Shown here: positions 1 to 64,000 of the stretch, in pieces
How the letters are laid out: the number at the start of each line of letters is the position of its first letter
Position numbering within the stretch: the first letter of the stretch is position 1
IMG/VR virus record: IMGVR_UViG_3300031992_000079
Span: 1 to 64,000 of that record
Length of the DNA stretch: 64,000 bases
Origin: a virus
Taxonomy: Duplodnaviria; Caudoviricetes
Direction: 5' to 3' (one strand)
The notes under the pieces: generated by a model
The model's input: only the letters and a program-made list of their open reading frames with translations
Told to the model about the DNA's origin: nothing
Databases searched by the model: none
Translations under genes and position numbers: made by a program

Positions 1-96
1 CATAGTTATGCCCATAGTAGAAGGTAAGGTTTTCAGTAACAACCTCAGACTCCTTAATAAGGATAGCCTTCTCTGGTGTTCCTTCTGTTACTCTAA

Positions 97-1260
97 TCAT
101 TTATTACTCCCATCATAGATGTAGATACCTTCTTTGGCTCTTGATAAAGCCACATAGATTAACCTGGTTTTAGTACTCATTACTCTACAGGTCTTAATGT
201 CTCTCATATCAATAAGGACATTGTTATAGGTACTGCCTTGTGCAGCATGAACAGTACATGCCATGTTGTCTCTCAGGTCAGCAATCTTTTCCTTGAATAA
301 GAAGTAGTCCTTCCATGCCTTATCCTTAGCAAACTGCTTAAGAAGTGTTCTGTAGGTATCTACATTACAAGGCATAAGGAAGTCACCACTCTTACCCATG
401 ATGTTCACTCTCCTCACCATGAAACCACTAAAGCCATAGAGTTCATAGGGGTCAGAGATGTTACTTACTACTCCCTCTTCTTCAGCATAGAGTCTGCTCC
501 TGTCATCATTGTAACTTTGGCAGAAAGACTTAGAAACAACTAAGTCTCCTTCTTGAATGTCTACAGGTCTGTTAGTCAGTTCTCTGTAGTACCTGTTGTA
601 GGCAATGACTGTCTTGTTGGTATAAGCCAGTATCTTATCATCAAAACTCATAGAAGTAATTACATCCTCTATTTCCTGCTTAGAATGCAGAATTTTGATG
701 TTTTCTGTTGGGGTAATAGAGTCTATCACCTTAGCCAGTTTGATGTGATTTCTGGCACTCTCAATCAATTCTATGAGGTCATCTTTCTTCTGTCTTACCA
801 CATCAGTAAGTTCAATCACCTTAAACTTCTCAAAGACATTAATACCACCCTTAACAGCAGGTAACTGATTCATATCTCCAACAAAGATAATCTTACATCT
901 GGTAATGTTGGTAGTAACAATCTGGAACAGTTCCCAATCCAGCATAGAAGCTTCATCAATGATGATTACCTCATCCTCAATGCTCTTGAGGTTTTTGGTA
1001 TCAATGATGTAGTCACCTTCCTTAAAGGTAACTCTCAAACCAAAGTGACTGAAGGTAGTCTCACCACCAATAACATTAGCAGCCTTATTGGTAGTAGCAG
1101 TAAGACTTACCCACTTATCAGTAAGCTGAGGAATGATGTTCTTAATGAAATAACTCTTACCTGTTCCTGGCTTACCAGAGAGACAGATATATTCTTCAAT
1201 AGGGTCATTCAGAAACTTCTTAATTGCTTCTCTTGCTTTTAACTGGCTATTGGTCAGCAT
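97..1260 (-). CDS. Dda/RecD-like SF1B DNA helicase
   Basis: Walker A GKPGTGKS, IIDEASM, VGDMNQLPAV, TVHAAQGSTY and YVALSRA motifs; usual position in the N4-like replication module. Confidence 0.9.
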   Translation of the reverse strand: MLTNSQLKAREAIKKFLNDPIEEYICLSGKPGTGKSYFIKNIIPQLTDKWVSLTATTNKAANVIGGETTFSHFGLRVTFKEGDYIIDTKNLKSIEDEVIIIDEASMLDWELFQIVTTNITRCKIIFVGDMNQLPAVKGGINVFEKFKVIELTDVVRQKKDDLIELIESARNHIKLAKVIDSITPTENIKILHSKQEIEDVITSMSFDDKILAYTNKTVIAYNRYYRELTNRPVDIQEGDLVVSKSFCQSYNDDRSRLYAEEEGVVSNISDPYELYGFSGFMVRRVNIMGKSGDFLMPCNVDTYRTLLKQFAKDKAWKDYFLFKEKIADLRDNMACTVHAAQGSTYNNVLIDMRDIKTCRVMSTKTRLIYVALSRAKEGIYIYDGSNK

Positions 1261-1275
1261 AGTAATTCCTTAATT

Positions 1276-1300
1276 AAAAAAGCCCCTATCACTAGGGGCT
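1276..1300 (-). terminator. Intrinsic terminator
   Basis: AGCCCCTA-tcac-TAGGGGCT stem (1281-1300) with A-tract on its left (U-tract on the minus strand). Confidence 0.75.
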
Positions 1301-1322
1301 CAACACATGCCACGAGGTAGAA

Positions 1323-1619
1323 TTAAATCTTATCTTTCAAATGTTTCAAAAGAGTTTTCTTTAATAGGGCTATAGTCACTTCAGCTCCTAAGTAACCAAA
1401 GGTACCTGATATACAGAATGCCACAGTATTAGGTAATTCAAAGTATATACATAGCAAACCTATTAAGAACCCGGCGAAGCCGCTAGAAAAACCCTTTACA
1501 AGAAACATCTTAATTGAGAATTCTGTAGTGTTACATAAGTAGGAAACAAACCCTCCTATTACAGCCAAGAGTCCATATAGCGCAGCTCTATATAACTCAA
1601 GCCAGTCTTGTTCACCCAT
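1323..1619 (-). CDS. Putative holin (LydA-like, 3 TM segments)
   Basis: Likely start MGEQDW at 1619; three hydrophobic segments, GFxSGFAG and GxxGYLG motifs, basic C-terminal tail. Confidence 0.6.
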   Translation of the reverse strand: MGEQDWLELYRAALYGLLAVIGGFVSYLCNTTEFSIKMFLVKGFSSGFAGFLIGLLCIYFELPNTVAFCISGTFGYLGAEVTIALLKKTLLKHLKDKI

Positions 1620-2082
1620 TGAGATATATTCCTTCAACCTTATCCAATATAGCTTTAAGAGGTAATACTCCTTTGGTATCCAGATATTGATACTGAAGTT
1701 TACTGTTAAACACATTAGTTTCTGCATTAGCCTCTATATACAGAGGGTCTATCATACAGCCTACTATGTTCTCTGGTTTCTTCAGCTTAAACTCAAAGGG
1801 CTTAAGATATTTATGCAAAAACAGGAGTTGTTTAGCTCCTGTCCACTTGCTTAATGTATTGCTCTTGATTCCATAAGCTTTAGCTACTCTAGGCATTAAG
1901 TAGTAATACCCTGTCACAGGCTTATGCCAGAAGAACTTGAACTCATGATTAGGGTCAAAGCCAGATTCAAAGCCAATATAGGCAATAAGATAATCCAGCA
2001 TATGATCTCTTAAATGATAACGCTCTTGAAGCTGTAACAGGATATTTTGCTCTTCCTGAGTAAATTTATTCTTGTGAATCAA
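1612..2082 (-). CDS. Divergent lysozyme-like / lytic transglycosylase-like protein
   Basis: IGFESGFDP (putative catalytic Glu), TGYYYLMPxxAKxYG resembling GLIQFMPxTA, and QL..L.KY; overlaps the holin start. Confidence 0.45.
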   Translation of the reverse strand: MIHKNKFTQEEQNILLQLQERYHLRDHMLDYLIAYIGFESGFDPNHEFKFFWHKPVTGYYYLMPRVAKAYGIKSNTLSKWTGAKQLLFLHKYLKPFEFKLKKPENIVGCMIDPLYIEANAETNVFNSKLQYQYLDTKGVLPLKAILDKVEGIYLNG

Positions 2083-3191
2083 TTTAGATGAGCTACCTTA
2101 CCTTTTGTTGGTTTATATCTATCATTACCATAGATAACCCAGAATACTTTCTTTCTAATGTATTCTACTGGGTCTTGGCAATAATATCCATCAGTAAGGA
2201 TAATGCTGAAGAGACTCTTACTACTATTAAGGTCTTCGACCACCTCTTGAATACTAGTACCTCCAGTACTCTTAAACTTAAGCTTAGGAGTCAACTGAGT
2301 AGCAGTAGTGATTTCTCTCTTTTGAGTAATGTAATCAGAGAAAGTATTAAGATACATCTTCTCAAGATTCAAATCTTCAAAGAGTCTCTTTAACTCACAT
2401 ACAAACTTACCCAGTATCTCCTCATCAATAGAGCCAGAAGCATCAATATAGACATTTACAGTAGACTGACATGCTTCCTCTGCACAGAGAGATGGCATAT
2501 ACCAGTCCTGTATTCTTCTATTTGGCTTAGCCCATGAGTAATCACTAGGCTTGAAGTTATTGGCAAAGTTTCTTAAGAGAACTCTCCAGTTAAGAGTAGG
2601 TCTGAAGAGCTTCTCAATAGTCCTGCCGTAGTCACTATTGCAGTGATTAAAGGATTTACTGGCATTCTTAGAAGCTATCTCTCCCTTATACACCACAGAC
2701 TTAACATCCTCCATAGATGGAGTATTCTTTCCTGGTTTAACATCCTTAAACTTATCAGGCATCTTCTTTTTCTTCTCATTATCCTGCATGAGAGAATAAT
2801 AGATTTCTTCAGTAGAAGATTCCTTGTAAATGTCAGGACATTCCAATGCTCCTTCAGGCAGTGAAAAACCCTGTCTAAGCAGAGTGCTATTCACTACATA
2901 ATCAGCAGCAATGTTCCATGTGCTATTATCATCCTCTACAAGATTTAACTGCTTGTATCTGGTGCAATGAGCCAGAACAATATGCCCAATCTCATGGGCA
3001 ATAATACCAGTGGCTTCCTGTTCAGTTAAACTAAGAAGAAACTCCTTGTTATAGGAAACAGAATCACCATCAGTGCAAGCAGTGGGAATACTGTTATCCT
3101 CATGGAACTCAGTTGCAGCAGCAATGCAACCAAGGAATGGATCCTTGATATAGACATTGAGCTTCAGCTTACTAATATCAAGCTTAATCAC
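2079..3191 (-). CDS. Metallopeptidase-like (DUF2201) plus vWA-domain protein (N4 gp25-like)
   Basis: PTACTDG, HEIGH, WNIAADYVVN in the N-terminus; VYIDASGS, GGT and ILTDG MIDAS motifs in the C-terminus. Confidence 0.85.
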   Translation of the reverse strand: MIKLDISKLKLNVYIKDPFLGCIAAATEFHEDNSIPTACTDGDSVSYNKEFLLSLTEQEATGIIAHEIGHIVLAHCTRYKQLNLVEDDNSTWNIAADYVVNSTLLRQGFSLPEGALECPDIYKESSTEEIYYSLMQDNEKKKKMPDKFKDVKPGKNTPSMEDVKSVVYKGEIASKNASKSFNHCNSDYGRTIEKLFRPTLNWRVLLRNFANNFKPSDYSWAKPNRRIQDWYMPSLCAEEACQSTVNVYIDASGSIDEEILGKFVCELKRLFEDLNLEKMYLNTFSDYITQKREITTATQLTPKLKFKSTGGTSIQEVVEDLNSSKSLFSIILTDGYYCQDPVEYIRKKVFWVIYGNDRYKPTKGKVAHLN

Positions 3192-4210
3192 ATTACCACC
3201 TCATGCAGCTTAGTGAAGAATGAAGGGAAGTTAAACAGATTAGCCTTATGCTCCCTGCATTGTGCAATAAACATACCTGCTAAGTCCTTACCCAGACCAA
3301 TGATATAGGTCAGAGTATTATTACACTCAGCATCAGTAGTGATTTCATCCACATGCTCAATGCAGTGGAAGACAATCATCCAACTGAGTCCCAAGTCCTT
3401 CTGCTGAGGAATAGTTGCCTTACCAGACTTAATATCATTGAACTTAGGAAGATGCTTAGCATACTTCGTATATTCAATGAACATATTGCCTACAGAACCA
3501 ATGGTACCATTAACCAGTTCTTTGTAGTCCTTAAGATTACCAGGAATGTTCTTAAGCAACTTATTGAGCATATCCCATGTTCTAGGACAAGCATAAGTCT
3601 CATCATCCTTCTCAGGGTCAAAGGTGAAGAGATGCTCATTCTTATATGAGATATAAGCCAGAATCCTGCTATCAATGCCATGCTCCATAGCCCAGTTAAT
3701 CCAAGCCTGTACATCTGGCTCTACAGTGAAGTTAATGAGCCTGCTCCTCAATGCAGTAGACAACTGGTTTACCACTGCATTATCAGTAATAAGATTACCT
3801 GCACTTACAATAGCAACCTTATCATGCAGTGGATGATTACCAATCATCCTATCCAGAATAAGTTTATAGCTTGCTGCCTGTACTGCTCTATTAGCAGAAT
3901 TGAGTTCATCAAGAAACAGAAGCCAACCAGCCTTACCAGCAGGAACTTCATCTCCTTCAATAGGAAAGAGGTCAAAAGGCAGAAAGGTAGCCTTCTTGCC
4001 ATCAAGCTTAGGCAAACCATTCAAGTCAGCAATGTCACACTGGCTCAACCTGACATCAATGAGCTTGAGATTATTCTCTTCTGCAATCTCACGAACAATA
4101 GCACTCTTGCCCAGTCCCGGTGAACCCTGAATGAAAGGAACAAGTCCACTCTTCAGGCAAATAACGACATTATTCTTAAGCTTAGTAATATCCATTTTTG
4201 TAATCTCCAA
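3188..4210 (-). CDS. MoxR-like AAA+ ATPase (N4 gp24-like)
   Basis: GSPGLGKS, LLFLDELN, SAGN, ALRSR and CPRTW motifs; adjacent to the vWA gene. Confidence 0.85.
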   Translation of the reverse strand: MEITKMDITKLKNNVVICLKSGLVPFIQGSPGLGKSAIVREIAEENNLKLIDVRLSQCDIADLNGLPKLDGKKATFLPFDLFPIEGDEVPAGKAGWLLFLDELNSANRAVQAASYKLILDRMIGNHPLHDKVAIVSAGNLITDNAVVNQLSTALRSRLINFTVEPDVQAWINWAMEHGIDSRILAYISYKNEHLFTFDPEKDDETYACPRTWDMLNKLLKNIPGNLKDYKELVNGTIGSVGNMFIEYTKYAKHLPKFNDIKSGKATIPQQKDLGLSWMIVFHCIEHVDEITTDAECNNTLTYIIGLGKDLAGMFIAQCREHKANLFNFPSFFTKLHEVVM

Positions 4211-4450
4211 TTAAAACAAATAAGAAACAATCCAGTTGCCAAGATGCTTTTCTTTAACAACTTCGTGAGCAAAGGGATTCTCGTTGAAAGCCTTTACTGC
4301 TGCATCAGCATCAGCTTCATCCTTAAACTCTTCAATGTGTTGAAAGATGTACGTATCCCAACCAGTCTGCTCATAAGCACACTCGTAGGCATAGGAGCTA
4401 CCCTTAGCTCCAGGAACAATTTCACGTCCAATCATTTTATCAATCCTCAT
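4211..4450 (-). CDS. Hypothetical protein
   Basis: Start reassigned to MRIDK, coupled to the upstream stop; acidic phage-like composition. Confidence 0.55.
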   Translation of the reverse strand: MRIDKMIGREIVPGAKGSSYAYECAYEQTGWDTYIFQHIEEFKDEADADAAVKAFNENPFAHEVVKEKHLGNWIVSYLF

Positions 4451-4802
4451 CCTTAATGAACTCATGCCTGCTGAAAGCAATAACATCACTTTCCTTGTAC
4501 TTAACAGTACGGTAATACTCCCAGAGACCCTTACCCCACAGACTAGTGGCAGAACCATTAGCACCAATGGTATCAATGATGTCCTTATTCCTATCTGCTT
4601 CAGTGACCTCTGCATAAGCATGAGTCACCATCAGAATGTTGTTATGGCAACAACCAAGAATCACACCTTCAAGCATGAAACCATCATCGCTATACAGCCT
4701 AACAGTGGTGTCATAGCCATCACTCCAAGACACCTGAATGCTGAAGTCAATGTTCTTGCCCTCAATAATCTGAGGAATGTTATCAAATGCAATACTTTTC
4801 AT
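4440..4802 (-). CDS. Hypothetical protein
   Basis: Start MKSIAF follows the GGAGATTACAAAATG RBS. Confidence 0.65.
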   Translation of the reverse strand: MKSIAFDNIPQIIEGKNIDFSIQVSWSDGYDTTVRLYSDDGFMLEGVILGCCHNNILMVTHAYAEVTEADRNKDIIDTIGANGSATSLWGKGLWEYYRTVKYKESDVIAFSRHEFIKDED

Positions 4803-4816
4803 TTTGTAATCTCCCA

Positions 4817-5047
4817 TTAGTAGTAAAACTCAGTCCAGACTTCATACCTGTACTCTGGCTTCTCGTACATGCCATTATCACGCATGATATGAGTATCAGG
4901 ACCTTCAACCAGATTCATCATATCGCATGCTTCCTGTGCATGCTTTTTATCATCAAAGTACCAGGAATTGTGAATCCATACTCTGTCATCAGGATTGTCA
5001 ATGTTCCATGATCTGAATGTAGTTAAACCAGTGAATTCGTAATTCAT
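4817..5047 (-). CDS. Hypothetical protein
   Basis: AGAGG RBS; first ORF after the hairpin promoter at 5083. Confidence 0.65.
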   Translation of the reverse strand: MNYEFTGLTTFRSWNIDNPDDRVWIHNSWYFDDKKHAQEACDMMNLVEGPDTHIMRDNGMYEKPEYRYEVWTEFYY

Positions 5048-5082
5048 ATTTACCTCTATGTGGCTTAAAAAGTATTACCAAA

Positions 5083-5095
5083 TGGGCGAAGCCCA
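5083..5095 (-). promoter_or_regulatory. Virion-RNAP-type hairpin promoter
   Basis: TGGGC-GAA-GCCCA on the + (template) strand, intergenic, preceded by CCAAA as in the N4 early promoter layout. Confidence 0.7.
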
Positions 5096-5109
5096 CAATG
5101 GTTAGAATT

Positions 5110-5134
5110 AAAAAAGCCCCTATTGCTAGGGGCT
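5110..5134 (-). terminator. Intrinsic terminator
   Basis: AGCCCCTA-ttgc-TAGGGGCT stem plus A6 tract. Confidence 0.75.
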
Positions 5135-5162
5135 TCACTTTTCATGTGATGTTATAAGGAGA

Positions 5163-5528
5163 TTACATGATATTTCTAAACAGGTTGTTAAGGTAGTTAA
5201 TCATTGCATCTTCATCCATCTCTTTGGACTTCCTCCGAGTATCCTCATCCTCTCTTACTGGCTTATCCTCTACCTTCCTGTAGGTGTGTCTTACACCAAT
5301 AGGATTACCATTCTCATCAGTGAAATGGTACAAATCATCGAAAGTGAAAGCCAGATTGCCAATAATGACAGAGTCAGGAACATTCAAATCTTCTGATTCA
5401 ATAAGGGCAGTAATCATACCAGTAATCTTGGTATCTTTGGTCTTGAAGGAGATAGTATCACCAATCTTATACTGCTCCTTAAAGCTCTTCAGAGAAAAAG
5501 GCTCAGACTTAATGATTTCATTATCCAT
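5163..5528 (-). CDS. Hypothetical protein
   Basis: Likely start MDNEII with AAGGA RBS. Confidence 0.6.
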   Translation of the reverse strand: MDNEIIKSEPFSLKSFKEQYKIGDTISFKTKDTKITGMITALIESEDLNVPDSVIIGNLAFTFDDLYHFTDENGNPIGVRHTYRKVEDKPVREDEDTRRKSKEMDEDAMINYLNNLFRNIM

Positions 5529-5565
5529 TTTTGTATTCCTTAAATGTGTGTATTGTAACGATATA

Positions 5566-6177
5566 TTAGAACTTAATCCAGCCTTCATGCTTAAAGACTG
5601 ATACTTTCTTCACAGTCCCATCAGGCTGCTTAACCTCTTCAGATACTCTCTTGGAGAAAGCATAGCAATACTTGAAGCCATAGTCAGTTGCTGCTCTCTC
5701 ACATGCTGACATGAAGAAAGGAGCACCACCAAGAAGGACAGTGCAATCCTCTGGCTTAACATTAGGAGGAAGCATAGCCATGAGACAGTTAAACATCTCA
5801 TAAGCCCTATCATTAATGAGTTCAGCAGTAGGCAGGCTGTCGAAGTTAAGATAGAAATCCATACCCTGAGGCTCAATAGTGTAATCAACACTGTTTCTCT
5901 GCTCATCAGTGAGTGGATGCTGGGTAAGATTGATTAAATACTTGTTCATTGATTCATCCTCAATAATAGGTGCAACAGCCAGTGCATCACCATATGCCTG
6001 TACCATATCTTCACCATACCAATTCTTCACATCCTCAAGAAATTCATTTCTAAAGTTCCAGGAAGAATAGTTCTTCTGAAAGTCATCCCATTCAGTAGTC
6101 TCATGGTTGTACTGGGAAATGTTAATCCAGCCAGCCTTAGTAACTTCAATGTTCAGAATGATTTCATCATTATTCAT
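5566..6177 (-). CDS. Csx20-like (CARF-related) domain protein with an N-terminal extra domain
   Basis: LINLTQHPLTDEQ, LLGGAPFFM and YAFSKRVSEEVKQPDGTVKKVSVFKHEGW resemble Csx20/Csx15 patterns; start at 6177 after GGAGATTACAAAATG; possible internal start at 5949. Confidence 0.55.
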   Translation of the reverse strand: MNNDEIILNIEVTKAGWINISQYNHETTEWDDFQKNYSSWNFRNEFLEDVKNWYGEDMVQAYGDALAVAPIIEDESMNKYLINLTQHPLTDEQRNSVDYTIEPQGMDFYLNFDSLPTAELINDRAYEMFNCLMAMLPPNVKPEDCTVLLGGAPFFMSACERAATDYGFKYCYAFSKRVSEEVKQPDGTVKKVSVFKHEGWIKF

Positions 6178-6233
6178 TTTGTAATCTCCAAAGAAAAAAG
6201 AAAAAAAGAAAGAACTAAAAAATACTACTGAAT

Positions 6234-6244
6234 GGGCGAAGCCC
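6234..6244 (-). promoter_or_regulatory. Virion-RNAP-type hairpin promoter
   Basis: GGGC-GAA-GCCC, intergenic, predicted +1 template C at 6228. Confidence 0.6.
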
Positions 6245-6305
6245 CCGAGCATTTGAACTAAAAAAAAATTACTTAGATACAGGTTATTAACCTATACCTA
6301 AGTGG

Positions 6306-6374
6306 AAAAAAAAAAATAACACATGCACACATAACTATACTTTTACATATAGCTTATGTGTGCATGTGCTTTTT
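6306..6374. terminator. Long hairpin, probably a bidirectional terminator
   Basis: 15-bp inverted repeat CACATGCACACATAA/TTATGTGTGCATGTG (6320-6368) with inner CTATA/TATAG; A-tract on the left, T-tract on the right. Confidence 0.6.
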
Positions 6375-6389
6375 GCTTGGACAAAGTGA

Positions 6390-6614
6390 TTAGCTGTTTA
6401 CTACATACAACCCTGCATTGATGATTGCAAAGAATTCTGCATCATCATCATTTGCTTCAATAGCATCATACTGAGCTTGTGTCATGTAGACATCAGTATC
6501 AGTATCATAATGCTCTCTAACGTACATCACCCAATAGGCAATGTTGTTAGTATTGAAAGCCTTAGGTGCATAGAAGTAGGCCCTTTCAGTCTTCTTATCC
6601 AAATATACTTTCAT
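6390..6614 (-). CDS. Hypothetical protein
   Basis: GAGGAGATTATC RBS. Confidence 0.65.
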   Translation of the reverse strand: MKVYLDKKTERAYFYAPKAFNTNNIAYWVMYVREHYDTDTDVYMTQAQYDAIEANDDDAEFFAIINAGLYVVNS

Positions 6615-6632
6615 GATAATCTCCTCATTATG

Positions 6633-6992
6633 TTAATACAGGTGCTTGTACCAGTTAATCCACCCATCAGGTGCAATATGGTACTTGCTGAAGAGCTTAG
6701 CCATCTTCTTGCGAAAGATAGCATCTCTCCTGTCCTGTTCCTGGTTGTATGCCTCATACTCCTCATCGGCGTAATCAGGAATCCATTTCTGGATTTCATC
6801 CCCGATGAACCAAAGAGGAAAATCATACTTGGCATCTGCATGAAATTGTTCATCTCTGAATTCCTTCACCTCCCTCGGAGAGAGAAAGAGAAAGAAGTCA
6901 TTGAGGTTCCTGCCGAAGCAGGGAGTATCCTCTGACCACATCAGGTTGATGAACTCTCTGCAAAATCCTTTGTAAGCCTTGTAACCTTTCAT
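6633..6992 (-). CDS. Hypothetical protein
   Basis: GGAGATTACC RBS; aromatic/acidic early-type protein. Confidence 0.65.
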   Translation of the reverse strand: MKGYKAYKGFCREFINLMWSEDTPCFGRNLNDFFLFLSPREVKEFRDEQFHADAKYDFPLWFIGDEIQKWIPDYADEEYEAYNQEQDRRDAIFRKKMAKLFSKYHIAPDGWINWYKHLY

Positions 6993-7115
6993 GGTAATCT
7001 CCAGTTGAAAAAAACAAAAATGAGAATCGGTCAGATATTGCTATCCAACCTCATCTCATCGAATATAAGTTAGTATTAAGTACTGAGAGTATCCCCTCCT
7101 TACAAATATTGAATA

Positions 7116-7148
7116 AAGCCACTTGCGAATACTTGGAGCAAGTGGCTT
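7116..7148 (-). terminator. Hairpin downstream of the RNAP II subunit gene
   Basis: 11-bp inverted repeat AAGCCACTTGC/GCAAGTGGCTT. Confidence 0.55.
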
Positions 7149-7173
7149 ATTGATTAGTGCGAGCGAAGCGAGC

Positions 7174-8481
7174 TTATTGCAGCAGGTAGGTGCTGTTAGC
7201 AATAGCCTCAACTATCTCAGGGTTTACTGAATCAATTTCAATCTTCAGACCCTTGGCTTCCCAGTTGAGCATCTTAGCAATGTACTCAAGGAAATGACCC
7301 TTATAGAGTTCTACCATTAGATAGTTGAATGCTTTCTGCATCTCATCCACATAGTTAATGTGGCACATGAATTCATCATGCACTGCCACTACATCAAAGT
7401 GATGCTCAGGCAGATGATTAACAGCTTCCTTGATAGCATAGTAGTAGTCATCAGGCAGGACATCACCATGTCTCAGGTGGTCCATAACCCTCAAACTAAC
7501 AATGCCAGTATCCTTCCAGCACTGCATAAGCTCATTAGCCTTAATATGCTCTAAGCCTGCAACACTGTCCAGCTTCTTGCTGTGTTTCAGTGACTCAAAT
7601 TTCAGTGAGTACTTAACAGCATTAGCACATCTGGTGATTAATTCTCTCATCAAATATGCATCTAAGCTGTGGATTACATTGGCACCTAATGCTCTGGTTC
7701 CATCTTCACCCTTCTCAAGGGCACCCTTCTTAGGATAATACACATAGCAGTGCTTCCTAACGCCCTTGGAATTGACCCACTCAATCATCTGAGTCTCTGA
7801 GTGGTCATCATTGGTAATGAAACCATCTTCGTCATACTCCTTTCTGACAAAGAGCTCTTGCACAGGAGTCACCACTTCTGCGTGGTCAGGCAGAGTCCAA
7901 GCATACTCAGTTGCCTTGTCATCCCATGCATCAAGCATAGCCTGCCGGAGCTGGTCGCACTTAGGCAGTAATTCTGCATACATATCACAGAACTTAGCCA
8001 GGTTCTCAGCTCCAACTATTGCACAGACTGCCGCTGTAGACCCATAAAAGCGTGGTATAACCGCCTTCTTCATGGTCTTACGGTCAATCTTGTTGCCAAA
8101 TGCCTTAACGAACATCATATACAGGTCAGAGTTCGTATCATCCAGTAAGCCAAGGGTCTGCATTGCAACCTTGTCTCTGGTAATCATACTCTGAATACTG
8201 ATGCCAGACTGCTTGGTGTCAATCTTGGCTAAATATCCGTTAGGCACACCAGCCTCAGCATCACACACAGCCTTAGAGATATTGGCAATCTCATAGGCTA
8301 CTTCAGCAACATCAGCACCATGCTTCTTGCAGAACTCAATAGCTGCATTAATGTCACTGAGCTTGTGGTGATACCCTTTAGCAATCATAGTTGCGCCAAG
8401 ACTGTATTGTTTCTCTACAGTTGCCTTATCAGCAAAGGCCACAATCTTGCCGAAAAACCTAGTTAAACTGTCCATCGTCAT
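7174..8481 (-). CDS. N4-like RNA polymerase II large subunit (gp16/RNAP2-like)
   Basis: T7-type motif A (DTKQSG), motif B (RKTMKKAVIPRFYGS), ANVIHSLDAY and motif C (VHDEF). Confidence 0.92.
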   Translation of the reverse strand: MTMDSLTRFFGKIVAFADKATVEKQYSLGATMIAKGYHHKLSDINAAIEFCKKHGADVAEVAYEIANISKAVCDAEAGVPNGYLAKIDTKQSGISIQSMITRDKVAMQTLGLLDDTNSDLYMMFVKAFGNKIDRKTMKKAVIPRFYGSTAAVCAIVGAENLAKFCDMYAELLPKCDQLRQAMLDAWDDKATEYAWTLPDHAEVVTPVQELFVRKEYDEDGFITNDDHSETQMIEWVNSKGVRKHCYVYYPKKGALEKGEDGTRALGANVIHSLDAYLMRELITRCANAVKYSLKFESLKHSKKLDSVAGLEHIKANELMQCWKDTGIVSLRVMDHLRHGDVLPDDYYYAIKEAVNHLPEHHFDVVAVHDEFMCHINYVDEMQKAFNYLMVELYKGHFLEYIAKMLNWEAKGLKIEIDSVNPEIVEAIANSTYLLQ

Positions 8482-8492
8482 ACTCCTTGTTG

Positions 8493-9344
8493 TTACAGTT
8501 CAGGTACATCGTTGTCATCACACGCAATTTCAGGCGTGTACTTGATAAGCTCTTTGTTAGCAAGCTCTACACAGCTTCTAATCTGCTTATTGCTAGTGAT
8601 ATTCACACTATCACAGGCTGCATAGCATCTATACCGACAATCCTGCCGATAAGGGATATTGAAGCTATCCATTGCTGCTGCCTTATTTACAGATGGAGCC
8701 AGCTTGCCAGCATAGGCATTGAATGCAGGTAACTTCTCAGGTTCTGCTGGTTCAATCATCACTGGATTATCTCTCCAGGAATCAGCAATCCTAAGTTCTA
8801 CCCGACTAATGTAGTGCATGGCATTCATGTTATGGTCGAGACCATGAGATGCCAACTTAGCCAGGTATTTACCTGTTACCTCTTCATGCAAAATTTCAGT
8901 TGCAGGAGGTGCAGGATAGTCAGTGTCAATTTCAGGACACTCTACCCTAGTCAATAAGTCACCAGTGGTGTTGCTGGTGCCTAACCAAAGCTGCTGATGC
9001 AGAGTGGACAGAATGAAGTTCACCAGTTGCTTCATCCTTGACATCCCATTCTCAGGGAATGCCACATCCAACTCAATCCAACGCAGCATTGGAATTGCGA
9101 ACTGAGGTTTGGTCATGGTACTGCATGCACTCAGTAAACATGCAGTCTTTGCCACAATGGCTTTCTGGTTGTTCTCAGTAAAGGCAGTAAGCTCTTCGAC
9201 CATAGCTTTTGCCTTATCAGAACTGTCTGGCTTAATGAGAGAAGCCATGTAGTTCTGGAGAGCCAGAATGAACCCATTCTCTTCCAAGAACTTCTCGAAC
9301 CAGGTAATTCGAGAATTTGGAAGCATTTCTACAGTAATCTCCAT
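8493..9344 (-). CDS. N4-like RNA polymerase II small subunit (gp15/RNAP1-like)
   Basis: C-terminal YRQDCRYRCYA...VNITSNKQIRSCVELANKE corresponds to the N4 gp15 DxRGRxY motif; lies directly upstream of RNAP2. Confidence 0.8.
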   Translation of the reverse strand: MEITVEMLPNSRITWFEKFLEENGFILALQNYMASLIKPDSSDKAKAMVEELTAFTENNQKAIVAKTACLLSACSTMTKPQFAIPMLRWIELDVAFPENGMSRMKQLVNFILSTLHQQLWLGTSNTTGDLLTRVECPEIDTDYPAPPATEILHEEVTGKYLAKLASHGLDHNMNAMHYISRVELRIADSWRDNPVMIEPAEPEKLPAFNAYAGKLAPSVNKAAAMDSFNIPYRQDCRYRCYAACDSVNITSNKQIRSCVELANKELIKYTPEIACDDNDVPEL

Positions 9345-9362
9345 TACAAAATCCTCCTAGGA

Positions 9363-9377
9363 AACATGGATCGTATA
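9363..9377 (-). promoter_or_regulatory. Repeated 15-bp motif, copy 1 (AACATGGATCGTATA)
   Basis: Also at 10162-10176 and 10677-10691; each lies 19-37 nt upstream of a minus-strand start. Confidence 0.6.
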
Positions 9378-9407
9378 GAAAAGTGAGACAAAAGAATCCT
9401 CATAGAC

Positions 9408-9418
9408 GTGCGAAGCAC
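9408..9418 (-). promoter_or_regulatory. Possible vRNAP-type hairpin promoter
   Basis: GTGC-GAA-GCAC upstream of RNAP1. Confidence 0.45.
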
Positions 9419-9420
9419 CC

Positions 9421-9591
9421 AAGTATTAATTTCAGAATACTTGTACGGGTGAACACCGTTGTTTCTCCGGTGTTTAGCCTCACGTATTGAGGAGAGATAC
9501 CTAACTAGTTGAATAGAGCTACGTGACTAGCTCGTTTCTAGTTAGGTAAAGGAAAGGTTGAATTTATATACCGCAGTTTTCCTTCTGCGGT
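9421..9591. ncRNA. Multi-hairpin structured intergenic element
   Basis: Five consecutive stems, including TACCTAACTAG/CTAGTTAGGTA (11 bp) with inner GAGCTA/TAGCTC, AACACCG/CGGTGTT and ACCGCAG/CTGCGGT. Confidence 0.45.
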
Positions 9592-9607
9592 CGTCTACTA
9601 AACCAGA

Positions 9608-9802
9608 TTACTCAATTTCAAGCTTCTGCTTCTTGTCCTTTTTAGGGACTTGAAGCCGAATCTTTCCGTTATTCAGACAACTGACAATGACATCAGGGTG
9701 GTCGCTTTCATCAACCACTTCCTGTGCCTTGTCAATGTCCTTTGCAGTGCCTTTTACTAAGGCAGCTTGCACACGGAGCTTCAGATACTTCCAAGAGCTC
9801 AT
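9608..9802 (-). CDS. Hypothetical protein
   Basis: 4-nt overlap with the upstream ORF; basic C-terminus. Confidence 0.6.
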   Translation of the reverse strand: MSSWKYLKLRVQAALVKGTAKDIDKAQEVVDESDHPDVIVSCLNNGKIRLQVPKKDKKQKLEIE

Positions 9803-10125
9803 TCTACTGACCCCTTGGTAGCCTCAGCCGGACGGTACCGCTCAACGAGCTGTACCCGCTTGAAACCGTTCTCAACAGTCCTTTCCACAACGGTGCCATC
9901 GAGCACCATGTAGAAATGGCCATCATCATCCTGCTTCCACTGGATCTTGTCCAGTAAGCCAACAGGGATTGAAATCTTAGAAGGATTCTGACGCTTGAAC
10001 TGGTATTCAAACGTCTTATGGTCGTCCTTCACAGGATACTGGCCAATTACTTCTACCATAGGCAGAGAGTATTCCTTCTTGTTGAGCTGGTTCTCAACGA
10101 TAGAAAAACTTACAGATTTCATCAT
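9799..10125 (-). CDS. Hypothetical early protein (possible ssDNA-binding RNAP II cofactor)
   Basis: AAGGAG RBS; beta-rich, aromatic; weak resemblance of KISIPVGLLD to N4 gp2. Confidence 0.65.
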   Translation of the reverse strand: MMKSVSFSIVENQLNKKEYSLPMVEVIGQYPVKDDHKTFEYQFKRQNPSKISIPVGLLDKIQWKQDDDGHFYMVLDGTVVERTVENGFKRVQLVERYRPAEATKGSVE

Positions 10126-10161
10126 AATCTCCTTGAAAAATGAATTAGTTTTTCCATGTTA

Positions 10162-10176
10162 AACATGGATCGCATA
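10162..10176 (-). promoter_or_regulatory. Repeated 15-bp motif, copy 2
   Basis: AACATGGATCGCATA, one mismatch to the other copies. Confidence 0.6.
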
Positions 10177-10233
10177 CAAACAATGAGGGGTGAGACTAGC
10201 TGACTGGCTAGCTAGTTTATATACGAATAAAGT

Positions 10234-10271
10234 AAAAAAAAAAAATAAAGGGAGACCAATTAAGGTCTCCC
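10234..10271 (-). terminator. Intrinsic terminator
   Basis: GGGAGACC-aattaa-GGTCTCCC (10250-10271) plus long A-tract. Confidence 0.7.
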
Positions 10272-10280
10272 CCTCCTAGG

Positions 10281-10658
10281 TTACCGCATGTTATAGCGAT
10301 AACCTGTAGGACAATACTTCATTCTATTAATCATTCTAATCCTTTTAGGAACAATAGAATGATATTTTCCATCAACCACAACGTAGTCTAAAGGTGCCCC
10401 TCTTCCGGGGCAATCATTATCAGTCCAGAGGTAGCCTAAGTACATAGGCCCTTTCTTTGACCACTGAACGTAATAGAGTGGCAGGTCAGGCCACTCATAA
10501 GACTCGAGTGATGCAGGAATCACACGCACTGGTTTGTCGGATTTACCAACAAAGTCAAGATAGGACATTCCTGATGCCGAGCAGCGTACTACTTCAAATA
10601 CTTCAGAAAGTCCCTCTTCAACTTCACTACGTGTAGTTCTTCTGTTATAAGCTTTCAT
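10281..10658 (-). CDS. Hypothetical protein
   Basis: AGGAG RBS; preceded by motif copy 3. Confidence 0.65.
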   Translation of the reverse strand: MKAYNRRTTRSEVEEGLSEVFEVVRCSASGMSYLDFVGKSDKPVRVIPASLESYEWPDLPLYYVQWSKKGPMYLGYLWTDNDCPGRGAPLDYVVVDGKYHSIVPKRIRMINRMKYCPTGYRYNMR

Positions 10659-10676
10659 GTTAAATCTCCTAACAAA

Positions 10677-10691
10677 AACATGGATCGTATA
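10677..10691 (-). promoter_or_regulatory. Repeated 15-bp motif, copy 3
   Basis: AACATGGATCGTATA, identical to copy 1. Confidence 0.6.
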
Positions 10692-10805
10692 TAAACAATA
10701 GGGGGGGGGATACTCCCCATAAGTTTTTTGCAGGTGCTTAATACTACATCTCTACTAAATTATAATATGTGCCTAAATGGACTTGGGTGCGTCTATACTA
10801 AATTA

Positions 10806-11192
10806 TTATATTTTGCTAAATGAGTCCGACTTCTTGTTTATATAATCTAATAAGCGTTTTTCATCAAAACGACCATTTACTTCTCTAATTAAGGGTACTC
10901 CTAATTCTTCTGAAATCTTAATATCTGAGACATATACTTCAAAACCAAGGAGTTCTAATTGCCTAATTAAAGAGTCATACTTATCTTTCTTTGAAATCTT
11001 ACAGAATATCCATATAGTAGATTCTTTAAGGAATGGATATGTATATACTTCTAAGCTAAAGTTCTTACAATCAATATGTACTCCCTTACTACCAGCATGG
11101 TATCTATTAATAACCTCATACTTATTGGCTTTAATTACATCAACAATAAAGTCAGTAAGCTTATCTAAGTCTTCTGTTAAAGCTTTATCCAT
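10806..11192 (-). CDS. Early array paralog, subfamily A
   Basis: Likely start MDKALT; ends ...YDSLIRQLELLGFEV. Confidence 0.75.
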   Translation of the reverse strand: MDKALTEDLDKLTDFIVDVIKANKYEVINRYHAGSKGVHIDCKNFSLEVYTYPFLKESTIWIFCKISKKDKYDSLIRQLELLGFEVYVSDIKISEELGVPLIREVNGRFDEKRLLDYINKKSDSFSKI

Positions 11193-11193
11193 C

Positions 11194-11532
11194 TTAATCT
11201 TCCTCAAAATCAAATAAATCAGGATTATTCTTAATTACTGGTATTTGATACATTTCAGCTTCTTCATTACTTAAGGTATATGTATAAAAACCAACTAATT
11301 TGAACTGTTTAAGTAATTGGTCATACTCATCTTTGTTTGAATTACTATAAATCAACCAGACATTTATTTTCTGAAGAAAGGTATAGGCATATACATCTAA
11401 CTCAAAATCCTTACAGTTAATATGTACTCCTTTCTGGCTAGTGTACTTATAATCAATCACCTCAAATCCATTGGTTTTAACTATATCAATAACAAAGCTA
11501 GTAAGCTTCTCTATGTCTTCTAGTAAATTCAT
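11194..11532 (-). CDS. Early array paralog, subfamily A
   Basis: Aligns end to end with 10806 (KLTxF..D..K.N..EVI...KGVHI.CK.F.L.VY.Y.FL); ends YDQLLKQFKLVGF. Confidence 0.75.
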   Translation of the reverse strand: MNLLEDIEKLTSFVIDIVKTNGFEVIDYKYTSQKGVHINCKDFELDVYAYTFLQKINVWLIYSNSNKDEYDQLLKQFKLVGFYTYTLSNEEAEMYQIPVIKNNPDLFDFEED

Positions 11533-11870
11533 TTTAACTCACCTGATGTGCGAAGCTTTATATGTTCTATAACTATACCAACTTCAAATCCAGCAAGTCT
11601 TAATTGGTCAGCTAATGAATCAAAATTATCTATCTCTGAAGTATTTCTGTTTATCCAGATATGGGGTGGGGTATCAGCAAGATGGGGGTATATGTATATC
11701 TCCATATTAAAAGAGCCACAGTTAAGAGTTCTGCTTATATAGCTTCTGGTAAAGGTATTAAGTACCCCAAATCCATTTGCTTCAGCTATGTTAGTAGCAA
11801 TCTGAGAAAGTCTCTTCAATTCCTTTACTACTGTTGTTCTCTGTTTTATTGATACATCATTTGTACTCAT
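11529..11870 (-). CDS. Early array paralog, subfamily A
   Basis: Likely start MSTNDV; ANGF, EIYIY, HIWI, FDSLADQLRLAGFEV. Confidence 0.75.
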   Translation of the reverse strand: MSTNDVSIKQRTTVVKELKRLSQIATNIAEANGFGVLNTFTRSYISRTLNCGSFNMEIYIYPHLADTPPHIWINRNTSEIDNFDSLADQLRLAGFEVGIVIEHIKLRTSGELK

Positions 11871-11880
11871 CTGTAGTCTC

Positions 11881-12243
11881 CTAATATATTCTTCTCTTAT
11901 ACCCAATCCAGTTAGGATTATTTGACTTATAGCCTAATAGGAGTAATTGCTTTACTACTTCTGTAGGTAATTTATCCTGCCGCAAATCAACTACAATTAC
12001 ACAGTCACCTGTATCATGCATATATAATCTACTTCCACCCATATGCTCTTTTTCATAACTAAACAGATAAACAGTTATAGAGTCATATGGCATAAAGCAG
12101 GTATTCATAACTCTTTCTACTATAAAATTTATATCTTCCTTATGAATTTGTTTAGAACCTGTTATTCCAAAGTTTTCTAATAGCATTTTCTGTAGTTCTA
12201 TTTCTTTTAATGCTTCATTTGCATTCTCAATACCATCAGTCAT
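11881..12243 (-). CDS. Early array paralog, subfamily B
   Basis: LPTEVVKQLLLLGY...WIGY. Confidence 0.75.
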   Translation of the reverse strand: MTDGIENANEALKEIELQKMLLENFGITGSKQIHKEDINFIVERVMNTCFMPYDSITVYLFSYEKEHMGGSRLYMHDTGDCVIVVDLRQDKLPTEVVKQLLLLGYKSNNPNWIGYKRRIY

Positions 12244-12592
12244 TTATTGTTACCTCATAATTAAGAAAAGGACCATTAGATACTTCTTCATATCCCAGTA
12301 GCAATAACTGGTTTACTACTTCCTCAGGTATAAATTTCCTAATCAATGTAGAAGCAATTAATAGAGTATCCTTGCTTATGCTATAAATCCTGCAACTGCC
12401 TATAGCATTATTGGTGTTGTAATAAAGAGTATAGAAGCTTATTAAATTATCACTATAAACAGCTCGTGCTTTATCCAGTTGTTCAAAACTCTTAATGATA
12501 CGAAATCCAATACCCTTTAATAATTCTGTTAGTATCTTTAACTCATCTAATGCTTTATCTACAGCAGTCCTATTAAATACTATATGAGTCAT
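12236..12592 (-). CDS. Early array paralog, subfamily B
   Basis: LLKGIGF, IGSCRIY, IPEEVVNQLLLLGYE. Confidence 0.75.
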   Translation of the reverse strand: MTHIVFNRTAVDKALDELKILTELLKGIGFRIIKSFEQLDKARAVYSDNLISFYTLYYNTNNAIGSCRIYSISKDTLLIASTLIRKFIPEEVVNQLLLLGYEEVSNGPFLNYEVTIND

Positions 12593-12924
12593 TTTATTTC
12601 TCTCTCATAATCAAGCCATTTACCATCATCATTCTCATATCCTAGAAGTAGTAACTGATTTATCATTTCTTCAGGTATGACTCCTGCATTTAATGTAGAA
12701 GTGAATAATAAGATGTTATTCATTTTGCGGTAGACATAGCAGTTACCAACTGTCATTCTGTCTAATTTGATGTTATAGCAGTCTACAACATGATACATTG
12801 CCTCCATTGCTCTATCTAAGCAATCTTCAATAGTTCTAGTAGTATAGATATTAAAACCTATACCTTGTAATACTGTTCTTAAATACTCTGCTTCTTCCTG
12901 TGCTTTATTTGCTAGATTCTTCAT
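12589..12924 (-). CDS. Early array paralog, subfamily B
   Basis: VLQGIGF, VGNCYVY, IPEEMINQLLLLGYE...WLDYE. Confidence 0.75.
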   Translation of the reverse strand: MKNLANKAQEEAEYLRTVLQGIGFNIYTTRTIEDCLDRAMEAMYHVVDCYNIKLDRMTVGNCYVYRKMNNILLFTSTLNAGVIPEEMINQLLLLGYENDDGKWLDYEREIK

Positions 12925-13249
12925 TTATTGCTACCTCATATTCAAGCCAGTTATTAGCTTCAACCTCAAAACCAAATAACAATAATTCAGTTATTATCTT
13001 TTCAGGTATAGTAGATGGATTTAATATAATATTCACTTTTGCAGGTCTGCTAGATGGAACAAGAAGAACACATTCACCAATTACATCTTTATCTATACAG
13101 ACATCAAAAACATGTGTTAGAAAGTAACGTGATGCTCCATCTATAGTAATTTTAATGTCATTAGCTTCGTTAATAAAAGAGAAACCAATACCACCTAATA
13201 ATTGTTTTAGGAAATTGAGCTCATCCTGCAGTTTCTGCACTATAATCAT
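12905..13249 (-). CDS. Early array paralog, subfamily B
   Basis: LLGGIGF, IGECVL, IPEKIITELLLFGFE...WLEYE. Confidence 0.75.
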   Translation of the reverse strand: MIIVQKLQDELNFLKQLLGGIGFSFINEANDIKITIDGASRYFLTHVFDVCIDKDVIGECVLLVPSSRPAKVNIILNPSTIPEKIITELLLFGFEVEANNWLEYEVAINEESSK

Positions 13250-13252
13250 ATG

Positions 13253-13552
13253 CTATTTCTTCATTAAGGTAATTAAACCAGTATTCCATACAGTGTTTTC
13301 TTCTGGTTCTATTGTTGTATCAATTATCAATGCAATCATCTTAGCTACTTCTTCTGAAACGTATCTAGGATTATAAGACCATACTCCTCTGCTTCTACCA
13401 GCAGTAACTAGTCTTATTCCATTAAACCTGCCTATTGCATAAGGATCTACAGCAACAAAGTAATGATTAACTTCTACAACTTCTGGATAGTAACTAAGAT
13501 GTATATTCTCTCTAAGTACTTTAAGTACTGCATCTAACATTTCCTGGTTCAT
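13253..13552 (-). CDS. Early array small protein (divergent)
   Basis: Same size and helix-strands-helix pattern; coupled to its neighbours. Confidence 0.65.
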   Translation of the reverse strand: MNQEMLDAVLKVLRENIHLSYYPEVVEVNHYFVAVDPYAIGRFNGIRLVTAGRSRGVWSYNPRYVSEEVAKMIALIIDTTIEPEENTVWNTGLITLMKK

Positions 13553-13908
13553 TCTAATAATTTCCTATGCTTGCTTAATCTGCTTAATCCCCATATATAA
13601 ACATATTCAACTTTAGCTTGAGGTACTATTTGCTGTATCTCATCTATCATACGAGGTGCTACAGCTGAATTTACTTTTAGAAAAACATAAAATACTTCTA
13701 GCTCATTTGTAATACCTATAGTCATTATTCTGGTTCTTGCTTTTCCTGCATCAAGCAGTAAATCTATTGTTATAAAGAATTTTGTTTTTGTAGAACGATA
13801 AGGATCATTACTTAACATTATTCCTTCATTGTTGAAATACTTATTAATCACATTTGTTATAGGCAATATATAAACAGAATACAGAGGTTCATCTAATGGA
13901 TAAATCAT
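13549..13908 (-). CDS. Early array small protein (divergent, subfamily C-like end)
   Basis: Ends MIDEIQQIVPQAKV, resembling ALKLAYPDAKV. Confidence 0.65.
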   Translation of the reverse strand: MIYPLDEPLYSVYILPITNVINKYFNNEGIMLSNDPYRSTKTKFFITIDLLLDAGKARTRIMTIGITNELEVFYVFLKVNSAVAPRMIDEIQQIVPQAKVEYVYIWGLSRLSKHRKLLE

Positions 13909-13924
13909 ATAAACTCCAGAGAAT

Positions 13925-13945
13925 AAAAAAGGTGCCTAAGCACCT
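13925..13945 (-). terminator. Intrinsic terminator within the array
   Basis: GGTGC-ctaa-GCACC with A6 tract. Confidence 0.6.
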
Positions 13946-13955
13946 ATTTCACCAA

Positions 13956-13970
13956 ACCAGCGAAGCTGGT
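13956..13970 (-). promoter_or_regulatory. Virion-RNAP-type hairpin promoter
   Basis: ACCAGC-GAA-GCTGGT preceded by CCAA; same geometry as the 5083 copy. Confidence 0.65.
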
Positions 13971-14311
13971 CAGAAGTATTCTCTTCCTATTGGAGAGATA
14001 TTCATAAGCCCTACCCAGAAGCCCATAAGCCTTAACTGCTTTATTACATTGTTACATTTATTCTTTCTGCGTCTGTCCTTAAGGTCTATCCAGATATGTG
14101 ATGCTTCATCAGAGTATCTGTTTACATCAACTCCTATACCATCACATGTTATTGTCCTGCCATTGATACAAGTTTCATAATTAAAACGCACAGTAACCTT
14201 ATTGGCTTTAAGAACTTGTTCAATAACTTCAGCTAATGCTTTTGTGGCATCTGCTACCTGCTGGTTTGTTTCAGTAGCACTAAACATCTTATCAGGTATA
14301 TAACTAGTCAT
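13970..14311 (-). CDS. Early array paralog, subfamily A
   Basis: Likely start MTSYIP; VLKANKV, HIWID, NNVIKQLRLMGFWV. Confidence 0.75.
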   Translation of the reverse strand: MTSYIPDKMFSATETNQQVADATKALAEVIEQVLKANKVTVRFNYETCINGRTITCDGIGVDVNRYSDEASHIWIDLKDRRRKNKCNNVIKQLRLMGFWVGLMNISPIGREYF

Positions 14312-14615
14312 ATGCTTCTTCCTCACCTCGTATGCAGAAACCAAGAAGTTTAGCCATATCTAAAGCATTAGGATGTAAATACTTCCTAAGTACCTTGAAA
14401 GTATATCCTGAGATACATACTCTTACAGTAGGATGTTCATAGTCTGAATAATCCCTGTCAAAGTAAGCTATGTATTGGAATATAGGGTCACTCCTATTAG
14501 TCCATACAATAAAGCCAGACATGCATCTGTAATTAGTCTCAATCCTTACTTTATCTGGCTCTAGAAATAATCCTTTAAGCATAGTCTGAATCTTTTCCCA
14601 TTCTGCTTTTTTCAT
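14304..14615 (-). CDS. Early array small protein
   Basis: Ends ALDMAKLLGFCI. Confidence 0.7.
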   Translation of the reverse strand: MKKAEWEKIQTMLKGLFLEPDKVRIETNYRCMSGFIVWTNRSDPIFQYIAYFDRDYSDYEHPTVRVCISGYTFKVLRKYLHPNALDMAKLLGFCIRGEEEAYD

Positions 14616-14857
14616 CTTATATTCACCTTTTTATCTGACACTAATCCAAATGCTCTTATTAAAGCTTCTCTATCAATATCATAATTAAACTTCTTAAGCC
14701 TGTTAATGAATACCTCTATTGAATCCTTTTTCTCTACTGCTACTGTATCAAGATAAAAATCTCCTGTAGCAGAATAAATGGTCATAGTTTCATTCTCAAA
14801 TCCCTTCCTTACAGGACAATCTGTAAAACCAGATAAAACACTCTCTATGGTGTCCAT
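14612..14857 (-). CDS. Early array small protein
   Basis: Coupled ORF; ends EALIRAFGL. Confidence 0.65.
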   Translation of the reverse strand: MDTIESVLSGFTDCPVRKGFENETMTIYSATGDFYLDTVAVEKKDSIEVFINRLKKFNYDIDREALIRAFGLVSDKKVNIR

Positions 14858-15129
14858 GGTACTCCTTGTATCTCTACATCTGGCAGTGCCAGTGTAACTG
14901 CTTTAATAAACTCTGTATTGCCCTTAAATCCAGGGATAAGGACATAGAGACCATCATAGTATTTAATAACATTTGCTATTTCAGTATTGTGCTTATGTAT
15001 AGTATAACTATGTGTATATCCACCTTTAGACAAGGTTATAGTAGTTTTCTCTTTAAATATACATTCAGCTATCTTATTTATCTTTCTAAGTATATCTACT
15101 GTATCTTTATTTTCTAAGTACTTAAACAT
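14845..15129 (-). CDS. Early array paralog, subfamily C
   Basis: Ends EFIKAVTLALPDVEI. Confidence 0.7.
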   Translation of the reverse strand: MFKYLENKDTVDILRKINKIAECIFKEKTTITLSKGGYTHSYTIHKHNTEIANVIKYYDGLYVLIPGFKGNTEFIKAVTLALPDVEIQGVPWTP

Positions 15130-15382
15130 GTTCTATCGTCCATACTTTTGCATCTGGGTAAGCTAATTTAAGAGCACTTGCTAATTGCATATCTTTTTCA
15201 AAATTGCTAATAGTAACAATAAGTGAGTCATCCTCTAATTCATCTACTGTAATATAAATATCAGGGTGTGTATCATCATGGAATCTGTATCCACTATGAA
15301 GCCGTTCGTATTTAGGTGAGAGATCTAAACCAGTTATCTGGTTTATTATCTTAGTTATATTCTCAATGTTGTTTATGCACAT
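15122..15382 (-). CDS. Early array paralog, subfamily C
   Basis: ITKIINQ.TGL, DIYITVDE, KDMQL..ALKL.YP; about 60% identical to 15410 by hand alignment. Confidence 0.8.
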   Translation of the reverse strand: MCINNIENITKIINQITGLDLSPKYERLHSGYRFHDDTHPDIYITVDELEDDSLIVTISNFEKDMQLASALKLAYPDAKVWTIEHV

Positions 15383-15409
15383 ATAACTATTACCTCTTTT
15401 TCTAAATAT

Positions 15410-15664
15410 TTAAGCATATCTTGTCATCCATATTCTTGCATTAGGGTAAACCAGTTTAAGTGCCTTTACTAATTGCATATCTTTATCAAACTTACTGATA
15501 GTAAAAGAAAGCTCATTATCTTTTATTTCATCTACTGTAATGTATATGTCAAAATGCTCTTCATCATAAAACCTGTATCTGCTATCCCATTTACACTTAG
15601 GTTTAAGATTCAAGCCAGTTACCTGGTTTATTATCTTGGTAATACTTTCAATATCTATACACAT
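15410..15664 (-). CDS. Early array paralog, subfamily C
   Basis: Recent duplicate of 15122..15382. Confidence 0.8.
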   Translation of the reverse strand: MCIDIESITKIINQVTGLNLKPKCKWDSRYRFYDEEHFDIYITVDEIKDNELSFTISKFDKDMQLVKALKLVYPNARIWMTRYA

Positions 15665-15927
15665 ATAATCACCATCATATCTGGGAACATAAGAAGCAAA
15701 CTACGAAGAAACTGCTTATTCTTATAATAATTCATATTCCTTATCTCAAGCTCTTGACAAGTCTTCTTGTTTACAAAGCTCATGATTGCTTCACCATTTA
15801 CAAAGTAATGAAACTCTTCCCACTTCTCATATCCTAACTCCATGTTCTGTCTTACAGTTCTGCATCTTAGCTTAAAGTAACCTTCTATAAGCTTCTTAAC
15901 TAGTTTCACATCATAAGGTAGTCTCAT
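15655..15927 (-). CDS. Early array paralog, subfamily C
   Basis: Ends KQFLRSLLLMFPDMMV. Confidence 0.7.
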   Translation of the reverse strand: MRLPYDVKLVKKLIEGYFKLRCRTVRQNMELGYEKWEEFHYFVNGEAIMSFVNKKTCQELEIRNMNYYKNKQFLRSLLLMFPDMMVIICV

Positions 15928-15967
15928 ACTTAATCATCCTCAGGAAGGGCACTGTAGGTACCCTAAA

Positions 15968-16303
15968 TTAAAACAAATCACGTACCCATGTAGGGATGTA
16001 GCTCTCTGTTGGTTTTGGTTCAACTACAGAGCTTTTAAGAGTACTTGCTGATAGTTTGCATCCCATAAGCATTAGTGCATCTATATCATGACAATCTTCT
16101 GGATAGGCATCTGTCTTCCATACTGATATTGTATCTCCTTTGTAAGATGACCAGTAGAAGACACATAGAGTACATACACCACTATCCTTTGGGTAAGCCA
16201 GAGTACCTGCTGTTGTTCTGTTATGTTCTAATGTATAACCTCTGCTCATAAGGTACTTAAGACACTTAGCATAAAGTTGTTTGTAGTCCATGTAATACTC
16301 CAA
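15968..16303 (-). CDS. First early gene; array-like small protein
   Basis: Directly downstream of the 16324 hairpin; ends DIDALMLMGCKL. Confidence 0.7.
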   Translation of the reverse strand: MEYYMDYKQLYAKCLKYLMSRGYTLEHNRTTAGTLAYPKDSGVCTLCVFYWSSYKGDTISVWKTDAYPEDCHDIDALMLMGCKLSASTLKSSVVEPKPTESYIPTWVRDLF

Positions 16304-16323
16304 TTCTTAATAAAATCACAGGA

Positions 16324-16336
16324 GGGGCGAAGCCCC
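16324..16336 (-). promoter_or_regulatory. Virion-RNAP-type hairpin promoter heading the early array
   Basis: GGGGC-GAA-GCCCC; predicted +1 template C at 16319. Confidence 0.7.
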
Positions 16337-16348
16337 CTAAAAAAAGTA

Positions 16349-16377
16349 TTGACATTCAGTAAATTTAACTATATCCT
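16349..16377 (+). promoter_or_regulatory. Sigma70-type promoter
   Basis: TTGACA-N17-TATCCT; no plus-strand gene follows. Confidence 0.55.
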
Positions 16378-16437
16378 GCGGATAGCAGGGGTGGTTGGTT
16401 GGTTGGGGGAAACCTTTAATAGTATAAGAATACTATA

Positions 16438-16454
16438 AACCCCCGAAGGGGGTT
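16438..16454 (-). promoter_or_regulatory. C-GAA-G hairpin (vRNAP-type) near the inferred genome end
   Basis: AACCCCC-GAA-GGGGGTT, 7-bp stem. Confidence 0.55.
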
Positions 16455-16502
16455 ATATAGTAAATATAGGGAGATTAGATAGTAATAGGGTACCCTAAGG
16501 GT

Positions 16503-16940
16503 CTAGTTAAGATCCTTTATAGAGCACTGTTTGATAAGGGCGTTATGCTTAAGTACTAGGGAGTCACATTCTCTTGCAAGATCCAGAGATCTCTTAATCT
16601 GCTCTCGTAGTTGGGTGTCTCTGTAACAAGTAAGATGGGATTTATCTCTACCTGAGGACACTCCCTTACTGGCACTGCTGCTGTGCATGCACTTAACAGT
16701 GTTAGCAAGCTTAGCATTACTAAGATCTTCATTTCTCTTCTTAAGCTCCTCTATCTGCTTGATGTATTCCTCTATAGCAGCATTGGAGGCTTCTCTGAGT
16801 TTACTCTCCTCTTTACGCAGTTCTGTGTAGTAACTGGTACGATACTCTGTTAAGCCAGAGTTGTAGCCAGTATTGTAAAGCCAGAGAGAGTAGAATACAA
16901 GTACTGTTGAGATACCTGCTATGCTGTAGATTAGGTTCAT
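16503..16940 (-). CDS. Inner-membrane spanin (Rz-like)
   Basis: N-terminal TM segment and coiled coil; follows the endolysin; carries an embedded lipoprotein gene. Confidence 0.85.
   Translation of the reverse strand: MNLIYSIAGISTVLVFYSLWLYNTGYNSGLTEYRTSYYTELRKEESKLREASNAAIEEYIKQIEELKKRNEDLSNAKLANTVKCMHSSSASKGVSSGRDKSHLTCYRDTQLREQIKRSLDLARECDSLVLKHNALIKQCSIKDLN
16556..16732 (-). CDS. Outer-membrane spanin (Rz1-like lipoprotein, 58 aa), embedded in Rz
   Basis: Read from the sequence: MKILVMLSLLTLLSACTAAVPVRECPQVEINP...; LSAC lipobox; absent from the supplied ORF track. Confidence 0.85.
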   Translation of the reverse strand: MKILVMLSLLTLLSACTAAVPVRECPQVEINPILLVTETPNYESRLRDLWILQENVTP

Positions 16941-17359
16941 GATACAAACAAGTCTCTCTCTGCATCTCTGCGTTTCTCTAAACCTTTAGAGGGTTTATGA
17001 TTAGCATAGATCCACTTGTTAAACTGCTCTGCTGCTGCTGCATACCAGTTCTTTCTAAGATACTTAAACATAGTAGATGTTCTGAATGCTTGAATACCTA
17101 TATTGAACATAAAGCAAATCAAGGCATCATACTGATTCTGAGAAAGGGCGAAGCCATAAGAATTAAGAGCATCTTCAAACTTAGATAAGTCCTGCTTAAG
17201 TAACTCCTCTGCTTTATCCTGGGTTATCTTATCTCCCTTATTTACTCCTTCAGTATGACCATATCCAATAGTCCATACTCCAGCAGGACATAAGTAAGCA
17301 GTAAGCTTACAGCCTTCAAATTGTTTAATAAGGTTAATACCCTTCTCACTTATATTCAT
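16937..17359 (-). CDS. Endolysin, GH24 lysozyme
   Basis: FEG...Y.CPAGVWTIGYGHT, QNQYDAL..F.FNIG, GLEKRRDAE. Confidence 0.93.
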   Translation of the reverse strand: MNISEKGINLIKQFEGCKLTAYLCPAGVWTIGYGHTEGVNKGDKITQDKAEELLKQDLSKFEDALNSYGFALSQNQYDALICFMFNIGIQAFRTSTMFKYLRKNWYAAAAEQFNKWIYANHKPSKGLEKRRDAERDLFVS

Positions 17360-17667
17360 TTGTTCAATATCTCCTGTAAGGAATATATCTTGTTAAGGTC
17401 ATTCTCTTGGATATGCACTTTACCTGCTAATTGCTCTTTAGAATCTTCATCTTTAAGAGTATAGATATTATGGTATCCCTCTACTAGGAAGAACTTGTAA
17501 TAGCCATTAGCATTAGTTTTATAGGCACTCCTTAAGCCTTTAACACTACCTTTGGAATCAGTAGCTTCAGCAATAATAGTATAAGACTTTAAGGGATTTT
17601 TCATAGGGTCTAATAAGTAACCCTGTAACTGTGCTGTAATAGGATTCTTAGATGTATATGTGGTCAT
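17356..17667 (-). CDS. Stand-alone tail-fibre N-terminal (lambda Stf-N-like) domain protein
   Basis: LQGYLLDP..NP....TI...A...TNANGYY.F.L.EG....AGKV.I...SLQEIL mirrors Stf N-terminal ISGVLKDG.GKP...GRYSM...AGTITV...TLNDFL. Confidence 0.55.
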   Translation of the reverse strand: MTTYTSKNPITAQLQGYLLDPMKNPLKSYTIIAEATDSKGSVKGLRSAYKTNANGYYKFFLVEGYHNIYTLKDEDSKEQLAGKVHIQENDLNKIYSLQEILNK

Positions 17668-17734
17668 TCTGGTTTCCTTGTTTTACTGGTTTAGTCCGCT
17701 ATAATAAGATTAAATCAGTTATGGCAAGGAATTT

Positions 17735-17992
17735 ATGGGTAAGAGAAAATACAACATTGAAACAGAGAGTTATCAATGTAATGAAGTTAATATCTTCTCA
17801 GAGTATGATAATGAAGAGGATTTAAGAAGAGCTTACAGAGCATTTGTTAAGGAGAATGGAACCAGTACCTTCATTAACAGACACTTTACTCTGAGGATGA
17901 ATGAACTGGATATGATTTACAATGCTAATGCAAGCTCTAAAGAACTACTGGCTAAAAGAAGAGATGAAATAGGTTATACACACCTTAGTTAG
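17735..17992 (+). CDS. Lone plus-strand hypothetical protein
   Basis: AAGGA RBS and an upstream TATAAT at about 17700. Confidence 0.5.
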   Translation: MGKRKYNIETESYQCNEVNIFSEYDNEEDLRRAYRAFVKENGTSTFINRHFTLRMNELDMIYNANASSKELLAKRRDEIGYTHLS

Positions 17993-18419
17993 TAGAACCA
18001 AATCCTCCATCACCTCTGCCTGTAACAGACAGTTCATTAGCTATCTCAATATCTACTTTCTTGAAAGGTACAATAAGTACCTGAAAGGCTCTTTCACCTC
18101 TCTTAAATCTAATAGTATCTCCCCAGGAGTTCTCTCCCTGTTCATCAATTACAATGTGAGCAATCCACTCACCTCTGTAATCAGCATCAATAACTCCTAC
18201 AGTATTCCTAAGAGCAATACCTCTCATACCAGCAGAAGAACGAGGCAGCAACAAGGCTACATGACCCTCTGGCACTTCAGCAGCAAAGCCAAGATTGATT
18301 ACTGTATCTCTGCCTACTACCAGTTCTACATCCTCCTGAAAGTAAATATCTAAGCCACCAGAGAGGTCTCTCTTATACTCTGGCTTAATGAAGTTATCTA
18401 CTAAAGGCAAAATCTTCAT
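17985..18419 (-). CDS. dut: Trimeric dUTPase
   Basis: SGGLD, LLPRSS, GVIDADYRGE, RAFQ and RGDGGFGST motifs. Confidence 0.95.
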   Translation of the reverse strand: MKILPLVDNFIKPEYKRDLSGGLDIYFQEDVELVVGRDTVINLGFAAEVPEGHVALLLPRSSAGMRGIALRNTVGVIDADYRGEWIAHIVIDEQGENSWGDTIRFKRGERAFQVLIVPFKKVDIEIANELSVTGRGDGGFGSTN

Positions 18420-18440
18420 AAAAAATTTCCTTAAAAATAG

Positions 18441-18470
18441 TTGACATTATCAAAAATGCTTATTTAGGAT
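18441..18470 (+). promoter_or_regulatory. Sigma70-type late promoter for the portal operon
   Basis: TTGACA-N18-TAGGAT; N4 late genes use host sigma70 RNAP. Confidence 0.6.
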
Positions 18471-18497
18471 TCCCAACAATTTTTATGGGAGTCACTA

Positions 18498-20846
18498 ATG
18501 GCATTGACTGAATGGAACAATGAGCCATCTGTTTCTATATTACAAGCCGATTTACATAATTGCAAATCAGCCCATAATGAACAGGTTAGGAAAATTGACC
18601 GTTGGTTAAGAGCTTTAGCTGCACCTCCTCTGGAGATTAAAGATCCTACTAGAAGTAAGATAATGCCTAAGCTCATTAGGAAGCAAGCAGAATGGAGATA
18701 TGCTTCTTTAAGTGAGCCATTTTTATCTGAACCTAATATCTTTAAGATTAATCCCATATCCTTTGAAGACTCCTATGCTGCAAAGCAAAATGAACTGGTA
18801 TTGAATAATCAGTTCAATACACAGATAAATAAAATCCAGTTGATAGATGAATACATCAGAGATGCAGTTAATAAAGGTACTGCTATTCTCAGAGTAGACT
18901 GGGTTGAGAAAAGAGAAGTAACTGATGTTCCTACTCCTAGATATGAATTACAGGCTGTAGACCCATCAGATATTAAGGCTGTAAACAGATTCAACAGAAT
19001 ACAGCAAAAATACAATGATACTCTGTATATGCAGAATGTACCTATACAGTGGGTAGATGCTATAGACAGAGCACAGCAGGAGACACAGCAAAGAGAAGCT
19101 CAGATACAGCAAGAGATGCAGATGCGATTACAGCAGATGCAGCAAACTATGCCTCCTGAGGAATTTGAACAAATGGCTCAACAAGCTCAGCAGGAAATGC
19201 AAGCACAGTTAGAGCAATTACCTCCTATTATGTATGAACCAATACAAGTAGGAATGTTTATAAACCAGGAAGAAAAAGTAATTAATAAACCTTCTATAAA
19301 GGTATGTGATTATAGGAGAGTATTTGTAGACCCTTCATGTGAAGATAATCTAGATGATGCTGAATATATCATCTATGCTTTTTCTTCCTGTAAAGCAGAT
19401 TTAATGGCAGATGGCAGATACCAGAATGTAGAACAAATACCTGATACTGCTACTGTGGATTATGAACTCTTTAACTATGAAGATGTTCTTAAAGACCCTG
19501 CCAGAAAGAAGCTTACTGTATATGAGTATTGGGGTAACTGGGATGTAAATGGTGATGGTAATAAGATACCTATTGTTGCCACATGGGTAAGTGATGTAAT
19601 GATAAGGTTAGAAGAAAATCCTTATCCAGACCATAAACCTCCCTTTGTATTTGTTCCTCTGTTACCTGTATGTGAGAGTGTATATGGAGAACCAGATGGT
19701 GCTCTCTTAGGTGATAATCAGGCTATCAGCGGAGCTGTTACAAGAGGTATTATTGATACTTTTGGCAGAAGTGCAGCAAGCCAGATTGCTATTACTAAAG
19801 ATGCTTTAGACCCTATCAATAGAAAAGCATTTCATGAAGGCAGGGATTTTGAAATTAATCCTGGTATTCCTGCTAATCAAGCTATCTATCAATTTACCTT
19901 CCCTGAGTTACCTCAAGCACCATTTGCATTTCTACAGTCATTACAGCAAGAAGCAGAAGCTCTTACTGGTGTAAAGACTTATTCAGAAGGTATTACAGAC
20001 CAGTCACTTGGTAATACTGCTACTGGTATTAGAAATGTATTAGATGCTTCTAGCAAGAGAGAGATGGCTATTCTGCGTAGGTTAGCAGATGGCATTAAGA
20101 AAGTAGCAAGAAAGATTATTGCTATGAATGCTCTCTGGCTTAATGACACAGAAGTAATAAGGATTACTAATCAGGACTTTGTAGAAATACACAGAGATGA
20201 TTTAGCAGGTAACTTTGATTTAGAGATTGCTATTACCAGTGCAGAAGAGAATGTAGCTAAAGCAGAGTCTTTGGCTTTTATGCTTCAGACACTTGGTAAT
20301 ACTGTAGACCAAGGTATGACTCAGATGATTCTTTCTGAGATATGTGAACTTAGAAAGATGCCTGAGTTAGCAGAAAGAGTTAGAAGATTCCAGCCTCCTC
20401 CTCCTGACCCTATGCAAGAGCAGATGATGCAGATGCAAATGCAGATGATGCAAGCACAGATAGCTAAGCTTGAAGCAGAAGTACAGAAAGTACAAGCAGA
20501 TGCTCAACTCTCTGGAGCTAAGGCTCAGAGTGAAATGGTTGAAGCTCAGTACAAGCCTCAAGAGGTTATGGGCAGAGCTGAAGGTGAGATGGCTAAGGCT
20601 GAATACACTCGTACTATGGCTAGGAAGCTTGACCAAGAGTATATGGACTCTGTGGCTGGTATTCAGCACCAGAGAGATATGGAACTTATGGGAGCACAGG
20701 CTAAAGCACAGGCTGATAAATCTATGCAGGAAATGGGAATGAACTATGCACTTGAGATGGAGAAACTGAAGCAGAAGCGTGAGGACTCCTTACTCAAGTA
20801 CAGAGCAGCTCAACTCAAGGCAAAAGACAAGAAAGGAAGTCTATAA
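18498..20846 (+). CDS. Portal protein (N4 gp59-like)
   Basis: MPKLIRKQAEWRYASLSEPFL, GNWDVNGDG, IRLEENPYPD, GEPDGALL; size and position. Confidence 0.93.
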   Translation: MALTEWNNEPSVSILQADLHNCKSAHNEQVRKIDRWLRALAAPPLEIKDPTRSKIMPKLIRKQAEWRYASLSEPFLSEPNIFKINPISFEDSYAAKQNELVLNNQFNTQINKIQLIDEYIRDAVNKGTAILRVDWVEKREVTDVPTPRYELQAVDPSDIKAVNRFNRIQQKYNDTLYMQNVPIQWVDAIDRAQQETQQREAQIQQEMQMRLQQMQQTMPPEEFEQMAQQAQQEMQAQLEQLPPIMYEPIQVGMFINQEEKVINKPSIKVCDYRRVFVDPSCEDNLDDAEYIIYAFSSCKADLMADGRYQNVEQIPDTATVDYELFNYEDVLKDPARKKLTVYEYWGNWDVNGDGNKIPIVATWVSDVMIRLEENPYPDHKPPFVFVPLLPVCESVYGEPDGALLGDNQAISGAVTRGIIDTFGRSAASQIAITKDALDPINRKAFHEGRDFEINPGIPANQAIYQFTFPELPQAPFAFLQSLQQEAEALTGVKTYSEGITDQSLGNTATGIRNVLDASSKREMAILRRLADGIKKVARKIIAMNALWLNDTEVIRITNQDFVEIHRDDLAGNFDLEIAITSAEENVAKAESLAFMLQTLGNTVDQGMTQMILSEICELRKMPELAERVRRFQPPPPDPMQEQMMQMQMQMMQAQIAKLEAEVQKVQADAQLSGAKAQSEMVEAQYKPQEVMGRAEGEMAKAEYTRTMARKLDQEYMDSVAGIQHQRDMELMGAQAKAQADKSMQEMGMNYALEMEKLKQKREDSLLKYRAAQLKAKDKKGSL

Positions 20847-21145
20847 TGGAAGACCAAACTAAAGCACTACAAGATAGTATTAGACTTGGTGATTTACTTA
20901 ATCAGCTTAAGACTAATGCTGCTTTTAAAGAGTTAATCCTTAAGGGATATATTGATGATGGTATTGCAGGTAATATGACTGCATTACCTTTCTCTGGTAA
21001 TAAAGACCAGAGAGAAAGACTTAATGATAATTTACTGGCTATAGCCAAGTTTAAGAATTACTTAGACATGATTGAGCATACAGCAGATAAGGCTAAGTAT
21101 ATGCTAGAGAATCCTGAGGAGGAAGACAATCATGAGTCTGAGTGA
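20846..21145 (+). CDS. Conserved head-module protein (N4 gp58-like)
   Basis: L..N..FK.LI..GY pattern; synteny between portal and scaffold. Confidence 0.65.
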   Translation: MEDQTKALQDSIRLGDLLNQLKTNAAFKELILKGYIDDGIAGNMTALPFSGNKDQRERLNDNLLAIAKFKNYLDMIEHTADKAKYMLENPEEEDNHESE

Positions 21146-22277
21146 TGAGGAGTTTTCCTCCATTCCAGTAGATACTGCAATGGAAAGAATTGATGCTGAA
21201 GTAGAGAGATATGGTCAGGAATTAGACCAATACAATCAGCAACAAGAACAAGTACAGCAGGATTATGCTCCTGCTGAACAGCAGAATTATTCAGAACAGG
21301 ACTCTGGTCAGCAAGTTCAGCCAGAGCAACCTCAGCTTGATCCCAATGTCTATAAAGAGGCTTATGATTTTATCATGCAGCCTTTTAAGGCAGCAGGAAA
21401 GGAGTTTCAGTTAAGAGACTTCCATGAGGCAAGAGGACTGATGCAGCAGGGTATTGACTATACCAAGAAGCAGCAACAACTCAAACCTCGGTTAATGGAG
21501 ATGAGAGCATTAGAGAATAATGGCATGTTAGGTGAAAACCTTAACTATGCTATTGACCTCTTTCAGGGTAAACCTGAAGCAGTTGCTAAACTCATCAGGG
21601 ATAGGAAAATTGATTTAAATTCTCTCCAGACAGGCGAAGCCCATGATGAATGGGGTAATCCTACAGGAGAGGTTAAAGATGAATATGTTCCTACAAACCA
21701 TAGGCTTACTGAATCTCAGTATGAACTTGAAGACACTATCCAGGAACTGAAGCAGTCTCCTCAGTATGAGAAACTGTCTAAGTACCTCAATGGAATTGAT
21801 GATGCATCTGGAAGACATTTCTTCAATAACCCTAAGGATTTAAAGATCCTTCAGAAGATGATTGAGTCTGGCTACCATGATGAGGTCATTAATGAAATTG
21901 ACTATCTTCGTGCAGTGAATAATCCTAGTGTAGCTGGGTTAAATGACTATGATGCCTATAACCGTGTAGGCAGAATGATTGTAGAGCGTAAATATGCTCA
22001 GTTGCAACAGCAGCAAGGTATTCCTAACCAGAATGCACCTGTTCCTCAGCAACAGCAATTCTATAACAATCAGCAACCACAATTAACTCCTGTACAGCAA
22101 CAGCAGATGTATCAGCAGTATCAACAGCAGATGCAGATGCAACAAAGGAAGCAAAGTGTAAGTCCTGTTAGGAATACTGGAAGAATAGCACCTCCAAAGC
22201 AATATGACCCGCTGTTCTCCAATGTTTCTGATGAGGAATTTGCTAAGATTGATATTAATGAATTGATGAGGAATTAA
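21132..22277 (+). CDS. Scaffold / 'tape measure' (N4 gp57-like)
   Basis: QPFKAAGKEF...LMQQGIDYTKK...L.P; acidic, Gln-rich ends. Confidence 0.8.
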   Translation: MSLSDEEFSSIPVDTAMERIDAEVERYGQELDQYNQQQEQVQQDYAPAEQQNYSEQDSGQQVQPEQPQLDPNVYKEAYDFIMQPFKAAGKEFQLRDFHEARGLMQQGIDYTKKQQQLKPRLMEMRALENNGMLGENLNYAIDLFQGKPEAVAKLIRDRKIDLNSLQTGEAHDEWGNPTGEVKDEYVPTNHRLTESQYELEDTIQELKQSPQYEKLSKYLNGIDDASGRHFFNNPKDLKILQKMIESGYHDEVINEIDYLRAVNNPSVAGLNDYDAYNRVGRMIVERKYAQLQQQQGIPNQNAPVPQQQQFYNNQQPQLTPVQQQQMYQQYQQQMQMQQRKQSVSPVRNTGRIAPPKQYDPLFSNVSDEEFAKIDINELMRN

Positions 22278-22278
22278 A

Positions 22279-23634
22279 ATGCCTGATTATATCTATAATC
22301 AAACAGGTTATACTGATACCAATAGCAATACTATCTCTTATGGTATGCAGTATGGTAATGGTGGTCGGCAAGCTTCTACTGTAGTTGATGCTACCCATGG
22401 CTATGTTAATTATGGTACTGGTAATACTACTGACACTGGTACTTATAAGAAGCAACTGGTCAATGACTACTGGATTCGTGATGCTCTTATTGAGGCTGCT
22501 AAGACACAGGTCTTCCAGAAGTTAGGTACTGTTCGTAACCTTGCTCCTAACAATGGTAAGTACCTGAAGCAGTATGTCTGGTTCCCTCTGCTGGATGACC
22601 GTAACATTAATGACCAGGGTATTGATGCTACTGGTGTTTACTATGCCAATGGTAATATGTATGGTTCTTCCAAGGATATTTCTACCATTACTGGTAAGCT
22701 CCCTGTCCTGAGTGAGAATGGTGGTCGGTATAACCGTGTTGGTTTTACTCGTGCTGTCATTGAGGGAACTATCAAGAAGGTTGGTTACTTCTTTGAGTTC
22801 ACTAAGGATATGCTTCAGTTTGACACTCAAGCTGACCTGCTGCAACACATGAACCGTGAGGCTATGCGTGGTGCATCAGAGATGGTTGAGGACTTCATCC
22901 AACTGGAGTTAATCAATGGTGCTGGTGTTAATTACTACTGTGGTTCTGCTACTACCAATGCTACTATGACTGGTGGTACTACAGCACCTTGTGAGCTGAC
23001 TTATAAGGACCTGCTGAAGCTTTCTCAGATGCTTGTGGATAACAAGGTTGAGAAGTCTTACAAGATGTTCACTGGTTCTCAGAACACTGATACCAAGACT
23101 GTTGCTGGTGGTTGGACTATCTATGTGCAGCCTGAGTTACGTCAGACTCTGATGACTATGGTTGACCTCTTTAATCAGCCTGCTTTTGTTCCTGTTGAGA
23201 AATATGCTGCTGGTGGGAACATCGTTGAGGGTGAAATTGGTAAGGTTCTGGATTTCCGGTTTGTTGAGGTTCAGGAAATGCTCCGTTGGGAGGGTGCTGG
23301 TGCTTCTACTACCCTTACTCCTGCATCTGGTACTGAGGGACAACAAGGTTATACTCCTGCTGTAGTGGATGAGGGCTATATTAACAATGGCTCTAAGTAC
23401 ACTGTCTTCCCTCTGCTTATCATAGGTAATGAGTCCTTCTGCAACATTGGCTTCCGTGGTAATGGTAAGTCTCATAATTTTGAGATTATCCAGAAGATGC
23501 CTGGAGCTGAGACTGCTGATATTCATCATGATCCTTATGGTGAGCATGGATTCTGGTCTATCAAGTGGTGGTATGGAACTATGATTACTCGTCCTGAGCG
23601 TCTGTTCTGTATTCATACTCTTGCTAAGGCATAA
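22279..23634 (+). CDS. Major capsid protein (N4 gp56-like)
   Basis: PLLDDRNINDQGIDA, KDISTITGKLPVLSENGGR.NRVGF, DPYGE.GF.SIKW.YG....RPER. Confidence 0.96.
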   Translation: MPDYIYNQTGYTDTNSNTISYGMQYGNGGRQASTVVDATHGYVNYGTGNTTDTGTYKKQLVNDYWIRDALIEAAKTQVFQKLGTVRNLAPNNGKYLKQYVWFPLLDDRNINDQGIDATGVYYANGNMYGSSKDISTITGKLPVLSENGGRYNRVGFTRAVIEGTIKKVGYFFEFTKDMLQFDTQADLLQHMNREAMRGASEMVEDFIQLELINGAGVNYYCGSATTNATMTGGTTAPCELTYKDLLKLSQMLVDNKVEKSYKMFTGSQNTDTKTVAGGWTIYVQPELRQTLMTMVDLFNQPAFVPVEKYAAGGNIVEGEIGKVLDFRFVEVQEMLRWEGAGASTTLTPASGTEGQQGYTPAVVDEGYINNGSKYTVFPLLIIGNESFCNIGFRGNGKSHNFEIIQKMPGAETADIHHDPYGEHGFWSIKWWYGTMITRPERLFCIHTLAKA

Positions 23635-23657
23635 GAGATAATTTTATTAATGATTAT

Positions 23658-23683
23658 GGCTACCTCATGTGAGGTAGCCTTTT
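23658..23683 (+). terminator. Terminator after the major capsid gene
   Basis: GGCTACCTC-atgt-GAGGTAGCC followed by TTTT. Confidence 0.8.
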
Positions 23684-23700
23684 AAGTAAGGAAACAAATC

Positions 23701-24243
23701 ATGGCAACCAAAGAATCAGTAAATTCCGGTGAAATGACTACTGAAGAACTTAGGGCTAAAGCCAAGTCATTAGGAATTAGATTTACTAAGAATACCTCAG
23801 ATGATGTATTACTTGATAAGATTGAAGCAGCAGAGAAAGACCCCAGAAGGGTTATTAACAATGAGACCTCTGAAAGCAGAAAGGTTTCTAAGGCATTACG
23901 CAGAGTAGAAGTAGCTCCTCTTAATCCTATGGAGCAGAATCTTCCTGCTAAGTATATTTCTTTTGCTAACAGATACGTTACTGTAAGTAAGGCTGTTCAG
24001 TTTAATACTCCTATCTTCTTAGAGAAGTGCATTATTGAAATGCTTAAGGAGCAGAAGTTTTTGTATGTAAAGGACAATACTGAGAAGCATTCCTTACAGA
24101 AGTCACCAGAGAAGGTGTATAAGCCTGCTTATCAGATTACAGAGTTAGGTACTCCTACAGAGGAAGAGTGGAATAATGACCCTCAGTGGAAGAAGATGAG
24201 AACAGATAAGCAGCTTGCTAATCTGGCTAATGAGGGTAAGTAA
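23701..24243 (+). CDS. Virion protein (N4 gp55-like)
   Basis: LRAKAKSLGI.F..N...LL.KI; RRV.V.PLNP; synteny. Confidence 0.65.
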   Translation: MATKESVNSGEMTTEELRAKAKSLGIRFTKNTSDDVLLDKIEAAEKDPRRVINNETSESRKVSKALRRVEVAPLNPMEQNLPAKYISFANRYVTVSKAVQFNTPIFLEKCIIEMLKEQKFLYVKDNTEKHSLQKSPEKVYKPAYQITELGTPTEEEWNNDPQWKKMRTDKQLANLANEGK

Positions 24244-25049
24244 TGGATAAGACTTTAGCTGAATGCCTAGACTCCTTTACTGAGAATAACCTTCAAGGTA
24301 ATGGATACTTTGACAGGATAATGGGGTCTATAGAACTCCACATTCATGATGAGTTTGATAAGAACAGAATTACTGGTGCTAATTATGCCCAGAGTTATAT
24401 AGCAGCTATTCAGGCTGCTTTACAGAGTTCTACTCAGTTACTTATTCAAGCTCCTGACTTAGAGTTAAAGAGAATTCAACTTGAAGAAGCCAAGGTAAAA
24501 CTAGAAGCAGCTAAAGTTCAATTAGAAATAGCCGGACTGGAGAAGGAAAAGCTCAAGTGGGAAATTGAAAAGCTTAAGGTGGACTTAGAGATTGCTAAGG
24601 TTCAGCTTGAGATTGAGAAAGCAAAGCTTGAGCTTCTTCCTTTCCAGAAAGAGTTATTAAGATGGCAAGCTGTTAGTGAACAAGCTAACACCTGCGATAT
24701 AGTTAATAATGAGGAGAGTTGTTATGCTGGAGCTATTACCAATATACATGGCTTATATGGTACGAAACTCAAAGCCGAAAACACACAAATAGAGTTATCG
24801 GAGAAAGCTGCATATCTTAATGTAGCAGAGAAGTTAGTTACACATCCATTTAGTGTAATTGAATCTGCTGAAGGAGTAGGTGCTTCTTACTTTGGCTTAA
24901 ATGGTTCTAATGGTATTGAGATTCTCAATAAGGTTAGAAAAGCTTATGGTATGACTCCTTTAGATACTACTACTCATGCAGGTGAGCATGCAGAGTATAT
25001 GAACACATATGCTCCTGATGCTACTGTAGAAAACAGTGGTGACTCATGA
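24243..25049 (+). CDS. Structural/tail protein (N4 gp54-like)
   Basis: G.G.FD.IM......EFDKNRITGA.YA; heptad repeats. Confidence 0.75.
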   Translation: MDKTLAECLDSFTENNLQGNGYFDRIMGSIELHIHDEFDKNRITGANYAQSYIAAIQAALQSSTQLLIQAPDLELKRIQLEEAKVKLEAAKVQLEIAGLEKEKLKWEIEKLKVDLEIAKVQLEIEKAKLELLPFQKELLRWQAVSEQANTCDIVNNEESCYAGAITNIHGLYGTKLKAENTQIELSEKAAYLNVAEKLVTHPFSVIESAEGVGASYFGLNGSNGIEILNKVRKAYGMTPLDTTTHAGEHAEYMNTYAPDATVENSGDS

Positions 25050-27655
25050 GTTGGTGGAATGAAGAGAAAACTTATGTAAATGTCTCTTCAGCAGCATGTA
25101 TAGACTGGTGGGATGTTTCCTCTGGTTTATTAGGTGCTGTAATGCAACCTATCTTAAATGAGGGGGTTGAGTGGATGGATGGCATCCAAGATGCTGCACT
25201 CAATTCCCCTTATTGTACATGGCACCATTTAGCTAAAAAGAACACTAAGTCTGAGAAGCTTGGAAAGGTTATTGGTACTGACTTAACCAATGGTCTTTCC
25301 AAGAATTTCATAGAATCTTATATTAGATTAAAAGTATCTAATATCTCTTCTGTAGAATCCTTTGGTATTAATGCCTTCCTTCCTCTGGCTAATGTCTACA
25401 ATGAACTGGTAGACAACTATTCTTTTGACTATACCAGTGGCAGACATACTACTCTTGATGCTACTGGCTTACATCCAGTAATCAAAGAATATGTAGGTAC
25501 TATTCAATACCAGAACCAAACTCTCTATGTATCTACTGTAGGTTATGACAATAGAACCAATAAGCAGTGTTACATCTATGCCTATAAGGTAGAAGAACAT
25601 GAAGGTACCAGAATGGCTTCTAATTCTGGTAGTGCTTCATATCCTATTTCTTATACCTACACTACCTTTACTGAAGTAAAGATACCTCTGGCTTTAGAAT
25701 GGACTCAGGATGAGTTTCTGTATATCTCTTACTATGACCATGATGGTGTTAGAAGAGTCTATGCAGAGAATATAGTTAATGCCAGTGACATTCTGAAGAA
25801 TGAATATAAAACCAAGAGAGATATTCAATTCCCTACCTTAGTAGCCAGGAAAGATGCTAAGCCAGTAAGTACATCAAACCCTGAGTTATATGAAGAAACT
25901 CTAAGAGCAAGCCGAAGGCTTAGACTTGAATGGGAGGATATGGTAGCTCAGTTAAATGGAGATTTATCATCTCTTAATGAGCCTACTGAAAAAGATAGGA
26001 AATACAGTGAATCTATAGATGATAAATGCAAGAGCATCTATACCACTCTGGCTGTAGATATTACTGCTAATAGCCCTTATGTTAAGGAATACCTTTATAG
26101 ACTCTTTAGAGCAGTATATTTCAAGAACTCTGGTTTTGTATTAACACCTAATACTGATGGTGGAGAATTAACTTACTCCTGTCAGGATTATCATCATTAC
26201 ATCAAGTATGGAAAGATTACCTATCAGAAGCATACTGGAAAGATATGCAATGTAAGCAGATATGCTGCTAAGTCTGGTAAGCAGACTGAGATAAAAGAGA
26301 TAAGTACTGGTAATAGTTCTATTAAGATACAAATAACTAAGACCTATTTATTCCTCTATCATCAAACAACTAAAGATACCTACTATGAAATTACAGTAGA
26401 GAATCCAGTACATTACACAGATGCTTTTGACCAGGATAAGGAAACTTCTTTACCAGAGTTTGATAATACTAAGCACTTCACCAAAGCTGAGATTAAGAAG
26501 ATATTAGCTGAGAGAGAAGGTGAAGATGATGACAGTGAAGAAGATGATCCTTTAGGAGACCCTACTGAATTTGTAGTACCTCTCTATCCTGTTATTGTAA
26601 GACAGATGGGTTGTATGAGAGGTGGTGCTTTAATTCAGATAGCACAGAGAAATGTCTGGGAGACAAAGCAAAAGGTAAAAAAGAAATGGTGGCAGTCTAC
26701 TGCCTTTATGATTATTAGATACATTATCTACATAATCATCATAACCATTAATACCATATACAGTGGAGGTACTGCTACTGCTCCAACATTTGAAGCACTT
26801 TCAGCAATAGAAGTATTATTCCAGGTACTTATTTCTCTTGCTATCAAAATAGCAGTAAAAATCATCTGTAAGATATTTAAGATAGATGCTAATACTGAAT
26901 CTTTTATTAATGCCATTATTGATACTGCTAGGATGATGTATGCAGTAAGTTTAGATAATTCAGCAGTAGAAGCAGCCAGTAAAACAGGTGAGAGTGTGGC
27001 AGGTGCTGGTTTAGGTGGTTCTTCTATGGCTCTTGCTACATCAATAGGTAATAGTCTTGGAAGTATGATAATTAATAAGAATTTTACCTTCCAAGGCTTC
27101 TGTGACATGTTAGGAGGTATTGCTACTCAAGGATTAGCAAGTATAGGTAATCAAGCCTTTAGTGGTGCTATGTCTGCTGCTACTGCTATTGCTGCTAATG
27201 CTTCTATGGTTACTGTATTTACTCTTGCTACATCTCCTAGATTCTATAATGCCTTAAACCAGAGAAACTTCTTAGCAGCAATAATGGAAGGAATGATGGC
27301 TATTGCTTCTAGTTTCTATCTGGCTGACAGTTACTATACCAGACTCTCTCTAGCAGGTACTTCAGCAAGTAAAAGTATAGCAAACTTAAATCCTACTAAA
27401 GCAATGCTAGAAGAATTTAAGAATGGTGCTAGTAATGCTTTGAATAGTTTCTCTGCTGGTAGGATGCAAGACTTACAGGTACAAATGGATGAGTATGGAG
27501 AGAAGAGTAAAAAGCTATCTCATCAGAATGCCAACTTAGAGAAAGTAAACAGACTTATGACTGCTCATAATAACCAAGCTGTACTCAGGATGTTAGTAAA
27601 CCAGAGTTACTATGAGAATCTTAATGAACTGGCAAGGTTACAATCTTTTGCTTAA
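25046..27655 (+). CDS. Large structural protein (N4 gp53-like)
   Basis: About 870 aa, KKKWWQS followed by hydrophobic segments; synteny. Confidence 0.7.
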   Translation: MSWWNEEKTYVNVSSAACIDWWDVSSGLLGAVMQPILNEGVEWMDGIQDAALNSPYCTWHHLAKKNTKSEKLGKVIGTDLTNGLSKNFIESYIRLKVSNISSVESFGINAFLPLANVYNELVDNYSFDYTSGRHTTLDATGLHPVIKEYVGTIQYQNQTLYVSTVGYDNRTNKQCYIYAYKVEEHEGTRMASNSGSASYPISYTYTTFTEVKIPLALEWTQDEFLYISYYDHDGVRRVYAENIVNASDILKNEYKTKRDIQFPTLVARKDAKPVSTSNPELYEETLRASRRLRLEWEDMVAQLNGDLSSLNEPTEKDRKYSESIDDKCKSIYTTLAVDITANSPYVKEYLYRLFRAVYFKNSGFVLTPNTDGGELTYSCQDYHHYIKYGKITYQKHTGKICNVSRYAAKSGKQTEIKEISTGNSSIKIQITKTYLFLYHQTTKDTYYEITVENPVHYTDAFDQDKETSLPEFDNTKHFTKAEIKKILAEREGEDDDSEEDDPLGDPTEFVVPLYPVIVRQMGCMRGGALIQIAQRNVWETKQKVKKKWWQSTAFMIIRYIIYIIIITINTIYSGGTATAPTFEALSAIEVLFQVLISLAIKIAVKIICKIFKIDANTESFINAIIDTARMMYAVSLDNSAVEAASKTGESVAGAGLGGSSMALATSIGNSLGSMIINKNFTFQGFCDMLGGIATQGLASIGNQAFSGAMSAATAIAANASMVTVFTLATSPRFYNALNQRNFLAAIMEGMMAIASSFYLADSYYTRLSLAGTSASKSIANLNPTKAMLEEFKNGASNALNSFSAGRMQDLQVQMDEYGEKSKKLSHQNANLEKVNRLMTAHNNQAVLRMLVNQSYYENLNELARLQSFA

Positions 27656-27708
27656 AAGGTTGTATAAATAATACAGAATTGCTTACAAAATAGCAGTTTA
27701 TTACAGGA

Positions 27709-28368
27709 GTGAATATGGCTTATTACAACGGAGCATTTGATAGTAACTACTGGAGTAGAGGTGGTACTGGTATAAGGAACAGTGATGGTTCCTATTATGG
27801 TTCCTATTACCCTACAGATTACATTGACCCTTTAGCTGGTATAAACAGAGAGTATAGATGGAAGTGGTCTCCTGCACAGTCTACTCCTCCTCAGGTATCT
27901 ACTCCTACAGTATCTACACCTCAAGTTGCTACACCTGCTGCACCTACAGTACCTCAAGCTGGTACTCTTCCTCAGGTACAGCCTAGACAGCACATGGTAA
28001 ATAATCCTTATTACTATGGCACCTATGATAGGAATGACCCTAATATGGTTAAGGCTATGGGAAATGCTATGACTACTGGGGGTAGTTTACAGGATGCTTA
28101 TGCTAATCAATTAGGTGGTGATAAACCTGGTTTATTTGAATCTATAGGTAATGGCTTATTAGATAACTTTACATCTAATCCTCTTGGCTTTGCAGGAGGA
28201 TTATTTAATATGTGGCAAGGTTTCCAGAACTATAAGTACTTAAAGGATAATCTAGCATTACAGAAAGATGCTTATGAAACCAATAAGCAGGTTCTCTTAG
28301 ATAATCAGAGAAGAGCTAATGAGCAATGGGATATGCTCAAGAGACAGAGAGCTTCTTCTAGCTTATAG
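27709..28368 (+). CDS. Putative ejection protein (N4 gp52-like)
   Basis: C-terminal G..GGLFN.WQG..NY...K..LA.QK pattern; Cys-free. Confidence 0.55.
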   Translation: MNMAYYNGAFDSNYWSRGGTGIRNSDGSYYGSYYPTDYIDPLAGINREYRWKWSPAQSTPPQVSTPTVSTPQVATPAAPTVPQAGTLPQVQPRQHMVNNPYYYGTYDRNDPNMVKAMGNAMTTGGSLQDAYANQLGGDKPGLFESIGNGLLDNFTSNPLGFAGGLFNMWQGFQNYKYLKDNLALQKDAYETNKQVLLDNQRRANEQWDMLKRQRASSSL

Positions 28369-28375
28369 GTGATAT

Positions 28376-29197
28376 ATGGCTGATTACTGGATGTATAGGG
28401 ATAATCCCTTTAATGTAAGTCCTAATCTATCTCCGGGAGGATTACCTGGTTTATTACAGCCTATAGATACATATCAAATGCCTAAGCAGCAATCTACTCC
28501 TGTTACTGCTAAGCCAAGGCAACAGTATGATTATCTTAAGGATGTTCAGACATATCATCCTATGATTACAGGTGGGTACAATGTACCTGCTCCTATTCCT
28601 AGTACTACACCTGCTTCTGCTCCTGTAACACCTCCACAAACACAAACATTAGATACAGTGTTACAACCAGCAAGAGCTAATGCTGGTTTAGGTGAAGTAA
28701 TTGACTTAGATAACTTAGCTAAGAGTACTGTATTTATAGACCCTAAGACAGGTAGATATACCTCTGATAATGCTGCTGCTAGATACTTTATAAATAGAGA
28801 ATCCAGTGGTAAAGCTAATGCTGAGAATCAAGGACATTATGGTTTATATCAAATAGGTCCTAGTTATTGGGGTAGTTATGGTGATAAATCCATTGATTAT
28901 GTAAAAGGAGCATTAGACCCTGTTACAGCACATCAGGCATTTATTAATGGTACTACAGCAGCAGTTAAAGCATTACAGAAATGGGGAGTAGACCCTACTA
29001 TTGGTAATGCCTGGATTATTCATAATCAAGGTATTAATGGTGCTGAGAAGCTTTTCTTAAATCCTGATGCTGCACTTACAGGTACAGCTTATACAAATGC
29101 TATACATAATCTGGGAAAGAAACAGGCTGCTTATTATACAGCACATCCTGAACTGCTAACTGGTAGAGCATTTATAGACTACTGGAATGGCAGATAA
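28376..29197 (+). CDS. Virion-associated lytic transglycosylase-domain protein
   Basis: INRESSGKANA...YGLYQIG SLT motif, ..HNQG; Pro-rich N-terminus. Confidence 0.7.
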   Translation: MADYWMYRDNPFNVSPNLSPGGLPGLLQPIDTYQMPKQQSTPVTAKPRQQYDYLKDVQTYHPMITGGYNVPAPIPSTTPASAPVTPPQTQTLDTVLQPARANAGLGEVIDLDNLAKSTVFIDPKTGRYTSDNAAARYFINRESSGKANAENQGHYGLYQIGPSYWGSYGDKSIDYVKGALDPVTAHQAFINGTTAAVKALQKWGVDPTIGNAWIIHNQGINGAEKLFLNPDAALTGTAYTNAIHNLGKKQAAYYTAHPELLTGRAFIDYWNGR

Positions 29198-29294
29198 ATT
29201 TATAAATTATGCTTGCATTTATAAAATCTATTGTTCTAATTTTCACCTGTACTCTAAGTACAAACCCTATCTTTTAATTTTGTAAGGAAAATAT

Positions 29295-29960
29295 ATGTCT
29301 GACGTTGAGCATACATATGTTGACACTAACAGTGGTTTAGGTGGTCCTGCTTTAGGTGCTGGTTTTGGTGGCTTAATCGGTTCTTGGTTTGGTCAAGGCA
29401 TGAATGGTGGTTGGGGAGGTAATAATAACTGGGCTAATAATACCTTCTTAGCAAATCAGCTGAGTGCTATTCAGTCTCAGGCTGTATCTAACGGTTTAGC
29501 TAATCAGCAAGCTACTAACAGTGCAGCACAGACTGTTACTGAGGCTGTAAACTCTAATGGCAGAGATACTAACAATGCCATCTACCAGTCCAACTTAGCC
29601 AATGTACAGGGTCAGGGTAATACTCAGTTAGGTATTTCTAAGCTGGGTACAGACTTTGTTACTGCTGTTATGGGATTAGGTGCTAATCTGGCTCAGGCTA
29701 TTGCAGGTGTTAATCAAAATATCACCAACCAAGGTTATGAAAGCAGACTGTCTCAACAGCAATTAGCACTGCAACTCACTCAGCAACACAATGAGCTGCT
29801 TAAAGCTATTGATAAGGAAGGTTGTGCTAACAGAGAGTTACAGCGTCAGATTCAGACTGAGGCTATTTCTGGTGCTTTGGCTGATGCTAAGGCTCAGAAT
29901 GCTATTCTGTTACAGAATCAGTATCTTGTATCTCAATTAAAACCTGCTACTACCGCTTAA
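29295..29960 (+). CDS. Gly-zipper, Asn/Gln-rich coiled-coil protein
   Basis: GGPALGAGFGGLIGSWFG followed by a Q/N/A-rich coil; ends QNQYLVSQLKP. Confidence 0.7.
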   Translation: MSDVEHTYVDTNSGLGGPALGAGFGGLIGSWFGQGMNGGWGGNNNWANNTFLANQLSAIQSQAVSNGLANQQATNSAAQTVTEAVNSNGRDTNNAIYQSNLANVQGQGNTQLGISKLGTDFVTAVMGLGANLAQAIAGVNQNITNQGYESRLSQQQLALQLTQQHNELLKAIDKEGCANRELQRQIQTEAISGALADAKAQNAILLQNQYLVSQLKPATTA

Positions 29961-29986
29961 TCCTCTCGGTGTTGTTTGTCATTGTG

Positions 29987-30007
29987 GGGGACTCCGGTCC
30001 CCTTTTT
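29987..30007 (+). terminator. Intrinsic terminator
   Basis: GGGGAC-tccg-GTCCCC followed by TTTTT. Confidence 0.75.
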
Positions 30008-30017
30008 AGGATAAAAG

Positions 30018-30281
30018 ATGCTGATAATCAGTTGTAAGAAAGATTCTGTAGAAGACTTAGAAGATATTGAGTTTATGCACAAGTGTCATGAAGTAGATGT
30101 ATCTAAGCCAGCTACATGGAAGAGGTTTCCCAAAGACCTTAATGGTGCTAATGCTATTCTGAAAATGGAATATGAAGAATTAGCTAATGCCAAAACTATG
30201 GAAGATTGGGAGGAAAACTTGTATCATCTATCTGTAGCATGTTTGCATGCTTGGCGTATCTATAACGATAAAGGAATATAA
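30018..30281 (+). CDS. Small helical hypothetical protein
   Basis: PATW...ILKMEYEEL..A...ENL.HL..ACL. Confidence 0.65.
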   Translation: MLIISCKKDSVEDLEDIEFMHKCHEVDVSKPATWKRFPKDLNGANAILKMEYEELANAKTMEDWEENLYHLSVACLHAWRIYNDKGI

Positions 30282-30283
30282 AT

Positions 30284-31798
30284 ATGGCGGATACTATTGT
30301 TTATGACCAAAATGGTACAAGAATTGTAGTAGATTCTAAAGGAAATGCTTGGTCTATTAAGGGAAATCAAAGAAATAAGCTTCCTAGAGGTAAACTGCGT
30401 GAATATGCTAATGCTGTTAAAAACAATCCAAGTGAAGCAAATAGAGCGAAGCTTGGTCAGGCTTTAGCAACTAGAGGGGGGGCCGGGGGTCCCCTTACAA
30501 GTAATAACTCCCCTACTCCTCCTAATTCTCCTAATGGTAGTCCTAGTCCTAAATCTTTAGATAATGTCCTAAAAGCATCTTCAGCATCAAAACCAAATTT
30601 TGTTATTGTTGGTGAGCCCTATGGGGATAATCATGGACGCTTAGTAGGTAAACCTTATTCTACTAATTACCCTGTTCCTGCTAGAGGGACTTCTATTGTT
30701 CCTGCAAATGGTGTAGCAGCAGCAGAAGCAGCACCTAATTTCACTATGAATGGTGAACCTTATAGCAGTGAGCCTAACTTCCGTACAGTAGGAAAACCAT
30801 ATACTCCAACAAGTCTTCCAGCAGAGTATGTTGGAACTGATGTAACTCCCTATGTAAATAATGCAACAGCAAGTGCAGCTCAAAGAGGATTATTTGAGAA
30901 ATGGTTCCCTAGGTTAGCTGTAGCAGGAGAGACATATGGATATTTCAATCCTGATGATTTAGAAGCTATTGCTAATGGTGTGAATCCAGATGATATACAT
31001 CTAAACACTAATAAAATAGCAAATAGCATGGCAGGAGGCGGTGTATTTGGTGCTGGTTTAGGTGCTTTACAAGGAGCACTTGCTGGTACTGGTGCCGGAG
31101 CTGGTGCATTAGGGGGATTAACAGCAGGTGCTACTGCTGGACTTGGCTTAGGTGCTGCTGGACTTGGTGGATATGCTCTTGGTAGAGCCGTTGATAATGC
31201 TACTGGTGGAGCACTTTCATCTGGGATGAGTAGAGCTAGCGATTGGGCTACTGGCTTAGATGAAGTATATGATAACCAGAAAAAGGCTCTAACATCTTCA
31301 GCAACTACTCCTGAATATTTAAGACAAGTAAAATGGCTTAACCAAAGAAATGACCTAATGAAGAAGTATGGTATTTCTAGAATGGAAGCTAACGACATTA
31401 TGGAAGGTCGTAGACAGCTTCCTTCTACTACTACTACTTCTGAAGAAACTACAGGTACTAGTGTAGATACTTCTGCACCTGCTCAAGAAGCCACTGTAGA
31501 ATCAGCAGCAACAACATCTACTACTCCTGCTACTACCACTACTCTTACTCCTGCACCTGCAAGAAGAAGGAGACAAGCAGCTTCTCCTATGGAAACTGCA
31601 ATAGCAACTCCTTCACCTAGAGAGCAATTAATGGCTAGAAGAGCAGCAGCATTAGAAGCAGCTAGAGCACAACAACAGCAAGCAGCAGCACAGTATGCAG
31701 CACTTAATGCTCCTAAACCTGGCTTTAATCCTTCTGGGTATGCTACTGGGCATGAAGCTTATTATGACCCTTATAAGAGTCAATTATTATTTAGGTGA
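30284..31798 (+). CDS. Putative internal/ejection protein
   Basis: Gly/Ala-rich membrane-type segment, Pro/Thr-rich linkers, Cys-free. Confidence 0.55.
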   Translation: MADTIVYDQNGTRIVVDSKGNAWSIKGNQRNKLPRGKLREYANAVKNNPSEANRAKLGQALATRGGAGGPLTSNNSPTPPNSPNGSPSPKSLDNVLKASSASKPNFVIVGEPYGDNHGRLVGKPYSTNYPVPARGTSIVPANGVAAAEAAPNFTMNGEPYSSEPNFRTVGKPYTPTSLPAEYVGTDVTPYVNNATASAAQRGLFEKWFPRLAVAGETYGYFNPDDLEAIANGVNPDDIHLNTNKIANSMAGGGVFGAGLGALQGALAGTGAGAGALGGLTAGATAGLGLGAAGLGGYALGRAVDNATGGALSSGMSRASDWATGLDEVYDNQKKALTSSATTPEYLRQVKWLNQRNDLMKKYGISRMEANDIMEGRRQLPSTTTTSEETTGTSVDTSAPAQEATVESAATTSTTPATTTTLTPAPARRRRQAASPMETAIATPSPREQLMARRAAALEAARAQQQQAAAQYAALNAPKPGFNPSGYATGHEAYYDPYKSQLLFR

Positions 31799-31804
31799 TG
31801 ACTT

Positions 31805-33313
31805 ATGAATTTCTCTGCACCTCAAGTACAAGGTACTCTTGATCCATACCAGTATAGCCATGCTCTTGCTTGGCTTGCTAATACTAACAGGTATGATGGT
31901 ATTACTAAGTGGTTAGAAGACCAAGGTAAGAGTATTGCTGATAGGAATGCTATTGAAGCACAGGATTATTTTAAGAATCTCAGTCTTAATGACATTACCA
32001 AAGCTAAAGAGCAAGGCAGAGATATTCTTAAGGACTATGCTAAAGATAGATGGTTCTTTGACCCTACTAATGCTGCTGTAAGGCAAGCAAGAGATACTCG
32101 TTCTCAAGAAGAATCTGATTATGCTTTAGATGAGTTCAAGAAGCAGTTAGTTAAAGAGATGAACTCTGATAATGCTAAAGGAGGAGATACTAAGAGAATA
32201 TGGGATACTCTTGGTTTTAGGAATAGAAAAGCAGAAGAGTATCAGACTGCTGAAGATGCTTTACAGGATGCTTGGATTAAGAGATATAAAGATAACTTAA
32301 TGGCTCAAGCAGGTAATGCTTATCTACAAGACCCTACTGGTGCATTAGCAGCAGAACAATACCAGAAAGCTCTTAATGATAATAATATCTATAAGCTCTC
32401 TGCTGGTGACTTAAACCAAGAGTCAGTTAAACCCTATTTAACCAGAGCTGCTGATGAACAAGTTAATGATGTAGCTAGGAGATTAGCTGCATCTAATGAT
32501 ATAAGTATGCAAGACTTAGAAGGCTATAACAGAGGAGCTGCTATGTATGCTCCTTATGCCTCTCCTGAAGCATTACAGAGACTTACTGGAGAAGTAGCAA
32601 GAAGAAAGGGTGGATTAGTTAATCAGGCTATACAGGAAGTATATAGTCAACTGTCTCAAGACCCTCAGTTTAGAGCAGAGACAGAGAAGCTTGGTTTCCA
32701 GCATACAATGCTTAATTATATTATTCCTGCTGTTGCTAATAAGATTGGTGTTACTCCTGAAGAAGTAATGAGAATACATCAGAATGATGTTAGTGCTAGA
32801 AGTGCATATCTTGGTAGCATGACACCAAGCCAAGGATATGGTGAAATGGTTCAAGCTAGAACAGATTTTGAAAATGTAAGAGATGCTAACAAAGAAAAGT
32901 ATGGAGGTGTATATGATAACGTCTATGGTAATACTCGAGTAGACTTTGGTAATGATAATGAAAAAATACATACCAGTAATTTTAGAGAAAAAGCAAATCA
33001 AGCTTTTAGGAATAGAGGCCTTACTGGTTCATTTGAAAGAATTGGTCGTTTACTTGGAAGGTCTAATTCTGCAAATCAAATAGGTTATCAGATATTAACT
33101 ACATTTATGTTGCAACATGGAGCATATGACCCTGATGCAATTATTGCAGCCATAAATGATGGTAATAATCCAATATCTAGGCAACTAGAAGAGTATGCTC
33201 AACAAATTGCTAAGCAAATAACAGCAGAAAAGAAGTATAAACAAGCTCAAGATGCTTATGAAAAGAGCAAAATTTATATGATGGATGCTAATTACATTAG
33301 TCCTAGATATTGA
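31805..33313 (+). CDS. Putative internal/ejection protein
   Basis: Helical, Cys-free, upstream of vRNAP (N4 gp51 position). Confidence 0.55.
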   Translation: MNFSAPQVQGTLDPYQYSHALAWLANTNRYDGITKWLEDQGKSIADRNAIEAQDYFKNLSLNDITKAKEQGRDILKDYAKDRWFFDPTNAAVRQARDTRSQEESDYALDEFKKQLVKEMNSDNAKGGDTKRIWDTLGFRNRKAEEYQTAEDALQDAWIKRYKDNLMAQAGNAYLQDPTGALAAEQYQKALNDNNIYKLSAGDLNQESVKPYLTRAADEQVNDVARRLAASNDISMQDLEGYNRGAAMYAPYASPEALQRLTGEVARRKGGLVNQAIQEVYSQLSQDPQFRAETEKLGFQHTMLNYIIPAVANKIGVTPEEVMRIHQNDVSARSAYLGSMTPSQGYGEMVQARTDFENVRDANKEKYGGVYDNVYGNTRVDFGNDNEKIHTSNFREKANQAFRNRGLTGSFERIGRLLGRSNSANQIGYQILTTFMLQHGAYDPDAIIAAINDGNNPISRQLEEYAQQIAKQITAEKKYKQAQDAYEKSKIYMMDANYISPRY

Positions 33314-33948
33314 TAAAAGGAGGAAACATGGAAGCATTTACATGGGGTGATTTATTAAAACCAGTTGGTAATGCTGCTGGTGATGCTTGGGGACAAACTA
33401 AAGAATTATTTAGTGACCCCATACTACTTGCCAGTGTATTTAATCCTTTTACTCAAGGTCTGGCATTTAGAGAAGCAAATAGTAGACATCAAAAAAATAA
33501 AGACTTAGCTAAATATGTTGAAATGGCTGCTCCCTTCAAGGAAGACCCAGAAAAATTTAAAGAGTACTATGAAAGAGCAGTTAAGAAGTATGGTAAAGAA
33601 CAGGTAGATAAAGATATAAAGAAAGGTATTTCTCCTAAAGATCTCTTAGATACTCAGCTTCTTTATCATGGTTCTCCTGAATATAGAAGTGATTATAAGA
33701 ATAAAGAATTAGACCCTTATGGTAGACCTGCTTATGCTATGCCTAATTATGGTGCTGGTTTAAGTCCTGAGAATGTAACAGCACTCATGGACATGTACGA
33801 AGCAAAGGACCAAGCAGCAGCAGAAGACAATGCTAGAAAAGAATACTTGATGAATCTGGTTAATAGCTTCGCTCCTGCTAAGAGAGACTTTAACATTACT
33901 CCTCAACTCTCTAATCTGAAACTTTATGAAGGTATATTTGGCAAGTAG
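33310..33948 (+). CDS. Putative internal virion protein
   Basis: Cys-free ORF immediately before vRNAP. Confidence 0.5.
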   Translation: MIKGGNMEAFTWGDLLKPVGNAAGDAWGQTKELFSDPILLASVFNPFTQGLAFREANSRHQKNKDLAKYVEMAAPFKEDPEKFKEYYERAVKKYGKEQVDKDIKKGISPKDLLDTQLLYHGSPEYRSDYKNKELDPYGRPAYAMPNYGAGLSPENVTALMDMYEAKDQAAAEDNARKEYLMNLVNSFAPAKRDFNITPQLSNLKLYEGIFGK

Positions 33949-33951
33949 TAT

Positions 33952-34015
33952 TTGACTTTTACAAAATCCTTTCTTTAGACTCCCTGCTAATTTACTACAG
34001 GGAGTCTTTCTTTTT
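33952..34015 (+). promoter_or_regulatory. Overlapping sigma70-like promoter, terminator hairpin and RBS of vRNAP
   Basis: TTGACT-N18-TAGACT; AGACTCCCTG/CAGGGAGTCT 10-bp stem (33977-34007) plus T-tract; GGGAG lies in the 3' arm. Confidence 0.6.
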
Positions 34016-37000
34016 ATGGCATCTTACATTCCCAATCCTTATCTTAGCAGAGAACAGCAGCAGGAAATTGCTAACATTCAGAGTCAATATACTGATTCTG
34101 ACTATAAGAATGCCTTAATCTCCTTAATGAATAATGATGCTCTTACTCCTCAGGAAATGGAACAGAGGAGAATGGAAGAGATTGCTCAGTCAAATGCAAG
34201 ACTTCAGCAATCAAGAGAGAGCAGAGAAAGCATCTACATGAGAGCCAGTGCTAAGGTGAGAGAACTCATCAATAGACCTGAAATCATGACTCCCAATGAG
34301 ATAGCTGAGGTTGTTACTAGTGACCCAGACTTATCTGTTGCTTATGCTACTGATAATGAGAAATATGGTTTAGTAAACCAGATACTTCAGGAAAGAAGCA
34401 GACTTGCTGACCCTGCAAGAGCATTAGATGGTAAGACTATTTCAGATGAAGAAGATTCCTTCTTAGGTAGTCTCTGGACTGGTGTTAAACATACCTTTGG
34501 CTCTATGGGTCCTAATGCCAGAAAGGCAAAGTCTATCCTTGACCTCAATGAACTGCCTCTTAAAGACCTTGATAAGATTAAGCGTAAGCAAGAAGTAGCT
34601 AATGATATTCAAGCCAAGATGGTGGAAGAGTCTGATAGGATGACTTCTCCTGATATGGCTCAAAGAGCAGAAGCTCTTAGTAAGTACAAGTACTTCCAGA
34701 ATGAGTTAAACAAGTTACAGCTTACTCCTGAAGAGCAAAGACTCTGGGATACCTATGGTGAGCAATACACTAATCTGCATGGTGATTTAGACCTTGCCAA
34801 TGCTCAGCTTTCTGATTTGAATAATACTGTCACTTCTGAAGAAGCTGAAGCATTAATGGCTGATAGACAAAGAGACCGTAACTTCACAGCTCTTGGTCAA
34901 TCAGCTAACTATGATAACTGGGATTATGTACAAGCAACTATTAGTGACAAGATTAAACACTTCTCTCCTAGTAAGATGCTTGGAGAGATTGCTGCTACTG
35001 CCCTTCCTTTCTTTATTCCTGTAGTTGGTCCTGTTCTTGGTACTATTGGTTTCACTGCCAGAGCAGCAGCTTTTAGCTCTGATGCTTTAGAGCACTTTGC
35101 TAATAACTTAGAAGCCTACATGAATGAGCATGGTCAGATACCTGATGACAGAGCTATTGGTATCATGGCTGCTGCTATTGGTTCTGCTGTAGCAGACTTC
35201 TATGGTTCTAAACTCTTTGTAGGTGGTTTAGGTAAAGCAGGTATAGTAAAGAGCATAGAAAATGATTTCAAGAATGCTCTTGTTAATGTAAAGCCTTTAA
35301 TTGGTAAAGTAAGCAATAACTCTATGGCTCACGCTATAGCAGCTTCTATGGCTACTCAGCTTTCTAAGAAGACTGTTAAGAGTGGTGTAGGAGAAGAGCT
35401 TTCTACTGCTGAAAGAGCCATTAATAAGATTATATCTGGTAAGGCAGAAGCAATATCTTCTGCTGGTGTCAGATATGCTAAGAAAGCCAATAAACTTGCC
35501 CATGAATACACAGGTACAGGAATACAAGACATAGCATCTGCTGGTGTTAAGCTTGCAGGTGAAAACATTGGTTCTACTCTATTTGACCAATTAGCACTTG
35601 ATAAGTTTGATGCTAAAGCTCTTGTTGATGCTGGTGTATCTGGCTTAATTGGTGGTGCTATGTTCCATGGTGTTGCTTCACCTGGAATGGCATTAGCAAG
35701 AATGGGTAAGCAACAGGTTCAGCAGCGTATTGGACCTAAGTTTAAGATTGATTCTGAAAAGGATTGGCAAGCTACTCTTGATAATATGAATCTTCCTGAG
35801 AATAGGAAGTACAAAGAACAGTACATTGAAACTTATCAATCTGGCTTAGAGAAGATGGAAGGTGAGATTGATGAGACCATTACCAAGGCTGTTGAGCAAG
35901 CAACTGACAGATATGGTGAAGCAATAGGGAAGAATGCTGCTGGTGAGTGGATATTCAATGAAAAGAAAGCTGCTAACCTTACAGAGAAAACCAAGAAGCA
36001 AGCTGTTAAGGATGTTAAGAAGCTTAATAAGTTAGAAGCTAATGCTGAAGAAGCTAAACAGGTAATTGCTTCCAGGAATGAAGCTTTAACTAAGTTACAG
36101 CAAGCTACAGTTAAAGAAGATTATGAGGAAACCAAGGACTTAGATTCTGAATTAACTGAAGAAGAAGTAGAAGCCAGAGAAGAAGCTTTCCATAAATATG
36201 CTAGTGATGAGGATAAGGTTAAAGCACTGGTAGAAAGTGAAAAGATTACTGAGGAACAAGCTAAGCATATTATTAATCCTTCTACTTCTAAGATTGCTGT
36301 AGATAGTGAATTAAAGCCAGCATTAGAGAAGTATGGTGAAACTACTGCTGAACTGTATGAAGACCTTGAAGGCAATAAGGAAGTAATACAGGCTCTTAAT
36401 GAAGCAGATAAGACTAAGTTTGATACCGCTATTGATGACTTGGTTTCTAAGAAAACCATCTCTAAAGAAAGAGCAGATGTACTTAAAAGCAGATTCACTA
36501 AAGAAGAATTTGAAAGAACTCAGAGAACAGATAACGAAGTAAATGAGGAAGGTAAGAATAGAGCAGGTGAAACAGTACCTTTTAGCAAGTATAACAAACC
36601 CTCACAGAAAGATATTCAGGATGCCTTAAAAGTAGATGATACTACTAAGGACTTTGTTAAAGAGAATCCCTTAAATGCAGGTAAAGACTTATCTCTTGCA
36701 GATTTGTCTGATGCTGCTGTCACTCCTTCAATCCGTAAATCATTCTTAAATGATAAGTCTCTTGAAGCCAACAGACTTGATTTGTTTAATGCTATTAAAG
36801 CCAATAGCAAACTTTCAGAGACAGAGATAAATAACTTCCTTAATCCTTTTGTTAAGGAGGTTAAGGATGCCTTTAAGAATGCCAATGAAGTAAACAAAGC
36901 ACTTAAAGACCAAAGAGCTTTTGCCACTGAAGCAGAGGCTAAAGCCTTTATTGATAAAATCAATAAGAAGGCAGGATTAGAAGCTTCTAGTCTTGTACCT

Positions 37001-40000
37001 AAGAAGATAGCAGGAAGATACATTGTTGAAGACATTATTGAGAACATTGATAAGAAAGAACTCAATAAAGCCAAGACAATAGAAGAAGCTCTTAAATGGT
37101 GGGATAGTCATAAGGCTGAGTATGCAAGAGTGCCTTATAAAGCAGGTACTATTGCTGATGTTATTGAAAAGAAGATTGTAAACAAGCTTAGAAAAGGTGT
37201 TAAGGATGAAAAGAAAGATGATGCCTTAAAGACCTTTAAGAATGCTGTAGAATCTGTTGAGAATGCTCTTGGTGCTGGTTTACAGACTGTTAGCAAAGAG
37301 GGTGTTAAGCATGCCTATACCAAAGCTAAAGAAGCCAAAGAATTCATGGAGGAATTTAAGAAACTCCAGAAGGAAATGGAGGAGACTAACAAAGTAAGCA
37401 AAGATATCGCTAAGAAACCTATTGAAGATATTGTTGCTGATATTGAAATAGGATTCGAGTACTTCTTTAGAGACTTAGGTATAACTGATATTTCTAAGAT
37501 TACAGAAACAGACCTTGTTGATTTCTTAAAGAATCATAAGCTCACTAGAAAAGATGAGATTAGGTATATTGAGTATCACAAGCTTATTACCAATTCTCAT
37601 ATAGATAGGAAAGCAGAGATTCTTGGAAGACTTGAAATTGTCAGGAATCTTATTGAATTAGCTAAAGCCAATGATGCTTTTGATGATACTCCAGATTTAC
37701 CTGTAGCAAGACTGTTCTATGGTAGAGGAAGAACAGGTGTTACCTGGGATACTACTACTGACAGAATGAATGCAGACAAGAGATACAATGCTCTCTATGC
37801 AAAGTTCTCTACCATGTATGAGATGGAATACATCAGTAGTGCAGAAATACCTACTGGTGCTATGTCTGCTACTGCTACTAAAGCACTTGAAGATGATGAA
37901 CTTAATAGAAAAGGTATCAATGAAGTAGTTCTTGAAAGAGAACTAATGAACTTTGACCAAACCAGAATAGACCAGATGGCTGAACTCTTCATGCTTATGA
38001 AGAATACTTCATTTGCAGGTAAAGCTGGTTTTGGTGACATGCTTCATAGAGCATTGGATGAATACAATGAGAGAGATGCTTCTAAGAAGATAAACAGTAC
38101 TATTATAGATAATAACGACCTTAGTTCTCTCAAGACTATCAACGCTAGAGCAAGAACTGATTTCTTTATTGCTATTGCAAGTACCAATACCTTTAAGAAC
38201 TTCTTTGGTTTAGTAAACCAGGGTACTAAGCATAAGACTCTGGAAGATTTCATTAAGCATTCTCCTGAGTACTCTCTTCCTGGTCATGCTAGTGATGTTT
38301 TCACTGATAAAACCATTACCAAATTAGGATATTACAATACTGCTACTCATAAGTATGAGTCTTATGATGCTCCTACATCTGGTACTTCTGCCTATGATAA
38401 TCTTGTAGCCTTAGATAACTACTTTAAGCTTAATGGTGCTCTCTATAATCATGTCTGGGATGATATAGCTCTTTCTAAGAGTAATCCTGCTAATACCTTA
38501 ATGGGTATCATTAGAGATAGATATGAATTAACTCATGCCAGTGCTAAGAAGTATCTTGGTTTTGGTAAGGGAGATGCAGTAGACAGAATCAAATCAAACA
38601 TGGAGGATTTACTTAAGAACCTCAATGTAAAAAAGATTGCTGATGCTACTGTCTTCTTTAATAACTTGTACCTAATCCAGAAGCAATGGATTGCTCGTGG
38701 TAAGGTATTAGTTTCTAATCCTGGTACTAGTGACCCCTTTAGTCAATTCAAAGATAGGCTTAGTAGCCTTTATACAGGTAAAGAAAATTTTAATGATGTC
38801 TTTGATAGAGTCTACAATCCTAGAGGTAAAGACAGAAGTACTGTAAGACAGATTCAGTTCCCCTTAACTGCTGCTATTATCAAGAATATAGCAGCTCAGT
38901 ACATGGAAAATGCTATTGAGCAAAATCCTAAGTTTACTCCTACAGATTTTGAGACTTTCTATAACCCTGCGAAGCAGGTTTATGACACTACTACTTTCTT
39001 AAAGAATACTACCTATGAAAGGTTTAGTGGCTTTAAGGAAATATCTACTGCTTTACAGACTGAGACTGCAAGACAAGAGTTAGCAGATGTAATCAGGTAT
39101 AACCTTGTAAGAGGCAAGATTAAGTTACAAGACATTCTGGACTTCAATGCTACTACTGAAGATGAAGGTGGTGTTAAGGCAGAATGGAGACTTAATGATG
39201 AGGGTGTAAATGCTCTTAAAGAGATATTCTCTGATAAAGATAAAGCTGGTTATAACGCAGATGTTGATTTAGAACATCAATTTAAAGATATTCCTAATCT
39301 TGAGAAGTTCTTTGCTGCTCTAATCAATGCTAAGAAACTGCATAATGTAGTTACCTTTAGAAAGAGTGGTACTAAAGAGACTCTTGATTCTACAGGTACT
39401 TATGAGCATATCGAGAATGATTTACTGAGATATGGTAAGAAAGACTTTGAAATCATTCCTAATGCAGAGAATATGTCTGTTCTGGCTTCTGATAATTTCA
39501 TTAAATATAGGGGTCAATTCAATACCAGCTACGCTGATAAAGCCAGATTAGATGAATTCTTACAGGAAGTATTAAAGCTCTCTGAATCTGCTGGTAAGTT
39601 CTCTAAGACTGCTACTAACTTAGCAGACCAAGTATTCATGCGTTCCTATAAGGGAATCCAAGCCTATAACAGGGAAGTAGTACATACTATTGCAGGTGTG
39701 TTCCTTTCTCATTTACCTAGACTCTCTTCTGGTCAGTCTGAGAAATGGGTAGATAAGCAAGTTACTACTGAATACTTTACTCAGAAAGCAGCAAATGTAT
39801 TTAAGAGGTCTAACTTCATCAGTAAGAATAATCTGGGAGAAGACTTAGGTTCTCAGATGATTACTGCTTTAGGTATTCGCTCAAGAGGTGATTTTGCTAC
39901 TCATGATGCTATACCTAGACTTGCTGCTGGCTTAGCTGGTAGAGCATTAGATATGGCTCAGGATAAGGGAATTATTAAGATTCTCTACTTCAACAGAAAG

Positions 40001-43000
40001 ACTGGTGATGTTACTGAGACTACTCAAACTAACTCTGACTGGTTCTCTGTTGTTCAAGTTACTCCTAATGTTGGTGAAGCTCTGTCTGAAAGAATGAAAA
40101 TTCTTAATGAGCCTAGACAAACCAGTAAGGGTAATAAGCACTTATTCACTGACTTACTTGGCTTCAATGCTGATAATAACAATACTATGACTGAAGAGCA
40201 GTTAAAGGAGAAGCAAGATAAGTTAGAAGAAAAATTCAACTCTAATGATGTTAATGGAGAAGACTTCTCCTATCAGAGAAAGTATAAGGATATTCCCTCT
40301 ATTGCTAAGGGTATTGGTGCTGCTGCTGATGGTAAAGAGTATGAAGTAAAGATTAATACCTATCACCAGATAGCAAGAATTAATCTCAGACCTAAAGGTA
40401 CTGCTGGAGCACCTAGCTATGTCTACTTAAGCAGGAATGAGATTATTAAGAAAGACCATACATACCTTTCTTATGCAAGACTAGTAGAAAATGCTTTCCA
40501 GAATAATACTGGGTATGAAACTGATGTTAAGAGAATCAAGCAAGAACTCTCTTTCCTTAAAGGATGCAGAACATTAGCAGACCTCTATAAGAAGTATGCT
40601 TCTCAGCCTAAGACTCTTGAGAAGTATCTGAAGTATATGGAAGTCACTGTTAAGAAGAAGACATCTGGTGCATTTGATAGAATTGACCAGACCATGCTTG
40701 AAGCTAAGTTCAAAGTATGGGCTGACTTCTATGCAGAGATGACTCCTCTTATTGCAGCAGCAGAGAAAGCAGGTAAGAGCACTCTTAAGCTGTACTTCCC
40801 TCTTATCAATACTATCAATAACCGTGTCTTCATTGATTCATTAGGTATCAATCCTCGTGAGTTCAAGCCTCTTAGAAACTTCTTTACTCCTGTCTATATT
40901 GATGTAGATGGTAAGAGAGTAGGTTCTGAGAATGTAGGTAACTATGATAAGGATGACAAGCCTATTAAGCGTACTGAAGCACAGAATAAAGTTCTTAAAG
41001 CTATTATTGGTTTCAACTTTGGCTTAGATACTGATAAAGCCAGAATGGATGAAATCTCTGATACTGTGGATGATATTCTTGCAGCCATTAAGAAAGTAAT
41101 GACTGCTAAGAATAATCCAGACCTTAGCACAATGAGTACTTTAGAAATCATTGATTTGATTGATGAGGTTAATCAGGAACTAACTGATAAGAAGTACACC
41201 ACTGTTAATAAGATTAAGGGTGTTGAGTTAGAGAAGCATTCAGAAGCTGTACTGGCTATGAAAGAACTTACCAGAGCAGCTAATCCTGGAACTCAGGAAA
41301 CAGTACTGGATTCCATTATCAATGATGATGATACAGTTATAAATAACTTCAAATTGCGTATTGAGGTTGATGGTCTTACCAATGGTACTGGTATTCATAT
41401 TTACTCCTCTGGTTGGATGGGTAATACAGATGAATACTCTTATGGCTTATTAGCTGGTGTAGGTATATTCCCCGCAGACTTTGGTAAGATGTCTGTAAGA
41501 GACTTCGTTAATGCCAAGCTTACTACTAATACAGACGACTCTTATCAGAGATTAGGCAGTACTGCTAAGGATATGGCTATTACCAGATTCATTAATGAAT
41601 TAGCTGGTAGTGCTCCTATAGGCAGAGAGCTTAATATGTTTAAGACATTTAAGCAGATTATAGGTGTTGATGCAGAAGCCAGTATTAAGGAGTTCTTTGA
41701 TAAGTTCTTTGACCGTGACACCATGAAGTATGTCCTTATGCCTACTTCCTATGGTGCAGGTAAGCCTTCCTTAATAAACTTCTTACATAATGTTATATCC
41801 AGAAAGATTTCTGAGAGAACAGCAAGTCTGTTAGATGCAGATGATATTGCTGCTATACATAATATGTATCAGCAATTAGCAAGACTTAATGGTGGTAAGC
41901 TGGTTCTTACAGATATTGAGGGTAACTCTGTAGACTATCATAGCTCTATGACTAGAGCTGATTTTGAGAGATTCTCTGTATTTGTTACTGAAAATGAAGA
42001 ACTCAAGAGCCAGCTTACTGATTCTCTGTGTGAGCCTATTGCTACTGCTGCTAATAATCTTATCTCTATGGCAGACAGACACAGTAAAGCACTTACTGAT
42101 GGTACTGAAGCATTTGCTCAAGTCTACAATCTGATGCTTTCTCATATCCTTACTTCATCTGACTTTGCTAAGAAAGGTTTACATCAGCTTACTAATGAGG
42201 ATGTAGAGAAAATTTCAGGAAGAATAGCATCTGCTATCAACATTGGTCAGGATGCTGCTTCTCTTGGCTTACTCAAGGATGCTGTAGATAACTCTATTCG
42301 TATTCTTATGATTAGAGTTCCTTCATTAATGAAGGAGGGTAAGGGTATTGTTCTTTCTACTAAGAACAAACTCTCTAAAGAATCTATTGCTTCTGCACTC
42401 TCTCCTGAAACCAATCACACTAAAGACTCTGACATCATTAACAGATGCCAAGCTGCAATACGTGAATCCTTAGGTGCTTTCTTAGGTATTCATGATGCTG
42501 TGATGGCTAACTTTGAGCAGATGGCTAATGGTGTTGGTAAAGAGATGAATAAGCAATTTGCTCATACCACATTCTATTCTTACAGACCATTACTTCAGTT
42601 AAGAAGTATTCTGGCTCAATCCAAGAGTTGGTTAAGACTGCATCAAACTGAGAACTCTTCCTATCACTACAGCTCTTTAGAGAGCCAGTTAGACTATGCT
42701 ATGACTCAGTTAGAGGAAGTAGCTATGTCTCAGATAGCAGGTAGAGTAGATGCCTTTAACAGGGTGATTAAAGAGAATAAGCCTATTACTGTAAACCAGT
42801 ATGCTATTGAGAATGTAACCAGTTATGAGATAACTCCTCAAATTGCTAAAGAGTTCTTAGATACTCTTACTGAGGATTTAAGAGTTAATAACATGGTTAC
42901 TATGGAGCAGTCTGACATTATTCAGTTTAAGTGGTTTGTTCAGAAACAAGTAGGAGGCTTAGACTTCTGGAGAACCATTGATAGTCAGGTTAAATCTGCC

Positions 43001-46000
43001 ACTATCAGCAGTATGGTTCAATTAAAGGACTATATTAATAACAAACAGATTGGCTTTAAGAAAGACACTATAGACAGGTTTAATGAGCTCTATAATGCCT
43101 ATGAAGCCACTGTTAAAGGTTCTTATGATTCAAGCTTTATTAAGGTCATGACTGATGCTGTAAGTGATTACAGAAGAGCTACTACTATTCATCATCATGA
43201 AGTATTAAGAGATTCTACTAACCTCCCGAAGGGAGAACAGAGAGAAGCAGTAAAAGAAGTTCTTGCTATTCTGGATACCATTAGAAGCTATGAGAAAGAT
43301 GGTAATAATGCAGATAAGCTTAACTTTGTAACTAATAATGATGCTGCTAATAGCCTTATAGAGCAGAGACTTAGAAGACTCCATGGAAGAATGAGTACTG
43401 ACTTTGGTACTTTTTCCACTCTCAATAACATTGTTATGGCTACTTCTTCTAACAGAGTAGATTTGCATAACATAGAATCTCTCAATGCTTTACTCCGTAG
43501 AAGCAAGACTGAGTTAGATGGTGAGTATCTTAATGTCTCTGACTTTGACAGGAATAAGCAGTCTGTAATCATTGATGTTGATGAGATTGATTATGCTGGC
43601 TTACTTACCAAGATTAGTAAAGACAGCTTAACCAGAAATCTCTCTGAGGAAGAGTTAATCCAGTTCTTCTATGAGCCTTATATTGGTCAGATAGAACAAC
43701 AGTTAAAGGCTGCTAAAGATAAGGGTACTCCTATACGTCAGATTGTCTTTGGCATGAATAAGGTAATAGACAGGATTCTCTTCTCTGCTATAAACAGACA
43801 GATAAATGACAGTACCTATGACTCTGTATGGAATGGTTTAACTATCAGTATTGTTCCTAGAATTACAGATAAGACTGATGGTGGAGTACAGTCCAGTGTA
43901 TTCTTCCATAACCAGATGATTGAGCAATTAGGAGAGAATGCTCACTTCTATACTCAGTGTCTTAATAATGAGAATAAGGACTTATCTGGCAGGAACTTCC
44001 TCTACAGAAACAAATTCACTCATGATTACTTAACCAGTAATTACATGAGCAGAATGCACGAGATGGTAGATGTATCCTATAACAAGTTAATGGATACTAA
44101 AGGACCTCAGAAGAAAGACATATGGGATGTAGCTAAAGATAAGGATGCTCTATCCTTTATTGGTACTGGAGACAGATTTGGTTATATAAACTATGATGAA
44201 TTTGACAGTGCCAATAAGGCTACTATTACTGAATACCATATGGCTACTGGCTTTGATAATACATCTATCAATGATGATGGCAATGTAAGGAAGTATGCTG
44301 GCTTCTCTGAAGATGAATTAGAAACCAGATATGAGACTGCTGTTAATGGCATTGGTGTTATGGATGATGGCAGGTTCAGACCTGCTAATAAAGACTGGGA
44401 AAAGGATATTAAAGAACATCCTACTATCTATGTAGGCATAATGTCCTCTGGAAGAATCTATGACTCTAATGCTTATTCCTTTATTGAGAGTGTACCTGAG
44501 TTTAAGCTTGCTTATGAGAAAGCCAAAGGAATACTTCAACATAGGCAGAGACTCTTAGCTAATGGTACCTATACCAATAGAGATGCTACTCTTATTCCTG
44601 TAACTATTCCTAATGTAAATTACAAGGGATTAAAGGTTAAGGTTAAATTTATAGTTAATCTTGATAATGTTTGTACTGTTAAAGAACTTAAAGAGAACAT
44701 AGTCAATACTGGTAAAGCATCTAACATAGGTAAGATTAATCTTACTATCCGTCCTGATGCTCCTAAGCGTATTAAGGATATGTTTGGTTTATCTTCAGAC
44801 AGGATTGCAGATATGACTCTTAATCCTAAGAGCAAGATAACCAAATTCTTATCTCAGTATTACTATGATAATAAACCTAATGCAGATAAGAGATATGTTG
44901 AGATTCCTGATGAATTAGCTAACAGAGCAAATCTATTAAGTAATAGTCTCAATACTGAGGATGTAAGACAGCTTGCTCAGTACAATGTAATCTCCAGTGC
45001 TGAAGACTCTTCACAGCAAATCTTCTTAGGTAAAGAAACCAATAGTAAGGGTATCTACAATGGTAATCAGAACTCCTTTACTATTGACTATACCAATGTA
45101 GCTTCTACAGAAGACAATCACAGAAGCTTCTACAATAAGTTTGCTGGTGCTGTATCCAGAATGGCAGTTAGAAGAGCTGAGAGATTTGCTAGCAGGATAC
45201 GCGGTTATACCTCTAATAAGAAGCCAGATGACTTAATGACTGATACTGAACTGGCTCTCTATAGGGATATTAACTGTGATGACATCAGGAGAATAGCTAA
45301 GTCTCTGGATGATTTAGATAAGCAAAATGGTATAGACAATTCTCATCTCTATGGTGTTCTTGACCAGCTTATTGATGCCAATATGCTTATCAGATACAGA
45401 CTGAATAAGTCATTAGGCAGAGATGGTGCTGCTGTTCTTAACAGAGTTAATGGTGTAAGAGTTGGTTATGTTACTCATGGTTTAGCAGCTAAAGGTGAAG
45501 GCTCTAATCTTGAAACCTTCCAACATGAGCTTACTCACGTACCTCTTGAGTTCTTATCTCTTGACCCTAGTGCCAATAACAAACTGCTGCAACTCTATAG
45601 ATATGTGTCCAGTAACATTACTATGGACCACTTTGAATATGGTGATGCTGAAGACAGAAGGATAATGGATTACTTATTCAAAGATCCTACTACTTCAGAC
45701 CCTCATTTAGAGTTCCTGGATTATGCTATTAACAATGCCAGATTTAGAGCTGCTTTAAGAAATCTTACCAATGATAAGAATATGGCACCTGAGTTTGAAT
45801 CCAAGATTAGGTCTATATTCAATAGATTTATAGGCACTCTTAAAGAAGGAAAGAAGCCAGATATTCTTGATGCTTGTGACAAGATATTTAAGCGTTCTCT
45901 TGCTATTGCAAAGCATTACTATAATAAGAATCCTACTGTTCCTGCTGAGACATTTTCACAGCAAAGAACATTACTGGATAAGGCAAATCTTATCTTTGAG

Positions 46001-48592
46001 GAAGGATTAAATGGTCTACTAACTAAGGTATTTGGTGGTCCTGTAGGTGCTACACAAGACTTGGCTTTCATGAGTGGTAATCCAGAGATTGCTCCTGAAA
46101 GAGCATTTGGCAGAGAAGCAATGCCTGGTAGAGCATCTGAAGTGTTTACTCACTTTGTTGACCTTGCTCTTAAGGAAATACCTGAAGGAAAGCAGGAATT
46201 AGCTAATCAACTGGCTCAATCCTTTAAGGCTGTAGACAGTGATAACTGGGAATATGTGAAGCTCAGATTAGGTGCTAAAGAGTGTGTAGATAAGGTTAGA
46301 GAAAGAGGAGCCAGTGCTGTTAATAAAGTTATCAGTGAACTGACTAAGAATATCTCTACTAAGACTCTTAACAACATGACTGAGTATGTTGTTCATGCAG
46401 ATTTACAGTGCTTAAGAGATGGTAGAACTGCTGATGAAACAATTAAGTTAATCCAAGACCCTACCTACAGATACAATGAAATTAAGAAGCTTGAAAAGCG
46501 ATTAATGGATACTGCTCAAGGTAACTTCTTCATTAACTCTGCTAAAGGCTTATCTAATAAGCTTCTGTATGGTGTAAATACATCTGGTATTGGATATAAC
46601 AATGCCTATGAGATAGCTAATCTCTGTGGTACTAGAGCAGAGACTACTGATAGTCCTAATGTAAGTACTATAGACCAGTTAGTTACTCTCTATACTGTAC
46701 ATGAACTTAATAAGAAGAATCCTAAGATATATGATGAACTCACTAAGAGTAAGGGAGTATTACAGGATATTCTTGAGTATCACAGTGGTCTTATAGAACT
46801 GGAAAGAAACAGTGTCTATGGAGATTCCTTACAAAAGTACCATATCCCTAAGGGTGAAGTACATGGTGGTATGTCTAAGAATAGGTTTGAAGTTATTCCT
46901 GAAGATGCTTTAGATGCCTATAAATGGGTAGGATACAGAAAGGTTAGAGAAGTTAAATTAGACCCTCTCTACAAGAGTCTTCTCAAGAAGAAGTATGTTC
47001 TTGTTGAAGCTAAGTTTATGCCTGATGTTCCTTTCTCTGATGGTGCTACAGTACTTACTGATATATTCAAAGGCAGGAATAAGTCTACTGGTTATATTGG
47101 TGGTACTAAGGTAGAAGAAGAGAACTTTGATGTATTCTATGAAGAAAAGGGTAAAGAGAAAGTAGTTAATTATCTTAATGAACAGGTTAAGAGACTCAAT
47201 AAACCAGGATTTACACAGCTTAATCCTAAGTCTATTGATGGTGTATTCTCTCCTTCCTTTGGCTTAGGTGCATCTATTACTGGTTGTGACTTCCTGTTAA
47301 ATGAGAAAGAAAAGAACCAGAAGCTTGGTAAGAACTTCAAGTTTACATCTGTTCTCGGAGATCATTATGGTTCTATCTTAGAGAGAGTAAAAGCTCCTGC
47401 ATGGAATACTAAAGTAGCTGAAGCTCTTGATGAAGCTTATGAGAAGAGAGCCAAAGAAGCTAGATTTACTTGGCTTACTGAGAATGAAGAAAAGAAAGAA
47501 AGACAGGAACTCTATAAGCTTATTCCTTTTGAAATAAGAGAATACTTTGAGAATAAGTATCCTGGTAAAGGTGTTCCTATTGAAGAAGCATATATTACTG
47601 GAATACTTGGCTATAGGCATGCTTCTGCATCTGTTCCTGATACTGAGTATAAGGAATTAGAAGCTACTACCAAGGACTACATTAAACATATTCTTCACTC
47701 TGCTCCTGTGGCTTATGGTGAATCTCTTGCTAAGTACCTTGCTCAGATTGGTAAAGAGAATATTGTTATTAAGGGTGCTGTAACCTCTATAAATAACATC
47801 ATTTCTAACTGTGTATCTCTTGCTATACAGGGACTCTCTCCTGATAAGGTATGCAAGTATCAAGTAGAAGGCTTAAGACAACTTAAGTCCTATACTGATA
47901 TGGCAGAGAAGTACAATATGCTGCTTGCTAGGAGTGTCTTAGGTGAAACTTCTAAAGCAGACACTATGCAAATGAAAGCCTATGAAGATGCTATGTCTCA
48001 TAGCCCTATAGGCTATCTTGCTGATAAGGGTGCTATACCTCAGATAGCAGAAGATTTAACACAGTCTGACAGGCTTACTAAGGACTTAATAGATAAGTAC
48101 TTACCCAGAAGACTTCAACAATTTGCTCATAATGCTGTAGGAGACCAGAAATCTTGGATGTACAGCAGATTAAGTCATCTTGCTACCTTTGGTGATATTA
48201 CTGCTAAGTATGCCCTGTTTAGATACCTTACAGAAGAGAAGCAACTTAACAGAGATGAAGCTGCAAGACAGTGTGTTCAATCCTTTATTGATTACTCTAA
48301 TCCTCTTCCTAAGGAATTACAGTACATGGATTCTATTGGAGCACTCCCCTTTACTAAGTTCTTAATTGGTAATCAAACCAACATAGTGAACTCTTTAATG
48401 AGGAATCCAGTAGGAGCTATGTCTTGGCTTATGGCTAATAGTTGGATGAATGTATCTGACATCTATGGCTCTATCTTAGGTGTAGATTCCATTACTAACA
48501 GATGGCATATGCCTGGATTTGGATTATGGTATCAATCTCTGGCTTCCTTGCCTATTGTAAGAGCTACAGGAGCAGCAGCAGCAATCTTGTAA
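34016..48592 (+). CDS. Giant virion-encapsidated RNA polymerase (N4 gp50-like), 4858 aa
   Basis: EVDGLTNG (motif A, D2452), RDTMKYVLMPTSYGAG (motif B), GIHDAV (motif C, D2827), NNRVFIDSLGINP, C-terminal HELTH. Confidence 0.92.
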   Translation: MASYIPNPYLSREQQQEIANIQSQYTDSDYKNALISLMNNDALTPQEMEQRRMEEIAQSNARLQQSRESRESIYMRASAKVRELINRPEIMTPNEIAEVVTSDPDLSVAYATDNEKYGLVNQILQERSRLADPARALDGKTISDEEDSFLGSLWTGVKHTFGSMGPNARKAKSILDLNELPLKDLDKIKRKQEVANDIQAKMVEESDRMTSPDMAQRAEALSKYKYFQNELNKLQLTPEEQRLWDTYGEQYTNLHGDLDLANAQLSDLNNTVTSEEAEALMADRQRDRNFTALGQSANYDNWDYVQATISDKIKHFSPSKMLGEIAATALPFFIPVVGPVLGTIGFTARAAAFSSDALEHFANNLEAYMNEHGQIPDDRAIGIMAAAIGSAVADFYGSKLFVGGLGKAGIVKSIENDFKNALVNVKPLIGKVSNNSMAHAIAASMATQLSKKTVKSGVGEELSTAERAINKIISGKAEAISSAGVRYAKKANKLAHEYTGTGIQDIASAGVKLAGENIGSTLFDQLALDKFDAKALVDAGVSGLIGGAMFHGVASPGMALARMGKQQVQQRIGPKFKIDSEKDWQATLDNMNLPENRKYKEQYIETYQSGLEKMEGEIDETITKAVEQATDRYGEAIGKNAAGEWIFNEKKAANLTEKTKKQAVKDVKKLNKLEANAEEAKQVIASRNEALTKLQQATVKEDYEETKDLDSELTEEEVEAREEAFHKYASDEDKVKALVESEKITEEQAKHIINPSTSKIAVDSELKPALEKYGETTAELYEDLEGNKEVIQALNEADKTKFDTAIDDLVSKKTISKERADVLKSRFTKEEFERTQRTDNEVNEEGKNRAGETVPFSKYNKPSQKDIQDALKVDDTTKDFVKENPLNAGKDLSLADLSDAAVTPSIRKSFLNDKSLEANRLDLFNAIKANSKLSETEINNFLNPFVKEVKDAFKNANEVNKALKDQRAFATEAEAKAFIDKINKKAGLEASSLVPKKIAGRYIVEDIIENIDKKELNKAKTIEEALKWWDSHKAEYARVPYKAGTIADVIEKKIVNKLRKGVKDEKKDDALKTFKNAVESVENALGAGLQTVSKEGVKHAYTKAKEAKEFMEEFKKLQKEMEETNKVSKDIAKKPIEDIVADIEIGFEYFFRDLGITDISKITETDLVDFLKNHKLTRKDEIRYIEYHKLITNSHIDRKAEILGRLEIVRNLIELAKANDAFDDTPDLPVARLFYGRGRTGVTWDTTTDRMNADKRYNALYAKFSTMYEMEYISSAEIPTGAMSATATKALEDDELNRKGINEVVLERELMNFDQTRIDQMAELFMLMKNTSFAGKAGFGDMLHRALDEYNERDASKKINSTIIDNNDLSSLKTINARARTDFFIAIASTNTFKNFFGLVNQGTKHKTLEDFIKHSPEYSLPGHASDVFTDKTITKLGYYNTATHKYESYDAPTSGTSAYDNLVALDNYFKLNGALYNHVWDDIALSKSNPANTLMGIIRDRYELTHASAKKYLGFGKGDAVDRIKSNMEDLLKNLNVKKIADATVFFNNLYLIQKQWIARGKVLVSNPGTSDPFSQFKDRLSSLYTGKENFNDVFDRVYNPRGKDRSTVRQIQFPLTAAIIKNIAAQYMENAIEQNPKFTPTDFETFYNPAKQVYDTTTFLKNTTYERFSGFKEISTALQTETARQELADVIRYNLVRGKIKLQDILDFNATTEDEGGVKAEWRLNDEGVNALKEIFSDKDKAGYNADVDLEHQFKDIPNLEKFFAALINAKKLHNVVTFRKSGTKETLDSTGTYEHIENDLLRYGKKDFEIIPNAENMSVLASDNFIKYRGQFNTSYADKARLDEFLQEVLKLSESAGKFSKTATNLADQVFMRSYKGIQAYNREVVHTIAGVFLSHLPRLSSGQSEKWVDKQVTTEYFTQKAANVFKRSNFISKNNLGEDLGSQMITALGIRSRGDFATHDAIPRLAAGLAGRALDMAQDKGIIKILYFNRKTGDVTETTQTNSDWFSVVQVTPNVGEALSERMKILNEPRQTSKGNKHLFTDLLGFNADNNNTMTEEQLKEKQDKLEEKFNSNDVNGEDFSYQRKYKDIPSIAKGIGAAADGKEYEVKINTYHQIARINLRPKGTAGAPSYVYLSRNEIIKKDHTYLSYARLVENAFQNNTGYETDVKRIKQELSFLKGCRTLADLYKKYASQPKTLEKYLKYMEVTVKKKTSGAFDRIDQTMLEAKFKVWADFYAEMTPLIAAAEKAGKSTLKLYFPLINTINNRVFIDSLGINPREFKPLRNFFTPVYIDVDGKRVGSENVGNYDKDDKPIKRTEAQNKVLKAIIGFNFGLDTDKARMDEISDTVDDILAAIKKVMTAKNNPDLSTMSTLEIIDLIDEVNQELTDKKYTTVNKIKGVELEKHSEAVLAMKELTRAANPGTQETVLDSIINDDDTVINNFKLRIEVDGLTNGTGIHIYSSGWMGNTDEYSYGLLAGVGIFPADFGKMSVRDFVNAKLTTNTDDSYQRLGSTAKDMAITRFINELAGSAPIGRELNMFKTFKQIIGVDAEASIKEFFDKFFDRDTMKYVLMPTSYGAGKPSLINFLHNVISRKISERTASLLDADDIAAIHNMYQQLARLNGGKLVLTDIEGNSVDYHSSMTRADFERFSVFVTENEELKSQLTDSLCEPIATAANNLISMADRHSKALTDGTEAFAQVYNLMLSHILTSSDFAKKGLHQLTNEDVEKISGRIASAINIGQDAASLGLLKDAVDNSIRILMIRVPSLMKEGKGIVLSTKNKLSKESIASALSPETNHTKDSDIINRCQAAIRESLGAFLGIHDAVMANFEQMANGVGKEMNKQFAHTTFYSYRPLLQLRSILAQSKSWLRLHQTENSSYHYSSLESQLDYAMTQLEEVAMSQIAGRVDAFNRVIKENKPITVNQYAIENVTSYEITPQIAKEFLDTLTEDLRVNNMVTMEQSDIIQFKWFVQKQVGGLDFWRTIDSQVKSATISSMVQLKDYINNKQIGFKKDTIDRFNELYNAYEATVKGSYDSSFIKVMTDAVSDYRRATTIHHHEVLRDSTNLPKGEQREAVKEVLAILDTIRSYEKDGNNADKLNFVTNNDAANSLIEQRLRRLHGRMSTDFGTFSTLNNIVMATSSNRVDLHNIESLNALLRRSKTELDGEYLNVSDFDRNKQSVIIDVDEIDYAGLLTKISKDSLTRNLSEEELIQFFYEPYIGQIEQQLKAAKDKGTPIRQIVFGMNKVIDRILFSAINRQINDSTYDSVWNGLTISIVPRITDKTDGGVQSSVFFHNQMIEQLGENAHFYTQCLNNENKDLSGRNFLYRNKFTHDYLTSNYMSRMHEMVDVSYNKLMDTKGPQKKDIWDVAKDKDALSFIGTGDRFGYINYDEFDSANKATITEYHMATGFDNTSINDDGNVRKYAGFSEDELETRYETAVNGIGVMDDGRFRPANKDWEKDIKEHPTIYVGIMSSGRIYDSNAYSFIESVPEFKLAYEKAKGILQHRQRLLANGTYTNRDATLIPVTIPNVNYKGLKVKVKFIVNLDNVCTVKELKENIVNTGKASNIGKINLTIRPDAPKRIKDMFGLSSDRIADMTLNPKSKITKFLSQYYYDNKPNADKRYVEIPDELANRANLLSNSLNTEDVRQLAQYNVISSAEDSSQQIFLGKETNSKGIYNGNQNSFTIDYTNVASTEDNHRSFYNKFAGAVSRMAVRRAERFASRIRGYTSNKKPDDLMTDTELALYRDINCDDIRRIAKSLDDLDKQNGIDNSHLYGVLDQLIDANMLIRYRLNKSLGRDGAAVLNRVNGVRVGYVTHGLAAKGEGSNLETFQHELTHVPLEFLSLDPSANNKLLQLYRYVSSNITMDHFEYGDAEDRRIMDYLFKDPTTSDPHLEFLDYAINNARFRAALRNLTNDKNMAPEFESKIRSIFNRFIGTLKEGKKPDILDACDKIFKRSLAIAKHYYNKNPTVPAETFSQQRTLLDKANLIFEEGLNGLLTKVFGGPVGATQDLAFMSGNPEIAPERAFGREAMPGRASEVFTHFVDLALKEIPEGKQELANQLAQSFKAVDSDNWEYVKLRLGAKECVDKVRERGASAVNKVISELTKNISTKTLNNMTEYVVHADLQCLRDGRTADETIKLIQDPTYRYNEIKKLEKRLMDTAQGNFFINSAKGLSNKLLYGVNTSGIGYNNAYEIANLCGTRAETTDSPNVSTIDQLVTLYTVHELNKKNPKIYDELTKSKGVLQDILEYHSGLIELERNSVYGDSLQKYHIPKGEVHGGMSKNRFEVIPEDALDAYKWVGYRKVREVKLDPLYKSLLKKKYVLVEAKFMPDVPFSDGATVLTDIFKGRNKSTGYIGGTKVEEENFDVFYEEKGKEKVVNYLNEQVKRLNKPGFTQLNPKSIDGVFSPSFGLGASITGCDFLLNEKEKNQKLGKNFKFTSVLGDHYGSILERVKAPAWNTKVAEALDEAYEKRAKEARFTWLTENEEKKERQELYKLIPFEIREYFENKYPGKGVPIEEAYITGILGYRHASASVPDTEYKELEATTKDYIKHILHSAPVAYGESLAKYLAQIGKENIVIKGAVTSINNIISNCVSLAIQGLSPDKVCKYQVEGLRQLKSYTDMAEKYNMLLARSVLGETSKADTMQMKAYEDAMSHSPIGYLADKGAIPQIAEDLTQSDRLTKDLIDKYLPRRLQQFAHNAVGDQKSWMYSRLSHLATFGDITAKYALFRYLTEEKQLNRDEAARQCVQSFIDYSNPLPKELQYMDSIGALPFTKFLIGNQTNIVNSLMRNPVGAMSWLMANSWMNVSDIYGSILGVDSITNRWHMPGFGLWYQSLASLPIVRATGAAAAIL

Positions 48593-48638
48593 TAAGACAC
48601 TGAAATACTGTATAGAGACGGTAAACTAAGGAGCTTCT

Positions 48639-49328
48639 ATGGAAGAAATCGGAATTGAAGAATTCAAGAAATGTTTACCTGTCTCTGTTAAAGGCAGTGT
48701 GTCTGATGAGATTAGAGATGCCTTTAATGCCTGTCTAAGTGACCCTGATACCAGAGAGGTTATGTCTCAGAACCTGTTAGGTTATACAGATGTAATCTCT
48801 AAAGGTAAATTCAAATTAGAGAACTACATATCTGCTGTAAGGTACTGTACTTATAAGTCTATGGGTAATACCAATGTACTGGCTTATAAGAAAACCTTTC
48901 CAGACAGGTATAAACACTATCAAGAGAGTGGTATGCCTGATAAAGACATCAACTCTCTTATCTCTGCTTATAACAAATCCAAGCTAGTAACTCTTCTCTA
49001 TCAGACAATGATGATTCCTACATACATTCTTAATCAGGATGTATTTCAGGAAGCTATAAATGTACAAAGAGAACTAATGCTAGACCCTTCAGTAAAGCCA
49101 TTAGTAAGGTCACAGGCTGCCAAGGCTTTAATGGATACACTTAAGCCACCTGAGGTAAAGCAGATGGAATTGAGTGTATCTGTGAAAGAATCTGAGACTG
49201 TAGAAGAGCTTAGAAAGACTACTAATGAATTAGCTAAAGCTCAGTTAAAAGCATTGCAACAAGGAGGTTCATTAACAGATATTCTTAATGCTCCAATCAT
49301 AGAGGATGCTCAATATGAAGAGTGTTGA
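48639..49328 (+). CDS. N4 gp69-like protein (probable terminase small subunit)
   Basis: GKFKLENYISAVRYCTYK.MG..N..AYKKTFP.RY; upstream of TerL. Confidence 0.75.
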   Translation: MEEIGIEEFKKCLPVSVKGSVSDEIRDAFNACLSDPDTREVMSQNLLGYTDVISKGKFKLENYISAVRYCTYKSMGNTNVLAYKKTFPDRYKHYQESGMPDKDINSLISAYNKSKLVTLLYQTMMIPTYILNQDVFQEAINVQRELMLDPSVKPLVRSQAAKALMDTLKPPEVKQMELSVSVKESETVEELRKTTNELAKAQLKALQQGGSLTDILNAPIIEDAQYEEC

Positions 49329-50898
49329 TGATTATCTTAATGAAGTCTCCTATAAAGTAGACCCTAATTACAGACCTAGTGAGTTTGCTTTAGATTTCAT
49401 TAACTTTATTAAACTGGTAAACAGAGATAAAGGTGGAGAAGAGAATAAAACTCCTATCATGCATTGTAGGATGTTAGACAGTTTTATTCATCCCGGTAAT
49501 ACCATAAATCTCTGCTATAGAGGCTCTGCTAAGTCTACAGTAATGGCAGAGTACTTAATCCTCTATCTTGCTGTATATGGTGAATTACCTGGCTTTGGTG
49601 ATGTTACCTATATGCTCTATGTTACTGACTCAATGGACAATGGCGTTAAGTCCATGAGAGAGAACCTAGAGAGCAGATATAACAATTCTAAGTTCCTCCA
49701 AGAGTTTGTACCTAATGTAAAGATTACTGAGAATTACTGGCTCTTTACCAATGCTAAAGGGCATGTATTAGCAGTTAATGGTTATGGTGCTAATACTGGT
49801 ATTCGTGGTACTAAGAAACTCAATACAAGACCTCAGATAGCTATCCTAGATGACCTCTTATCTGATAAGGATGCTAAGTCTCCTACAGTATTAGGAGATA
49901 TAGAGAATACTGTCTATAAGGCTGTATTCCATGCTCTGCACCCTAATCATAGAAAGGTTATATGGTGTGGTACTCCATTCAATAAGAAAGACCCTTTATA
50001 CAAAGCAGTTGAGTCTGGTGCATGGAATGTAAACGTATTCCCTGTATGTGAGAAGTTTCCATGTTCCAGAGAAGAATTCAGAGGAGCATGGGAAGACAGA
50101 TTCTCTTATGACTTTGTTAAAGAGCAGTATGACAATGCTATTAAGTCAGGAACCATACAAGCATTTAACCAAGAGCTAATGCTTCGTATCATGAGTGATG
50201 AAGACAGACTTATTACTCCTACTGAAATCCAGTGGTATTCCTTAAAAGACTTAATGGCTAATAAGGAGAACTTCAACTATTACATTACTACTGACTTTGC
50301 TGTATCTGATAAAGAGAGTGCAGATTACTCAGTAATAACAGTATGGGCTTACTCCAATAATGGAGACTTCTACTGGGTAGATGGTATTGTTAAAAGACAA
50401 ACCATTGATAAAACTATAGAAGATTTATTCACCTTTAACTCCTTATACAATCCTGTACAGATAGGTATTGAGATAACAGGACAACAAGGAGGATTCATAG
50501 ACATAATCCAGAAAGAGTGTTTCAGAAGAAATTCTTTCCTGAATATAGCTAGAGAGAAAGGTGCATCTAAACCAGGTATAAGACCTAATACCAATAAGTT
50601 TATTAGATTTAACAGTGTAGTACCTTGGTTTAAGTTACATAAATTCTACTTCCCTGAAGAACTCATGGAAGACAGTAGAATAAGAGAATTTATAGAAGAA
50701 ATAACTCTCGTATCTCCTTCTGGTTTCTTATCCAGACATGATGACTGCTTAGATACTATATCTATGCTGTCTAAGATGAATCTATGGAAACCAAGTACTC
50801 CTACTACATTCAGGGTAGATGAGAATAATATCTATTCTATAAGGGAATATGTGGATAACAGTACTGAAGAGTCCAGATACGCTTCATACATAATCTAG
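49306..50898 (+). CDS. terL: Terminase large subunit (N4 gp68-like)
   Basis: ENKTP..H, YRGSAKST, ILDDLL, YITTDFA, HDDCLDTISML. Confidence 0.95.
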   Translation: MLNMKSVDDYLNEVSYKVDPNYRPSEFALDFINFIKLVNRDKGGEENKTPIMHCRMLDSFIHPGNTINLCYRGSAKSTVMAEYLILYLAVYGELPGFGDVTYMLYVTDSMDNGVKSMRENLESRYNNSKFLQEFVPNVKITENYWLFTNAKGHVLAVNGYGANTGIRGTKKLNTRPQIAILDDLLSDKDAKSPTVLGDIENTVYKAVFHALHPNHRKVIWCGTPFNKKDPLYKAVESGAWNVNVFPVCEKFPCSREEFRGAWEDRFSYDFVKEQYDNAIKSGTIQAFNQELMLRIMSDEDRLITPTEIQWYSLKDLMANKENFNYYITTDFAVSDKESADYSVITVWAYSNNGDFYWVDGIVKRQTIDKTIEDLFTFNSLYNPVQIGIEITGQQGGFIDIIQKECFRRNSFLNIAREKGASKPGIRPNTNKFIRFNSVVPWFKLHKFYFPEELMEDSRIREFIEEITLVSPSGFLSRHDDCLDTISMLSKMNLWKPSTPTTFRVDENNIYSIREYVDNSTEESRYASYII

Positions 50899-50905
50899 GA
50901 GATAT

Positions 50906-51592
50906 ATGCAATTACAACAAGTAATAGATACTGTTAAGTATGGTGAACTTACCAATATCTCATGGAAAGCAGAAGACAGAATACCTGCTTTAATCTCTTT
51001 CCTTAATCAAGCTCTTACAGACCTGTATAGTAAGTTTCCTCTAATGGAGAAGCAGATAACTATACAGCAGTATCCTCAAATCTCAATTTATCTGCTTACC
51101 AGAGACTTTGCCAGAACTAACTTTAAATCAGAAGAGTTACACAAGTACATACTTGATACTCCTTTTGAACCCTTTAAGGATGACATACTTCAGATAACTG
51201 GTACTTATGATGAGTATGGACATCCTATTCCTCTTAATGATGACCATAATCCTCACTCCTGGTTTCTTACTTCATATAACACTATACAGATACCTAATGC
51301 TAATGAGAATGAAGTATCTCTGGTTACTTACAAAGCCAAGCATAGATATATTAAGCCAGATACAGAAGATATGGAACAAGAGGTATTCTTACCTCCTTGT
51401 TTAGAAGAAGCTTTATTTACATACATAGCATATAAGTGTTTAGTATCTATGGGTTCTCAGGATACTCAGGCACAAGCACAATTTTATTTGCAAAAGTATG
51501 ACCAGCTATGCAATACAGTACGGGAATTAAATACACTGGGTAACTATGTAGCACCTAGCAATATCAAGTTATTAAGAAGGGGGTACAAGTAA
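50906..51592 (+). CDS. Head-tail adaptor/connector (N4 gp67-like)
   Basis: LN.ALT.LY.KF.L.EK; LP..L.EAL..YIA; synteny with TerL. Confidence 0.7.
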   Translation: MQLQQVIDTVKYGELTNISWKAEDRIPALISFLNQALTDLYSKFPLMEKQITIQQYPQISIYLLTRDFARTNFKSEELHKYILDTPFEPFKDDILQITGTYDEYGHPIPLNDDHNPHSWFLTSYNTIQIPNANENEVSLVTYKAKHRYIKPDTEDMEQEVFLPPCLEEALFTYIAYKCLVSMGSQDTQAQAQFYLQKYDQLCNTVRELNTLGNYVAPSNIKLLRRGYK

Positions 51593-52878
51593 TGTTACAT
51601 CCTATGCATGCACCTCTCTTATGTCAGCATCAAGCCAATAGTGCATATGATAAGCTTGCTGTCATAAGTGAGAATATAGTTAAGCTTCAAGAACTGGAGC
51701 AATTTGTATTTGAGCTTAAGCAGTGGCTTAGAGCTTATATGGAAAGACTGAAGGGTGAGTATGATGACAGCATTCAAGACCTTCTTGCTGGTGATAATGT
51801 CTGGACTGGTAACAATACCTATACTCAGAATATAAGCCTTAATGGTGGTGATATTTACTGGAAGGATGACCAAGGTAATACATTAGCTTGGGTTACTTAT
51901 GACCCTGTAAACCAGTTACTTACATTCCATGCTGGAAATAAAGAAATCACCTTAACCACTACTGGTGCTACAGCACCTACTACAAATCCTGCTATTACTA
52001 CTGCTATTGTTACTCTGGATTATCTTACTAATGCTCTAGCAGCTTTAAGACAAAGTATTATCAATGAACTTTCTCTTACCTTTGACACAACTCCTACAAA
52101 CGGTAGTACTAATCCTGTTACTAGTGATGGTATATACGATGCAATAGAAGCATCTAAGATTATCTTGGATTCTACTGTTACTGCTAATTCTCAGCATGGA
52201 GTTACCAGTAAAGGTATCTATGACTTTGTTACTAATGCCATATCTGGTATTGATTTCCCTGAAACTACTTTTCCTATAGCTTCTAAAAGCCAGAAAGGTA
52301 TTATGCAAGTAGGTGATTATCTTACTGTAGATAATGGTTTAGTCAGTGTAGATATAGATGCTATTAAGTCTTATTTAGGACTTACTTCCTTTACTGAGGA
52401 AGATGTTGATTATGTAAGTACTGGTTTTGAATGGCTTCGTGCTGCTGGATGGGAGTCAAGTAATACATCTGTACTTGGTAATTGTTTAGGTGCAGGTAAT
52501 GTTTTCTTAGAGCCTCATTTTGATATTAGTGTTTCTGCTAATGGAGAATATAGCCTTAATAAGAATTGGGGTACTACAAGTAAGCCTCTCTACAGAGATG
52601 CTGTAGATATAGGAACTAGAATCTACTGTAGAAATACTACTACCCAAGTGACTAAGAGCTATATTCCTCTTAGAACTGTTATTGTTTATAACGGTACTAG
52701 ATACTCTGGTGGTGGTACTGAACCAGGTGGAATATATTGGAAAGATGTTCAGATAAGAGCATGGTTCAAAGCATATGACTATACTCTTACAGCAGAAGAT
52801 AAAGCTGCTATCAATGCTGATGCAGATGCTTTTGCAGCATCATTACAATTAGGCTATGACACAGGAGCTATATCATGA
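51592..52878 (+). CDS. Tail appendage protein
   Basis: N-terminal NSAYD motif; D.TPT.GS.NPVTS.GIY repeats. Confidence 0.6.
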   Translation: MLHPMHAPLLCQHQANSAYDKLAVISENIVKLQELEQFVFELKQWLRAYMERLKGEYDDSIQDLLAGDNVWTGNNTYTQNISLNGGDIYWKDDQGNTLAWVTYDPVNQLLTFHAGNKEITLTTTGATAPTTNPAITTAIVTLDYLTNALAALRQSIINELSLTFDTTPTNGSTNPVTSDGIYDAIEASKIILDSTVTANSQHGVTSKGIYDFVTNAISGIDFPETTFPIASKSQKGIMQVGDYLTVDNGLVSVDIDAIKSYLGLTSFTEEDVDYVSTGFEWLRAAGWESSNTSVLGNCLGAGNVFLEPHFDISVSANGEYSLNKNWGTTSKPLYRDAVDIGTRIYCRNTTTQVTKSYIPLRTVIVYNGTRYSGGGTEPGGIYWKDVQIRAWFKAYDYTLTAEDKAAINADADAFAASLQLGYDTGAIS

Positions 52879-53798
52879 TTCATGCACAAGCATTCTTTGA
52901 TGATATGCTTAGGCAATATCCTAAGCTTAATTCTCCTGCTGTAATAGATGCTCTTTATACCTTTACTCATGAACTAATAAGGAAGAGTAATACAGCATTA
53001 AATACAGTACCTTCTGAAGATACAGAAACCAGAGCACTTACCTTCAAAGATAAGAATGATACAGAGATAGCTCATATATCCTTTACTCAATATGCTAATG
53101 CCAATATAGGCATTAATTTTGTTTTAGGGGAGCATACTTTTACTATCAAGGTATCTGATGAAGGACATATTGATTTAAGAAGTTCTTATCCTCTATGTGG
53201 TTTCTCTCAGGTAAGTGATGAAGTAGCTACTACAGAATATGTAATACGTTGTGCAGAGCACTATGATGCTATCTTAGAGAATGCTCTTAAAGAGTATGTA
53301 GCAGAAGCAACTAATGATTTAGAGGATGAATTAAAACAGTATTCTGATGAGAAAGATGCTGCTCTTAAAGTTGATTTAAAAGCTTATATAGATGTTTCTA
53401 TAGCTGCTCTTAGACGTGAGTTTACTTCATGGAAAGAAGAGATGCTTGGCATTATTGATAATGCTATCGAAGAGCTTAATGCTTCCATAGCAACATCAAT
53501 AACACCTAAGATTGGTAAGTATAAGATAGTTAAATCCAGTGAAGATGGAATAGATAGCTATACCTATACTGCTTCTACCAGTGGTTTTCTTATGTTCTTT
53601 GCTCGTGGCAGATATACTGCTTCATTAGAGATAGGAGATAAAGAAATAACTGATGACTTTGTTGGTTCAGATGGATATGGCAGAAGAAGGAGACCTGTAT
53701 TACTTCCTGTATCATCTGGTTCTGAATACAAGCTTACTAACATATGTGGGCCAGTTATATTCTTCCCTTTAGAAGTTAAGATTAACAGAGGTAGTTAA
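52875..53798 (+). CDS. Putative tail protein
   Basis: Beta N-domain, coiled coil, and fibre-tip-like C-terminus (LPVSSG..Y). Confidence 0.5.
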   Translation: MIHAQAFFDDMLRQYPKLNSPAVIDALYTFTHELIRKSNTALNTVPSEDTETRALTFKDKNDTEIAHISFTQYANANIGINFVLGEHTFTIKVSDEGHIDLRSSYPLCGFSQVSDEVATTEYVIRCAEHYDAILENALKEYVAEATNDLEDELKQYSDEKDAALKVDLKAYIDVSIAALRREFTSWKEEMLGIIDNAIEELNASIATSITPKIGKYKIVKSSEDGIDSYTYTASTSGFLMFFARGRYTASLEIGDKEITDDFVGSDGYGRRRRPVLLPVSSGSEYKLTNICGPVIFFPLEVKINRGS

Positions 53799-53799
53799 T

Positions 53800-54327
53800 A
53801 TGTCTTTCTTTCCTCGTACACTTGCAAGACCAGATAGAAACTCTAATAGTGCTTTTGAAAAGCTTAAGTTTGTAGAAGAGCACTATCAGGAATTGATGGC
53901 TGCTTATCAGGATATTATGGCTCATCTTAAGTTAGTAGGTGATGGTAATAATGATGAGCCTGTAGAACTACCAGATAACATAGTATTTTATGATCCTGAT
54001 AGTTTAAGTGATGCTTATCCTTCTAGTGTTCCTAATTGGAACCAGATTACAGGTAAACCGTATGAAACTCTTCATACAGGAGCATCTCTCTTAATAAATG
54101 AAGAACCTTATCATTTACCTAAGGGTATTCTCTACTTAACTACTGAGCAATCTAATTACAATACCTATCATTTGGTAAGCAGTGATGGTTCTGTGCTATT
54201 TAATGTAGATGAATTAATCACATCTAAAATGGTAGGTAATGAAGCCAGTAAGATACCAGTCTATACTGATGATGGTCACTTAAAGCTTCCTGATGGTACT
54301 GAACTATGGTGTGAAGATGCCGAGTAA
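53800..54327 (+). CDS. Putative tail protein
   Basis: NSAFE variant of the shared N-terminal motif; PNWNQITGKP fibre motif. Confidence 0.5.
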   Translation: MSFFPRTLARPDRNSNSAFEKLKFVEEHYQELMAAYQDIMAHLKLVGDGNNDEPVELPDNIVFYDPDSLSDAYPSSVPNWNQITGKPYETLHTGASLLINEEPYHLPKGILYLTTEQSNYNTYHLVSSDGSVLFNVDELITSKMVGNEASKIPVYTDDGHLKLPDGTELWCEDAE

Positions 54328-55372
54328 CTATATCAATGTACATGTAGGTAATGAGGTATGCAGAGCTTATTCTGTACTACCTGATGCACCAGAATCAAAA
54401 GGAATACTTGATTGGGAAGTTGTAGCTAATACTCCTTTTACTTCAACTAATAATAGAACACCTCTTTATATTAATGTTCCCTTACAAGGAGTATCTAATT
54501 CAACAGTACGTTTAAGACTAAACTGGACTATGTTTAGTGGTGCATACATTCCAGAAATTGGCTATGTAAATGATGATATTTCAGAAAAGATATTTGAAAT
54601 AGCTTATGATGAAGATATAGGAGAATATGCTTTAATACACTCTAAGCTACTTACTAATGCAGGATATAGTACGTATTTTGATATTAGAGCACTAAATGCT
54701 GATGTATGGGGATTCACTTCTGAATATGATACCTTAACTGTAGAATACAAATTTAAAATAACTAATATGTATGCTAATAGGTATGACCCTACTACTCCTG
54801 CTAAATGTGTTGAATTAATTAATTTTGACCATACAAGCGATCCCACTGATAATGCTAATTCTTCAAATATTTATTTATATCCAGATGGGCATATAGCAAG
54901 TTGGAGTAATAGTACTATTTGTAAAACTGAAACACAGTATGCTGAGAACTTCACTCTTGAAGCTAATACTGTGTATAAAGTAACTATTATAGTTACTCGT
55001 GGTACAACTCAAGTGCCTTTTGACCAATATAACAATACTTATCCAGTTACTTATGAAATCTACATAAATAATACTTTATTTTATACTGGATATATTCCAA
55101 AAGTGCATACAGTAAATACTTTAGAAGAAGGGAGTTTTTATTTTAGTCCCGATTCTTATGAAGGTAATTTGATTAAAAACATAGGTAGTATAAAAGCTTA
55201 TTGGGGTAGACCAGGATTACCACCTTTTAAAAAGATTTCATTATCAAGAAATGGAACAAATTACTACTTATTAGCTTCTAATCAAGGTGCTTATCCTTCA
55301 GAAAGATTTAAAGCCAAGATAGATGGTATTACCTATCCTGTATTACTAAAACATGATTTAGATACGGAGTAG
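54317..55372 (+). CDS. Putative beta-sandwich (lectin-like) tail protein
   Basis: Likely start MPSNY; beta-rich, aromatic. Confidence 0.5.
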   Translation: MPSNYINVHVGNEVCRAYSVLPDAPESKGILDWEVVANTPFTSTNNRTPLYINVPLQGVSNSTVRLRLNWTMFSGAYIPEIGYVNDDISEKIFEIAYDEDIGEYALIHSKLLTNAGYSTYFDIRALNADVWGFTSEYDTLTVEYKFKITNMYANRYDPTTPAKCVELINFDHTSDPTDNANSSNIYLYPDGHIASWSNSTICKTETQYAENFTLEANTVYKVTIIVTRGTTQVPFDQYNNTYPVTYEIYINNTLFYTGYIPKVHTVNTLEEGSFYFSPDSYEGNLIKNIGSIKAYWGRPGLPPFKKISLSRNGTNYYLLASNQGAYPSERFKAKIDGITYPVLLKHDLDTE

Positions 55373-55374
55373 TT

Positions 55375-56217
55375 GTGAATAAGACTATATACTTTAAGAG
55401 AGATGCAGGTATAGATGATATACCCTGTATCTATGCTTGGACTCCTTCATATGACTGGAGTATTAATTATCCAGGTGTAGCTATGGAACAGGAGTCTACT
55501 ATCTGGTTTAAGTACACTATAAACAATGCTCCTGATACTGAATGGTATTTTGCATTCTGTTACTTAAACCAGAGTACCAATATAGAAGGAGATCATCTAG
55601 TAACTACTTCTGATACAGAATACTTAGACTCTTCCTACAATGATGTATCTTCTGAATATGTATCTGTAACTCCTCCTGTTATAGATACACCTACTATCCC
55701 TCCTTCTGAAGAAGAATCTACCATAATATCTAAAGCAGGTCCTGTCTATCTGGTTTGTTTCAAAGGAACAAACATTAAGAGGTCTATCTTTGATAGGCTT
55801 GTTCGTATCTTTACTAAGACTAAGTACACTCATGTTGGTTTAACATCTAATCCAGAAGGAGAAACAATTACTTACTATGCGGCTAGATATGATGGCGGAG
55901 TTAATACTTATACTGAGTCTGCTAGTGATGTGGATTTGTATCTTATCCATTTGAAGAATGGTGTAGGTATCAATGAGTTCTACAATGCTACTAAAGGACA
56001 GTATGGTTCCTTTGTTAAAGACATTAACAGATGGGACTTAGCAAATACTCCTATAAGTCATTTTGACTTAATGAAGACTGCTAGAGATTACTGGAGACAT
56101 CCTGATAAAAGTGAACCAGGATGGGGTAGTGTAGAATGGACTGCTGCTGCTCTTCATCTTGGTTTACCTCATAGATATACCATAGATAAGCTTATTGAAT
56201 TTGCCAATATGGAATAA
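55375..56217 (+). CDS. Protein with a C-terminal permuted papain-like (YiiX-type) domain lacking the catalytic Cys
   Basis: RIFTKTKYTHVGL...YDGGV...T.GQY...WGSVEW.AAAL.LG, where the family has W(F)CSE. Confidence 0.55.
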   Translation: MNKTIYFKRDAGIDDIPCIYAWTPSYDWSINYPGVAMEQESTIWFKYTINNAPDTEWYFAFCYLNQSTNIEGDHLVTTSDTEYLDSSYNDVSSEYVSVTPPVIDTPTIPPSEEESTIISKAGPVYLVCFKGTNIKRSIFDRLVRIFTKTKYTHVGLTSNPEGETITYYAARYDGGVNTYTESASDVDLYLIHLKNGVGINEFYNATKGQYGSFVKDINRWDLANTPISHFDLMKTARDYWRHPDKSEPGWGSVEWTAAALHLGLPHRYTIDKLIEFANME

Positions 56218-56219
56218 GT

Positions 56220-57119
56220 ATGGCAGTAAGAGTATCTACTCTTGGTAAGAGTGCAATAATCAACAGACAGCTAAACTCTGCTTATGACATAGTAGAGTTT
56301 GTTGCTGATAATCTTCCTTTGCTTATAGAGTCCTGTCATAAGATACAGCTCATAGCCAATATAGACTATGTTAAAGACCATGTAGACAGGACTGATATAC
56401 ATCTGTCTGAACAAGACAGACAGAGGATAGAAACACTCTTAAACCAAGAGAATGTACAGCAATCTGTATATGCCTCAGAAGTGGCTCAGATTCACTCTAT
56501 TTTGAATGAATTGAGTGAAGCAATAGGATTATACTCTGAGCATATTTCCAATCAAAATATACACGTTTCTGATGAGGATAGAGAGCTTCTTACAAGGCTT
56601 GCTACTGCTCCTGAAGTAATAAGCCAGTTACAGGAAGTAACAAGCAATCATACAGAAGCAATAAACACATTACAGCAACAGGTAACTGGTATCTTAAGTG
56701 ATGAGTTATCTGATGTTGCTTACTCTGGTTCTTATAATGATTTAACAGATAAGCCAGTAATAGACAATGCTTTATCAGATGAGTCTGTTAATGCAGTACA
56801 GAATAAAGTACTTACTCAGGCTTTAGGAGAGAAAGCCAGTACAAGAGCATTAAAGCAAGTAGCATTTACTGGCTCATTTAATGACTTAAGTAATAAGCCA
56901 GTGATAGATAACAGAGTTACATCTACTGGTACTAATGCTGTATCTGGTAAAGCAGTATATGACTTAATAGGTGATTTAACTGATGGGAGTATAGCTTCTA
57001 TTACTTTTGAGAATGGTACTGCTTATATAACTCACTTAGATGGTACTGTTACTACAGAGACATATGTCTATACAGACAGAATCTCTGAAGATGAAATAGA
57101 TGCACTATTTCAAGAATAA
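56220..57119 (+). CDS. Tail fibre subunit
   Basis: NSAYD N-motif, H..N..IH repeats, VAYSGSYNDLTDKP and VAFTGSFNDLSNKP repeats, ISEDEIDALF end. Confidence 0.7.
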   Translation: MAVRVSTLGKSAIINRQLNSAYDIVEFVADNLPLLIESCHKIQLIANIDYVKDHVDRTDIHLSEQDRQRIETLLNQENVQQSVYASEVAQIHSILNELSEAIGLYSEHISNQNIHVSDEDRELLTRLATAPEVISQLQEVTSNHTEAINTLQQQVTGILSDELSDVAYSGSYNDLTDKPVIDNALSDESVNAVQNKVLTQALGEKASTRALKQVAFTGSFNDLSNKPVIDNRVTSTGTNAVSGKAVYDLIGDLTDGSIASITFENGTAYITHLDGTVTTETYVYTDRISEDEIDALFQE

Positions 57120-57161
57120 TTTCTCTGGTTTTATACACTTTTTCAAGATTAGGAGATACCT

Positions 57162-57572
57162 ATGGCATTGAAGTTCTTAGACTTAACTGGTTTAACCTAC
57201 TTCAAGAGTAAGTTAAATATCCCTTCTACAAGTGATATTCAAGCACTGATAAATACTGCTCTAGCAGACTATACTACCAGTGTAGATATTTTTACTGTAG
57301 TAAGTACCTTACCTGCTTCTGGTGTAGAGGGTAGAGGTTATTTTGTACCTAATGCTAATGATAGTACCAAGTATGATTTATATACTTGGGAAAATAATGC
57401 TTGGGTATCTAGTCCTGGAGGTAGTATTACTATTACTATAGATGCTACTCCTACACAGGGTAGTTCTAATGCTGTATCCAGTGGAGGTGTATATACTGCA
57501 TTACAGGGTAAGCTGAATACCACTGATTTAGTTGCTATTACCAACTCTGAGATTGATAATCTGTTCGTCTGA
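57162..57572 (+). CDS. Tail fibre linker subunit
   Basis: KFLDLTGL start, DATPTQGSSNAVSSGGVY, AITNSEIDNLF end. Confidence 0.65.
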   Translation: MALKFLDLTGLTYFKSKLNIPSTSDIQALINTALADYTTSVDIFTVVSTLPASGVEGRGYFVPNANDSTKYDLYTWENNAWVSSPGGSITITIDATPTQGSSNAVSSGGVYTALQGKLNTTDLVAITNSEIDNLFV

Positions 57573-57579
57573 GGTATAA

Positions 57580-59733
57580 ATGTCTCTGAAGTACTTAAAT
57601 CTCACCGGGCTATCCCGTGTGATTACAAATCTCAAAAACTGGGTAGTATCTCAGATACCCACTAAGACTTCAGAGATTACCAATGATTCTGGATTTATCA
57701 ATAATACTGATAACTGCGTACATAAGACTGGTGATGAAACTGTAGCAGGAGAGAAGACTTTTACAGCAGATACTTATATTACATCTGCTAGTAGAAAGTA
57801 TCTTCAAATTAAGAATACTTCTTGGGACTTAGGACAGGCTACTCCTTCTAGTGACAAAGAATTTGGAGGTATATGCTTTAAGGATAAAGATAACCAGAAT
57901 GCTTCATACATCATTACTTATGAATATGCTTCTGGGTATGGTTGTTTAAGACTACTTTACAGAACCAAGTTCTCTAATGGAGAAAAGAGCACTTCTGGCA
58001 GTAATGTTGATTCTCAATTTACTATAGGAATTATGCCAGATGGTAAAGTATATTGTGGTACTAATGGCTATTGGCATACTAATTTAATTCCTACTGTAAA
58101 TAACAGCATTACTTTAGGAAATTCTACATATAGATGGAAAGCTGTATATGCTAATTCTTACTATCTAGGTAATACTGCTTTTGGAGATATAGTTACTCAC
58201 AATGCTAGTGAATTTCTTACTTCTCACCAAACAGTATCTAATTCTGCTCCTACACTAGCATGGGGAGCTACTGCTACTATAGGTACTATAGGAGGTACTG
58301 CTCTTACCGTTAAGATGCCTGCTAATCCTAATACCAATACAACCTATAGTGCTGGTACTGGATTAAGTTTAAGTGGAACTACTTTCTCATTAGCACTTAC
58401 TAAAGCTTTAGTTACTGATGCTTTAGGATATACTCCACCTACTACAGATACTAATACTGATACTAAAGTTACTCAGACTGCTACTACAGGAGATTCTTTC
58501 TATCCTGTATTAGCAACTACTACAGCTAATGCGCTTACTACAGAAACAAACACAGCAAGGTTTAACCCTAGATTTTTGATGAATACAAGATATGGGTATC
58601 TTGTTAGTGTTGCCTATAATTCAGATAACTTAAAAGGTGCTACAGCAGGTGGTACTAGAAGTACTGGAGGTATGTGGTGGCAATCTTATGATAATGCTGA
58701 AGTAGGTAGAATATGGAATCATGTAACTAAAGATGGAACTAGAGAAACCTATATAAGAGTAACTAGTTACATCACTAATGGGACACTTGCAACAGATGGT
58801 ACTGCTGTAAATGCTTATTTATCTGTAGGTATTTTACCTACAGGTGCTAAAAGGATAGCCACTGATGCAGATTGGGCATGCAATCTAACCCCTATTACAA
58901 CTAATACTTATACTCTAGGTACTTCATCTCTTTACTGGAAAGCTGCTTATGTAATCACTCAGTATATGGGTGGAGATATTGTATTCAATGGTACCTATAA
59001 TCTCAGGTCTAATGCAGATAATTCTTATGTAAGGATACAGGGTGGAAGTGGCGAAGGTAAGGGAAGCAGAATAATACTATCTGGTAAAACCAGAAGTGGT
59101 TTACAAGGATATGCTGAAATAGTTGCTACTGATGGTACTAACACCAATACCTTTACAGTTAAACCAAATGGAGAAACTCTGGTTAATGGTAATAATCTTG
59201 CTGCTACCATAATTAAAGGTTTATCCATAAGTGGCAAAACTATTACCTATACTCAAATCAATGGAAGTACAGGTACTCTAACTACTCAGGATACAGTCTA
59301 TACTCACCCTACTAGTGCTGGTAATAAGCATATTCCTAGTGGGGGTAGCAGTGGGCAGATATTGAAGTATTCTTCTAGTGGTACTGCTGCATGGGCTGAT
59401 ACAGATTTTGCTAGAACAATGGCTCAAATAGCTACTAGAACTTCTGTGAGTAATGGTACTTGGACTATTACCAGTGAGGACCATCAGTTAATAATGATTG
59501 TTATTCATGTTACAGGTACATCTGCATCAACAACACATAAAGTTAGTGTAACACTTTCTAGTGGAGCAGATGCTCTAGTACCTAATACTGCAAGTTTAGT
59601 TGCTTTAAGCTCTACATCAAGTGGTATTTATAATTCTTATTATTGCTTACTCTGGACTACATCAACTTCTGTAAAAATTACTATTAGTAATGTAACAGCG
59701 TTAAACTCCCTCAGTCTTACAGCATATCAGTAA
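57580..59733 (+). CDS. Long tail fibre / receptor-binding protein
   Basis: KYLNLTGL start, VHKTGDETVAGEKTF, Thr/Gly/Ser-rich, internal duplication, YTHPTSAGNKHIP.GG. Confidence 0.8.
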   Translation: MSLKYLNLTGLSRVITNLKNWVVSQIPTKTSEITNDSGFINNTDNCVHKTGDETVAGEKTFTADTYITSASRKYLQIKNTSWDLGQATPSSDKEFGGICFKDKDNQNASYIITYEYASGYGCLRLLYRTKFSNGEKSTSGSNVDSQFTIGIMPDGKVYCGTNGYWHTNLIPTVNNSITLGNSTYRWKAVYANSYYLGNTAFGDIVTHNASEFLTSHQTVSNSAPTLAWGATATIGTIGGTALTVKMPANPNTNTTYSAGTGLSLSGTTFSLALTKALVTDALGYTPPTTDTNTDTKVTQTATTGDSFYPVLATTTANALTTETNTARFNPRFLMNTRYGYLVSVAYNSDNLKGATAGGTRSTGGMWWQSYDNAEVGRIWNHVTKDGTRETYIRVTSYITNGTLATDGTAVNAYLSVGILPTGAKRIATDADWACNLTPITTNTYTLGTSSLYWKAAYVITQYMGGDIVFNGTYNLRSNADNSYVRIQGGSGEGKGSRIILSGKTRSGLQGYAEIVATDGTNTNTFTVKPNGETLVNGNNLAATIIKGLSISGKTITYTQINGSTGTLTTQDTVYTHPTSAGNKHIPSGGSSGQILKYSSSGTAAWADTDFARTMAQIATRTSVSNGTWTITSEDHQLIMIVIHVTGTSASTTHKVSVTLSSGADALVPNTASLVALSSTSSGIYNSYYCLLWTTSTSVKITISNVTALNSLSLTAYQ

Positions 59734-59735
59734 TT

Positions 59736-60209
59736 ATGATTAGACTATTTCTCTATGACTCCACTTGGTTTAATGTGGATAATGAAACAGATGCTCAGAA
59801 CCTCCTAGATAAGGGAGCAGTTGAATATACCTCTGACCAGATTAGAGGTGTAGAAGGTAATGAAACATGGGTAAGTAATGACACCATGTTTCAGGATGAG
59901 CAAGGTTGGTATTTCCATAAGGAAGAGCCAGTAGTTACTCCTGCACAGCGTATCAAAGAAATACAGGATGCAGTACAGAATCTGCTAGATACCAAGGCAC
60001 AGGAGAAGATGTATGACAATGGCTTTGCTGTCTGCTCCTATGCTACTTCCACTGATGAAACCTTCAGAAATGAAGCACAGGCTTTTATTGAGTGGAGAGA
60101 TAAGTGCTGGAGAAAGTGCTATGAAATCCTAGCCCAGTTTGAGTATGGTGAGATTGAAATGCCTAGTGTTGAGTATGTTATGAGTCAGTTACCTGTCTTG
60201 GAGTGGTAA
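59736..60209 (+). CDS. Tail fibre assembly/chaperone-like protein
   Basis: VQNLLD.KAQ...YD....SY..S....F..EA.AF..WRD..W pattern directly after the fibre gene. Confidence 0.7.
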   Translation: MIRLFLYDSTWFNVDNETDAQNLLDKGAVEYTSDQIRGVEGNETWVSNDTMFQDEQGWYFHKEEPVVTPAQRIKEIQDAVQNLLDTKAQEKMYDNGFAVCSYATSTDETFRNEAQAFIEWRDKCWRKCYEILAQFEYGEIEMPSVEYVMSQLPVLEW

Positions 60210-60410
60210 ATGGAAGAAAAAATCAAAGAAATGCTAGAGCATATTGAAGAAAATACTAAGTTCCTCTATCCTAAGGATGTTTCTAATGAAACACTTAGCC
60301 AGAACTTAGTAGGTAGAGGTATCTCCTTTATGCAGAAGCCTAGTAAGCAGACTACAGTAGACCTATGTACTCTGGCTTTAGTGTTGTATCTAAGGGCAAA
60401 GAATGATTAG
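60210..60410 (+). CDS. Hypothetical protein
   Basis: Abuts the chaperone stop codon. Confidence 0.5.
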   Translation: MEEKIKEMLEHIEENTKFLYPKDVSNETLSQNLVGRGISFMQKPSKQTTVDLCTLALVLYLRAKND

Positions 60411-60603
60411 AGACCTATTAGCAGGGCTAATTTTAATCAGTTTCTTTGGCTTAATCATATGGGGAGCACACCATGAAGCTCCTACAACGATACCAGTAAT
60501 TAAGCCAATAGAACACAATATAGTTACACATGAGTTAGTCTGTGTAACTGTAAAAAATGATTACTGTTTCAGGTATGAAGTGAGAAGGATAGTAAAAGAA
60601 TGA
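60403..60603 (+). CDS. Small membrane-anchored hypothetical protein
   Basis: N-terminal TM segment. Confidence 0.5.
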   Translation: MIRDLLAGLILISFFGLIIWGAHHEAPTTIPVIKPIEHNIVTHELVCVTVKNDYCFRYEVRRIVKE

Positions 60604-60875
60604 GAATCAGCGAATGTTATACAAAGATTAAGAGAACCAAGGATAGTGAAGTGTACAGCTTCACAAATAAGAAATTTGTTTGGACTGTACAGATGTTCAC
60701 TAAGGATTGGACCTTACAGAGAAAGTTCTATAAAGATGGTGATGAAGTGGATGTAGATAGAATACCTGATAGGATATTCGCTGCTATGATGCAGAGTGAT
60801 GAATGGGAATTAAAGAGTCCCATTGAATCCCCAGCTTCTGAGGGTGACATAGTCTCCCTTAAAGAATCTGAGTGA
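60600..60875 (+). CDS. Hypothetical protein
   Basis: 4-nt overlap with the upstream ORF. Confidence 0.5.
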   Translation: MRISECYTKIKRTKDSEVYSFTNKKFVWTVQMFTKDWTLQRKFYKDGDEVDVDRIPDRIFAAMMQSDEWELKSPIESPASEGDIVSLKESE

Positions 60876-61130
60876 ATTACGGAGTGCTTGAGTAGTAAAG
60901 TCATCATGACCAAAAGCATACTGAGCTAGAAACTCATGTACATGCCTTGTAGTAGTACTAGAGTAATCCCAGTAGTAGCAAAGTTTCACTTCATTATCTT
61001 TAACTGCTGCAACTAGTTCTCCATAAGAATATAAAGCATGTGTAGTTTCATTAAGACTTAATACCTTGGCTTTACCATAGAAGCTTTTACGAGAAGAGTA
61101 GATAGGTTGTAAATAACTAATGTTTTCCAT
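60810..61130 (-). CDS. Conserved phage hypothetical protein
   Basis: KSFYGKA.V....L.SY...VA......YS.TT.RH..EF, a pattern common in phages. Confidence 0.65.
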   Translation of the reverse strand: MENISYLQPIYSSRKSFYGKAKVLSLNETTHALYSYGELVAAVKDNEVKLCYYWDYSSTTTRHVHEFLAQYAFGHDDFTTQALRNSLRFFKGDYVTLRSWGFNGTL

Positions 61131-61165
61131 ATAATACCTCTGTTTGAGAAATGATTCGCATTTTG

Positions 61166-61187
61166 GACCCCTTATAGGGGTCTTTTT
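61166..61187 (+). terminator. Terminator at the convergence of late and early/middle transcription
   Basis: GACCCCT-tat-AGGGGTC followed by TTTTT. Confidence 0.65.
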
Positions 61188-61378
61188 ATTGTTTCAATAA
61201 TTTCCTTATTAAAGGGCGAAGCCCTTAAATTCATTCTGAAGATGTTAGTCTTCTTATCATGTTCAAAGCCAGTAAAAGCAATAGTACTGATATGGTCTGG
61301 ATACTCTATACCCAGAGCTACTTCTATATCATCATCCTTTAACTGGCTTATTGCTTGTTTAAGTTCTTTAAGCTGCAT
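61172..61378 (-). CDS. Hypothetical protein
   Basis: GGAG RBS. Confidence 0.55.
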   Translation of the reverse strand: MQLKELKQAISQLKDDDIEVALGIEYPDHISTIAFTGFEHDKKTNIFRMNLRASPFNKEIIETIKRPL

Positions 61379-61389
61379 TAATACTCCAT

Positions 61390-61413
61390 AAAAAAGCCCC
61401 TTATACAGGGGCT
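61390..61413 (-). terminator. Terminator ending the tRNA cluster
   Basis: AGCCCCT-tatac-AGGGGCT plus A-tract. Confidence 0.75.
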
Positions 61414-61443
61414 AAACAGTGGTTACATTAGGAGGATTGAAAA

Positions 61444-61518
61444 TGGTGGTGAGAGTAGGATTCGAACCTACGACTACTCTTTTTAGGAGTCTACCTTAAG
61501 CCACTCAGCCATCTCACC
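61444..61518 (-). tRNA. Non-canonical tRNA (Ser-type acceptor/D-arm, AAA in anticodon position, no long variable arm)
   Basis: GGTGAGA/TCTCACC-A-CCA; GTAGG-TTCGAAT-CCTAC T-arm; ACTC-CTAAAAA-GAGT arm. Confidence 0.55.
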
Positions 61519-61522
61519 ATAA

Positions 61523-61597
61523 TGGTGCTGATGATAGGAGTTGAACCTATAACCTACTGTTTACAAGGCAGTTGCACTACCATTGTGCTACATCAGC
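61523..61597 (-). tRNA. tRNA-Thr(UGU)
   Basis: Cloverleaf with CT-TGT-AA loop and encoded CCA. Confidence 0.92.
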
Positions 61598-61602
61598 ATA
61601 AC

Positions 61603-61678
61603 TGGCGGGGATAGTAGGGATTGAACCTACGACATAGCGATTAACAGTCGCTCGCTCTACCAACTGAGCTATATCCCC
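61603..61678 (-). tRNA. tRNA-Asn(GUU)
   Basis: Cloverleaf, AGCGA-CTGTTAA-TCGCT, CCA. Confidence 0.95.
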
Positions 61679-61682
61679 ATAA

Positions 61683-61710
61683 CTGGCAGGGATGTAAGGA
61701 TTTGAACCTT
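61683..61710 (-). pseudogene. 3' fragment of a tRNA (Gln-like)
   Basis: TAAGG-TTCAAAT-CCTTA, CATCCCT-G-CCA; the 5' part is replaced by the HNH gene. Confidence 0.7.
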
Positions 61711-62203
61711 AACACTCTCTTAAATTTTGATAATAATTTTCTCTTGTGTACAAGCGATGAATACATGTTTTTGCTACATTAAACATTTTCGCTAATGCTC
61801 TTTGAGAGAGAATATGCTTATTATCAAAAATAAATTTTATGTCTTCTTTTGTTAATTTTCTTTTATTACTATTTTTATGGTTATCTAAGTATTTATTTAC
61901 ATTTTCTTTAGGTGTAACCCATTCTAGATTAGAAACTGAACAATTAGTTTTATCCTCATCAATGTGATTAACCATTGATAGGTTATTAGGATTTGGAATA
62001 AAAGTTTCTGCAACTGCTTTGTGCAATCTTATTGCTTTAGTTTTACCTCTTTGCCCTAATGGTAGATATACATATAAATATCCACAATTTTTACGGAAAG
62101 ACTTTTTATAAACTTTTCCTGTTTTTGTATTAGTTACATTTCCTTCAGTATCAATCAAAAATTGATTATATACTTCACCCTCATAAACAAGGGGGAATTG
62201 CAT
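61709..62203 (-). mobile_element. Free-standing HNH homing endonuclease (NUMOD4/HNH_3-type with C-terminal HTH)
   Basis: GYLYVYL, LHKAVAETFIPNP...VNHIDEDKTNCSVSNLEWVT.KEN; true start MQFP at 62203. Confidence 0.85.
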
Positions 62204-62205
62204 AA

Positions 62206-62280
62206 TGGCAGGGAGAGATGGAATCGAACCATCCTTACATGAGTCAAAGTCACGTGTAATAACCACTATACCATCTCCCT
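62206..62280 (-). tRNA. tRNA-Gln(UUG)
   Basis: AGGGAGA/TCTCCCT-G-CCA; CT-TTG-AC loop. Confidence 0.9.
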
Positions 62281-62288
62281 AATTAATA

Positions 62289-62362
62289 TGGCAGGCTCTA
62301 AAGGAATCGAACCTCTATTCACTGATTTGGAGTCAGTGGTGCTACCATTACACCAAGAGCCT
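62289..62362 (-). tRNA. tRNA-Trp(CCA)
   Basis: ACTGA-CTCCAAA-TCAGT; G73; CCA. Confidence 0.9.
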
Positions 62363-62368
62363 ATAAAA

Positions 62369-62453
62369 TGGTGCCCGTAGAGAGATTCGAACTCACACTG
62401 CCTATGGCGAGGGATTTTAAATCCCTTGTGTCTACCAATTCCACCATACGGGC
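62369..62453 (-). tRNA. tRNA-Leu(UAA)
   Basis: GCCCGTA..., AGGGA-TTTAAAA-TCCCT, long variable arm, CCA. Confidence 0.93.
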
Positions 62454-62605
62454 TTAAACTGTTCTAACTTTCTTCTAGTATTGTATAAGCGATTATTTCT
62501 ACACCATACACATGAACCATGATTACGACAGGTTACATCTACTGCTCTTGAATCATGATATGGTTTACGGTGTTCTTTACCATGTTCTATTGCTTTTTCT
62601 AACAT
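62432..62605 (-). CDS. Small Cys/His-rich conserved protein (57 aa)
   Basis: Read from the sequence: MLEKAIEHGKEHRKPY...TCRNHGSCVWCRNNRLY...; AGGAG RBS; the last codons run into tRNA-Leu. Confidence 0.7.
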   Translation of the reverse strand: MLEKAIEHGKEHRKPYHDSRAVDVTCRNHGSCVWCRNNRLYNTRRKLEQFKPVWWNW

Positions 62606-62623
62606 AGTGTACTCCTAATGGGT

Positions 62624-62760
62624 GACCTGTCAAATACTTCCAAACGCACAGGTCTGTATGCACTTACACCATAGTCCCCTGACCTATAGGGCCCTGGTCT
62701 TCCTGAGGACTACCAGACTTTACTGGACTTCCCTTTCGTGAAAAGGAGTACGTGCTACAT
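62624..62760 (-). ncRNA. Unknown structured RNA in the tRNA cluster
   Basis: TGTA-GCAC/GTGC-A-TACA closing stem, CCTTT/AAAGG, CCAG/CTGG, TAGTCC/GGACTA, terminal GACCTGT/ACAGGTC. Confidence 0.5.
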
Positions 62761-62774
62761 ACTTTTCATTGGGG

Positions 62775-62850
62775 TGTGCATCTGTGGCACCATCTGCTAG
62801 CTGACACGTGGCCAGTCGTGGTAATTCAAACCCACTTACACAGATGCACA
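62775..62850 (-). ncRNA. Circularly permuted tRNA-like RNA (YrlA/Y RNA-like architecture)
   Basis: 12-bp terminal stem enclosing a T-arm-like hairpin, a loop-closed acceptor-like stem and a D-arm-like hairpin, in that order. Confidence 0.55.
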
Positions 62851-62854
62851 AAAC

Positions 62855-62929
62855 TGGTGGCCCCACTAGGACTCGAACCTAGACTCTTGCAGTTATGAGC
62901 TGCTTGCTTCTCCTTTAAGCTATGGGGCC
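62855..62929 (-). tRNA. tRNA(CAU), most like Ile2 (lysidine type)
   Basis: GGCCCCA/TGGGGCC-A-CCA acceptor matches E. coli Ile2 (GGCCCC) rather than Met; CTCATAA loop. Confidence 0.75.
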
Positions 62930-63036
62930 AAAAGAGTCTTATGCAGACTCCAAAATTATGATTTCAAAAATCAGGCGAAGATAATCAAGTTTAAGTTAAA
63001 AACAAAAACCTGAGGATTGACCTCATCTAGATTGTA

Positions 63037-63198
63037 CTATCTGAATATTCTTTTATCAACACCATAAAAGACAATAGCACCAAATACCTGTCCTGCTAGT
63101 AGATTAAGCCATAGAGGTAAGTATGGTGCTAAACACTGCATAAGAGGGTACATTACTATACCACTGATTATCCATCTAATAAGGTATATCCAGAACAT
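63037..63198 (-). CDS. Small two-TM membrane protein (53 aa)
   Basis: Read from the sequence: MFWIYLIRWIISGIVMYPLMQCLAPYLPLWLNLLAGQVFGAIVFYGVDKRIFR. Confidence 0.6.
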   Translation of the reverse strand: MFWIYLIRWIISGIVMYPLMQCLAPYLPLWLNLLAGQVFGAIVFYGVDKRIFR

Positions 63199-63209
63199 TC
63201 TATATCCAT

Positions 63210-63282
63210 AAAAAAAGGGCCTTTCTCTGGTCCGCTGTACATAGTACTGAAGCGTAGAAAGGCTCGATCACTTGGTATTATA
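63210..63282 (-). promoter_or_regulatory. TATAAT followed by a terminator-like leader hairpin
   Basis: TATAAT at 63282-63277; GCCTTTCT/AGAAAGGC stem with inner CGCT/AGCG; T7 tract. Confidence 0.45.
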
Positions 63283-63365
63283 CTATTATTCTGAGCAGAG
63301 CAGTAAAAAGATGCAAAGCGGTAGAAACCAAATTAATAGAAAAACCAGTAAGAAAAGCATCTACT

Positions 63366-63590
63366 CTATTTATCCTTTACTCCTGGATGTAACCAAACCT
63401 TTATATACTCATAATCTATAGGTTTTACTCCAACCACATTATACCTACCAAAACCAAGTAGAGCATCATCATTCTGCTTTACTGGTTTAGGAAGTAATGT
63501 TCTCTCTTCTCCATTACCACTCCAGTCATTCATTACTAATTCTATCTTAGTATTCTCTGTTAGAAACAGTCTTAACTCTCTGAATTTCAT
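63366..63590 (-). CDS. Hypothetical protein
   Basis: GAGGTGA RBS. Confidence 0.55.
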   Translation of the reverse strand: MKFRELRLFLTENTKIELVMNDWSGNGEERTLLPKPVKQNDDALLGFGRYNVVGVKPIDYEYIKVWLHPGVKDK

Positions 63591-63753
63591 CTTTCACCTC
63601 TATTGTAACCAAAGGGCTAGTAGTACCATCTGGTTTCTTCCATTGTAATTCCATTACCCAAGTAGCATAGTAATCTGGCTTATCTGAGTAAGAGACACCT
63701 TGTTCTTTCTCATAAACCAGTTGCTTAGCATACTCATCAGGGTCATATCTCAT
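63547..63753 (-). CDS. Hypothetical protein
   Basis: 4-nt overlap with the DUF3310 gene. Confidence 0.45.
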   Translation of the reverse strand: MRYDPDEYAKQLVYEKEQGVSYSDKPDYYATWVMELQWKKPDGTTSPLVTIEVKDEIQRVKTVSNREY

Positions 63754-63971
63754 TTTGATTCCTTAATAAGTCTTTCCAGATACCACATAGCTTTCTTTAA
63801 ATCCTCTGTACCATTCTTATGCTTATACCTCCAGAGATATTTAAGTACATTACCAAGACAGAATGCTTCTATACCCTTGGCTCCATTACCTTCGGTAATA
63901 TCTTTAATTACATCAATACATTCATATTTACCATAGGTGTAGTGACTTGGCTTATTTACATTAGCATACAC
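63750..63971 (-). CDS. DUF3310 (SaV-like) protein
   Basis: VNKPSHYT...ECID...FCLGNVLKYLWRY..KNG.EDL.KA.WYL. Confidence 0.85.
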   Translation of the reverse strand: MYANVNKPSHYTYGKYECIDVIKDITEGNGAKGIEAFCLGNVLKYLWRYKHKNGTEDLKKAMWYLERLIKESK

Positions 63972-64000
63972 CTTGTCATATTCTGTAAGTTCTTTTGTAT

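Follow-up and report, generated by a model that had tools for sequence, protein, structure and literature searches.

A probable immediate-early array of small genes in an N4-like gut phage, largely built from two old families that vary between strains

Why does a phage carry 17 small genes packed along one strand, and do they descend from one gene, from a few expanded families or from many unrelated sources? We investigated this question in a window of 64,000 nucleotides (positions 1 to 64,000 of IMG/VR record IMGVR_UViG_3300031992_000079), in which 17 consecutive ORFs of 81–135 aa lie on the minus strand between positions 10806 and 16303. A first-pass annotation, made from the sequence alone, had described them as mostly overlapping or abutting and as forming an AT-rich block. 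We could confirm both statements: intergenic gaps range from -20 to +61 nt, and the GC content of the block is 0.31–0.35 compared with 0.37–0.45 in the flanks. GGAG/GAGG-type ribosome sites precede most of the genes, starts are coupled, gene order is kept in at least 12 related metagenome contigs and dN/dS values lie between 0.19 and 0.69. Considering these Shine-Dalgarno sites, the tight packing, the conserved order and the dN/dS values, we regard all 17 ORFs as real genes. Some starts were revised in agreement with gene calls in relatives (15968, 11529, 13970 and 10806): ORF 15968 probably starts at ATG 16291 (107 aa) and not at TTG 16303, the products of 11529 and 13970 are probably 113 aa each, and the start of 10806 is probably 11192. 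The genes, with the short names used below, are:

15968-16291, minus: g1, 107 aa; one copy in each relative, not detectably related to the other array genes
15655-15927, minus: g2, 90 aa; C-terminus L-L-M-F-P-D, weak link to g5 and C
15410-15664, minus: C1, 84 aa; extra C copy, present in the window genome only
15122-15382, minus: C2, 86 aa; AlphaFold model with helix, four strands, helix, strand
14845-15129, minus: g5, 94 aa; C-terminus L-A-L-P-D, weak link to C
14612-14857, minus: g6, 81 aa; unplaced, the best-conserved gene of the array with a median identity of 86% among relatives
14304-14615, minus: g7, 103 aa; C-terminus K-L-L-G-F, unplaced, only its C-terminal helix matching the A/B profile
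13970-14311, minus: A1, 113 aa; proximal copy of the A family, in all relatives
13549-13908, minus: g9, 119 aa; unplaced, dN/dS 0.69, the highest among single-copy genes
13253-13552, minus: g10, 99 aa; unplaced
12905-13249, minus: B1, 114 aa; subtype gamma1
12589-12924, minus: B2, 111 aa; subtype delta, missing in the closest relative (L017) and in one goat-gut contig
12236-12592, minus: B3, 118 aa; subtype epsilon
11881-12243, minus: B4, 120 aa; subtype zeta, in 10 of 10 genomes
11529-11870, minus: A2, 113 aa; distal A copy
11194-11532, minus: A3, 112 aa; AlphaFold model with helix, four strands, helix, strand and a less confident tail
10806-11192, minus: A4, 128 aa; third distal A copy, variable between genomes
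10281-10658, minus: x125, 125 aa; beyond the array in the same transcription direction, unrelated to its families and seen in the window genome alone among the genomes compared

The source is an N4-like (Schitoviridae-type) phage of the sheep or goat gut, distant from cultured members: its portal is 40–47% identical to those of cultured Schitoviridae, and its RNAPII shares no more than 29% identity with the RNAPII of cultured phages. A giant ORF of 4858 aa (34016-48592) matched phrog_2206, ‘virion RNA polymerase’ (vRNAP; E 1.9e-105), the large subunit of RNAPII (7174-8481) matched phrog_2051, and the portal and capsid were also identified. A 283-aa gene at 8493-9344 occupies the slot expected for the small RNAPII subunit; family searches with its product gave no match. 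The array lies upstream of these split RNAPII genes in the same orientation, and the order lysis genes, array, RNAPII is identical in all relatives. In coliphage N4 the early region, gp1–gp14, is served by an injected vRNAP and three hairpin promoters (Lenneman and Rothman-Denes 2015, PMC4496689). The array has the position of these vRNAP-transcribed genes, which supports the placement proposed in the first-pass annotation. As in N4, small ORFs are strung along one strand from the first hairpin promoter to the RNAPII genes, and the phage encodes both a vRNAP and a split RNAPII, although the vRNAP gene here is, unlike in N4, on the strand of the structural genes. Identical pieces of the block also occur in a sheep-gut RNA library, which by itself does not show transcription or its timing.

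N4 vRNAP promoters are hairpins with a GC-rich heptamer centred at -11, recognised through -11A/G, -10G, -9C, -8G and +1C (PMC4496689). Two hairpins, conserved in every relative whose sequence covers the sites, carry the motif TCAC-N7-GCGAAGC, which on the template strand gives +1C, -8G, -9C, -10G and -11A at the correct spacing, i.e., every published base determinant (PMC4496689) and the same recognised bases as in N4. We therefore consider them candidate N4-type vRNAP promoters. For the one at 16316-16336, transcription is predicted to start 25 nt ahead of the ATG at 16291, in keeping with the earlier proposal that the array stands behind the first early promoter. The sequence GCGAAGC occurs 14 times in the window, and since most of these copies lack the right start base, the hairpin could also have other functions. 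Sigma-70-like sites were not enriched (21 found vs. 33 expected). The promoter-like and terminator-like elements are:

16437-16454, minus: GC hairpin behind the Rz-like gene (5-bp stem, TTC loop, then a T-rich tail), read from the sequence and absent from the output of a consensus terminator scan; probably marks where transcription of the lysis unit stops, upstream of the early block
16316-16336, plus (template strand): P1, candidate vRNAP early promoter, TCAC-N7-GCGAAGC, 5-bp stem, 3-nt loop
13949-13970, plus: P2, candidate vRNAP promoter hairpin, TCAC-N7-GCGAAGC, 6-bp stem, 3-nt loop, folding z -3.8
13930-13945, minus: intrinsic-terminator-like hairpin with T6, beginning 4 nt past the predicted P2 start, z -4.6, conserved in relatives
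11539-11556, plus: doubtful third promoter-like site, TCAC-N7-GCGAAGC with no stem past a 2-bp core, z -0.3; among the relatives compared, found only in the window and, with an altered start motif, in L005
10247-10274, minus: strong intrinsic-terminator-like hairpin, 11 pairs and a T run, where the second early unit probably ends

Within the array, BLASTP against a database of the 17 sequences clearly recovered two subfamilies that the first-pass annotation had recognised, A (10806, 11194, 11529 and 13970) and B (11881, 12236, 12589 and 12905), at 24–42% identity and E-values from 1e-4 to 6e-33. The A and B profiles aligned with each other over 84 collinear columns (hhalign probability 84%, P 7.5e-6), the sole convincing profile link in the array, which argues that these eight genes form one superfamily. 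The proposed subfamily C stood in part: the pair 15122/15410, estimated earlier at about 60% identity, is about 59–63% identical (63% by BLASTP) and makes up the whole BLAST membership, while the inclusion of 14845 and 15655 depends on weak profile matches (P 0.003–0.01) and a collinear alignment. In HMM-HMM comparisons, C matched g5 (P 0.0007–0.003) and g2 matched g5 (P 0.009), and we place 15410, 15122, 14845 and 15655 in another group, with weak links between its members. Two expanded families, A/B (8) and C with g5 and g2 (4), thus account for at least 12 of the 17 genes. The description of all 17 as paralogs did not survive, as 13253, 13549, 14304, 14612 and 15968 had no significant relation to any other array ORF by BLASTP or HMM-HMM comparison. 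Profile comparison linked g1, g6, g9 and g10 to no other array family; the C-terminal helix of g7 matched the A/B profile weakly (P 0.017 and P 0.005).

AlphaFold models were made for two proteins, one A member (11194; pLDDT 84.5, pTM 0.77) and one C member (15122; pLDDT 84, pTM 0.75). Both begin with a helix, followed by an antiparallel meander of four strands, another helix with a Gly/Pro cap and a fifth strand, with the two helices covering one face of the sheet. The two models had 18 of their top 50 PDB chains in common (48,161 searched), aligned to the same residues of those chains, as well as 13 of their top 50 BFVD models; none of the PDB neighbours was significant. Judging by sequence, subfamily B would have the same fold as A. 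The link between the A/B and C groups consists of the predicted fold and a weak motif and profile match (P 0.012). The common helix-strands-helix layout suggested for the array therefore holds for one A and one C model, whereas a scaffold common to the whole array is hypothetical and five genes are unplaced.

Searches of the 17 proteins and of further A/B members against known families and folds returned no match that gave a functional lead. The array families were found in this phage clade only, the A/B family having just 23 representatives among 1.84 billion protein clusters. Tad2 sponges (DUF2829, PF11195) were rejected as relatives, with no hit at E up to 1 for the 17 proteins and 98 A/B members, and so was the right-end family of N4 gp70/gp71 (PHROGs 7213 and 9160), with no hit at E up to 0.1 for the 17 proteins. 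Imm or SUKH Pfam families gave no significant match (best Imm53, E 0.16, in 2 of 98 A/B members), and structural comparison with SUKH, SuFu-like and Imm proteins gave scores within background.

Comparison with relatives bore out the expectation of repeated duplication with differing copy number: genomes carry 4–6 B genes, 2–3 distal A genes and 1–2 C genes. Ten genomes present nine combinations of B subtypes, always in a fixed order, and the window differs by three genes from its closest relative, L017, which is 92% identical. Goat-gut contig joints run from 15393 to 15676 (C1 missing), from 12592 to 12924 (B2 missing) and from 10829 to 11193 (A4 missing). These joints and the variation in content indicate that whole A and B genes are dispensable in nature. 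In the B tree every subtype is recovered as a supported clade that unites orthologues of up to ten genomes, on long internal branches, and tandem paralogs are about 25–63% identical. The lone C gene of L017 matches C2 at 88% identity. C1 is closer to the C gene that L006 and L014 each have in one copy (79%) than to C2 (59%), which suggests recombinational capture or an old duplication followed by loss. Among genomes with lysis genes 94–97% identical, array proteins are 55–86% identical, and the g9 allele of the window is only 43–45% identical to those of relatives. Part of this higher divergence is mosaicism, since synonymous divergence is also raised in the array and the downstream RNAPII differs even more, its subunits falling into three very divergent allele groups (26–49% identity between groups). 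The pattern reads as birth-and-death with gain and loss of cassettes, not as recent amplification.

How might such an array have arisen? The first-pass annotation had called it a gene accordion, and the tandem, co-oriented, abutting genes and their variable number, which differs even between close genomes, are what a recent, selection-driven amplification of one gene, now diverging as in poxvirus K3L, would leave behind. We nevertheless consider such an origin very improbable: near-identical copies were not found, the extra copy C1 resembles the alleles of other phages more than its neighbour, and an accordion is contradicted because the B tree gives the subtypes orthologues across genomes. 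A more serious alternative, and a possible one, is an ordinary row of early ORFans without common origin, among which two or three families have duplicated locally; in this view the layout and the Gly/Pro caps are generic and there is no single scaffold. It fits the profile scores, convincing for A and B only, weak between A/B and C and absent for five families; the singletons, moreover, fail the strict A/B or C motifs and fit only loosened ones. Against it, two independent models have an identical order of elements and align to the same PDB residues, the loosened C-terminal helix-cap motifs, although defined post hoc, occur in 15 of 17 array proteins vs. 1 of 55 other ORF products of the window, and profile scores are higher between array families than between array families and controls (Mann-Whitney p 0.002). 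Somewhat less probable still is the opposite view, that all 17 genes derive from one ancestral helix-four strands-helix-strand domain that diversified in situ into clade-specific binders, with the B and distal A cassettes as swappable, strain-specific panels of inhibitors against defences or target variants of rumen hosts; similarity linking every member was not found at the sequence or profile level.

The proteins could instead serve the phage's own programme, as RNAPII cofactors or specificity factors or as early-to-middle regulators, with paralogs tracking RNAPII alleles. The N4 early proteins gp1 and gp2 are RNAPII cofactors (PMC4496689), and PHROGs detected no homologue of either among the array proteins, so analogues should exist among the array genes; the three RNAPII allele groups also speak for this view. 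However, eight to twelve paralogs far exceed N4's need, entire B and A genes are dispensable, and cassettes and alleles do not track RNAPII type: the window and L016 have RNAPII 93–96% identical, yet their B content differs and g9 and g7 are only 45% and 76% identical. As an account of the whole array this explanation seems improbable, even if the invariant single-copy genes g1, g6, g7, g9 and g10 may include cofactors needed by an N4-type RNAPII.

The reading that best accommodates these observations, to which we assign a probability of roughly 55%, is that of an N4-like pair of immediate-early operons in which at least 12 of 17 genes belong to two old, strain-shuffled families of putative binders. 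After injection, vRNAP would start at P1 and P2 and transcribe the 17 small genes upstream of the RNAPII genes. The copies would stem from old tandem duplications kept under purifying but relaxed selection, with strains exchanging content by gain and loss of whole genes. Synthesised within the first minutes of infection, their products would work as stand-alone protein binders, each directed at a different host target or target variant, with a role in host takeover or counter-defence. That the array proteins are host-directed we infer from genomic context.

In N4-like phages, early regions are known to be runs of orphan genes unrelated to one another. None of the array proteins is related in sequence to an N4 early protein, and where N4 has one weak paralog pair (gp9/gp12), 8 to 12 of 17 genes are paralogous here. 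The early region of Klebsiella phage Pylas, also N4-like, likewise holds a small family of tandem, diverged small paralogs, but the present array is larger, of a different family and clade-restricted. Other parallels are the birth-and-death multigene families of African swine fever virus (MGF 110/360/505) and the poxvirus host-range families, which are likewise tandem small paralogs near a genome end with strain-variable copy number and content. The MGF-type comparison fits the old, diverged copies with orthologues across strains, whereas the K3L accordion differs in its near-identical recent copies. A role in host interaction is established for the MGF and poxvirus families and is proposed here. 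Polyimmunity loci of bacterial polymorphic-toxin systems, with tandem SUKH, SuFu-like and Imm families, also combine tandem, diverged small alpha+beta proteins, which here are presumed binders, but the searches above gave no significant sequence match to Imm or SUKH families and structural scores within background. If the one-ancestor reading were true, the array would be a phage counterpart of both polyimmunity loci and large-virus multigene families, placed in the very first transcripts.

For N4-like phages, these results mean that most of an early region can consist of one or two multiplied families whose content differs between strains with near-identical late genes, and that, judging by the promoter hairpins, the recognition code of N4 extends to a phage very distantly related to it. 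The A/B protein is a small, clean, well-modelled domain suited to structural work and partner screens. If the products are host-directed binders, the fixed order and the presence or absence of subtypes would amount to a natural experiment on the cassettes that matter for a given host.

The predicted gene set of the window is that of an N4-like phage: these 64,000 bases (bases 1-64000 of a 76,268-base record) encode a virion RNA polymerase (vRNAP) of 4858 aa (phrog_2206, E 1.9e-105), as well as portal, capsid, endolysin and Rz-like proteins. Protein identities place the phage at a distance from cultured phages, the best matches of which reach 40-47% for the portal and at most 29% for RNAPII. 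The sequencing runs in which the block studied here (10806-16303, henceforth the array) occurs come from several studies of sheep and goat gut metagenomes. The array is encoded on the minus strand, as are the Rz-like gene and the RNAPII genes on either side of it:

7174-8481, RNAPII-type polymerase subunit
16503-16940, minus strand, Rz-like gene

All 17 ORFs listed in the first-pass annotation are present and consecutive in this interval, and its description of an AT-rich block of overlapping or abutting ORFs was accurate (ORF GC 0.31-0.35, overlaps up to 20 nt, gaps at most 61 nt). Ribosome sites of the GGAG/GAGG type are found at most array genes, and the isoelectric points of the products range from 4.4 to 9.2. 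Three mechanically assigned starts are better moved to ATGs that match the gene calls of relatives, and for A4 (10806) the ATG at 11192 is the probable start. Via protein clusters we gathered 17 related metagenome contigs (L002-L018), which have in common the gene order portal, dUTPase, lysis genes, array, RNAPII. Between orthologues, dN/dS was 0.19-0.69 for single-copy array genes and 0.31-0.55 for subtypes of families A and B, compared with 0.08-0.20 for the flanking lysis genes, meaning that the array proteins are under purifying selection, weaker than that on the lysis genes. We conclude from sequence comparison that the array ORFs are real genes.

Two observations concern the neighbourhood of the array. 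The gene at 10281-10658, at the far end of the second early unit, encodes a basic protein of 125 aa (pI 9.1) that matches no family and lacks a counterpart in all of the related contigs. A 559-nt contig from a sheep-gut metatranscriptome (window 9598-10156) matches with full identity a pair of small genes (9608-10125) that directly precede RNAPII. The contig has a depth of 75, compared with 2-3 for the region's other pieces, and adapter sequence on its flanks. It may represent abundant RNA or an artefact.

The heptamer GCGAAGC is known to form a mini-hairpin of high stability in DNA. The window contains 14 copies (0.7 expected), of which 13 are on the plus strand:

1474, 5086, 6236, 7163, 9410, 11550, 13960, 16327, 17148, 21634, 30446, 38969, 61216, plus strand, GCGAAGC sites
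33866, minus strand, GCGAAGC site

A C at the N4 '+1' spacing is found in only 5 of the 14, and some of the remaining copies lie within genes. At three plus-strand sites (centres 16327, 13960 and 11550) the heptamer is part of TCAC-N7-GCGAAGC, the plus strand being the template for minus-strand genes. In N4 numbering these sites read +1 C, -8 G, -9 C, -10 G and -11 A, with the heptamer centre at -11, which is precisely the set that N4 vRNAP is reported to recognise (PMC4496689). Folding predicts a 5-bp stem for the candidate promoter hairpin P1 (16316-16336) and a 6-bp stem for its counterpart P2 (13949-13970), each with a 3-nt loop, and both hairpins are kept in every relative covering the sites; the third site (centre 11550) has no stem and is doubtful as a promoter. 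P1 lies in a 200-nt gap past the lysis genes, 25 nt ahead of the first ATG, and P2 between genes A1 (13970) and g9 (13549). A terminator-like hairpin followed by T6 starts 4 nt past the predicted P2 start (13930-13970), this pair being conserved in all relatives, and a strong terminator-like hairpin at 10247-10274 ends the second early unit. The block had been placed behind the first early promoter: an N4-type hairpin does lie directly before it, while early timing itself would follow from N4 biology.

A motif AAAAA(G/A)TA(T/C)T adjoins three of the GCGAAGC hairpins (window 5060-5092, 6210-6242 and 16334-16352), flanking two of them 5' and the third 3'; read on the minus strand it is AT-rich (ATACTTTTT) and a possible middle (RNAPII) promoter. 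Immediately upstream of P1, on the early-gene strand, lie a dUTPase gene and a lysis cassette (103-aa gene, endolysin, Rz-like gene; window 16937-18420). The physical genome end is probably between about 16340 and 18450, in which case the dUTPase and lysis genes would enter the cell last.

The claim that the array consists of 17 paralogs was upheld in part. By BLASTP, family A (10806, 11194, 11529, 13970) and family B (11881, 12236, 12589, 12905) are clear, as is the 15122/15410 pair of the proposed subfamily C, but 14845 (g5) and 15655 (g2) join C only by weak profile matches and a collinear alignment, and not all 17 proteins are linked. Using family alignments built from relatives, we found by profile-profile comparison that A and B match with a probability of 84% (P 7.5e-6) over 84 collinear columns, and on this evidence they form one homologous family. 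The all-against-all comparison that had been suggested thus linked A with B, gave weak matches for the C group (C with g5, P 0.003; g2 with g5, P 0.009) and for g7 (14304) with A (P 0.017), and detected no relation between any remaining pair of families. With merged profiles, A/B matched the C group (P 0.012) and g7 (P 0.005), in both cases at the C-terminal helix. Profile scores were slightly higher array-to-array than array-to-control (Mann-Whitney p 0.002). Of the 17 array proteins, 15 carry a C-terminal helix-cap motif, compared with one among 55 other ORF products; this count is only descriptive, the motifs having been loosened after the sequences were seen.

The array contains 13 paralog pairs at E below 1e-3 (BLASTP), whereas BLAST-detectable pairs in the early regions of other N4-like phages numbered 1 in N4, 3 in Pylas, 1 in Ab09, 0 in CB3 and 1 in JA-1. 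N4 has 14 small genes (gp1-gp14) in the equivalent position, but none of its early proteins resembles the array families of the window. Vibrio phage K479 was considered as a layout match and rejected, being arranged differently.

With the block as query, megablast gave no match among 50,697 phage records, and a locus search in IMG/VR with the RNAPII protein gave no relative. All 17 proteins had only scattered matches, far below cut-offs, in PHROGs, Pfam and NCBIfam, with none to the Tad2 family (PF11195, E up to 1) or to the gp70/gp71 PHROGs 7213 and 9160 (E up to 0.1); no Pfam family recurred over 98 A/B members, and seven family profiles found nothing below E 0.08 in the PDB. Among 5.8 billion clustered proteins, the A, B and C-group profiles matched 19, 29 and 14 proteins, respectively, each of them encoded on a contig from this phage clade. 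HMMER, run with the A+B profile over the full set of 1.84 billion representatives, returned 25 proteins, 23 of them real members, and no fused form; two long matches (P0065 and P0066) were ruled out as fusions, since they add up from several matches to repeats, Ig/cadherin-like or other. By these searches, families A and B and the C group are confined to this phage clade.

AlphaFold models of A3 (11194; A+B alignment, pLDDT 84.5, pTM 0.77) and C2 (15122; C+g5+g2 alignment, pLDDT 84, pTM 0.75) have the same order of elements:

A3 model: helix 3-20; strands 25-32, 35-40, 43-50, 55-62; helix 67-79; strand 83-88
C2 model: helix 6-17; strands 22-26, 31-35, 43-48, 54-59; helix 64-74; strand 79-83

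When the models were compared exhaustively with 48,161 PDB chains, 18 of the best 50 matches were common to both and aligned to the same chain residues. The A3 and C2 models align to 2iii_A over residues 22-115 and 22-113, respectively, and both match 1vr7_A, 5v8w_A, 2arh_A and 5wi2_B; 13 of the best 50 BFVD matches were also shared. Foldseek found no PDB or BFVD match to the models with an E of 0.001 or lower, and the ESM Atlas had no usable matches and a poor model of B2 (12589; pTM 0.25). A home-made propensity-based secondary structure for five unfolded families was dropped (52-54% agreement with the AlphaFold models). Twelve of the 17 genes are thus predicted to form two families with the same fold, with one A and one C member modelled; the proposal of a single scaffold is supported by these two models, and its extension to all 17 proteins would be of rather low probability.

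Copy number does vary among relatives, as had been anticipated (B 4-6, distal A 2-3, C 1-2). Every genome has g1 (15968), g2, C, g5, g6 (14612), g7, A1, g9 and g10 (13253) once each and in an unchanged order, except that C is doubled, only in the window (C1, 15410, and C2); past these nine come 4-6 B genes and then 2-3 distal A genes. In a maximum-likelihood tree, 42 B proteins fall into 8 supported subtypes, the order of which along the genome is always the same, with nine different combinations among 10 genomes; zeta (B4, 11881) is present in 10 of 10. L017, which at 92% nucleotide identity is the closest relative, is without C1 and B-delta (B2) and has B-alpha, absent in the window. Goat-gut contigs have precise joints across A4, B2 and C1, and g10 and B1 (12905) are separated in them by 324 additional nt. 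The first-pass annotation had likened the array to a gene accordion. A true accordion is, however, very improbable, given that each B subtype has orthologues in 2-9 of the nine genomes in the tree and that C1 is closer to the C gene of other lineages (79% identity) than to its neighbour C2 (59%), which suggests that C1 either arrived by recombination or survives from an old duplication and is not a recent copy. As read from these genomes, the history of the array is one of birth-and-death evolution with cassette exchange.

A mainly phage-internal role of the array would be another explanation, and we consider it unlikely: array alleles do not track RNAPII type, the window and L016 sharing RNAPII and differing strongly in g9, g7 and B content, which argues against tight co-evolution of array and RNAPII. 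The RNAPII subunits (window 7174-9344; L002, L013, L014, L016) divide into three allele groups with 26-49% identity between groups, in genomes that share 86-96% identity in their lysis genes. Among genomes with array proteins 55-86% identical, identity of the lysis genes is 94-97%, and a sharp mosaic boundary lies close to the first early promoter. It is also conceivable, if rather doubtful, that the families are unrelated and converged on one fold; the identical element order of the A3 and C2 models and their shared PDB matches speak against it.

We favour, with a probability of roughly 55%, the picture of a first-transcribed array of real, fast-evolving families that encode host-directed binders. 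By analogy with N4, the array would be transcribed first by the injected vRNAP, and the invariant members might, from their context, include RNAPII cofactors. Across the related genomes, array evolution is fast but constrained and cassette content is variable; the genomic context suggests that the array proteins may act as stand-alone binders of host targets or defences.
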